A stretch of 62,952 nt of DNA, filler included, from Kipferlia bialata (Eukaryota), in NCBI GenBank assembly GCA_003568945.1. It is 4 parts of 4 records of this genome, joined end to end, with 100 filler letters (N's around TTAATTAATTAA, not from the genome) between each part and the next. Parts side by side here need not be neighbours in the genome. Positions count along the whole stretch, not along the records: positions 1 to 25,131 come from BDIP01000212.1; 3 more parts are not named here. One strand, written 5' to 3'. Positions 1-62,952 of the stretch are shown here, in pieces. Numbering within the stretch: the stretch's first letter is position 1; each line of letters starts with the position of its first letter. The position numbers and the translations under genes are program-made. The notes below the pieces were generated by a model that saw only the letters and a program-made list of their open reading frames with translations, had not been told where the DNA came from and ran no database searches.

Positions 1-51
<51 letters not shown>

Positions 52-55
<4 letters not shown>

Positions 56-3000
56 TGGGGTGAGAAGAATACTCACAGATACAAATACCATGTACACATA
101 TGTTATATACATACACCCACCTAGTGAGGGGTATGCACTCTTAGGTATGCATAGTATTCACGCAGATAGTACATTATACACACATATATATTCATATACA
201 CATCAAGTATATACCTAGCGATGGGTATGCACTCTTGGGTGCAGGGGCAGCAGGGGACCCAGGGGTGGAGGCACTGGGAGTAAGGTATATATTAATTATG
301 ATATCTAGTAAAGATATGAATGTGAATATAATCACTGAACACCATAGTAAAGATGGCAGCATTGTGTATATGGTCTACCTGGGTGTGGGGAATGCCATGA
401 CTGACTGCTTCTGTCTGCCATAGGTGTGTCTGGGGGTGAGATGAAAACTACCATATAGAGAATAGTGATCGATCCATGTCCATAGTCTACATACATATAT
501 ATATTCATAAACATACCTAGGCGGCAGCTGCGGGGCCTTGAAGGGTGTGAATGTGCATGCATGGAGGGTGTGCATGGCGTTGTAGGAGTCCCTCACACCG
601 TGGATGTTGGGGATGTTGAGGTGGAAGACCTGAAGTAAGAGGTGTATTGACACAACAATACCAATAACAACATACTGGATGCTGAAGTGCTGAAGATACA
701 CCCTCAGTGGTTTCGAAGAGTACAATACTCTTGCCCGTGATACATATATATACTCTTGCTTGTACCTTGACGTTTGGGTATGCACCGGCGCTCTCCTTGC
801 CCTTGCCCATGATCTGGCATTAAGGGTGTAGGGGGGGAGAACAACTAGAGGATACATATAGTGGATATATATACTCCATGGAAGCCCAATCGTGTTCCGT
901 CATCACATACATTGATGAGTGTAAATACATCTATGCGGATCCTATATACACTACCTGGTTGGCCTGGTCATCATATACATTAGTGTATATTAAGAATATG
1001 GTATATAGATGTATATTACATATATGGGATTCTAATAATTACCTGGTTAGCCACAGCATTGACCCATGCCCTTGCGTCAAAGATGACCACCCGGGGGGAC
1101 TCGGGGGGGACACGCCGGATGGCCTGACAATGAGAGGAGGAGACTATATAAAAGAAACTATGGGACACATATGATGACCTGTTTGTAAGAGACATGTAAT
1201 AGTATATACAATACCTCAACAAGTGCCTCGTCCTCGATGGACCTGCTCTTGAACCCGGCACAGGGCTGGCTGCATCTGGGTATAAGACTCAATATATGTA
1301 TAAATATATATATACATTCATACTTATGCATATACACACACATATGTATACACACTCATGTACCTGCATATGCTGATGCCTGTGAGGGGTGACCTCCAGC
1401 ACAGGGTGGGGATGCGTCCACTGGACCTGGGAGTAAGTACACATACTCTAAATTATTATGTGCAGACATGACAGCAGAGAATATTCATACCATATTATAT
1501 ATACATAGAGTGTACCTGAACTTAGCACTAGCCATCAGCGTAGTATCACTGATGCCCTCTGGCACTGCCATGACAGCAGGGTAGGAGGGAGACAGCTCAT
1601 AGGCCACGTTGACATAGGAGATCCTCCAGCCCTGGGGTTATATATATCCATATATATAATACAAAAGAACATATACTAGGCATTGGTATTAGCTCATAGG
1701 CCACGTTGGCATAGGAGATCCTCCAGCCCTGGGGTTATAGAATATAGAAGTATATCGTTCTATTCCATACCTCTCCGCTGAGGTGTGGGGGTGGTGTGGG
1801 GGGAGTCAGACTGGGCGGGAGGGGCTCGGGTCTGAGGTTAAGACAACTATATACTCATCATTACAAACGCAGGGTAGTGACCTATACCTGTTAGTGGTGA
1901 ATGACCTGATGTGTCTCAGTACAAGTATATAGATAATTATTATAACATATATAGTAGGTACCTGTTAGTGGTGTAGGGCTTAAGGTGTGTCATGCTGTCA
2001 AACACAGACATCTCACGGTGGAAGGGTGCCTGGGGGGTTAGGATTGTAACCAATAACATCAAAAAAACATGCCATAGAACCAGTAATATATAAAATCCTA
2101 TACATAAATATATATAGATTTACATATATGTATATACAACAGTATAACTATATGTATACCTTTGGGTTGAGGCCTGCCAGTCCAAATGCCTTCTTCCTCA
2201 TGGTCTGGCTCCGCTTGGTGGCAAGGGGCTCCTGGGTATCAGGAATAGTGTAAGTGATTAACTGTATACAAAGGAAGACACATACATAGAACATTGGTAT
2301 GTGACTGCGCATACCTAGATAGATAGATACATGTGAGTATGTATAAACACACATATATATATGTATGAGAGCATACTGGACCATGCGCATACCTGTGAGT
2401 ATGGAGGTGGAGGCATGTACACCACGCCCTGTCTCCTGAACTCCTTGATGGGGTCAAAGTGCATCCAGCCACGGGTTGCCCTATTGTTAGAGTTAATAAC
2501 ACACACACATATATATATAGTATACATGATACACAATATATGATTGTGTATAATGATACTTGATGGGGTCAAAGTGCTCTGGAGGCCCTAGCATTAGAAT
2601 GTATAGTATACACAATTGATTATACATGACTGTATATACAACGATACTTGATGGGGTCAAAGTGCATCCAGCCCCGGGTTGCTCTGAAATGAGTCTGCAT
2701 GATATATACATTAACATACATATATCATTATACTAAGAATGATATGTCTGGATAGAGAATCCATACCTCAGCACCGCTGGGTATCTCTGGAACACATCGT
2801 TGATGGAGGTGGGTTGGTTGGCAGTGATCCTGGTATCAGCATAAACAGTAATAGATGAATACTGCCATATACTGTACAAGCATACATAGCGGGCTGGTTG
2901 GCAGTGATCCTGGTATGAACAGTACAAATGAGGAAAGAATTATGAACAAGTCATGCATTAATGGTATTGGTGAAGGCTAACTGGTGTAAAGAGATATACT

Positions 3001-5194
3001 GGTCAAAATGTACAATTCGCAGAATTACAACACATTCATATGCATACCTGCCGTGCATTGGGTTTGGTGCCTTTGACCTCCCGTACATCTGCTTGGACAC
3101 GGCATCGACACCCTGGTATGAGATACAGGTAGAATATGAATGGAACACAACATATAATATAATTACACATTTGTTTGCACACAGCATCGAAACCCACAGG
3201 TGAGGACAAATATCCAATAAGACTACATCACCAGAGTATATGAGTTTGCATGCAATATTGGATACTTTCACCAACAAGAGGTAGGAGTATAATGTCTCCT
3301 GACTATCTCTATGAATGGTTGTAGATGTATGAGGATGATGTATGCAGAACAGTGTTACCAAACTGCACCGACAGGGGGTGGAGGTCTATGTCGTCATCGT
3401 GTATCAGTATCAGTATCGTACACAGTATATATTAATACCTGCACCGACAGTGGGTTGAGGTCTATGTCGTCATCGTGTATGAGTATCAGTATCGTACACA
3501 GTATCAGTATCCTACACAGTATATATGGGTACCTGCACCGACAGAGGGTTGAGGTCTATGTCGTCATCGTGTATAAGAGTGAAGCCACTCTGCACACCCT
3601 GGTCAGACTCAGACTCAATGTCACCTGGGTTAATAATTAAGTATATAGAACACATAAAGAAATATATATATAGGTATATATATTATAACACAAAATAGTA
3701 AGTACTCTGCACACCCTGGTCAGACTCAGACTCAATGTCACCTATGGGTAAGAGGGACACTATACACATCAGCCAAAGTACTTGTGAAAACACACACATG
3801 AATACTGTGTATGAAACATCTATGTGTGTCACCTGTCCTCTGCGGGTGGCGTATGATATATATATCAAACACAAATACAATTTACAAAAATGTCATATTC
3901 AATACTATGTCTCACCTGTCTCCTCTGCGGGTGGTGCCTGGGAGTTGATACAGGCCTGGGTGTGAGAGACATGATACACATCACAATGATTCAGACACTA
4001 ACATGTATACATACATCAGCATATACCTGCTTGAGAACTGTCTCAAAGTGGCATATGTAATATATATAATACACTGGTGTATATATATGTACTCATATAC
4101 ATATATACCTGCTTGAGCACTGTCTCGAAGTGGTGCTGCAGGGCAAAGCAGGACTCCCTCAGCTGAAGGGCATCGCACTCGGCCTGGTTTAGCATAATAT
4201 CATTGGGTACTACAAACAAACGCATAAACAGGAAATAAATAGTTACACATATATATCCTCAACTGAAGGGCATCGCACTCGGCCTGAGAGTGAGGAAGCG
4301 TACATAGAGGTAAATAATATTCAAAAATTATGAATATATATATATATATATATCAGTACATACCTCGAGGTGCTTGGCCACCACCCTCCTGGCCGGGGTG
4401 TTGGGGTCAAAGCCTGGGGGGTAAGACAGCCTATACAACAACATAGTGTAGTGCGTACACAAGAAACTATAGAGGTACATGATACTACACACCTAGCTTG
4501 ATGACCAGTGCTGTGATGAGCTCCACCTCCAGTAGGTATAGAGTGTAGATACACTATACACATATAAAACATAGTACACTGAAGATACCTAGCTTGATGA
4601 CCAGTGCTGTGATGAGCTCCACCTCCAGCAGGTATGGACCAGTGGCAGAGCGGCCCTTGCCACCAACCTGGGGGTAAGACAGTACAAAGGAATCAGAGTG
4701 GTAATACTACATATCACATACATAGAGCATGTGCTGATATGAATATACATATATGGAATATACCTTTGTGACCCTGACAATCTGGCCAATGGGCACAGCC
4801 AGCAGAGGCTGTCTGACAGAGTGGGTGTCGGAGTCAGTAAGGAGCAGTCTAAAGGTTAGCGATAATGGAGAGAGAGAGAGGGAGAGAGAGAGAGGGAGAG
4901 AGAGAGGGAGAGAGAATTGTCCGACAGAGTGGGTGTCAGAGTCAGTCAGAAGGAGCCTAGTGTAAAGGTAAATACGGGAGAGAGAGAGAGAGAGAGAGAT
5001 GTCACAGAGTGGAGAGCAGTCTAACGGTTGGAGAAGAAGAGAAGGGTGGGGGGTGATATATACAACTTCAGAAGAGTGTCAGAATCAGGTAGAAAGAGCT
5101 TGCATTTAGCATATACGTAACATACACTCACCTGTAGTTTGTGATTGTGAGTGTCCCAGTCACGTCACAGTTGTCGTTGCCACCATAGACAGGC
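52..5194 (-). CDS. Myotubularin-related phosphoinositide phosphatase (multi-exon, partial at both ends)
   Basis: Spliced exons give a GRAM-like GTLTITNYRLLL, then GWRISYVNVAYELSPSYPAVMAVP..ISD..L..SAKFRSSGRIPTLCW, CSQPCAG..SRSIEDE, IFDARAWVNAVAN and LNIPNIHGVRDSY, all hallmark myotubularin motifs. The catalytic HCSDGWDRT motif was not seen in the window. Confidence 0.9.
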
Positions 5195-5251
5195 CTGGGG
5201 GTAAGACAGGTCAAAGAGAAGGCGAAGGTGGAGTGGAGAGGGGGGAGGCGT

Positions 5252-5300
5252 AGGGGGGGGGGGGGGGGGGGGGGGGACAAATAAACCCCCCCCCCCCCCC
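5252..5300. other. Poly-G/poly-C junction, probable assembly mis-join
   Basis: A G-run then a C-run sit between two divergent genes that both begin at an internal splice acceptor, with no start exon between them. Confidence 0.6.
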
Positions 5301-5345
5301 ATCTCTCTCTATACATATGTATCTATACCCCACCCCTTACCCCAG

Positions 5346-5519
5346 GCCCGCCTTGAGAGTGAGAGGCAAGAGGTGCTGGCAGAGACACAGAGGAGAGAGA
5401 GGGTGGCCACAGCAGCAGCTGCTGACCGGAGGTAAAGAGTATATATATATATATATACATATGCATGATGTATCCCTCACCCCAGGGCCGTTGTGCACAT
5501 GAGACAGGCCAACAGTGTA

Positions 5520-5555
<36 letters not shown>

Positions 5556-7968
5556 TATATATATATATATACATATGCATGTATCCTCACCCCAGGGCCG
5601 TTGTGCACATGAGACAGGCCGAGAGGGAGAGGGAGGGAGAGGCACATGGGGTGAGAGAGAGGGAGAGAGAGACTGCCGACCCTGTCCTCGAGGCAGAGAG
5701 GGCCAAGGAGGCAGAGAGGCAGAGGCGGGTGCGGTATCTGCAGAGGAATGATAGGAAGAAGGTAGATGAACACACATATTTACGTGTTATACTATAGTAT
5801 AGTGATGAAATTTGCACATCCACTCGTTTGTGGTATCTGCAGAGGAACGAGAGGAAGAAGTTACTGTCCAGGATATAGTATAGTATTGTATAGTACATTT
5901 TTTACTTGTGTGTGTACACTCTATGCCATCTGACCACTAGGTGCAGCGCAGGGCAGCGACAGCCAAGGCCAGGGGCAGGACTAGGGGGAAGGTGGGAGAT
6001 TACATATGAATAGTATGGGGTATTAATGAATACTATATATCTAACCCCAGCCCCGCCCTGCCTGGGCCCGTATATACATGAGTAATATATGTATATATAT
6101 ATACTCTATGTACTTGTCTCTAACCCCTAGTCCAGACCTGCCTGGGCCCGTACCGAGGAGGGCAACTATGTATATACTATATATCATCACGCTATATATG
6201 TCTCTAACCCCAGCCCCGCCCTGCCTGGGCCCGTACCGAGCAGGGCAACAGGGCAGCAGAGGAGGATGCCGTGGATCAGCTGCTGGCATTTGCAGATGGG
6301 TGCGTCTCTCTCTGTCTGTCTCTCCTTTTCTCTCTCTATGTATGTTTTCCACTGACCCCTAGTCTCCCAGTGATGATAGTACTATACAGCTACAATGGTA
6401 CTATTCTCTCTGTATATACCTCTCACCCTCCAGTCTCCCCAGTGATGACGAGGCCACTGCCGCAGCCCCAGGCGATGATACCAAGGTCAGTACACGCGCA
6501 TCTTTCTGTATGCATACATGTATACATGCTAGTCCCATTCTCCTCATGGGTGAACTAGTATTGTCTATAGAGAATTCGTTCAGCGTCTAGAGTTATATAA
6601 TCATCTTCTCTGTATCTCTACTATCTCCTCACCCCAGACCCCTGATGCCATGGGTGAGCTTGTCCAGGAGCTGCTGGGCGACACATCCCTGGTGGATGCA
6701 TTGACTAGGGCAAAGGTAGATAGTAAACACACATACACACATATAGATATACATATGTGTGTGTATGGATATATATATGGTGTGCGTATACTGTTGGGTG
6801 ACACATCCCTGGTGGATGCACTCACAAGGGCTAAGGTGTGATATGGAATACTCTTTGGAATACCATTTCAAATGATTATATGTGTGTATTCTTATGCTAC
6901 GAGAACTTGTGAGTTATCTTACTCTCCCTTACCCTCAGGAGCGTCTGGACCGTATAGTGGCACTGGCCAGGGTCAAGTATGAGGTATGGCGTATGGTGTA
7001 TATTAATATACATATATATAGTGTATTGTACTCTACTTTGTGACCTACTAGGGCAACCTTTTTGCCGATCCATCAGTTTGTATACTGCTATACGGTTACT
7101 TATTGCGATGATACCCTCCATATACACACCCTATGCACTAAATGTGTATGTAGTCTCTATAGAATACATATATGTTTGTATTCTCCCGTGTCTAACCCCT
7201 AGGGCCAGGGCAACCTGGGTGCCAATCCCTTTGAGGAGGGTGCAGAGGGAGAGAGAGAGGGAGAGGGAGAGGGAGAGGGCAAGGACATCTATGACACACA
7301 CGAGGTGTTCAAGTTCAAGGATGGGTCATCACTCCTGCGCTACTTGATGCAGGTATAGTAGTCAATGCGTATGTATATATGTGTGTATATCCTGTTACGC
7401 TGCCCTCCAGCCCAGCAGCTCCACCTCTCCATATTGTTATGTAACATATGTATAAGTATACATATATATCATCCCCTCTCACCCCCTAGCAGCTCCCCGG
7501 CCACTCCGAGCAGTCCCTCCCTCTCTCTCTATATATATGTAGTATATATATGTATAGTAAATGTCATCTTTGCTGACCCCCCAGCAGCTCCCCGGCCACT
7601 CCGAGCAGTCTCTCCGGGCCATGATAGCCAAGGAGAGACAGGAGGAGAAGGAGAGAGAGAAGGAGAGAGAGAGAGAGGCAGAGAGACAGCGCGAGATTGC
7701 CGCCATCCTCGCCAAGGACAAGGAGAGTAAGAGAGAGGGAGAGAAGGGTGCAGAGGGTGCTATGCCGCATATCGATGCCCCCATGGCCATGGATGCAGTG
7801 GGGAAGAGGATACCCCACCCTACTAGGACAGAGACAGGGGGGAGACGCATACCAGAGGGCGAGGTCTTCTGTGTGCCCCCCGCAGACCCAGAGGATGTTC
7901 CCACACACACGCGCAAGGAGGTCAATGTACACACACTGCCATACAGGTTCAGAAACGCAGCTCTCTAG
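5346..7968 (+). CDS. Hypothetical charged/coiled-coil protein (multi-exon, 5' partial)
   Basis: GT-AG exon chain in frame (ARLESERQEV..., AVVHMRQAERERE..., DAVDQLLAFAD, MGELVQELLGDTSLVDALTRAK), with a last exon 7586-7968 ending RFRNAAL-stop. No family recognised. Confidence 0.65.
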
Positions 7969-8429
7969 ACACTGTGGGCACTGTAGGCACATTAGGGTGT
8001 GTGGCTATATTGTAGTCTGGTGTTTGTTTGTATGTATATGGGGCTCTTCTGTACCCTCCCTTTGTTTTATGGAGGGTGACGTCCCATATGCACTACTTAC
8101 AATGGTGGTATTCGGTTAGGGTGTCTTTTGTGTTGTTGTTGTTCTGTAGTTTATGTTGTGTGGTCTAGATGGTTCTCTATACCATGCTGTAGCACTCTTT
8201 GTATTTGGTGGATAGATGTCTCGGTTGGGGTCATAAATCGAGAGTGATACAGTAATCAACTTGCTCCACAGTATCTTCAGAAGAGACTCCTCCACAATGA
8301 TCTAACAGAAAGACTCTCTCCCTCTCTCTATTGGTTAGCCTCCTCCTCCCTAGCGTCCTGTGCCACCAATAATACTAGGCCCAGTAACAATATGCACACC
8401 AACCCTCTCTCTATACTAGGCCTAGTTGT

Positions 8430-9574
8430 CTATTGCTTGGCCTCCTCCTCCCTAGCGTCCTGTGCCACAATCTCCATGGCAGCACGCAGTATAACACCAG
8501 CCTCCTTGAGAGGGGCAACGCCTAGGGTGGTACCTGTCGTTAGTATATACTAGGCCTAGTAGTATACAGTACAGACAGATAAAGAGAGAGAGAGAGAGGA
8601 TAACCCCTGCCTCCTTGAGGGGGGCAACGCCTAGGGTAGTACCTATAGTTAGTATGTATGGATTTATACAATGGACACCACTGTATATTCAATGGACACA
8701 CTACCTAGCAGCTCCACTATCCCCGTGTCCCCCAATGACACTATGTCCACAGGTGATATACACTATACACTATATATATATGTATATAGTGCACTATACC
8801 TAATAGCTCCACTATCCCTGTATCTCCTAGTGACACTATGTCCACTGGTGATATACACTATACACTAAACACTCTATATATATACAATGCACTATACCTA
8901 GCAGCTCCACTATCCCTGTATCTCCTAGTGACACTATGTCCACAGGTGATATACACTATACACTAAATACTCTCTNNNNNNNNNNNNNNNNNNNNNNNNN
9001 NNNNNNNNNNNNNNNNNNNNNNNNNNNNNNNNNNNNNNNNNNNNCTATACCTAACAGCTCCACTATCCCCGTGTCTCCTAGTGACACTATGTCCACAGGA
9101 GTCCTGATGCCACCCCGCCTAAGGGCACGGGCACGGCCTGGGTAAGGGGTGTGTAGACATTCTATGTATACTATACACTACATTAATAAACTACAAACTA
9201 TATACTACACTATATGATGCATGATGCCATCCTCCTTAGAGAACGGGCACGTCCTAAGGAGTTAGCCAAGAGTATACTAAGTATTATATACACATATACT
9301 ATGTGGAGGGAATGGGCACGGCCTAGAATGAGTATGTCATAATACATATACCATATATCAGGTGGTGCACTTGCATGCATACCTGGCCCCTCTCCCTTAT
9401 TGGGTGGAATACATACACAGTACATGCAAAAGTAACACAATACACTACTATGTATACTACAATACAAAAGTAACACAATATACTACTATGTATACTACAA
9501 TACAACCATACCTGGCCCCACCCCCCTTATCCTCAGCAGGGACAGGATGTCTGGCAGGGTGCCCTCCTACGGGT

Positions 9575-9611
<37 letters not shown>

Positions 9612-12600
9612 ACGGCAATGCGTAGGGTACCCTCCTGAGGTGGGCAGAGAGAAGGGAGATAGTACATACATATACAGATACCCATCGGTAGTACCTGGAT
9701 TCTCCTTGTCATCATCTCAAACAGTGCCTGGAGCTGCCAGTGCCTGGGGTTAGGACAGAGATACACTCATGCATATGTATATGAATACATATACATATAC
9801 CATATACATAATATAGGGGAATGTATACTGCAAGGAAGGGCCTGGAGCTGCCAGTGCCTAGGGTTAGGTACATAGACATACATATATACTATATACACAT
9901 CTTGTATTTACAATACTTGTACCAAGACTCCTGTTTGAACTCACCTCAGTTCCTCCGCGAGTCTGCTGCAGGTTGCCACTCCCTTGCCCACAGACAGCTT
10001 GAGACGCTGCAGGTCACCAAACCTAGTGGTTAGAGGGAGAGAGAGAGAGAGAGGGGGAGAGGGCAGGAGAGCGAGGATGGGTCTGAGACACGGGAGGGTA
10101 ACCTATATACACACACAACTATATATATATAGAGAAACACTCACTATATCCTGAATGTGTTACAGGTGACTGCATCTGGTGTATAATATAAGCATTAGAA
10201 TATACACGTATTAAAATACTATCAGTATATTCCAATATATACTCTACATACTTGATTTTGAACGTGTTACAAGTCAGTGCATCCGGCGTCTCCCTCAGGA
10301 CAGATGCCATGACCAGTGCATTCCACTATATATATACATATATATATATATATACTAATAATACTCACTTAATACGGAACGTGTTGCATGTGACTGCATC
10401 TGGTGTCTCTCTGAGTACAGATGCCATAACTAAGGCATTCCACACCAGCCACAGACCAGACTCCATGGCATCGTCAGTGATATAGGAGTGCCTGAAGTTA
10501 AGGGGGTAGAGAGAGAGAGAGAGAGAGCCACAGACCAGACTCCATGGCATCATCAGTGATGTAGGAGTGTCTGGTAGTTAGATACATATATGTATACATA
10601 GAGAGAGAGAGACAGAGAGGGGTGGGGGGGATAGACTCCATGGCATCGTCAGTGATGTAGGAGTGCCTGGTAATAAGGGTGTAGATGAAGAGAGAGAGAG
10701 AGAGCCACAGACCAGACTCCATGGCATCGTCAGTGATATAGGAGTGCCTGGTAATAAGGGTGTAGATGAAGAGAGAGAGAGAGAGAGAGCCACAGACCAG
10801 ACTCCATGGCATCATCAGTGATATAGGAGTGTCTGGGTGTTAAGGGTGTAGAGAGAGAGAGAGAGAGAGACCAGACTCCATGGCATCGTCAGTGATGTAG
10901 GAGTGCCTGGAAGTTAGATACCTATATATAGACATAGAGAGAGAGAGAAAGAGAGGGAGGGGGTGGGGGGGATAGACTCCATGGCATCGTCAGTGATGTA
11001 GGAGTGTCTGATAATAAGGGTGTAGATGGAGAGAGAGAGAGAGAGATCAGACATAACATAATCTCTTCTATTTAGATTTGCAGCAGCCTGTCCTCACACC
11101 AGTATTCAAACACGTATGTGTAAATACTTGTGCGGTAATCAGCTGAACGTGCACCGCATTTAGTCATATGTATATAAATCGACCATGAAACTATGATTAT
11201 ACATTATCCTATGGAACACCTCTCGGTACCTGAACTTGTACCGTATATAGGCATCTGCTATACAAATCGTACAGTATATACAGTATGGGAGTAAACGTTT
11301 GAATATGCATCGATATATCACTGTCATTGTATACACACAACTCCTAACCTGAACTTGCACCGCATGTAGTCTACATACACTGATATGTACACATATATAT
11401 ATGACATACACATATATACGTAGGCGTGTCGTTATTGCAATATTACTTCCCCCCTATACCTGAACTTGCACCGCATGTAGTCATCTGTGACACCCAGGGC
11501 AGTGAAGATGGCCATTAACTCTAGGATAAGTACTATAGAGGGGGAGTGGGTATTATATATATATGTATATATATTCTTATATGGCATGTGTGACACCCAG
11601 GGCAGTGAAGATGGACATGAGCTCTAGGATAAGCAGTAGGAAGAGTGTGTATCTAATATGTAGAGGGTATGTGAAGGTATATATATATATATCAATAGAA
11701 AATGTGACGCCCAGGGCAGTGAAGATGGCCATGAGCTCTAGGGTGAGCGATATATATATTCAGAATTTCCCAATAGTAATAAGGCACGTTCATGTTTCTA
11801 CCTTTGCCACTTTGTCCAGCAACCTCTCCACTATCAGCACTTACAAATATATATAAATATATATATTTATACAGTGTATGTACACTATAACCACAACTCA
11901 TACCTTTGCCACTTTGCCCCTTGTCTAGCATCCTCTCCACTATCTGCATGTCAGGTCTGAGAAGACCATCTCCACTCACGTCCCTGTCACCGTCCTTCCT
12001 GACAGTTAGTACTATGTACTTATACATACATTACATTACACGATATAAATCCATGTACTCGGTTTTCATCAGGTTACATAGAATAGCTATAGTGAAAGAA
12101 TATAGATATACAGTGAGATCAGAAGGTTATTTCCATTCACATTCATCCTCACAAGACATGACATGATACTATACTACATGTAAAGGGTATCACATATATA
12201 CATTATGGTATAGTGTCACACTCTACCTCCTGACTATGGGCATGCCAAGGGCTAGTACATGGACATCACTCCCACACAGGATGCCTAAGGTTAGATATAG
12301 AGACAAGAGAAAGTGTATATATATAGCGAGAGTTACTATGCCATATATATGGGATGCCTATGGTTTGATAGTACTGAGGGCGGTGTGCATATACCAGGGT
12401 AGAATGTTGTATACGACAATGCAATCAACATAGACCCATGCACACAACCTTCCAATAGACAAATATGTGATTCATAGATATACAAATATGAATAACAACA
12501 TAACAGCTGACAGTGCCCTAGAGAACATGTCCATATAGTATATTCCATCTCTATCTCTCTATATAGGATACCTGTCTATATAGAGAGCACCCTATATACA

Positions 12601-26578: not shown

Positions 26579-27756
26579 CTTCCCTCTGTTGCATAAAACA
26601 GCGACAGATCGCATGTTCATAGATCGCTTGGTCAACTTGAGCTATTTCGGATAGTTGTTTTGTTTTTGTTTCAGGCTCAAGTGCAGTTCAATCAATAAGA
26701 ACTGTACCACTTCAAATACCATGTATATGGATAAATGTGTACTGGTCATCAATTTACTGGTCTGCTGGCGTTGGATACCACCTGTGTGCAGCTGTATGGC
26801 CGAAAGTACATATAGTTGGAATAGATATGATCGTCATAAGGGTTTAATGAAAATATGTGAATATATTGAACCCGCGACAGATCACAAGACAATCAGTCGA
26901 TATGAGACAGATACAGAAATGACAAGTGGGGCAATTAGGGCAATGCGATACATATCGCTCCCACCACATAGACACCTATAGATAGAACGCTGGAATATTC
27001 AGCAGAGTCATGAATTCGGCGCTGTAGCGGCTCCATACGACCCTCAACCTACTCAGACGAAGGGTTCAGCTTGTGGAGGCAAAAACTCATGATGACAGAA
27101 AGCTGAAGTAGATCAACTCTCTAAGGCACAGTTGATTTCTAGGGTCAATAGGTCGGTACGGGCTGCCTGCACATTCCGCGGTATGCGCGTATCCTCCTTT
27201 GGTCTAAGAGTCATGCTGTGGCACATCGACACATGATCCACTGAGAGCACACCTACTTGTCTCTGTGGTTGACTGTCATTTTCTGCGCTGTAGGCTCTGT
27301 TCTGCTGTGCATTGAGGTGTCGCTGGGAGTAACACCCTGTTCTTGGGAAACTGGGGGCAGGGACGTGTATAAAAGGGACCCCTCACACTTGGGATGGTCT
27401 TAAAGCTGCACGGTACATACACTTGTTTATTGAAGACCAAAGGCCCTTGAGGCTGCTCCCCCAGGAAGACAGCATAAATACCGTTAACATACTTGCGCCT
27501 CCAGGCAGCGGAACGCAGAGGCCCTGCATTGTAGTATGGTTTCTGTCGGAGGGAAATGAGTTCAGATTTCATCCAGAGACTCAATGTCTTCTCTACCGAC
27601 TCGAGGCATTGCCTCATACCACACCCCTTCCACTACCAAGCACACCCTACACCCTACTACAGGGTCAGGGTCACACTCTGATCTGGGGCATAGGGGAGCC
27701 AGTAGCTAGTAGCTAGTGTAGAGATACAGCTGTGAGTGGCTGAGACATACATACCC

Positions 27757-30700
27757 ATGTCCCTGGACTCCAACCCTCTCTTCAAATACAGGGTGGCGTC
27801 TAGGTGGATAGATAACCCAAGGTACGCGTGTGGTGTGGTGTGTGTATGTGTATTATCCCTAGTGGCACATATTCCTAGGCTCAGAGAAATCCCACTCTAT
27901 TTTTGGTTTATCATGTATACACGCCCCATACCGACCCTGGCTATGCTCTCTTTCTCTCTCTCTCTTATACACTTACCCCATAGGCTATGTCGTAGTGTTG
28001 AGTCCACATCTGCCCCCCAGGCCATACCCAGGTTCACCTCTACATGTTCAATCACCTACACTATGTACCTAACAATCACCGATGCATTCCTATAGACCCC
28101 ACTTGTATGTGTATGTATATGCCAGACACCTTCACTGCCCGTGTGTGCTGCCCTCCCCCTGAATCATATCCAGATATGTACTCATATATACTTATGCTCT
28201 TCAATCACCTACACTGTGTTCTCTTCTATTCTGATACCAACCAGCACACCAGACGATACCCATATATGTACCCTATAGTACATCGCCTACCCCCCCCTTA
28301 CCTGACCCCAGGGCAAGACCGATACACACTTATATGTATTAACTATCTCAGGTATTAATATCGTCCTTGTTCACCACCTTCCCATGTGTATCTGACCCCA
28401 GGCTGTCTGCCCCCAGGGCTAGACTGGGGCCACCCCCACTGGACGCAAGGTATGTGTGTGTGTATATGCCAGCTGATAATGCCTTTATCCCTGATGATAT
28501 ACCCCCACTGGAGTCAAGGTATGTATATGCAAGTGGAACCTATATACCCCTGCTATAGGGCCCCCCTAACCCACCAGACTGCCTTGGGACAGAGTGTGTG
28601 CAGTATCAGTACATATATTACACCTCTCACTGGCAGACTACCTGGTGAGACTGACTGTGTGCAGGCCATAGCGCAGGGACACATGGCGCCCACCCCTCTA
28701 CTACCACCGGCACTGCTCACGGCACAGGTATATGTATATGATATATACTATATATATACTATATATATATATTGAGTATGCAGTGAATGTAGTGTACCCA
28801 CACCCTTACTACCACCGGCACTGCTCACAGCACAGGTATATACTTATACACACACATATATATGTATACTATATATATACTATATGACTATGTGGAGTAT
28901 ATAGTATAACCACACCCTTACTACCACCGGCACTGCTCACAGCACAGGTGTGTGTGTATGTATATAAGGATCAATCTTTGGGATATGTTGTGTCTAGTGT
29001 ACCCACTCTGGCCTACCCATTTCCTATTTGTATCCTAACCCCGAGGACGCCCCTGCCAGGGTATGAGTATATATGTATCTGTACGATTATATTATATATA
29101 TCATTTATATACATGTATATACATGCTAACCCCCAGGACGCCCCTGCCAGGGGAAAGGGTGCACGGCAGGTGGTAGTGGGGGCTAGCAGGTACATATATA
29201 ACAGCGGTGTATATATATATGAATATATATATATCTCAATATCACTATTAGTGTATATGCAGGTGGTGGTGGGGGCTAGTTGGTTCTGGGTTCTGGTACA
29301 TATATATGTGTGTGGGAATGCATATGTAGGTCGGGGGATAGGGCTAGTAGGTACAGGGCTAGGAGTATATACATCTGGCGCTTGTGAGGTACCTGTCATT
29401 GGTATCATGTCTCACCCATAGGAACTTGAAGGCATTTAGAAAGGCCGCTTTGGCCGAGCATCCACTTACGGATTGGCAGGTGGGGGATCAGTGGCAGTCA
29501 CTTCTCTCTGTGGATGTGAACCGTAGTTCTCTCTGTCTCTATGGATAGCATCCTTACCCTTCAGTCCATCGAGCACCTGAACCCCAGTCCCCGTCTCCAT
29601 CTCCATCTCTCTCTCTATTCTATACATATTCTAACTCTAGTCTCTCTCACCATATATATATAGATGTGTGTGTGTGTATATATGTTTATATATATCTACG
29701 GATAACATACTTACCCCCAGTCCATCTAGCACATGAACCTCCGACCAGCTCTCTCTCTTTTCTCTATACTCTACATATTCTCACCCTTCAGTCTATCGAG
29801 CATCTGAACCTGAGTCACCAGGACCTGGGCGATGCATACCAGGCCACATACCTGCAGCACATACTAGGTGGGTATATAGTGTATATATGTGACGGTGAGA
29901 GATAAAGAATCGTTTATGGGCTACTGCACCGGTATGTCTAGTATATGTATATATATGTATGCATGTGTGTCTGACCCCAGGTGTGCAGTGCCAGCCCAAG
30001 ACGGCACCCCAGCTACTCAGCATAGACCTAGGGCATAACAGGTGGGATGTGTATGTGTGTATATATGCAGAGTATAACATGTACCAAGGATAGGCTCTGT
30101 GTCCAAGATAGTATGTTTGTATTCCACTACAGTATATATATATCGATACAATATTTATGCATGGTAATGACTTGAGACTATTCGCCCTAATCTCAGGATT
30201 GAGTCTCTGTCCAACATGTATCTGCCCCACATCCAGAAGCTGTACATGCAGGGTGGGTATATCCTATATTACGTATATATCATATATAGTGTACATGTAT
30301 AAATATACATATATACTTGTATCTGCCCCACATCCAGAAGCTGTACATACAGGGTGGGTGCACATGGATACAATAGTATGTATATTTGTAAATATAGTTA
30401 TGTGTGTGTGATTGAATGTCTAGTCCTTCTCTCTCACTCCCTCACTCTCTCTCACTCACTCCCGATATATATGTATCCCAACCCAGGCAAAAACAGACTT
30501 GAGTCTTTCTCTCTGCTCCTCTCTCTCTGTATATCAGTACATGCATATATATATATACTTACCCCTTAGGCAACAGCCTCGAGTCCTTCAAGGCCCTGCC
30601 CCTCTGTCCCAGACTGGAGGTGCTTTCCATAGACAGTAACCAGGTACATAGTAGTATATTCTGTATATACTCTTACCACACATATTCTTCATCCAGACAG

Positions 30701-31508
30701 ACAGCTTCCAGGGAAATACTTCGTATAGGGTGACAGAGGGAGTATATGTACCCCGATCTCTCTCTCCCTTGTCTCTTACCCCTAGATAGAGACCCTGCAG
30801 GGTCTAGAGCGCTTCCCCCTCCTCAGAGTGCTGAGTGTCAGGGACAACCCAGTGGCCACATCTTTCAGATTCCTAGAGAGGTATGCATTATGCATTCATA
30901 TTTGTATGGGTGTGGGTGTGTGTGTTGATAACAGTCATATATATATATATATTTATATGGGTGTGATTATATGTGCGTGTATCCATATCCTCACCCCATT
31001 GGTGTGTCGTGATGTGTCCTGTCCTTGCATGCATTTGTATATAAATATTTATATATGAATGCAAATATATGTGTATTAGAGAGGTATCAACCTATATTAA
31101 CCCCAGGTGTGTAGTGATGTGCCCTGTCCTTGATGTATGCAATGGCATACCCTGTCAGGCACTGCAGCAGGCAGCAAATGCACACGCCATACTCAGGAAA
31201 CTCAACCCTAGGTATACAGTTTATAGTGTATAGTATATAGTATATGTATAATGTGCGTGTTGGTCTCTCACCCTAGACGCCTTGCCTCCCGCATGGCCCA
31301 GATGAGTTTGACCAACAAGGACCTGTTGACCGAGGAAGACATAGGGAAGGAGGGGAAGAGTAAGAGGAGAGGGAGGGGGAGAGAGGCTGATATTGAGAGG
31401 GGTGAGGGTACCAGACACGTCCAGATTGATAATAGGGAGGTGGATGTAGGGGAGAGAGCGGGGGAGAGAGAGAGAGGAGGGGAGGGTGGAGACTGGGGGG
31501 AAGGGTGA
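27757..31508 (+). CDS. Leucine-rich-repeat protein (multi-exon)
   Basis: LRR units IEHLNLSHQDL, LLSIDLGHNR, LPLCPRLEVLSIDSNQIETLQGLERFPLLRVLSVRDNPV. The last exon ends at TGA 31506-31508; the 5' exons are uncertain. Confidence 0.65.
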
Positions 31509-31830
31509 CACAATAGACCGATAGCCAGTGGTGCAAGTGTTGCTTCTATTGTGGTATACTATTAACAGTGTCAGTGTATGTATATGTACTCAGTCGGATA
31601 CTCCCTTCATTTGTATCTACAGAGACCCAGAAAGAGAGGGACTGTTTGACACACAATTCCATACACAACACACAACCAAAAACACTAATTCGTCTATTTG
31701 AAGCCAGTCCTAAAGACCAGCATGCAATAAATACACTCTAAGATGCAATATGCAATCACACACATTGCGTTAATCAACAATCAATTATCTACACTACACC
31801 GACACACACTACCACAGCCTCCCCTGCTGC

Positions 31831-33764
31831 TTACCAGGCCTCAATCACAACGAGGCCCTTGTCGCACAGCTCGTCGTACCTCTTCTGGGCACCGTCTGCT
31901 GTGAGGCCTCCTGCTGTCACCATGGAGTCCTTGATGATGGAGACAATGTCCTCGGGAGTGCGGCCGGCAGGGCCACAGTAGCCGAAGAACCCGTCGACGG
32001 CACCGAGGCTGTTCCAGACCCTCTCCGGGTTCTCCCTCATCCTGTGGGTCACGTACACCTTCTTGGCCTGCTCCCTCGAGAAGGCAGTCACGTAGTCGCA
32101 CAGACCCATCTTCTCCCACTTCTCAAACTCGTCGATGCAGAGGGCGTCCTCGTTCCTGCGCCTGCAGCCAAAGTAGATGGTGCACTTGCCCTGCATGATG
32201 CCTCTGTTGTACAGGGCCTCGCGGTGCTGCATGAAGGAGCGGAAGGGGGCAATGCCGGAGCCAAGGCCCACGCAGGTGATGGGGACCATGGGATCCGAGG
32301 GGGGCTGGAGGGGGGAGGACTTGATCTGGACAGCCACCATGGGGTTCTCAAAGACGTTGAGGTCCTTGAGGTACCGGGTGCACTGGCCGTACCTCATGGT
32401 GCCCTTGGCTGTCTTCCAGTCAACGATGCCGATGACGAGCTGGATCTGCTCGGGGTGCATCATGTGGCTGGAGGCAATGGAGTAGAGACGGGGGTTGTTG
32501 CCGGGGATCATCTCGATCAGGTAGTCCAGAGAGACAGACACAGACTTGAACATGTCAAACACCTCGTGGTAGCGCACAGACTCGGCCACAAACTGCTCGG
32601 CAAACTCGTCCTTGCCCTCCTTGGCGGTCAGGTGCAGCAGCCTCTCCCTCTCGGACCTGTCGGTAGTGAAGGGGATCAGCGACTTGAGGAAGGACTTGGT
32701 GATGGGGCCGCAGACGTCCAGGTAGAGGCCGAACACCTCACGGACAGTCAGGGAACGGGACAGGCCGGGGGGGACCTCGGTGTCGCCGTTGCCGCGGACA
32801 GTGATGACCATCTCGGGGTCGATGGAGAGCCTCTTGCAGAGGGTGTCCACGACATCGGTGGGAGCCCTGGCCAGAATGGAGATGTGGAAGCCAGTCTCGT
32901 AGGTGAGGGTGGTGTTCTCAAGCTCGAAGTGGAACTTGTAGGCGTCCCTGGGCACTCCGTTGGGGGTGATCTTCTCGGAGTGGGAGAGCCTGACGTACTG
33001 GAACTTGGGAGGGGGGGGAGGGGGCATCTGCATGGAGGCAGTACGCACACAGGTGAACTTGGGCTCGGGGATCTGGCAGCCACCGGCGTCAGCGGCACCG
33101 AGGGCGTCCCAGAGCTGCTCCATCCAGGGGCCGAGGGCGCCCTCGTACTTCTCGGGGTGGAGCTCGTCTCCCATGCCGAGGGGCACGAGGGACTTGGCGC
33201 CGAGGGCCTTCATCCTGTCGTCGACCTCAATAGCAGCCTGGCAGAACATGGGGTAGGAGGAGGAACCAATGCCAAAGACACCCACGCGGGTGTTCTCAAA
33301 GAGGTTCTCGGCGTGGTCGGAGGACTCGAGCCACTCCCAGAAGTTGGCTGCGTTGTCGGGGTGCTCACCCATGCCGAAGGTGGAGGTGACGTAGACCAGG
33401 AGGCCGGACTTGATGAGGGTCTCGGGGTTGATCTTCTCGATCGGCTTGAGGGTCACGGCAAACTCGACGTCCTTGTTCTTGGCCTCGGAGGCAATGCGCT
33501 TGGCAATCTCCTTGGAGTTACCGGTCTGGGTGGCGTACACGATGGTCAGGGGGGTGCCCTCGACGTTGGTGGAGGGGGAGTCGTCCTCCTCGTCCTCAGT
33601 GGGCCTGAACACAATGCCGGACCTGTCGGAGTAGTGGGTGTGGAGCAGCTCGTGGGACTTGTGGGACAGGGGCTTCTCGAGGAACTCCTTGTAGAGCTGG
33701 GCAATGTCGGGGTTCTCGTGAGACCTCCTGGGGGGTGAGAATGGAGAGAGAGCGGGGGACACAT

Positions 33765-33795
<31 letters not shown>

Positions 33796-34582
33796 CCTGA
33801 GAGTGGACCTCTCGTCGATGTTGTAGATGGCCTCAGTCCTCTTCTGGAGGATGTTGGGGTTGAGGGAGCGGGGCTGTCCGCCTCCTCCGATGCAGCCACC
33901 GGGGCAGGCCATGACCTCGACAAAGTGGTACTCCTTCTCGCCGGCCCTGATGCCGTCGAGCAGCTTCTGGGCGTACTTGATGCCAGAGGCAACGGCGATG
34001 CGGAGGGTCTTCTTCTCACCGGTGGGGAGGGGAACCTCAACCATGGCCTCCTGGATGTCAGTGTCAGAATCTATACATATGGATATACTCATATATACAT
34101 TTGTGTATCAGTATGCATACCTTGATGCCGTCAAAGCCACGCACGGGGGCGTAGTTGAGGACGGGGAGGGGGGTGCCAGAGGCCAGCTCGTAGGCAGTGC
34201 GCAGGGCGGCCTCCATAACACCTCCAGTGGCACCGAAGATGATGGCGGCACCTGGGGGTGAGGGGAGAGAGGGGGGGGGGGGGTATGTATCATATATATA
34301 TATATACTAGTATATGTACACACCTGTGCCGGATCCGAGGGGGCAGTCGAACTTGGACTCGGGCAGCTGGTTGAACACAATGTGGTGCTTACGCACGAGC
34401 TTTCCGAGCTCGCGGGTGGTGATCACTGCGTCGATGTCGGCGACACCGTCGGTGGAGAGCTGGGCACGGGCGATCTCCTGCTTCTTGGCGGTACAGGGCA
34501 TCACGGAGCAGGAGAAGATCTGGGAGGGGGCGACGCCGAGCTTCTTGGCGTAGTAGGACTTGATGAGAGCTCCCATCATTCC
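31831..34582 (-). CDS. hydA: [FeFe]-hydrogenase fused to flavodoxin + FAD/NAD(P)H (CPR/CysJ-like diflavin reductase) domains; 5' partial
   Basis: Exons 34324-34582, 34121-34251, 33797-34050, 31831-33727. H-cluster motifs SVMPCTAKKQE and EVMACPGGCIGGGGQP, IFGATGGVMEAALRT, small-subunit RRSHENP..SHELLHTHY; FMN motifs YATQTGNS and TSTFGMGEHPDNA; FAD motif RLYSIASS; NAD(P) motifs GLGSGIAPF, YFGCR, AFSR..KVYV; terminal Trp. Confidence 0.95.
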
Positions 34583-34864
34583 CTGGTGTAAGTGAGAGAG
34601 AGATAATGGGGGGGGGGGGGACGGGAGGGGGGGGGGGGGGGGGGGAGGGGGGGAGGTGGGGGGGGGGGGGGGGGGGGGGGGGGAGATATACATATCACCA
34701 TATATGTAGGGGAGGGGGTATGTGACATCCATACTCACTTTGCCCTGTAGTACCCTGCCTCCATCAGCACTAACACATACTTGTATCAAATATATACCAT
34801 GTACATGCACTCTTATATACATAGATACATACAGTATATATTCATATATAGTATATACACTCAC

Positions 34865-35569
34865 TTTGCCCTGTAGTACCCTGCCTCCATCAGCACCTCC
34901 ACAATGCGGTCATAGGCTGCAGCCTGGAGAGTTAGGTATATAGCCAAGAGATAGCAAGATCCATATATAGTGTGCGGTCACAGGCTGCAGCCTAAAGAGT
35001 TAGATATATAACCAAGAGATAGAAATATCCATATAGGGTAGTGTGCGGACATATGCTGCGGCCTGTGGGGTGAGTCAGGGAGTAATACACAGTTATGTAA
35101 CTAAGCGCAGAGTATGTATATAGCGATGTATACCTCTCTGGAGTCGAAGCAGTCCCTGCCTCTCCGGTCAGGACGGTCAGTCAGGTCAAACCCTGGGGTG
35201 AAGGGAAGGTGTATGATAGTGGTGTGTGAAAGGAGCGGGGTTGGGGGAGGGGGGGGGGGTAACTACAACACGTCCAATCATAGTCAATGATACAACTGCA
35301 ACATACGGAATAGAATGGGACATAAAACAAAACACATACATGAACAACACTCCCACGGGATAACCACCTTAACACTTAATTGTGAGTAACGAGTGTGTAT
35401 GCACTGACCATAATCAACCAAAACGAGGTACCCACTCGTGAAGTGAAGGAATACACTATATACCCAGTTACTCATACAGTAGAGTGGAAGCATACACATC
35501 TAACACACTCTAACACACACTCTAACACACACATACACACTATGTACCTGGTGGGAGGGGTCGGGGCAT
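34865..35569 (-). CDS. CCDC93: CCDC93-like protein N-terminus (3 exons, 3' partial)
   Basis: Spliced MPRPLPPG|FDLTDRPDRRGRDCFDSRE|AAAYDRIVEVLMEAGYYRAK resembles the conserved CCDC93 motif ILELLVAAGYFRAR (recalled, not searched). Confidence 0.6.
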
Positions 35570-36207
35570 CCTAGAGACCAGTCTATGGAGAGTGGGGCAC
35601 AGTCAGTCTGCATGCTGTCAAATAAACCCTTTTCTCGTATTTGATTTCTCACCGAATCGACAACTCCACACAGCTCTCTCTCGCTCCCCACTGGTTGTGC
35701 CCCTGTGGAGTGTACACTCAGTCACACGCAGGTACAGTTAGTTATGTGTTAGAGAGGGACTAGTACTGTGATAATTGAGGGGAGGACAGCCCGTTGACGC
35801 AGAATTAGTCCCCGAGGGAATGTGTGTATATGTCATTGAGTGTGTTGGTACGTTCTTGACACTTATTCAACACTCATCCTGCAGGTGACAGCCCTGGAAG
35901 ACAAGAGTATAGAAGAGAGGGAGAGAGAGATACGATGGCCAAGCTGACCGAGGTGGACCTCACAAGGCACGATTGGTATAGTGTAGAATAGAAAGTGTAT
36001 GTATTAGCGGTGAGCATTACTTATGGCCGCATATGTTACTTACTAAGGCTACTTATGAGATGCATCCCTCCCCCCATCTCCATCGACGTTTGGCTCTTCT
36101 CTCTCCTACTGTTACTGACCCTCAAACTTGATACCAATTATTTCCCTATAGGTATCTCTCTATAGCGTATAGTAGTACTATTCTTACCACCCATTCCGAT
36201 TGTGTGG

Positions 36208-36254
<47 letters not shown>

Positions 36255-36755
36255 TTCTCTTNNNNNNNNNNNNNNNNNNNNNNNNNNNNNNNNNNNNNNN
36301 NNNNNNNNNNNNNNNNNNNNNNNNNNNNNNNNNNNNNNNNNNNNNNNNNNNNNNNNNNNNNNNNNNNNNNNNNNNNNNNNNNNNNNNNNNNNNNNNNNNN
36401 NNNNNNNNNNNNNNNNNNNNNNNNNNNNNNNNNNNNNNNNNNNNNNNNNNNNNNNNNNNNNNNNNNNNNNNNNNNNNNNGTAGGTAGATATATATACATG
36501 TGGAGAGAGAAAGAGAGGGGGGGGGGGCAGGTGAGTGTAAGACACTCAGAAGTTGGAGGTCAATACGTATGGCATGGTAGATATAGAGAAGTGAGAGTAG
36601 TATGATATTACTATTGTGATACAAATCCTAAACAGCAGTGCCCTACCTCGGCCGTAATGGCAGCCAGCTCAGATCCAGGAGTATTGCCACAGTACAATGA
36701 TCATACATATATAGACATCGACCATATATACATATATACAGAGAGAGAGACATAC

Positions 36756-37609
36756 CTCGGCCTGGATGGCAGCCAGCTTCCTCTCCTGGTCAGTCACGTG
36801 CTGAGGGTGAGAAAGAGAATGGTACACTTATATAGCAATGCACAACACATACATATGCTGAGGATGTTAGAGAGAGACATATATATCAATACCTGCTGGA
36901 TCTCCCTCTCAGCCTCCTTCTGGGCTGTCTTGAGCATCCACTCCACATACAAACACATACATAAATACGATTGCTATACTATATACATATATCCAATACC
37001 TGCTGGATCTCCCTCTCAGCCTCCTTCTGGGCTGTCTTGAGCATCTTGAACCTGTCGGCACGGGCATGGTCGATGATCTGGGGGGTCAATCACATACAGG
37101 GAGAGGGAAAATAATGCGACAACCATACGAGGAGAATCATACATGAGGGGATAATGATAATGACTCCTAAGCTTCTACAATGACGACTGGTACCAAAACA
37201 CAAACTGGTGTATTACCTGACGAGCCTCGGCCTCAGCCTGGAGAAGACCCTCGATACCTGACATAAGGAGAGAAGGAACACTCACATAAACACTAGCTAA
37301 CACACACAGAACTTAAACCGAACAGTACGAGTGAAACAACAAATGGCACTGCTTTGGGAAAACTTCCTTGACAGACTGCCAACATGCCCCAATCCAATAC
37401 CACTTGGGTGTATATACAAATACCAAGCAACACTGCTAGCTATATCGTTCCAGAAGGCCCAAAAACACACTTAACATCTTCAAATCCACGAATTGCACAC
37501 GTATAGGCCAATTAAGTGCACTAATTACTTGAAAACACCAACAGCTACAACATAGACGTGGAAAACTGAACAGAAGACAAAGAATTGTCTCACCTGGCCT
37601 GCGGGACAT
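36756..37609 (-). CDS. ATP6V1G: V-type ATPase subunit G (3' partial, runs toward gap 36262-36479)
   Basis: Spliced MSRRPG|IEGLLQAEAEARQ|IIDHARADRFKMLKTAQKEAEREIQQ|HVTDQERKLAAIQAE matches the GIxxLLxAExxA..AR..R...LKxAxxEAxxEI signature. Confidence 0.85.
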
Positions 37610-37784
37610 GTGCTATCAATGCTTGAAGAGGAAGGGAGAGCCTAAATCACTAAAACTGGCACAATAACGTAAATCATTAAAGTAGGCTTCGGAGATTCTC
37701 CTGAATTGCCGACAATTTGCCGGTTCTGCATTCGGAAAATATCTTGAAACTTGGAAAGCATGTTCTCTTTGTCGTTGATAGAAT
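37610..37784. promoter_or_regulatory. Short bidirectional promoter (V-ATPase G / importin alpha)
   Basis: 175 nt between divergent ATGs; contains CGGAGATTCT (37690) and CGACAATTTG (37710), both also found upstream of RPS6/RPAC2. Confidence 0.5.
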
Positions 37785-39085
37785 ATGGATTCCAACGCCG
37801 TTAGGTCAGTCAGAGGAGGCGAGAGCCTCGAGGACACCCGTAAGCGTGGAGTAGGCTTCTCTGTGGGTATCAGGAAGAAGGATCGCCAGAGCAGGCTCCA
37901 GAAGAGGAGGCAGATGGCCAACCAGGCCAACCAGGAGACTGCCCCTTCCCAGGAGGAGGATTCTGCCTCTGTGTTCCTCACCAACGCCGATATTGACCGT
38001 ATTTTCAACGTTATCATGTTCGGACAGGACATTGAGGTGAGATATGTCATTGTGTTGCTCTCTCTGTCTACTGTCGTGTCGCGTCTTTCTCTTGTTGTGT
38101 GTCTTCCTCTGACTTCCTCTTACCCTCAGGAGACCACCAAGTGTATGAAGCAGCTCAGGCTTTCTCTTGCCAGGAGCCAGGGATCCCCATACAAGAGGGT
38201 CATTGAGACACAGGGTGAGTAGACTACAGTCCACATATGTCACTTATCATTGCGAGTTTGCTTGTTATTTTGCTGACTTGCGGTTCTTTTCTAGCACTGG
38301 AGCGTGAGGATATGTATTAGGTTATGTTGGTGGTTTCTTCCTATTCACCTTTGTGCAGATGACTTGTTCTTGTATATCTTCTCATACCAGGAGTGCTCCC
38401 CCGTATCGTTGAGCTCCTTGGTGCCCAGGCCTCCCCTCTGATCGTTGAGTCCACATGGGCACTCACAAACCTGGGTATGTGTGTATATGTTAATACTCTT
38501 TCTATATTCTCTTAATCTCCCTCTCTCTCTCCACTCACCCTCAGTGTCTGACACCCACGAGCCCTGTGCCGCTGTTGTTGAGTGCAACGCCATCCCACCC
38601 CTGATGGCCCTGCTTAACCACACAGTCCCAGCTGTCGTGGAGCAGGTATGTATACTCTTGAGTATACATAGATATAGACCGGGGAGGTGATGCGTGGGGG
38701 GGGAGGGGGGGATATTGATATGTGGCCCATCTAGTCTTCTCTCTCTCTCTCTTTTCCTTCCTCACCCCAGGCCATCTGGTGCATCTCCAACATCGCTGGA
38801 GACTGCGTGGACTTCAGGTAGGCATATATATATATATATATGTACTATTTATTATGTATGGCTTTGTGTATAGTTATAGATATATGTATTATTCCCCTTA
38901 CCCCCAGGGACCAGGTCATCGATGCCGGTTTCCAGCAGGTCCTGTGCCAGCTCTCTGTCAGGTACATATAGGGATACACACAATCAACTATTATTATGGC
39001 TATTAGATACCCTCTCACCCCCTAGGCCCGATGTCGGCACCGAGCTCCACAAGAACCTTGTGTGGTCCATGTCCAACCTGGTCAG
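37785..39085 (+). CDS. KPNA: Importin alpha (IBB + ARM repeats), 3' partial
   Basis: IBB-like RKRGVGFSVGIRKKDRQSRLQKRR; ARM motifs ESTWALTNL, VVEQAIWCISNIAGD and NLVWSMSNLVR. Confidence 0.9.
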
Positions 39086-39247
39086 GTATGCACTATTGTA
39101 TATATATATAAGTACACACACACATATATATATATATATATTGACACTTGAATGAATATCATGTCCAACCTGGTCAGGTACTTAATGTATATATATATAT
39201 ATATTAGAAGCCCCCCCACCCCCCCCTGCACAAGTCCCTATATCTCT

Positions 39248-39347
39248 NNNNNNNNNNNNNNNNNNNNNNNNNNNNNNNNNNNNNNNNNNNNTTAATTAAT
39301 TAANNNNNNNNNNNNNNNNNNNNNNNNNNNNNNNNNNNNNNNNNNNN
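39248..39347. other. Artificial contig linker (44N-TTAATTAATTAA-44N)
   Basis: Same 100-nt structure as at 25132. Confidence 0.95.
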
Positions 39348-39402
39348 TGCGACGTCGCGCGACAATGTCGGCCGACGTGCGACATGTCGCATGCCAACCC
39401 TA
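39348..39402 (-). mobile_element. Possible DNA-transposon (hAT/MITE-like) terminus at a contig edge
   Basis: CpG-dense run of CGAC/GTCG motifs ending in TGCCAACCCTA (TAGGGTTGGCA on the minus strand). No partner end or TSD is visible. Confidence 0.3.
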
Positions 39403-41015
39403 GCAGGTACCACATACCTCCATCTCATGCTACCACTGTGCATATATACTCACCCCCCCTCCCCTCCTTCACCTTCACCTAGAGGTCCATATTCTCTATC
39501 TGTCGGAGGTGTCTCTCCCCTCTCTTCTTACACACAGAAGCGTAAGGACTTGGACCGAAGGACCAGGATAAACAACTACCAAATGGACTTGCTTCTCACC
39601 AGGTATAGGAATCAATTGTTATCAATCAATTAATCAATCAATTATTAGAGAGATGGGAAACTTCTGGCATTGACTATCGCCTGGTATGTGAAACATTCAA
39701 ATGATCAATGATGCCAATATATAGTATATTATCAATCAATTGATTGATTCAATGATTGATTCCAGGGAGAAGGCCAACAGGGAGGAGATTAGGGAGTGTT
39801 ATAGGATAGATAAGCGGAAGCAGAGAGAGAGAGAGAGAGCACGACTAGTTAGTATTGAATACATGCCCTGACTCTCGCTTTCCCCCACATTAGGGGAGCT
39901 TTGGAAGCTAAACAAGGTTCAACACAGGAAAGAAAACATCAGATTATACACCCGGAGACCTCGACATTCTCCCACACAACTGTGAAGCTCAATCAATCCA
40001 TCCATCTATATATCCATGGGTATCTCTACAAGTAGATGGCTGATACAACTGTATCCCACCGACCAATCAACCTCTCTCTCTCTCTCTCTCTCTCGCTCTC
40101 TTCCAGAGTATCACAATAAGACATCAGATACGGAGTGAACACATAGACAAGAGGGTGTCCATCCACTGAAGATATACCACACCCTCTCCCCCACCCCCCT
40201 CTCCCTCGTCCCTCTTCTGGACATAAGGGAGGATCGGCTCTCCCAGTAGGGGGGGATATAGACCACGACAGGACCTACACATACCCCCAGGGGCCGTCAT
40301 ATCCAGTCAGTACCTACAGGGACACAGTGACCAATATGGGTGGTGCGTACAACCCATACGGATATGTACCACACTAAGCGAATGCTGTCCCGGCATGTCA
40401 TGCAACTAGTAGGGTACCTGAGATAGGGTAGATGCATGTCTGCCCCCCCCCCCCTCTCTCTCTCTCTCTCTACCGCTGTGTATGGAGAGAGAGTATAGGA
40501 GACGGTCCCCATACTGAGGTACAGGGTAATGGTCAGGAGGCTGGAGCCACCACACACAGGATTCCCCTCTCTCTGTCTCTCTCTCAAACACACCGAAGCG
40601 TGTACTCAGTATGCACTCAGTACGATGCTGCTACATCATGGCAGGTGCCCAGCGAGTACAAATAGAGAAACCACAAGTCACTCAGTAGTGGTCCGTTCAC
40701 TGCACACACTGTTGTCACGGATATAGCTACCCACAGTGGCTCAGCCGTAGTATGATGTGACTGCCTGAGCGTCAGTGGACATCGAGTGCGTATAGTGAAC
40801 GTGCATCACTTGGATATATAGATACAATACACCAGATCGAGTAGACAAGACATATGTCCCATATATCCTACATACTACATATATGGATCCATCTATCCGC
40901 ACTCTTTACACATACACACCTCTGCTAGATCCAGGACCCCGTGCAGGAATAATATTTCCGTAAATAATTATACTGCATATAAACTATATATATATAGTGG
41001 ATACATCCAGACACA

Positions 41016-43800
41016 CCTCTGCTAGATCCAGGACCCCAGACACGACAGAGTGCAGGTAGGGGTGGGTCTCCCTGGGGGGTCAGAATGAAAGGTGGGAGAG
41101 TAAGAGAGATGAACTGGTGTCAGACAGCGGGATAGAGGGAGAGAGGGAGAGAGACACAGTAACCTACCTTGCTGTCAAGGGGCTAGTCCCCAGCGTGACC
41201 ATGGCTGTGTGGATCTCCTGGGGGTCAGAAGCAGAGTATATATGCACATATGCATTACAATGTCTATGTACCTGTGACAGTGCAGGCAGCTCTGTGTTGG
41301 AGTGCCTGTCCAGACCGGCATGGACAGCGGAGGAGAGCAGGAGTCTGGAGAGTGAGACAGAGGGAGAGAGAGAGGGGGGGGGGGGAATACTTCCGTTGCC
41401 AGCATTGTGTGTGTCACCTCCTAAATATATAGTATATAGTTACAGTTATACATGCAAAACATGTACATTCATATGTAGTAGTATACACAATGAGCACACT
41501 ATACTATGTATACCTCATTGCCAGCATTGTGTGTGTCACCTCCCACAGGGGAAGGGGGTCGCCATGGCTGACAGAAGAGGCATGGCCTGAGATGAGTATA
41601 TACAGTGTATAAGTGTATATATACACACACATATATATAGCATATATATAATTACATATAGCCATGGCTGACAGACGACGCTTGGTCTAGGTATTAGATT
41701 AGGCAATACACATTTGTATATACATGGGTATACAAAGATATCTGTGTGTCAGTGACAATGCGTGTCAATAAATCACCATCTACTCATGAATACCTGCCAG
41801 CAGTCTTGTGCACACCCTCACACCCACAGCCCTCTCCACACACGTCATGCCTGGGGGTTAGTCTTCGTATAACTATACTGCTACTCACTTATCATGTCAC
41901 ATATCCCGGATAGATGTTTATAGATACCGACATATCAACCTCCATACTTCCGTAAATATTGTTCAGTATAAGTACTAACTCCGCCTAAGTAAGCCGCTGC
42001 TATCAGGCAACAGAGGAACACACACACACGTATACACACTCACATATATATGTATACACTGACTATACACAGTGTTCATACCTACTCCTCCCAAGTATGC
42101 CGCTGCCACAAGGTACTCCACCCCACTCATATATACACATGCATATATATATATATACTATATATATATTATACACACTGTTACTACCTGCCCCTCCCAA
42201 GTATGCCGCTGCCACCAGGTACTCCACCCCACTCTCACTGACAGAGGCAGAGGCAGAGGCCTTACCCCTGTATGCAGAGGTTGATAGTGCATTAGCCCTA
42301 TCTACTAGATCAGTCACAACGGATGGGGAGGGAGGATGCTCGGCATAGGGGTTCACTGGAGGCACTGGGGTAGTACTTGAGTCTCTTGTGTTCCTTGTGG
42401 TGCCCGAGGGGGAGAGAGAGAGGGCGAGGGAGAGGGCCGACTCCTCTGCCACCTGGGGTGAGTGGGTACTTTTGTGCATAGAGTCATATACACTAATACA
42501 TACATATACATTCATATATATATATATATACATATGGCCGACTCCTCTGCCACCTGGGGTGAGTGTGGCTATACACATCACACTATTGAGAGGATATATA
42601 GTATATATTCGTACCAGGTGACATGCCAGCAATGAATATAGAGACAGCCATATACTCTATTATATACTCTATTGTCATATATAAATATCTAGTATATATT
42701 CGTACCAGGTGACATGCCAGGTGTGCAGTGCACCCCAGCACTAGGGCAGGGGGTAGGGAGGGAGGCAGACGGTGCATATCACCCTTGCTAGTATCTGTCT
42801 CTGTGGCCTGTGTGTACAGGTGCACCAGACACTGCACAGCAGACAGCAGGGAGGCCACCACGGCCCTAGGGTTAGTGTCTGTATGATATTGGTACATATA
42901 TTGATATATAGATATATTGTAATATATCTATATGCACAGCAGACAGCAGGGAGGCCACAACCGCCCTGCAGTAAGTATATATAAGTATATACATTACTAT
43001 TGACGCATAGAGTATATGTATATGTATATATAGCTGTACTAGACACTGCACAGCAGATAGCAAAGAGGAACTACTCTAGGGGGAGTCTATGTATATAGAC
43101 AACAATATACATATAAGAATATGCATATACACAACCTTATATATATACATACCTAGGTGCACAGGGTGCTGTTGATGCAGGGTTGATGCTCGAGAGAGAC
43201 GTGGCGCCAACACTTGGGCCACCAGAGGCTACTGGGGGTTAATATATATATATATATATATAAACATATATATATTAATAATACATATAATATATATATA
43301 TATTTATATACCAGAAGATCTATCAAGACTCCTTGACAGATCTAGGTGAATTCCAGAGGCTACTGGGGGTAAGTCATAAATATATAAGCATATGTATACG
43401 GATATACTTCAAGACTCCTTGACAGATATATATATATATATATATACATATCAGTATATATATATATATATATATACATAAATATATATCAAGACTCCTT
43501 GACAGATGTTTCTCCGGCTATGACTGTGAGAACAGTGATGAACAGTGATATGGAGCTAATCATACACATATGTATACTACACTAAACCTGACACAGTGAG
43601 TACACTTTTGAGTGCCCCTGCCCCGTCTGGGAGGGTGGGGATAAGGAGGGGGACCAGAGAGACAGCGGCATGTCTGGTGGTAAGAGAGCAAGGTTGATAC
43701 TTATATGAATATCCCCTACCTCTCCTCCGGTGTGACCCTTACCCTGCCCAGTCTCTCTATCTCTTTCTCTCTCTCTCTCTCTCCCCCCCTCTCTCTCTGC

Positions 43801-43832
<32 letters not shown>

Positions 43833-44945
43833 GTGAATGTACCTCTCCTCCGGTGTGACCCTTGCCCTGCCCAGTCTCAACAGCTGATAGGACAGGTACA
43901 CGCTGGATATGCCTCTGGAGGTGAGACAGATAATGATACATGTATATCTATGTGAATTCACATAGATATATACATACACTATACTGATAGTCTCAACAGC
44001 TGGTAGGACAGGTACACCAGATATACCCCTGGAGTATGAATGAGAAAAGATATATATACAAAACCATACCTTAGAGCAGGCTTCGATGATACTGCCGCTG
44101 TCCCCAGTCTAGTGAGCAGTGACTGTGGCAGGGCATCCACCACTGATCGGATGTCAGGGGGAGGGGGGTAGGGGACAGAGCCCACAGAGGATGCTACTCT
44201 GGCACAGGCTGACATGAGATAGGGAGAGGCAGAAAGAGAGAGAGAGAGATACTGGAGACAAGAGAGAGGCCAGATGAGACAAGGAGAGAGAGGAGGCAAC
44301 CCTCGGACAGGCGAGGATGAGAGAGACAGAGAGAGAGAGAAAGAGAAAAGTAATACTGTGACAGGCTAGGGTGAGCCTCGTAGTAAGGGAGAGAGAGACA
44401 GGATACATGAGGAGGCTGTATGAGAGGGAGAAAGAGAAATAGAGAGAGCACGACATATATACTGAGGCCAAGAACTGGCTATGAGTATCAGTATATATAT
44501 AGTAATATATAATATATAGATATATAATATATAGATACTGATGAGTGTATGCACCCAGGACTCTGATTATGCTCCAGCAGGGCGTTTGATCATGCAATAT
44601 AACACATATGCATCTATATATGGAGGTATGGGCAAATCACATATATACAAGTACTTGGTACCGGTACCGGTACCGTTTTCCAATATCAGTCAATATCCCT
44701 TATAAACACAAACTAGAACTATTCCAGGACGTATAGTATCCATAGAGAGAGACTAATGCTGTATCGGCATGGTATCACGAGTATATCCCCCATGTCGACC
44801 CTCATACAGACTCGGTACCGATACCAACTGACACCTGGACACATACACACACACTGCTATTACCTGTCAGGAAACTGGCATCATCCTCCACCCTCGTATG
44901 GGTCCTGCCCAATGCCCTTAGCAGGTTGGCGGCGTCAGCAGGCAT
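41016..44945 (-). CDS. Hypothetical protein (multi-exon; 3' end uncertain)
   Basis: First exon MPADAANLLRALGRTHTRVEDDASFLT, then a GT-AG exon chain (e.g. RGISSVYLSYQLLRLGRARVTPEER, AVVASLLSAVQCLVHLY, VAEESALSL...YLVAAAYLGGA). No family recognised. Confidence 0.55.
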
Positions 44946-45124
44946 ATAGGGGCAGTGTCAGAGACAGTACCACAGTCAGAGCTCGATGACAAAAGGGTTC
45001 GATGAAATTGTTTTTGTCACTCTGGATTTGCGAGTTGACTCTCCCCTTCACACTCCATATATACAAGCGTGCCCGGGGACTCAGCTAGGTTATCTACCTG
45101 ACCTGGTAGGACTCCCACCCGGAG

Positions 45125-45626
45125 ATGACCTCTGTGGTGCTGTCCAAGGCTGCCCTGGCTGTGTTGGAGGAGAGGGCTGCCAGTCAGGACCACCGACACA
45201 GGCAGAGTCTGGTCAAGGAGTGTGTGGGCACACAGGGTATAGGGGCGCAGAGGGTGCTGTCCGATGATGCCCTGGCCAAGCTGCTCAACTGCCCCAAGGC
45301 CACGGTCAACCAATATCTCAAGAGGCTGAGGTAGGGGAACAGTAGTATACACCTACTTATTCTATATATACTCTATCTCTCTCTCAGTCTCTCTCTCTCT
45401 GTATATATTTACATATAGCCCCAGTTCCTGAAGAGGCTGAGGTATGGGCAATAGTAGTTGTACTCCTACTCTCTCTATATATATTGTATCAGTATCAGTA
45501 TATAAAGGGGATGAGGTATGGGTGTGTGTGTTAGTGACCATCCTGATACTGACCCCCCCCCATCCCCTCTCTCTTCCATTCTCTTTGTCTGATGTATGAG
45601 GAGAACCCTTCTCGGATGCCGTTCTG

Positions 45627-45667
<41 letters not shown>

Positions 45668-46447
45668 TCGATGTAACACAAGGGAGAACCCCTTCTCGGA
45701 TGCCATTCTGACCCCTCTCCTCCTGGTCAACAGACCCCCCCTGCCACCTGCTATGAGGGAGACAGCGAGGTATGGGTGTATGTATATGTGTATAGGTATA
45801 TAGGTATATGGGTGTGTATGTATGTATATGAGACCCCGCTGCCCCTGATATGAGGGAGACAGTGAGGTATGGGTATATAGGGATATTCATATTCATTTGT
45901 AGGGAGGGAGAGAGAGAGAGGATGAGAACTCATCCACTTATGCATCGATCTCTCTCTCTACCGTTTCTATGTATACTCTGACTCCCAGATGGGCCCTCCC
46001 CCGTCTCTCTCTCTCCCTCTCTTTCTCTCTCTCTCTCTGTGTGTGTTTGTGAGTATCTCCCTCTGTACCAATATCCAGATGGGCCCTCCCCCGTCTCTCT
46101 TGGCTGCCATCCTCCATGGGCAGGGCACTCCCAGACAGGTATGTAGTATAGAGATGCATGTATATATGGTAGTATATACTTTTGCTATATTGTATATATA
46201 TGTACATATATGTATGTCTTGGCTGCCATCCTCCATGGGCAGGGCACTGCCTGACAGGTATAGATAAATATGTGGGTATATGTATCCAAGTGTATAGAAG
46301 TATGTCCTATTCTCTAATACCCTAGAGAGATTGGCGTGGATGGGCTGTACAGACAGTATACGTATGCATATTTATAGTTGTACATGTGCACTTTATCAGT
46401 GCTCTTCATTTACCTACAAGGGAGATTGGCGTGGATGGCCTGTACCG

Positions 46448-46488
<41 letters not shown>

Positions 46489-48356
46489 GCATATATATAG
46501 CATGTTCATTTGTATATTGCTATACTCTCACTCTTATGCATCAGAGAGATAGGTGTGGATGGCCTGTACAGACATATATATGTATATCCATGACACATAA
46601 TATACAGCTGTAGTGTTACAGCCTCTTATACCCCAGGGAGATAGGGGTGGATGGCCTGTACAGACAGTACCTGGCAGACACAGCTAGTGCCACAAGTGCC
46701 GCAAGTACAGGTGCACAGTCCGGTGGAGCCAAGCTTACTCTGAGGGAGTTCCAATCCAGTTTGAAGGTAGTATATGGCATTTATATGTGTGTGGGTATGT
46801 GTGTGTGTGTGTATGTTTGTGTATGCAAGGCTGTCCCTGAGGGAGATAAGGTATATACATCATGTGTGTATTGCATTGGTTCCATGACGAAGTAGGTATT
46901 TATTTGAAACACCAACGAGAATGTATATTAGTGGATATCCCTCTGTCACTCTCTCTCTCCCTCTGCACCCTTACTGTCAGGTTGCCACCAGACACGGCAC
47001 TCTGTTCCCATACTACCCGGCATCACTGGCACAGGGGCACAGGTACTATACAGGGTGTAGATTTATTGACCTGTCTCTGTGTCTCATATCTCTTTTCCTA
47101 CAACGCCACTTCCGACCACTCATTCGACATCTCCCCCTCCCTCCCTCTCTCTCTCTCTCTCCATATATATGCTATATACATAAACTCATCCCTCACACAG
47201 TGGCTGTCCGATGCCTTCCTGCCCCATTCTCTGTTTTTCTCTCTCTCTGTCTCTCTAGTCCACATATACTCACTCTAGTGCCAATGCTGACCCCTCCCTG
47301 GAGATATCCCCCTCTCTGGCCCACTCCTCGTGCCCTGTCTGCCGGGTACTGATCCCTCTCTCCCTCTCCCCCGCCCTATACCTAGAGGACAGGGAGAGAT
47401 ATGCCCAGACAGCATCACTGCACCTGTCAGTATGCGAGGCACAGAGACAGTGGATAGTGTCAAAGGTATTACATGTTTTCACATATGTATATATATGTGT
47501 GTAGTATACACTGCATATGTGGCACTGCGCCTGTCTGTGTGTGAGGCACAGAGACAGTGGATAGTGTCTAAGGTAGTATATATAATCATAAATGTATATA
47601 TTTGTGTGTAGATATACCGTATTTGTATCACTTCATCTGTTAGTGAGGCACAGAGGTGAATGTGAGTGAAGGTGACATATATATATGCACAAAGCGACAC
47701 TCACCATGGACTGACCCTAGGGAGTGAGGCCCATAGGCAGTGCCCATGAGGCCAAGAAGGACAGGGAGAGGGGGTCCAGAGTGCTGGTGGAGAGGTAGGG
47801 GTGTATAGTATATGTATACAACGTGGTATGTAGAGTGAAAGACATATATTTGCTAATAGAGAGATATGGGGTATCCTCAAGCATAGCATCTATACCTCAC
47901 TCCAGATATGCCGAGTTCAAGGCCCCCAGCCCCCCCCCCCCCCTTCCCTCTGTCTCTCTCTATATATATACCTAGGTTTATATCCCACACCAGATATGCA
48001 GAGTCCGAGGCCTCCAAGGGCTCTCGGTCCCTATCCCTACCTGCACCTATAGAAGGAGAGAGCGAGAGAACCCTACCAGCACCTACAGAGGGTGCTAGCG
48101 CTGAGAGTGGGAAGGTAGAGAGTGGGGTGGGTACTGAGGGTGCTAAGGATAAGACAGATGCAAAGGGAGAGGGGGAGAGAGAGAGAGAAGGTGATACCAA
48201 GAAGGCAGAGGAGGCAGCTCCCACACCAACTGCACCCTCGGAGGACAGGTTAGACTCTCTCTCTGTCTCTCTCATTCTTTCGTCCCTGACCCACAGGGAG
48301 TTGGCTTACTTCTCTCCATTAATCGACACACTGTCTACCCCATCCGTGGCCACTCT

Positions 48357-48406
<50 letters not shown>

Positions 48407-49248
48407 ATACCAGAGAACTAGTCATCTATGCCACCCCCCTAGCACCTGTGCGATGTGCCCCTGTGGGCTGTGGGGGTGGGGTGTATGGGCTGGGAGGGGG
48501 GGCTAATGCCATGAGGACACCACATCCACCCGTGGTCAGGGGCATACTCACGACTAGGTACACCCTGTCTCGCTCTCTCTCTCCCTATACCATTATCACC
48601 CTTAATACCAGACACATTGTGCTATACTCTCTCTCTCTCTCTCTCTAGCCCCTTATTACCAGACATATTGTGCTGCAGAAGGGTGCCGAGGGAGATGGAT
48701 CTGCACCCCCATCGGAGAGGCTGGTATGGACATATGTGTATATATGCGTGTATACACATATGTTTTTATGTGTATATATCTTGAAGGCCCACTCTTGTCG
48801 GAGAGACTGGTATGTACAGGTATATGTGTATTATTGTACACATTCATGTGTTTATACCGTAGCTCACTGCAGGACATAGGCTCCCGTGTGATGCTGTACA
48901 CCCACCACTAGTACAGTTCATCTGTAATAGAAGATATGCATGTTTATGTTCCTTACTCTAGGACCTGGGCTCCCGTGTGATGCTGTACACCCAGGCTGGA
49001 CACAGGGAGGAGGGGGAGAAGGAGGGGGAGAGGGAGAGGGATGCCTGGATGACTGGTCTGGAGCACTGTCTAGGAGACATCATAGACACGCTCAAGACAC
49101 AGAGTGGGGAGGTATACTATAGATGGTATATTTATATATATATATATGTGTGTGGGGAGAGAGAGAGAGAGTAGAGCATTGTCTAGGAGATATCATCGAC
49201 ACACTCTAAGACACAGAGTGGGGAGGTATACTATATAGATGCTATATG

Positions 49249-49285
<37 letters not shown>

Positions 49286-49362
49286 TAGAGCACTGTATAG
49301 GGGATTTCATCGACACACTCTAAGACACAGAGTGGGGAGGTATACTATCTAGATGCTATATG

Positions 49363-49401
<39 letters not shown>

Positions 49402-50423
49402 TAGAGCACTGTATAGGGGATTTCATCGACAAACTCAAGACACAGAGTGGGGAGGTGTGTTTGTGAAAGTATATATATATATACATATGTGTGTGTGTGT
49501 GTGTTGAGAGAGAGAGAGAGAGAGAGAGAGAGTCACTGTGTAGGGGATGTCATAGACACACTCAAGACACAGACTGGGGAGGTATATACATTTTTTGTAT
49601 ATATACAGAGAGAGGGCGAGGTATATATATTTATATATACTCTACACACAGAGTGGGGATGTAGGCTGGTATTCATTGTAGAAGACGCTAGATAACTATA
49701 CATCTCTTATATGCCCCAGGCCCCTCCTCGAGCCTGGTGTCATAGCAAGACATGTATATATGCCCGTGTATGTACATATTACCATATATCTCTTCATCCC
49801 TTACGCTATAGGCCACTGACCCCCTCCTCGAGTCCGGTGTCATGTCTGGTCAGATGTCAGGCATCCATACACCCCTGGTGGACATGTCGGTGCCACCATC
49901 ACCCTGTCTGTCTCCTGCATCATTGCAGGTATCTATGTATATATATATGTTTACAGATAGATTGATAGATAGAGTGATATAGATATAGATATATATACAC
50001 CCTTAGTGGACATGTCGGTGCCACCCTCGCCCTGTCACCCGCATGATTGCAGGTACCATAGTGTATGTATAGATATAGATAGATACATAGATACATAGAG
50101 TGATATATATATATATATATATATACATGTACTGGTGGACATGTCGGTGCCACCTTCGCCATGCCTCTCTCCTGCATCATTGCAGGTACTATATAGTGTA
50201 TGTATATATAGAGTGATATGTATAGCTCATCATAGGAGCCCCTAGCCATGGCCTCTCTCTCCTTCCCTCCCTCTCTCTCTCTCTCTCTCTCTAGATGTAT
50301 TCTCATATACAGGAAGCCCTGGGCATGTCCCTAGCCATGCCCTTTGATGCCAACTCCAACAGCATGTGGGGGGACGTCCCTGCTGCCCCACCTCCCATGG
50401 CACCGGGGAACCCATTGCTAGAC

Positions 50424-50467
<44 letters not shown>

Positions 50468-52025
50468 TGTAAATTATTATACTATAGATCTATGTATATA
50501 TATATATGTGTAATTGTCCCTGCTACCCCACCTCCCATGGCACCGGGGAACCCATTGCTAGACAGGTGTGTGTGTATGCATGTACATGTATTGTCAATTA
50601 CTATACTATATGGATATGTATCTGTATATATAGTAATATATATATATATATATTAATGTCCCTGCTGCCCCACCTCCCATGGCACCCGGGAACCCATTGC
50701 TAGACAGGTATAGTACTCTATGTCTACTATATATATATATGTATTCATGTATACTATATAGATATGTTATTGTCCCTGCTGCACCCCATCCCATGGCGCC
50801 TCGGAACCCATTTTTGGATAGGCATCTCCTTAACCTCCCAGACTCTCTCTCTTTCTCTCTCTCTCTCTCCCTATAAGTCACTAACCTCTAGGGTTAGGTT
50901 GATCCTCCCTGCCATGGACTCCCTCAGGCACAGGGCCGTCCTCCTCTACTGCCGCTATCTCTCCCTCCGACTTGACGTCCCAGTCTCTGTGACATATGTG
51001 CATGACAGTCACATGGGGGTCATGCCACATGTGCTGGCCTGTAGGTACGATGACCCTATGTATATATGAGTGTGTAGGATTTCTTGCGTCCAATCGTACC
51101 CCAGGTGTACCCAGCTCTGTGTGTCGAGGGGTGTGCGTGTGCCCTCGGAGGCAGTGACACACGCACTGGCGGCAGACCCAATGAGAGCCAGGTATATGTA
51201 TATGTATATCTAGTGGCAACACCATACATTAAGTATACTATGTATACTCGTTGTATTACTTACTCTACCTGACCCCAGTGAGGACGTTGCCCTGCTCCCC
51301 CCACGTGCCTGGTCCAAGAGACTCGGCAACCTGTACCGGAGCATAGGCCACTCGCTGGGGTCTGCTGTATGCAGGGTGTACCTGCACTTTGAGTGGTCGA
51401 TAGGGGGGACGGAGCTGGAGGTGTGTGCGGTGTCACCAGATGCTACAACTGTACCTAGTCCCCCTAGTGCCCCTAGTGCCGCAAAGGGTGCTGTCACCAA
51501 GCTGCAGTACATGCCGACTGCCGCAGACGAGACCCTCTCTGTGCACGTCCCCCGCTGCCCTCCTCCCCCCACTCAACCCAGTCTAGGTATATATATACTA
51601 TAACCCAGTGGGGGCAGTATCAATATTGGTATATCTGTTCTATCGATACTGATACTGATACTGATACTATGCATGGGTGCCGGGGACATCGTATCAGTAT
51701 CAGTATCAGTATATCTAATCTATCGGTACTGACACCAGGCATGGGTGCCGGGGACATTGTGATGGGCAGGGGCGGCATCATGAGGCCCGCCTCTCTTTTT
51801 GGGAGCTCTCTCTCTGCCCCAGACGGCACCGCCATAGCCACAGATGCGTCTCTGCTAGGTGTGTGCAGGTCAGTCCCCAACGATGTGTTTGGGGGTATCT
51901 GCAACGCACTCTCCTTGAGCCAGAGGGGCGGGGAGGTGGGGCCTCTCAGGGACACGAGGGACAGGTACCTGAGGGGGGTCAGGGAGGGGGAGGCCAGTGC
52001 CTTGAAGAACCTCCCATTCACATAA
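45125..52025 (+). CDS. Hypothetical large protein (multi-exon; could be two genes)
   Basis: Starts MTSVVLSKAALAVLEE (in-frame stop just upstream); exon chain EIGVDGLYRQY..., LEHCLGDIIDTLKTQSGE, VRLILPAMDSLRHRAVLLYC; ends SALKNLPFT-stop. Confidence 0.55.
49061..49584 (+). repeat. Stack of exon-tail+donor copies (4 copies plus the live exon)
   Basis: CAYTGT.TAGGRGAY.TCATMGACA..CTC(T)AAGACACAGASTGGGGAGGT repeated downstream of the live exon end at ~49111. Confidence 0.85.
50376..50822 (+). repeat. Stack of exon-tail+donor copies (3 copies plus the live exon)
   Basis: VPAAPPPMAPGNPLLDR-coding tail repeated at ~50516, 50658 and 50772, with the most distant copy the most decayed. Confidence 0.85.
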
Positions 52026-52286
52026 CTGACTGAGGGAGAGAGAGAGAGAGAGAGAGACTTTCCTTTATGTGTGGTGGTATTAGTGAAGCATTCTTTGTAC
52101 ATTTTGTGTCCTGTGTTTCTTATGGCTTGATGCAGTAAAACGCAATCAGTTGGTTCAGTAAGTGACACTGTATGTGTGCTGTCACAGAGTGGGTATTATT
52201 GTCAGGCGTTTAGCGTCTCAGATGTAGTGACCTCGCAAACACCTCCAGTCTCCTCTTCTTATTAATACTAATATAGTCTTGTGACC

Positions 52287-52865
52287 ATGGCGCATACCTA
52301 TGACGCCTCCCCCTTCTATGGGAAGAGGCCTGTGCTGGTCAACATGGTGGTGGACAACAGGGTGATGCGGGTGCGGCTCTACATTGACAGCCCACAGACA
52401 CTGCTGGACCTCGACCCCACCTTCTTTGAGCGCATACCAGAGATGCTCAGTATCTTTAGAAACACTAGGATGTACCAGGGCTCCAAGGCACGGGGACCAG
52501 CCGCCCCGACTACCTTTGACCCCGCCCGAGACCTCAATATGACTGGTCGGATGCATGACTATGACTACTTTGACTCTGTTGGCATCTCCATACGGTGGAC
52601 TCTCATTAGGGTCCCCTTTAGCCGGTATTCCGTGTTGCCCCCGTCATTGCTTGTTCCATCAGTGAGGGGGAGGCTTGAGTGCAGTGCGTTTGCCCAGAGT
52701 CTGGCTGCTAAGTATCATGTTACAGTTCCAGAGGATGACAATGATGAGAGCGAGGAGTCCTCCATTGATCCCAGTGGCGAGACCCGGTCTCAACCAGTGG
52801 TGTTGAGTTCCGCAAACCACGAGATGGTGGTTGTTATACTGACACAAAGAGGCATCAGAACATAA
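52287..52865 (+). CDS. Intronless hypothetical protein (192 aa)
   Basis: Single high-complexity ORF MAHTYDASPF...TQRGIRT with no microsatellites, lying between two convergent neighbours' ends. Confidence 0.6.
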   Translation: MAHTYDASPFYGKRPVLVNMVVDNRVMRVRLYIDSPQTLLDLDPTFFERIPEMLSIFRNTRMYQGSKARGPAAPTTFDPARDLNMTGRMHDYDYFDSVGISIRWTLIRVPFSRYSVLPPSLLVPSVRGRLECSAFAQSLAAKYHVTVPEDDNDESEESSIDPSGETRSQPVVLSSANHEMVVVILTQRGIRT

Positions 52866-53015
52866 ATTCCCCCTCCATTCTCTCATCAACTCCCCTGGCA
52901 CACCATTAACTCTAGACTGACACCGCAGTTTCACTCATCCACTGAACCACACGATAACACATGGCATCAACAACACAGCAACTTGATATAACATCTATTC
53001 ACTCACAAGAAGAAA

Positions 53016-53942
53016 TTACTTGCGGGCCTCGGTCTTGGCGAAAGCGGCAGCCTGGGCGCGGGTAGAGGCGAGCTGCTTGAGCTTGAGCTCTCTCTGTCTG
53101 GAGGGTGAGAATGGTGACAATAGGATGCTAGAAAATGTAATACACAACACAAATACAAACCTGAGCTTGTGCTTGTACACGCGGTCGGTGACGAGCCTCT
53201 GCACCTTGGGGGCACGGGACTCGGCCTTTCCGTTGGCGCGCACCTTGTCGTGACGGATCACGTAACGGCACACAACCATCTGGTCCTCCTTGGACAGCTT
53301 GCGGGTGGGGAGGGAGAACAGCTTGCGGATCTTGGAAGCCCTCTTGGGTCCGAGGGTACGGGGGACGTTGGCGTCGGTGAGACCGGCGATCTCGGCCTCG
53401 CCCTTCTGGACAAGAACAAGGGAGACGCAGGAAAGAGTGGGCTTGTGGAGGATGCATCCACGGACCATCTTACGCTTCATCTGTCCGTCACGCTTGGCAC
53501 GGAAGGCCTTGGAGCCGGGCTGGAGCAGGAGACGGGCACGTCCGTTGGTGAGAACACCCTGCATGAGGGGGAATCCCTGCTTGTCGTTTCCTCCAGTGAT
53601 CCTGAAGATGTATCCGGCGTACTCGGGTCCAATCACATCACCTGGGATCTCGCTGGAGATACGCTTTCCGTTGAGGAGGGAAAGAGTGGTCTGATCGTCG
53701 TCAACGGAAACGGACAGGTTAGTGCCAGCGGCCGGGTTAGAGATGTTGAACTGAGGTAAGAGGAGCCATAACACACACAACACACTATATCAGACAGTGC
53801 CATGCCCAACAACACCTCTTCCAAGCCATTTGGACCCAAAACTCCTCCCCAAACCGCCAACAACCCACCCAAATGGACCCCTGCAACACACCTCCCCAGC
53901 AGAACCACTAAATACCCATCAATACCCCTAACTTGCCTTCAT
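53016..53942 (-). CDS. RPS6: 40S ribosomal protein S6 (eS6)
   Basis: Exons 53937-53942 (MK), 53161-53750 and 53016-53097. Motifs FNISNP, GYIFRITGGNDKQGFPLMQGVL, KRKMVRGCI, LGPKRASKIRKLF, APKVQRLVT. Confidence 0.97.
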
Positions 53943-54020
53943 TTGACGTCGACGAAAACGTAGCCTGGGTTTCTTGGCCAGCACACTCAATTATCCTGTC
54001 TCCTGTTCACCTTTTCGCAA

Positions 54021-54038
54021 CAAATTGTCGGAGATTCT
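54021..54038. promoter_or_regulatory. Candidate promoter motif in the RPS6/RPAC2 divergent intergenic region
   Basis: CAAATTGTCGGAGATTCT combines the two 10-mers found at 37690-37719. Confidence 0.35.
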
Positions 54039-54450
54039 TCTCGAACCTTTTTCAAAAACATTGTTTATTGAGTCGAATCCATTATTTTAGTGGATACTGC
54101 GCTTGGGTTAGTGAGTGGATGGGGGTGGGGGATGGTGGTATAGGCATGCTCACTGCTGTACAATGACTGTACAGAGAGCCGAAAACAATATACTAATATC
54201 TCAGTGTCTGGGAACACTTGTAGCGACCATGAACCGTGTCTACCGTCAGCGACTGCGCTGTGGCCTTTCACATCTAATCTGTTTCATAACTACTACCACA
54301 CCAGAGAATAAGGATGAAAACAGCTTGTCAGGGTGCTCTCCATGCACACACTTCCATTATACCACCACACCTACAGTCTATACAAAAACCACTAAACCCT
54401 TATGAAAATCACATCTCAGTATCCTGAGTGCACTCTCTTTGAGAGTGATC

Positions 54451-54887
54451 ATGAGTGGAACAGAGGGGACTGACCTGGCGTCTCTGACCTTCCAGTTCAC
54501 AGATGAGGACCACACACTCGGAAACGTGATGCGGTACCTGCTGCTCAAGAAGTACGTGCAATGTGTGATGCTGATGATGATACAAAGGCCATGTACTGAG
54601 TATATATCTCACCTAGCTCGTTGTGTTGATGCTTCCCATATGTTTATATGTGTGACTTTATAGGTCCCTCTACACACCATTACCCTGTCTTACTCAGCCC
54701 CGATGTGGAGTTCGCTGGATACGCTGTCCCCCACCCTGCTGAGACCAAGATGAATCTTCATGTCCAGACCTCCGAGGGTATGTCCTCTGTTGACTGCATG
54801 AGGGAGGCCGCAGCGGATCTTGGAAACATCGCCAAGAACATGCGTGAGAAGATCACAGAGGCTGTGGACGACTTCGTGCCTGAGTAA
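54451..54887 (+). CDS. POLR1D: RNA polymerase I/III subunit AC19 (RPAC2)
   Basis: Exons 54451-54551 and 54698-54887: TFQFTDEDHTLGNVMRYLLLKN|PDVEFAGYAVPHPAETKMNLHVQT, the RBP11/AC19 signature in its AC19 form. Confidence 0.9.
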
Positions 54888-55154
54888 GGTTCATCACTCC
54901 TTGCTTCTCTAGTGTGCCCCTTTGCTGACTTGGCCTGGGGATGTGTTTTGTGTCTCTGAGTAGTGAAATTTATTAAATCAGTCGTTCCTGACATCCTCAC
55001 TGGCAGATGTGTGTGTGTTTGGTGGTTTGAGAAGAGTGTATGTGTCATTGTATTGTCTGCCTGACTCATTGACTATATGAAGTATGTATTCTTTCAACAA
55101 ATATCCGGGATTGGGAGGGGGGGGGGGGGGGGGGGTTTTTCCCCCCCCACTAAG

Positions 55155-55254
55155 NNNNNNNNNNNNNNNNNNNNNNNNNNNNNNNNNNNNNNNNNNNNTT
55201 AATTAATTAANNNNNNNNNNNNNNNNNNNNNNNNNNNNNNNNNNNNNNNNNNNN
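55155..55254. other. Artificial contig linker (44N-TTAATTAATTAA-44N)
   Basis: Same 100-nt structure as at 25132 and 39248. Confidence 0.95.
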
Positions 55255-55300
55255 TTTTATAAGTTTAAAAAAACCCCCCCCCCCCCCCCCCCACCCCCAG

Positions 55301-58300
55301 ATGGCTGGTCAAGACCATCCGGCAGCGTGACAACACGTCTGTGCTGCCTGTGATTCCCATCCAGTCCTTCAGCCTCTGTCCAGACATGGACCTGTCCCCT
55401 GGCAACAGAGAGCCAGACAGAGACACGGGGAGGGGGGGCGAGTGGGGGGAGGGGATACCCCTGGCAGAGAGGGGCCGGGGAGAAGTGGTGGCCAAGCAGC
55501 TCCTGAGGGACAAGGACGACGGGATATGGTGCTACGAGCATGCTATCGAGTCAGCAATATCCCCAGCCCACCAGATCTGGGGCATTCTAGGTCGGAATCT
55601 CTGTCTCTCTCCCTCTTTCTCACTCTCTCCCCCTCCCTACCCCCCTAATCCCCAGGTCTTTCTGAGGTTGCCTCTGCCTCAGAGCTGGGCCAGGCCTGTA
55701 ACCAGTTCCTAGGCACACACGCACAGCTGTGTAAGCAGAACAAGTGAGTGGGAGTGGGAGAGTAACTCTATATGGGTTGGATATGAAGCCCTATGCCTCT
55801 ATTAAGCATGCTATAGATATGCCTCTGTATCCTCCAACCCCCAGGGGACTGGACGAAATACCCCACCACATGCTGTCATTCGGAGTGGCATCTTCGAAGG
55901 TACTATAGAGTCTGATGTGTACTCTTGGTGGTTATTGTCTGTGGTTCTCTTGTCTGTGGCTACTACAATTCTATTCTGTCACAGACATATTGTCACATCA
56001 ACAAATGCTACTCTGTATCCCTGTGTTGACATCTGCAAATGGGTAGTATCCCCCTCACCCCCAGCACCACTCTGCCACTGGCATTGTGGACCAGGATGGC
56101 CTGATGTCGACTGTGACACAGTTCCTGACAGGCGTGGTGGAGGGTGGGTACAGACATATGTAGATTGGGTAGAGATAGGCAGATGTGTGGTGGAGCGAGT
56201 AGATAGGCGAATGCCACTGTCCCTTTCATCCCTCCAACCCCCCAGGCATCCGCACTATAGTGCATGAGATTGGCAACAGGGACCTGTCTGAGCTGTCACT
56301 GAAGAGAAGCGCCCTGTGCCTCAGTGACATTGTGACGCCAAAGAGGGTCGAGAGGTAGGGTATAGAGCTGTCTATCTAATGATATGTTTGCTCTAGTGTA
56401 TGCGTATATGCCTCACTTACCCCCCAGGCAACCTGCCTCCTCCATCGCCACCATGGCATCTGACCTTCTGTCCAATGTGAGGAGCACAGTCCCAGAGTCC
56501 ATGCAGAGATCAGGCATGGGGGTATTGAACATATACCATTCGGTATACATTTGCAGAAGCATTGTTTGCTAAGAAGCAATATATGAAGAACAAATCTCCC
56601 CTTGCCTTACCCCCCCAGGTCTGTTTGCCTTCCCCACCCTCCTCTCCCCCACCGCAGTGGATGAGGACTACGTGTCACCCCAGCCAGGGGCCAAGGAAGT
56701 GGTGAGTGCATGTGTAATGATCGCATATATGGGATGCGTGTCCCTCGGATCCTTCATATATCATATGTGGGAAGTCCTGTCTGCGTCTCTAACCCCCAAG
56801 GAGGAGGGCGCTGTCCCCTTCACTAGACTGAGGGATGTCATGCCTGTCAGGCTGCAGAAGCTGCTAGCAGACTACCACCTCATGCTAGGTGGGTGGGGTT
56901 GTATATATCCATGTATACGCTGACTCACACACACACTCTCTCACTCTCTCTCTCCCTGTCCCACCCTAGGCGACACCCACCAGGCCAATATCCACCTGCA
57001 GACAGCGCAGAGGACTCAGGTACCGTCACTGTATCCTTGATATATGTCCACCCTTACCCCACCTCTGTCTCACCCCTAGGTCCCTGGCCTCGACCCAGTC
57101 TGGGAGGCCTCCCTTCTAGTGTCCAAGGCCACATCGCTGTACCTGTCCAACGGGAGGGTGGGGGGTAGGAAGGGGCAGGAGGTGAGGGTATCGTTGTTCA
57201 CATTTTCTATTCGTTGTATATCATAGCCTCTATGTAGTGTCACCCTTACCCTCAGACCCGTGTCAGTAACGATGTCCTGATAGCCTGGATAGGGGACGCA
57301 GCCACCCAGTTCTCAGCACTCAGGTGAGGCCTATCAGCATGTATACCCATAGAAATGGATATGTCTATCATATATGCATGCATGCCTATCCACCCCCCAG
57401 ACTGCACTACCACGCTGCCAAGTGCCGTCTGCTGCAGTGCCTACTGCACCTCAACCTGCAGTCCGTGCCCTCTACCCCCAAGGATGCAGACATGCAGCTC
57501 AAGAGACTGCCCCCAGAGGAGGTGTCGGCAGCATTCGATGCACTGCACAGGTGACATAAATCACTACACAAATAAAGTGTATACAGAGTATGTTCAGTGT
57601 ACCCTACCCACACCCAGGTCCTGTGAGGCCATGCTGCACATGCACCCAGGCCCCTGTGGTCTAGGGATGCTACTCCTGGGAGGGAGGGTGGCAGACATGT
57701 TTGGGTACACCAGGTACAGAGAGAGAGGGTTGTACTATGATGCATGAGTATGAATAACCAATGGGTGTCTCTCGTGACATCTGTGTTCCCTGACCCCCAG
57801 ACGTGCTGCCCTGTACACCACCATGGCATACAGGACAGTCACGGACAAGGTACAGTGCATGGTATAGTACATGTAAAGATATGAGATATGTATTATTCCC
57901 CTCGGCCCATTGCCTATCGGTTAACCCCAGATAGCTAGAGATGTGGTGGCCAGGTATGGCCAGGGGGACCTGCTCAGGGGGCTGGCCTGTCTGGGGCACA
58001 GGTGACATACTCATACTTATGAGGTCACTCTCTATTGTTATGTAATCCTTCACAATCGTTAGTTCTTCTTAACTATCATGTGAATTTTATATTGAAGGAC
58101 AATACTACAATTACCTCTCACTCCCAGACTGCATGGTGTGGGTCAGCACGCCCTGCAGGTGGCACGGACACAGGTACATAGGGAGTATGTGTATGGACGC
58201 ATTGTGTATATTCGTAGATTGGATAGTGCTTTAGAGGTAAATATGTATGTTTTGCATTGCAGGCGGGCCGTGTACTGGGTTCGTACATATATACACATAT

Positions 58301-61300
58301 ACTATGCACATATATATACATATACTCTATACCCACTCCCAGGACTCTCTGTCCCGAGGCCACCAGCGCACAGGCACAGGCATCAGTGCAGCAGGGGACG
58401 CATCGGAGGAGAAGGGGAAGGTACCTTGCTATACTGTAGACTAGCACCAGTCTCCATCGAGTAGTGCCCTCTCCCATTCAGTATCTCTGCCCTATTACCC
58501 ACCCCAGCGCCGCCCCCGTCCCTCCTGGTCCGTGCTAGATGGCATGGTGAGTGATCTGTATGGGTCACTCCTGGCAGACAGGTTCCCATCACTCAGGTCT
58601 GGAGTGTGCCTTGTTCGTACATGTGTTCATTCGTATATTCATGTATGGGTAAGTACCTATTACCTATGTACCCTGACCCCAGGTTCCTGCTGCTGAATGG
58701 ACTGTTGGGCACGTCCAGCAACCCCTCTCCCTCGGCCCCCCTCTCCCCCTCCCTCTCTTCCTCCTCTGCAGCTGTGCCCCAAGTGCTCAGAACGCAGAAG
58801 GGTGGGGGTGGTATATATATGTATGTATACATCTTCCCCCTATGCCCCTCTGACCCAGGCTCCTCCCTGCTGAACCAGTGTACAGGCCTGGTCCCCTCCC
58901 TCCAGATGCCAGAGTCAGTCACCCCAAGGGTGCCATTTGTATGTGAGTAGGGCCTGTCTATGCATAGCACCTATACATTAGTGACTGCTACTTGACAGTG
59001 TCTAACCCACAGTACACGCCGCCGCCGTCCCCCCCACCCCACCCCTCCGTGCCATACCCCAGTCCTCGGGTAGTGTCCTACTGGTCCATGCCACAGACGG
59101 CACAGAGAGGGACGAGAGGGTGCTGTTCAGCTCGGTCGACACGTGTAGGTGGGGGTATTGTGTATGTTTCTCCGCCTCTCTTTCTGTCTTTATCACGTAT
59201 ACATATAACCTACAGAATGTATTCCTACACTCATACCAGGATCGGTGTCACTGTGGGTCCCTTCCTGGCCGACCAGCCCATAACCATCACAGGTGGGTGT
59301 GGGTGGTATATGTCAATGGATACATGAATCCCAACACATATATAGATTACTCTCTATACCTTACCTACCCCCCCCCCCGTCCTTACCCCCCAGGCATTGT
59401 GTGCCGTAGGCTGAGGGCTGAGGAAGAGGAGCCGAGAGAGGGGGACCTGAGGGACTACGGTACAGACATAGTCAAGGTCTGGCCCACCACTCTCTCCCCC
59501 CCTCTCCCCACCCCCCACAAGCGCATTGTGGTGATACCCCCCCTAGTCAAGCACAGACACGACTATACGGTGACAGCATTGATTGGGGGTATGCTCCAGG
59601 GCCCTGTATCTATGCCACTGCCCTCCCCTCGACCTGTCATATCCATCGTGCCCCCCACATCCATCCTCAGACTGTCTGCCGCAGCATACTCTGACCCCTT
59701 ACTGGCATCCAGCCTCGACAGAGGTGGGTATTCATTGTGTATATTGTTGTGTATGGGGAGTGGTTGTGTCCTTCACTCCTATATTACCAATCACCCTTCA
59801 AGATCCCTGACCCCAGGTCTTAACGGCCCCTCAGATGAGTTTAAGACCGACGTGTTTAGTCGGTACTCAGTGGAGAACATAGGTGGGGACCATGTAGTTG
59901 TCATAGTATAGTACATAACCAATACTGTCGTACTACACTTCTTGTACAGACATTCTTCATCAGTTGTACCTGGTCTATGAGGGTACTGATGCTTCCTCAC
60001 CCCAGGCCGTGCCATCCCTGAGCCATCAGACGCCCAGATACCAGTGGTACCCAACGGTACCAGGCTGATTGCCTACCACTTCAACACCCACACTGCATCT
60101 ATGCACGCTGCCTCTGCCCCTGGCTCTGGAAACAGGGTGTCCAGGAGGGTGCGCATCAGAGGCATAGGATCAATGTCCAGCACTGCAGCATTCCCACCAG
60201 AGTGGAACAAGGTAGTGGTATTCATGTGCAAATATCGGACCAGTCGCCAATGTTACCTCTATCTGGTATTCACTTCAGGAGATTGTGCGTCAATCCTCTG
60301 CCTCTGATGGAGCCCTGGCCAGACTCATACCCTACGCAGTGGCTGTGTTTGGAGAGGGACACAGAGAGACAGAGAGAGACAGTGAGGTAGTGCAAGTGGT
60401 GGATGGGGGGGAGAGAGGCATGTCTCTGCTGTCAGCCAAGGACGGGCTGGAGGAGGAGATGCTGAGGTGGGGGAGTTGCGTATTGTTTAGTGAGTGACAT
60501 ACAAGACTAACTAAGTACAAGTACTATACTCGTGGCATACGTAGATTTGTAATACACCCTCACCCTCTAGGGAGCACGGCATGGACCCCGAGAGTGGTGA
60601 GATTGTACTGTACCTTGCTGTGACAGGTGGCACAGAGAGGACGGAGTTTGAGTTCCACTTTGTGTACGCTGAGGGTGTGGAGGGGCCTGATGGGGAGGTG
60701 GTAGAGTATGAGAGGTCCATCCCTGTCCGACTGACTGCATACCCCATGCCAGGCCCAACGGTCACAGGTGGGGTGTCTCTCTCTCTCTCTCTCAGTGCAT
60801 ATACTTGTCTCCCACCACTATGTCTGCCTCACCCCAGGCTGCACCGTGTCTCTCTCTGCCCAGTTCCTCACCTGTGTGCTCAGTGTGTCCAACACTATAG
60901 CAGAGGGAGACACCAGCTCCAGCATCACCATATTCCCAAGTGCCCTGCCTCTACCGGACAAGGTGGGGTTGGGATACATGCATTTTAGTGTATACATCAG
61001 TCACTAATGTCATCCAGTTAACCCTTCCCTCACTGTCAGGTTAGATGGGCCTCCCCCCTCCCCCTGCACCTGCCCAGTCGACGCTCCACTGCCCGTGCCG
61101 TACTCACCATAGAGACAGAGGCCATATCCGACCTGGTGCACCACTCGTACAAGGCATGGATGCTAGTATACACTTTGGTTAGTCTATCCATGTGCTCTCT
61201 CTGATACCAGGCCGTGACTGGGGATGCCTACCGCACCCACTCTCGCACCCTGTCCCAGCCCACCCCCCTGTCCCTAGCAGAGGGTGACAGAGAGGGGCTG

Positions 61301-62294
61301 GTGGGTAAGGTCACGCAGCACGTGCTGGACAGGCTGAGCAGCCTGCTCTCTCTCTCCTGGGCCCCCACTCCCTCTGGCCCTGTCGATGTCACCCATCTCA
61401 GGTGGGTGTACACGGGGATGGTGTGTGCATAGAGAGAGTCAAGTGATGGAGTTGTCTAATGGCTATGCGGGTTTCAATGTATCTCGTCGTGAGCACTGAC
61501 CCTAGGGATAGATGGGACCTCCCCATTCCGGTGGAGACCCTCTCCCTGCACCCCCCTGACTGTCTATTGACACGTCTGCCTAGGCCTGTCAGCATATCCC
61601 TGGTGTGCCAAGAGGGGGCATCTGTCGGGGAGGATATAGAGGTGGGTTGCAGTGTGTATATATATATATAGTATCACTTACGTACCCATACCAACCCCAG
61701 GTGCATGTCGACATCCAAACGTGTGTCAAGGGAGGGTCTGAGTGGGTGGGCCTGCTGCTTGGCTACCCCATCCATGTACAGTTGTCGCTGGAGGCAGAGG
61801 CTGCCTCCCCATTTGGAGTTGTGTCACACTCTCTGACACTAAAGAAGCACACACACTCCCTAGGGGGGCTAGGGCACGCTAGGAGGTAAGCATACCAGTA
61901 TCAGTCACTCCTACATCACCCCGTCTCTGACCCCAGGGTTTCCTTCTCCCTAGCTGGCCCCACCGCCCCTGGGCCACAGGTGGTCAAGGTTGTGAGCAGA
62001 GTAGCCACGCAGAGCATAGCATATACTGAGGAGGAGAGTGTCACTGTAGACTACACCCCTATGGTGGGAGAGGGAGCAGCTTCACCTGGGGCTGTCTCTC
62101 TCTCTCTCTCTGGCTCCTTGCACCGTGGCATGTCGAGCACTGGGAGGAGGGCCAGGGATGGCGATGGGGGACTGGGTGTGTACTCAGGTACCGTACCCTC
62201 AGGCGTGGCAGAGGGGACAGACACCGACACAGATGGGAGTGACTCAGACTCAGAAGCAGGGTCAGACACAAGTGTGCTCGTGTCTTCGGAATAG
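55301..62294 (+). CDS. TRAPPC9: Probable TRAPP II subunit TRAPPC9/Trs120 (multi-exon, 5' partial)
   Basis: ADMFGYTRRAALY resembles IGFHRKSAFF; SGGWPVW resembles the GW motif; PFYTP resembles PFIYSP; QHVLDRLSSLLSLSW precedes Ig-like C-terminal strands. Stop at 62292-62294. Motif recall only, and divergent. Confidence 0.55.
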
Positions 62295-62587
62295 ATACTG
62301 TTAGCGCTGATGAAATAGTAAGTCTGAAATTACGCAGTCTAACTCCTCACAAGATAGCGGCACCTACTCTCTGAGACTCTATTATCCTGACAAAGAGCAG
62401 AGAGAACACAGATACAACATATACATACCAACATGTATGAGGTCAGTTCCAACCATGCAGTATCTGGTACTCTATCTATCAAACAAACAGGGGGGAGGGT
62501 GTTACCTCACAGGCACACGAGGCATAGCGAATCACCCACTCACACACACAATACACACACATACTGCCTAACAAGGGTCAAGCAGAC

Positions 62588-62874
62588 TTAGAGGTTGGCC
62601 ACGATCTTGGAGATCCAGGGCCCACACTCACCGACCTCTGCCACATTAACCTTCTCGCTGTCGGAGTGGGGGTCGCAGATGGTGGGTCTGGATGTTAGGG
62701 GGGTGTATGTAGAGAGAGTGAGAAACAAGACAGAGAGATAGAGAGAGATATAGATAGAGAGGGACCCACCCGATGGATATGGCCTCCATGTGGGTGCTGG
62801 GCATTCTGGCCATGATGCTGCCCGGCTCCAGTCCACCGTGGCAGCCCTCTGCCACAGGCCTCATAGAGTACAGC
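62588..62874 (-). CDS. pepD: Aminoacyl-histidine dipeptidase PepD (M20C), C-terminal two exons
   Basis: CHGGLEPG..MEAISIG|PTICDPHSDSEKVNV matches the PepD pattern IHAGLECG..MVSIGPTI..PHSPDE; intron at 62688-62769. Confidence 0.85.
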
Positions 62875-62952
62875 CTAGGGGGTGAGGGGGGGGGGGGGGG
62901 GGGGGATGGAGGGTTAAGAGTATCATGAATCCATTAAGAGTATCAGACAGGC

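What the first reader, a model, noticed from the sequence alone, without database searches (positions are those of the whole stretch)
3362..3744. Strict polarity rule for the half-exon copies
Seen: around the myotubularin exon ~3533-3625, two tail+donor copies lie only downstream (3362-3402, 3436-3480) and a head+acceptor copy lies only upstream (3704-3744). The same rule held at the other sites checked, on both strands (e.g. 1691, 2646, 4918, 14245, 46324 upstream; 119, 6791, 17872, 49174 downstream). Introns therefore grow from both ends by stacking decoy splice sites. The spliceosome must pick the first donor and last acceptor, which implies strong exon definition (inference).
Basis: partly seen in the sequence, partly recalled or inferred. 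Interest (0 to 1): 0.8.

Follow-up and report, generated by a model that had tools for sequence, protein, structure and literature searches.

The report
Former exon ends stacked inside introns
In this free-living protist, most introns examined carry tandem half-copies of the neighbouring exon, each with a splice site, and although their one-sided placement follows simply from tandem duplication, the copies differ from the working exon mostly by silent changes, so they are likely former working alleles that recombination likely pushed into the intron.

Summary
The pattern is real. In three protein-mapped genes (79 exons, 76 introns; proteins named Kipferlia bialata) I found 114 half-exon copies, all direct. 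All 52 5'-half copies lie upstream, all 62 3'-half copies lie downstream, and none is complete or inverted. One spliced RNA contig skips the copies at 4 of 4 listed junctions that have them.

The polarity needs no special rule: a ~107-nt tandem duplication across one splice site can only give this layout.

The surprise lies elsewhere. Copies differ from the working exon at 21% of fourfold-degenerate sites but 2.7% of zero-fold sites (ratio 0.13; simulated neutral copies 0.54, minimum 0.34), and from each other likewise. Decoy acceptors keep AG (43/49) and a branch-type motif (45/49) while differing in sequence from their own working site. So the units evolved as functional exon ends, most likely on other alleles, and were captured by out-of-register recombination (inferred; no second allele is in hand).

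Outer-site use fits exon definition, but nonsense-mediated decay could hide decoy use (98/114 would add a stop). One of the two named tail copies has lost its GT.

The parts
3533..3624 (-). Working exon of the myotubularin-family gene (P0002 residues ~138-168)
   Evidence: Exact spliced mapping of P0002; RNA contig piece 3532-3620 and joint 3111>3532, CT..AC; Pfam PF06602
3433..3483 (-). Proximal tail copy (45 nt, 2 differences, both synonymous) with intact decoy donor GTATTA at 3438
   Evidence: inside the intron removed by RNA joint 3111>3532
3357..3407 (-). Distal tail copy (45 nt, 3 differences: 2 synonymous, 1 Asn>His); donor lost (GT>TT)
3704..3755 (-). Head copy (38/38 identical) with decoy acceptor CTTACCCATAG, which differs in sequence from the working acceptor TTATTAACCCAG; the head starts with GT, giving an AG|GT site
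   Evidence: the RNA contig piece ends at 3620 and does not run on to 3741
3625..3703 (-). AT-rich spacer ending in the working acceptor
   Evidence: Sequence; unit 117 nt
3167..3194 (-). Head copy of the next exon (3048-3112) in the same 420-nt intron; acceptor lost (AG>TG)
215..5194 (-). Myotubularin-family gene, 21 mapped exons; 9 of 20 introns carry copies
   Evidence: 13 listed CT..AC joints
8430..24947 (-). DEAD/Helicase_C gene (P0003; HelQ-like by my own recall of the motifs), 41 exons; 29 of 40 introns carry copies
17875..18554 (-). Exon 18505-18554 with five tail+donor copies that share one break position; spacers strongly diverged
10153..11006 (-). Exon 10369-10491 with six head+acceptor copies upstream and two 3'-half copies downstream; copy 10260-10326 shows 13 differences over 67 nt, mostly at third codon positions
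45125..52025 (+). Plus-strand gene (P0004, no Pfam hit), 17 exons; 9 of 16 introns carry copies, including five tail copies at 49174-49659
8327..8471 (-). 102-nt tandem unit repeating the end of the helicase coding sequence with its stop codon; no splice site involved
   Evidence: covered without differences by RNA contig piece 7692-8530

Best explanation
The half-exon copies are direct tandem units of about 107 nt that span one exon-intron junction, and they likely are former working exon ends of other alleles, likely captured by out-of-register recombination between homologous chromosomes. Step 1 (shown by geometry): a duplication with one break in an exon and one in the next intron leaves the whole exon on the inside and a half copy on the intron side. 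Whole-exon, whole-intron and exon-only duplications, 29% of random events, are absent among the copies and are presumably purged (inferred). Step 2 (shown): the units differ from the working exon and from each other as functional alleles do, with silent changes and different but consensus-grade splice signals. Step 3 (inferred): each unit was a working junction on some chromosome for most of its history. One seed duplication per junction is then extended or refreshed when a decoy pairs with the working exon of a diverged homolog (unequal exchange, or strand invasion that overshoots into the intron and is end-joined). This explains shared break positions within arrays and the 14 nt or more of uncopied exon. 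Step 4 (shown for the dominant transcript, mechanism inferred): the outermost sites are used, likely because only the working exon has an acceptor and a donor paired across it; mistakes would mostly be removed by nonsense-mediated decay.
For: Polarity and orientation 114 of 114. Geometry simulation: 63% of random events span one junction, and no class gives the reverse layout. Mismatches at codon positions 1/2/3 = 48/28/180; 185 synonymous vs 71 non-synonymous. Zero-fold 57/2143 vs fourfold 124/588, true for each of the four bases. Decoy vs decoy 36/908 vs 52/245. Signal is lost in the wrong frames, family bootstrap of the ratio 0.09-0.18, single-copy families show the same (19/584 vs 37/160). 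Neutral copies passed through the same detector give 0.54-0.55, minimum 0.34 over 240 replicates. Decoys keep GT 51/55 and AG 43/49; YTNAY in 45/49 decoy acceptors vs 67/76 real and 10% background; 27/49 differ from their own real site at 4 or more of 10 positions yet keep motif and AG; neutral decay to the same identity never reaches the decoy score in 2000 runs. Break positions lie within 4 nt in 16 of 27 multi-copy arrays (counted). Uncopied remainder is 14 nt or more in 65 of 65 families. The species is reported as probably diploid (PMC5874029 passage); metamonads lack canonical end joining and are thought to depend on homologous recombination (PMC8516963 passages).
Against: No diverged allele is in hand: the RNA lay lists no other letters, each protein search returned one member sequence, and two metagenome scans found no close relative. 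The model needs about 20% silent divergence between past alleles. Exon-part divergence does not track intron-part similarity (rho 0.15, p 0.23), and 11 of 14 families with near-identical exon parts have spacers scoring 6.5 or less; simple capture does not predict this, so extra homogenisation of exon parts or very fast spacer change is needed. Only 19 of 63 nearest spacers are detectably homologous to the partner intron end. Outer copies are not more decayed than inner ones, and decay is not higher near the break. In the RNA-validated myotubularin introns alone the counts are small (4/125 vs 4/25). The remainder and spacer floors could come from selection on splicing instead.
Confidence: 0.5

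Rival explanations
1. The decoys are under selection now. They are used as cassettes that replace the working exon end by conversion or pop-out, or are used at the RNA level in a way not seen in the dominant transcript.
For: No decay gradient with rank; splice signals kept at near-real strength; 22 of 114 copies have no difference in the trimmed alignment.
Against: Copies lack a second splice site at the broken end (donor-grade 1/52, acceptor-grade 1/62) and only 3 of 42 AG|GT tail ends are acceptor-grade. Conversion frequent enough to impose selection should make single copies nearly identical to the exon, but they differ at 23% of fourfold sites. Several decoys have lost GT or AG, and 4 differences create stops.
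Confidence: 0.17
2. Ordinary sister-chromatid tandem duplications that decay neutrally; the codon pattern comes from mutation or detection bias, and AT-rich spacers simply mutate fast.
For: Explains polarity fully; some arrays have clearly homologous spacers; spacers are microsatellite-rich, 30% GC vs 59% in exons.
Against: Predicts a zero-fold/fourfold ratio near 0.5 against the exon and near 1 between decoys; observed 0.13 and 0.19. The effect holds for all four bases and only in the true frame. Predicts about 27% AG retention at the observed acceptor divergence; observed 88%.
Confidence: 0.12
3. The arrays are an assembly artefact: a short-read assembler strung together haplotype variants of a heterozygous genome.
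For: Allele-like divergence is what haplotypes would show; the species is reported as probably diploid and its published draft is a short-read assembly; two period-55 duplicates beside N look artefactual; no DNA run could be laid.
Against: Each unit has its own mid-exon-to-intron junction, which no ordinary allele contains; arrays hold up to seven versions; an RNA contig crosses the tandem unit at 8327-8471 without differences and no second allele shows in the RNA; one gene has 0 copies in 30 introns.
Confidence: 0.08
4. Whole exons were duplicated, served for a time as mutually exclusive exons under selection, and later lost one half by deletion.
For: Would give low dN/dS and good splice signals.
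Against: No complete copy among 114; deletions should leave both polarities, but 65 of 65 families show one; unit length is tight (10th-90th percentile 85-127 nt).
Confidence: 0.05

Closest known systems
Tandem genomic duplication as a route to intron gain (AGGT model; review PMC3443670, passages seen)
   Same: Short direct tandem duplication inside a gene that is tolerated because the extra DNA is spliced out.
   Different: There the duplicated piece is exonic and makes a new intron between two AGGT sites. Here the unit spans an existing junction, enlarges an existing intron, and the half copy sits beside its own exon.
Tandem duplications from failed synthesis-dependent strand annealing joined by polymerase theta (C. 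elegans helq-1; PMC8654963, passages seen)
   Same: Head-to-tail duplication from an over-extended break end; sizes start near 100 bp.
   Different: Median about 1 kb, and the template is described as the sister chromatid, so copies start identical. Here units are about 107 nt and look allele-diverged. Junction microhomology was not tested.
Meiotic double-cut end joining, including events between homologs (mouse; bioRxiv 10.1101/2020.06.23.168138, passages seen)
   Same: Tandem duplications from breaks on two chromatids; joining between homologs is documented.
   Different: Rare hotspot events; no genome-shaping accumulation at splice junctions in the passages I saw.
Exon-centric proximity rule (PMC9225289, abstract and passages seen)
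   Same: Competing sites closest across the exon are chosen.
   Different: Described for human exons flanked by introns over 250 nt; short introns favour the pair closest across the intron. Here copy-free introns have a median near 105 nt, yet the outer sites are used, also in 139-nt and 218-nt introns.
Tandem or mutually exclusive exon duplication (recalled, not read)
   Same: Exon-derived copies in flanking introns under coding selection.
   Different: Those copies are complete exons with two splice sites; here 0 of 114 are.

Membership tests
Tandem duplication across one splice junction | Direct orientation, adjacent to the source, partial copy on the intron side | tested here: met
   114 of 114; geometry simulation
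Tandem duplication across one splice junction | Intron part of the unit is homologous to the partner intron end | tested here: inconclusive
   19 of 63 nearest pairs beat unrelated introns at p<0.05, mean z 1.2; identity next to the junction 0.52-0.56 vs 0.39 for unrelated sites
Neutral sister-derived tandem duplication | Copy is born identical and decays without regard to reading frame (ratio about 0.5 or more) | tested here: not met
   Ratio 0.13, interval 0.09-0.18; simulation 0.54, minimum 0.34
AGGT tandem-duplication intron gain | Purely exonic duplicate that creates a new intron between duplicated AGGT sites | tested here: not met
   Units contain an existing donor or acceptor plus a spacer of median 68 nt
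Mutually exclusive / tandem exon duplication | Complete exon copy with acceptor and donor | tested here: not met
   0 of 114 complete; second site at the broken end 1/52 and 1/62
Introner or transposon with target-site duplication | The inserted part belongs to a family shared between loci | tested here: not met
   The 54 non-local self-BLAST hits are short and, by their coordinates, fall mainly in AT/GA microsatellites and G runs; window only, no whole genome held
Recursive (AG|GT) splicing | Intronic AG|GT preceded by an acceptor-grade branch region | tested here: not met
   3 of 42 tail decoys ending AG|GT are acceptor-grade; the head copy at 3741 is one true AG|GT case
Exon definition | Sites closest across the exon are used although an equal or stronger site offers a shorter intron | tested here: met
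   4 of 4 listed joints with copies; decoys at 3438, 2909 and 1728 score at least as well as the used sites; the 1728 option would leave only 42 nt
Exon definition | The choice is made at splicing, not by decay of mis-spliced RNA | not testable with these tools
   Contigs drop rare forms; 98 of 114 decoy uses add a stop, 10 shift frame
Inter-homolog capture (unequal exchange or overshooting strand invasion) | A decoy matches the working exon end of another haplotype | not testable with these tools
   No second haplotype found
Polymerase-theta-joined tandem duplication | Microhomology or templated inserts at the junction | not tested
   Needs the donor sequence; junctions were only inspected by eye

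The most novel reading that the evidence does not exclude
This genome has a junction-turnover process not found in my literature searches. Recombination with diverged homologs keeps swapping in new exon ends and pushes the old, once-functional end with its splice site into the intron. More than half of intron DNA in affected genes would then be an archive of past alleles, readable from one haploid assembly. It is tolerated because an early-branching, short-intron metamonad with a reduced spliceosome pairs splice sites across exons.
Probability: 0.4. Interest if true: 0.85.

Novelty: new variant of a known kind. Interest (0 to 1): 0.66.

Why it matters
First, it is a route of intron growth (about 100 nt per event, 57% of intron bases in the three genes) that uses neither transposons nor neutral drift of copies. 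Second, if the units are former alleles, they record sex or homolog exchange and high diversity in a group where neither has been observed directly (PMC8516963). Third, the window alone holds over a hundred natural competitions between near-equal splice sites; if the 124,912 introns reported for the species behave alike, existing RNA-seq could test directly whether exon definition operates in a short-intron, deep-branching eukaryote. Practically, the copies mislead gene finders: my ab initio run turned many into false in-frame mini-exons.

Tried and rejected
No whole genome is held, so nothing is genome-wide. One run was listed for 100-8900 (X1, RNA by guess, contigs). Its single lay showed 15 of 28 joints and 8 of 161 pieces, so junction use outside the listed joints, rare decoy use and the helicase and plus-strand arrays have no RNA check; their exons rest on database protein models, which are predictions. 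Metagenome scans: myotubularin found nothing; RPS6 found one locus at 55% identity, not used. Earlier-findings look-ups returned nothing. The first census used too harsh a complexity filter (100 copies) and was replaced (114). The first splice-site matrices included some decoy-derived mini-exons; they were redone on the 76 mapped introns, leaving one out. The first exon of P0002 (5591-5610) was dropped as a likely mis-annotation. Rejected: donors at the broken end of head copies (1/52) and recursive use of tail ends (3/42); decay gradients with rank or along the copy; non-synonymous changes being more conservative than random (p 0.13); targeting of exons by the duplication itself, since only about 7% of random events would be purely intronic and one clear case exists among 29 copy-free introns. 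Literature searches (listings only, apart from the papers named) showed no description of this pattern; the species' genome paper has no occurrence of 'tandem' or 'duplicat' in its main text. No supplements were read, and they may bear on ploidy and repair genes.

Full report
Setting. The window is intron-rich eukaryotic DNA in four pieces joined by N-flanked linkers at 25175, 39291 and 55198. Three exon queries each returned one protein, named Kipferlia bialata by the source. All three map residue for residue with GT-AG introns: a myotubularin (PF06602), a DEAD/Helicase_C protein and a protein without Pfam hit. These models are database predictions; only the myotubularin has RNA support here. 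No whole genome was available.

Observation. The named exon is 3533-3624 (minus). Tail copies lie at 3439-3483 and 3363-3407, the head copy at 3704-3741. The distal tail copy reads CAG|TT and has no donor. I aligned each of 79 exons to its flanking introns in both orientations. This gave 114 copies in 65 junction families and 47 of 76 introns: 52 5'-half copies, all upstream; 62 3'-half copies, all downstream; none inverted or complete. Chance gave 6 hits in 11,704 comparisons. One copy is probably a scaffolding duplicate. Eight ab initio genes added 24 of 24 in the same layout, with some circularity. Units are 107 nt at the median (10th-90th percentile 85-127), with about 36 nt of exon and 68 nt of AT-rich spacer. 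Intron length rises 100 nt per copy (r 0.94).

RNA. One run was listed, RNA by guess, kept as contigs. A 2506-nt contig gave 13 listed joints, all CT..AC. Four span copies (3111>3532, 2828>3047, 2479>2766, 1630>1770) and all four use the outer sites. The piece 3532-3620 does not continue into the head copy. Thirteen joints were not shown, and contigs drop rare forms. Another contig covers 7692-8530 without differences and so crosses a 102-nt tandem unit at the end of the helicase coding sequence, which has no splice site. No other letters were listed, so no second allele above 92% identity was seen.

Polarity is geometry. A tandem duplication with one break in an exon and one in the adjacent intron leaves the whole exon inside and the half copy on the intron side. 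With the observed lengths, 63% of random duplications are of this kind; 15.5% cover a whole exon, 9.7% a whole intron, 7.4% intron only and 4.1% exon only; none gives the reverse layout. Splicing cannot be the cause of the polarity: a head copy downstream of its exon would be one more decoy acceptor in an intron, and those are tolerated (inference).

What geometry does not explain. Mismatches between copy and exon fall on codon positions 48/28/180, 185 synonymous and 71 not. Zero-fold sites differ at 57/2143 and fourfold sites at 124/588, for every base. The contrast vanishes in the wrong frames, holds in single-copy families, and has a family bootstrap of 0.09-0.18. A neutral copy beside a constrained exon, passed through the same detector, gives 0.54-0.55, never below 0.34. 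Decoys compared only with each other give 36/908 vs 52/245. At the named exon, 4 of 5 differences are silent. Splice signals agree: GT is kept in 51/55 and AG in 43/49; a YTNAY motif stands in 45/49 decoy acceptors, 67/76 real ones and 10% of intron interior; 27/49 keep motif and AG while differing from their own real site at 4 or more of 10 positions; simulated neutral decay never reached the decoy score. The copies have no second site at their broken end (1/52, 1/62), so they cannot now be exons. The units therefore spent most of their divergence as working exon ends (inference, well supported).

Mechanism. One chromosome has only one working slot per junction, so two units can both have been functional only on different chromosomes (reasoning). 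I therefore favour capture between diverged homologs: a seed duplication, then out-of-register exchange or overshooting strand invasion between a decoy and the other allele's working exon, with the conserved exon as the only good homology. Break positions lie within 4 nt in 16 of 27 multi-copy arrays (counted), and at least 14 nt of exon is always left uncopied. The species is reported as probably diploid from k-mer peaks (PMC5874029, passages). Metamonads lack Ku and DNA-PKcs, keep meiotic genes, and have no directly observed sex (PMC8516963, passages). Precedents exist for duplication from failed annealing (PMC8654963, passages) and for joining between homologs (10.1101/2020.06.23.168138, passages). 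Against: no diverged allele was found; exon-part and intron-part divergence are uncorrelated, and several near-identical copies have unrelated spacers; there is no decay gradient; only 19 of 63 spacers are clearly homologous to the partner intron end. Confidence 0.5.

Splice-site choice. In human data, short introns favour the pair closest across the intron and long introns the pair closest across the exon (PMC9225289, abstract and passages). Here the outer sites win even where a decoy scores as well (3438, 2909, 1728), though the 1728 option would leave only 42 nt. Decoy donors always precede decoy acceptors within an intron (17 of 17 introns with both kinds), so no pseudo-exon forms. Spacers shorter than 35 nt are rare (1/65 vs 18% expected), which suggests each working site needs an intron-like flank. 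But 98 of 114 decoy uses would add a stop and 10 shift the frame, so decay could hide errors. Recognition by AU-rich composition, as in plants (recalled), is another option. The species retains 87 of 174 spliceosomal proteins surveyed (PMC6679479, passages). Exon definition is plausible, not shown.

Artefact. Two period-55 duplicates beside N look like scaffolding errors (that 55 is a common assembler k is recalled). The rest carry unique mid-exon-to-intron junctions, up to seven versions per site, and one unit is crossed by an RNA contig. No DNA reads were available, so about 8% doubt remains.

Novelty. Tandem duplication in genes is known, and intron gain by it is reviewed in PMC3443670 (passages). 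Eight searches of an open-access library showed no report of dense, polar half-exon arrays with allele-like divergence; subscription journals and supplements were not seen. Verdict: real; the polarity is ordinary, the selection signature is not. New variant of a known kind, interest 0.66.

Noticed in passing
window 55301-62271 (+): A predicted 31-exon gene has 0 copies in 30 introns (vs 47 of 76 elsewhere, Fisher p 3e-10); its introns are shorter (median 87 nt) and richer in GC (0.47). The process is regional or gene-specific.
   Followed up: partly
window 31834-35192 (-): [FeFe]-hydrogenase fused to flavodoxin, FAD-binding and NAD-binding domains, with one exon of about 1.9 kb.
   Followed up: partly
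window 7692-8530: One RNA contig joins the last exon of the plus-strand gene (about 5346-7968) to the last exon of the convergent helicase gene, suggesting overlapping 3' ends.
   Followed up: no
window 16496-16606 and 19279-19368: Exact duplicates with period 55 beside N, probably scaffolding artefacts.
   Followed up: yes
window 25175, 39291, 55198: TTAATTAATTAA linkers inside N runs join separate pieces; genes across them need not be neighbours. Several pieces end in long G or C runs.
   Followed up: partly
76 mapped introns: 68 of 76 exons end in AG before the GT; branch motif and acceptor are nearly fused (YTNAY within 12 nt of the AG in 67 of 76), as described for diplomonad introns.
   Followed up: partly
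window 8430-24947 (-): The most copy-laden gene looks like a HelQ-type helicase (my recall of motifs; Pfam gives DEAD, Helicase_C, weak HhH). HELQ suppresses tandem duplications in C. elegans. Probably coincidence.
   Followed up: no
window 51620-51712 (+): Imperfect inverted repeat built of GATACT/AGTATC units around a head copy; the same hexamer recurs in the spacers at 3403-3532.
   Followed up: no
window 53016-53789 (-), 37785-39085 (+): Ribosomal protein S6e and an importin-alpha-like gene (IBB domain).
   Followed up: no

What the first reader, a model, noticed from the sequence alone, without database searches (positions are those of the whole stretch)
10141..10442. Intronic half-exon copies diverge synonymously from the live exon
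Seen: the tail copy at 10252-10325 (minus strand) reads WNALVMASVLRETPDALTCNTFKIK against the live WNALVMASVLRETPDAVTCNTFRIK. Over 24 codons, 11 differ synonymously and only 2 differ by conservative replacement (V>L, R>K). A second copy (10141-10182) again encodes TPDAVTCNTFRI with different codons. The copies start mid-exon after AT-rich sequence with no acceptor, so they cannot be ordinary alternative exons, and neutral duplicates should not show this synonymous excess. Inference: each copy was coding until recently. One model is one-sided recombination in which a divergent allele invades by homology inside the exon and resolves non-homologously in the intron, displacing the old exon end. 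Another is that the copies are still used as gene-conversion or template-switch cassettes.
Basis: partly seen in the sequence, partly recalled or inferred. Interest (0 to 1): 0.93.

Follow-up and report, generated by a model that had tools for sequence, protein, structure and literature searches.

The report
Introns stacked with other alleles' exon-ends
In the free-living protist Kipferlia, more than half of the exons examined are flanked by half-exon copies stacked in the neighbouring introns that spell almost the same protein with different codons, which likely means they are pieces of other alleles left behind by off-register recombination between very diverse chromosomes.

Summary
Observation confirmed (11 silent, 2 replacement codons of 24) and far wider than reported. 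The locus is exon 36 of a Kipferlia bialata POLQ/HELQ-like helicase. In four genes, 48 of 87 exons carry 111 copies: exon heads upstream, tails downstream, none reversed, 97 of 107 keeping AG/GT, spaced about 107 nt. Pooled dN/dS is 0.14. DNA unitigs hold live exons and copies in cis at equal depth; the spliced contig uses live exons only. The intron flank beside a copy is about as unlike the live flank as an unrelated intron, yet keeps splice signals. Layout matches amphioxus 'mirages' and the F7 minisatellite; the scan noted similar arrays on other DNA. New here: density, coding signature, unrelated flanks. Toy simulations reject neutral duplication and same-chromosome conversion and fit best copies born by recombination with a homolog about 20% diverged at silent sites, then shuffled by unequal exchange. 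Against: no second allele in the one DNA run; no second isolate found. Mechanism inferred, about 55%.

The parts
8430..24947 (-). Host gene, 41 exons, 1029-aa POLQ/HELQ-like Ski2 helicase (KIPB_001479); 81 exon-edge copies in its 40 introns
10369..10491 (-). Live exon 36 (123 nt), branch motif and AG upstream, GT donor at 10368
   Evidence: spliced contig at depth 143.5
10252..10325 (-). Tail copy 1 (exon nt 50-123), 11 silent and 2 replacement codons, own GT donor at 10251
10145..10182 (-). Tail copy 2 (exon nt 86-123), 5 silent codons, stop in the split last codon, own GT donor at 10144
10526..10570 (-). Head copy of exon 36 with acceptor (nearest)
10633..10666 (-). Head copy of exon 36 with acceptor
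10703..10747 (-). Head copy of exon 36 with acceptor, identical to the live head
10788..10832 (-). Head copy of exon 36 with acceptor
10868..10906 (-). Head copy of exon 36 with acceptor
10974..11007 (-). Head copy of exon 36 with acceptor (farthest)
11143..11371 (-). Three tail copies of exon 35 in the same intron (two keep GT)
9945..10022 (-). Live exon 37, the acceptor partner of the exon 36 donor
13999..14156 (-). Live exon 27 (14156-14092) and its tail copy (14033-13999; 7 silent, 0 replacement) inside one unbranched DNA unitig
216..5194 (-). Myotubularin-family gene, 13 copies at 9 of 21 exons
27757..31505 (+). Gene for P0004, 7 copies at 5 of 13 exons
41017..44945 (-). Gene KIPB_001499, 10 copies at 4 of 12 exons

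Best explanation
The copies are half-exons with one splice site each, stacked in the introns and left out of the spliced message, and they are likely pieces of other alleles captured by off-register recombination between homologous chromosomes that would differ at about 20% of silent sites. Shown: layout, cis arrangement, coding signature, intact but different splice signals, use of live exons only. Inferred steps: (1) alleles share exons but have unalignable introns, so exchange starts in an exon and ends in an intron without homology (one-sided invasion, or a crossover about 107 nt out of register); this leaves one allele's exon end live and the other's dead beside it, each with its own intron flank. 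(2) Only units that hold one splice site survive; whole-exon or in-exon duplications would break the protein. (3) The splicing machinery takes the sites that bound a complete exon. (4) Unequal exchange between copies and live exons multiplies and shuffles units; deletion removes them after a time equal to roughly 4-9% of their silent divergence, so few replacement changes build up.
For: dN/dS 0.143 over 111 copies, 0.10 after trimming inner ends, in all four genes (0.13-0.22; trimmed 0.04-0.11); transversions at 0-fold sites 50/2469 versus 73/661 at 4-fold sites. Variants private to one copy are third-position rich (28 of 53 trimmed, P=0.003), so the live lineage alone does not explain it. Exon parts 92% alike, donor-side flanks 0.661 versus 0.661 for unrelated introns; 1 of 19 exon-identical pairs has a flank 0.9 alike. 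Copy donors score as live donors (1.55 vs 1.55, random -0.31); 39 of 49 head copies have a branch motif (live 61 of 71, random AG 23 of 383), 24 of 32 with a different motif from the live one; 0 of 49 acceptor strings equal the live one. 33 of 67 within-cluster pairs share inner ends (20% expected); 3 of 4 testable site pairs show four gametes. Toy model with homolog-donor births plus unequal exchange gave pS 0.25, pN 0.043, signal 0.94, shared ends 0.48, flank>=0.9 in 2% (observed 0.23, 0.038, 0.91, 0.49, 1%). No close paralog that could be the donor: each of four protein searches returned one protein. Metamonads lack NHEJ and keep meiotic genes (PMC8516963).
Against: The one DNA run shows no second allele over 9100-16500 (no other letters at >=5% share, >=88% likeness), so hyperdiversity is not seen directly and needs inbreeding or loss of heterozygosity in this culture. 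No other isolate found. Sex has not been observed in metamonads (PMC8516963 section 10). No clear age order: nearest copy less diverged than farthest in 12 of 21 clusters, more in 8. Inner-half excess of replacements is P=0.001 untrimmed but P=0.22 trimmed. The toy model under-predicts exon-identical copies (0.08-0.13 vs 0.20), rests on 3 replicates per setting, hand-picked rates and an assumed 4-fold faster flank. Two of the three four-gamete pairs lie at exon 40, next to an assembly gap. The narrow 107-nt period is not explained by any test.
Confidence: 0.55

Rival explanations
1. Copies are born as ordinary same-chromatid tandem duplications (classic mirages) and are then refreshed by unequal crossing-over with live exons of diverged homologs. 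Still needs a very diverse, recombining population.
For: Sister births plus unequal exchange reach pN/pS 0.09-0.21 and in one setting shared ends 0.49. Some spacers between copies are 85-100% alike and a three-unit block is duplicated at 89.8%. Acceptor-side flanks are slightly above background (0.644 vs 0.590, P=0.003).
Against: All four sister-birth settings gave 29-33% of copies with a flank >=0.9 like the live flank (61-64% of exon-identical ones); observed 1 of 96 and 1 of 19. pS stayed 0.11-0.17 even at theta 0.6. Unequal exchange with no births lets copies erode.
Confidence: 0.25
2. The copies are themselves under selection for protein: as conversion or deletion cassettes that are often brought back into the live position, or through rare splicing that uses them.
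For: Low dN/dS and kept splice signals. In a very large population, recombination of a copy into the live exon could give weak indirect selection (inference). 11 of 51 tail copies have a near-register GT in the live exon and AG before the copy.
Against: Spliced contig at depth 143.5 runs through live exons 37-36-35-34; copies appear only in colinear intron-bearing contigs at depth 4-19. None of those 11 AGs has a branch motif. Copies decay: 7 of 104 gapped, 2 stop-forming changes, 34 of 76 private changes non-synonymous, acceptors weaker than live (3.14 vs 4.6, P=0.02). Variants are silent, so swapping would give little new protein.
Confidence: 0.1
3. Neutral mirages: duplications that drift while only the live exon is constrained, with or without same-chromosome conversion.
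For: Known kind with the same layout (PMC3087553); geometry alone gives the polarity.
Against: Predicts pN/pS of about 0.4-0.9; observed 0.11-0.17, P=2e-22 against the half model; predicts flanks as alike as exon parts.
Confidence: 0.05
4. Assembly artefact: haplotypes or strains laid in tandem.
For: Short-read draft with gaps; species reported as diploid by k-mers (PMC5874029); the link between live exon 36 and copy 1 crosses a TA run that no listed unitig spans; the DNA run may be the source of the window.
Against: One unbranched 3.1-kb unitig (11056-14157, depth 446.5, no differences) holds live exons 27-34 with their copies; the unitig with both focal copies has depth 444.7, as unique DNA nearby (428-459). 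Up to nine copies in one intron cannot be two haplotypes.
Confidence: 0.03

Closest known systems
'Mirages' of amphioxus (Adh3, globins BflGb6/BflGb9, troponin C, PGBD5); PMC3087553 passages, PMC3902484 passage
   Same: Tandem units that span an exon-intron boundary, at either end of an exon, duplicate AG or GT, are of similar size (10-160 bp; 108 bp in PGBD5) and do not disturb splicing.
   Different: There: a few loci, whole units 81-100% alike with concerted evolution; the passages read report no dN/dS. Here: 48 of 87 exons, intron length largely made of units (130 + 100 nt per copy, r=0.88), only the exon part alike, strong silent bias, flanks unrelated yet with working-grade signals.
Human F7 intron 7 37-bp VNTR; PMC1557585 abstract
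   Same: First unit spans the exon-intron boundary; downstream donor copies stay silent; the most upstream donor is used.
   Different: Single locus, identical pseudo-sites, donor side only. Here acceptor copies are also passed over, the last one being used.
One-sided invasion in double-strand-break repair (mechanism from my own knowledge; only a reference line seen in PMC4888836)
   Same: Homology at one end, non-homologous join at the other, donor sequence added beside the recipient's.
   Different: Known from engineered breaks; I found no report of it building introns genome-wide. Not shown here: no donor or fresh junction seen.

Membership tests
Mirage minisatellites | Repeat unit spans an exon-intron boundary | tested here: met
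   107 of 111 copies reach the exon edge on the expected side, 4 internal, 0 reversed
Mirage minisatellites | Splice sites duplicated | tested here: met
   97 of 107 keep AG or GT; signal scores
Mirage minisatellites | Head-to-tail units of minisatellite size | tested here: met
   period median 107 nt, 92 of 100 between 75 and 145
Mirage minisatellites | Whole unit, intron part included, is a repeat of the live junction (81-100% in BflGb6) | tested here: not met
   flanks 0.66/0.64 versus background 0.66/0.59 while exon parts are 0.92 alike; exceptions are some copy-copy spacers
Mirage minisatellites | Normal splicing undisturbed | tested here: met
   dominant contig of run X2 (RNA by guess, but spliced) joins live exons 34-37; contigs drop rare forms, exons 34-37 only
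Mirage minisatellites | Copy number differs between haplotypes or cells | not testable with these tools
   one sample, contigs only; no relative found
One-sided invasion products | Inserted part derives from a homologous donor | tested here: inconclusive
   indirect only: coding signature, unrelated flanks, toy-model fit; no donor allele seen
One-sided invasion products | Non-homologous or microhomology join at the far end | not tested
   inner junctions are too eroded and AT-rich to score without the donor
Mutually exclusive or cassette alternative exons | Copy has both acceptor and donor and appears in mRNA | tested here: not met
   no full-length copy listed for three genes or P0004; not in spliced contigs

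The most novel reading that the evidence does not exclude
Kipferlia introns are largely built, genome-wide, from a running record of mis-resolved recombination: each outcross between highly diverged lineages can displace an exon end into the intron, so one genome archives the exon ends and splice junctions of many other alleles. The copies would give silent diversity (about 0.2) and evidence of sex from a single, locally homozygous isolate of a group in which sex has never been seen.
Probability: 0.4. Interest if true: 0.85.

Novelty: new variant of a known kind. Interest (0 to 1): 0.68.

Why it matters
If right, it names a mechanism of intron growth (about 100 nt per event), explains dead DNA that looks under purifying selection, and turns one assembly into a population sample: silent diversity and cryptic recombination in a free-living metamonad become measurable. 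It also offers many natural tests of how a short-exon spliceosome picks the last acceptor and first donor among strong decoys, and suggests re-testing mirages of amphioxus and sea urchins for the same signature.

Tried and rejected
No whole genome was held, so the test covers four genes of this window, not the genome. No run on record as RNA was listed; X2 is RNA by guess; X1 and X2 are one sample. Metagenome scan with P0001: 185 pattern matches, none a relative. CpG decay as the cause: 31 of 302 differences are CpG transitions; transversions alone show the bias. My first idea, unequal exchange alone refreshing old arrays, failed in simulation: pN/pS 0.35-0.43 or loss of all detectable copies. 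Low diversity with homolog births gave 0.5-0.6. X1 joints were low-complexity matches and were not used. The negative correlation of exon-part and intron-part lengths can come from boundary error and was not used. Dropped before counting: exon 1 and intron 1 of P0003 and exon 13 and intron 12 of P0002 (doubtful models); 4 of 100 pairs with N in a flank. Flank, signal, period and breakpoint tests use three of the four genes. The original mirage paper was not held. Nine paper searches listed nothing on such copies in Kipferlia or on synonymous excess in intronic half-exons; the library lacks most subscription journals and supplements were not read.

Full report
What is there. The finding lies in a 41-exon minus-strand gene (24947-8430) whose product is identical to a protein that a source names KIPB_001479 of Kipferlia bialata; its best solved relatives are POLQ helicase domains (E 7e-60). 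The live exon is exon 36 (10491-10369). Both keep a GT donor. Six head copies with acceptors lie upstream of the same exon.

It is general. A frame-blind nucleotide search of each exon against its two flanking introns found 81 copies in this gene and 111 in four genes, at 48 of 87 exons in 83 introns, against 6 hits in 2182 non-adjacent pairs (two doubtful terminal exons and their introns were dropped). 52 are heads upstream, 55 tails downstream, 4 internal, none reversed; 97 of 107 keep AG or GT. In three genes the exon part has median 35 nt, the period median 107 nt, and intron length follows 130 + 100 nt per copy (r=0.88).

It is in cis. In DNA run X1 one unbranched unitig covers 11056-14157 at depth 446.5 with no differences and holds live exon 27 with its tail copy (7 silent, 0 replacement); the unitig with both focal copies has depth 444.7, like unique DNA (428-459). 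X1 may be the source of the window, and no listed piece spans the TA run between exon 36 and copy 1, so long reads are still wanted. No second allele was seen in 9100-16500, although the species is reported diploid by k-mers (PMC5874029, sections 7 and 11 and passages read; these do not mention such copies).

It is not spliced in. In run X2 (RNA by guess, same sample) one 396-nt contig at depth 143.5 joins live exons 37, 36, 35 and 34; copies occur only in intron-bearing colinear contigs at depth 4-19. Contigs drop rare forms, so minor use is not excluded.

The coding signature is robust. Pooled: 210 silent differences on 923 sites, 111 replacement on 2939, dN/dS 0.143; 0.10 after trimming inner ends; P=2e-22 against a live exon changing only silently beside a neutral copy; transversions at 0-fold sites run at 0.18 of those at 4-fold sites. 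Variants private to a copy are still third-position rich (28 of 53; 42 silent of 76 untrimmed). Copies also decay (gaps in 7 of 104; 2 stops).

The flanks are the key. Exon parts average 92% identity, but the 30 intron bases beside a copy's splice site match the live flank at 0.661 (background 0.661) on the donor side and 0.644 (background 0.590) on the acceptor side; even among 19 exon-identical pairs only one reaches 0.9. Yet copy donors score like live donors, 39 of 49 head copies have a branch motif, and 24 of 32 use a different motif from the live junction; acceptors are somewhat weaker than live ones (P=0.02). Junctions that have diverged while keeping their signals look like working junctions of other alleles (inference).

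Mechanism. Toy forward simulations (my own; one run per setting, three; hand-set rates) gave pN/pS 0.39-0.87 for same-chromosome conversion or sister exchange, 0.35-0.43 or total erosion for unequal exchange alone, 0.64 for plain duplication with loss, and 0.5-0.6 when diversity was low. Sister duplication plus unequal exchange among diverse homologs reaches the ratio but leaves about 30% of copies with the live flank. Births from a diverged homolog plus modest unequal exchange matched most statistics together, while under-predicting exon-identical copies. Shared inner ends (33 of 67 pairs), four-gamete pairs (3 of 4, two beside a gap) and a three-unit block duplication show secondary shuffling. 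Simple arithmetic puts allelic silent divergence near 0.2 and time dead at 4-9% of the divergence. One-sided invasion and an off-register crossover give the same local product and cannot be separated here. Metamonads lack NHEJ, keep meiotic genes, and have not been seen to have sex (PMC8516963, passages and section 10). The 75-145-nt window of periods may reflect splice competition below and the next splice site above; this is untested.

Comparison. The layout is that of amphioxus mirages (PMC3087553 passages; PMC3902484 passage) and the F7 intron 7 VNTR (PMC1557585 abstract); the original mirage paper was not available. It meets the layout criteria but not whole-unit similarity, so I file it as a mirage-like variant. 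PMC2812944 was seen in outline only, PMC4888836 as one reference line. Earlier scan notes describe similar arrays in other genomes; I did not check their data. Nine searches listed no report of this in Kipferlia.

Verdict. Real, pervasive in this window, a new variant of a known kind. Best mechanism 0.55; about 0.8 that the copies' sequence was recently live on a diverged homolog by one route or the other. Interest 0.68.

Noticed in passing
window 25132-25231, 39248-39347, 55155-55254: N-flanked spacers show that the window is four contigs joined end to end; neighbours across them are not real neighbours.
   Followed up: yes
window 8325-8375 (minus): A tail copy of the last exon including its stop codon lies in the 3' UTR, so the copying is not tied to splice sites alone.
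   Followed up: partly
window 10447-10704 versus 10788-11045: Higher-order duplication of three head units with their spacers, 89.8% alike.
   Followed up: partly
window 31831-35200 (minus): [FeFe]-hydrogenase fused to flavodoxin, FAD- and NAD-binding domains; its 3' 2.3 kb is nearly intron-free and shows no copies.
   Followed up: partly
window 52000-62952: No short-range direct repeats listed here, in a more GC-rich stretch with ribosomal protein S6; copy density varies between genes or regions.
   Followed up: no
window 8430-24947: The host protein is POLQ-helicase-like with no polymerase-length tail (1029 aa); POLQ versus HELQ was not resolved, and any link to the copying is probably coincidence.
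   Followed up: partly
window 5481-5610: The annotated first exon of the myotubularin model maps equally to two repeats that look like head copies of the opposite-strand gene; probably a mis-annotation.
   Followed up: partly
window 45000-51700 (plus) and 5340-7970 (plus): Further genes with dense head and tail copies for which no protein model was fetched.
   Followed up: no
window 37782-39200 (plus): Importin-alpha-like gene start (IBB domain) with few copies, cut by a contig end.
   Followed up: no
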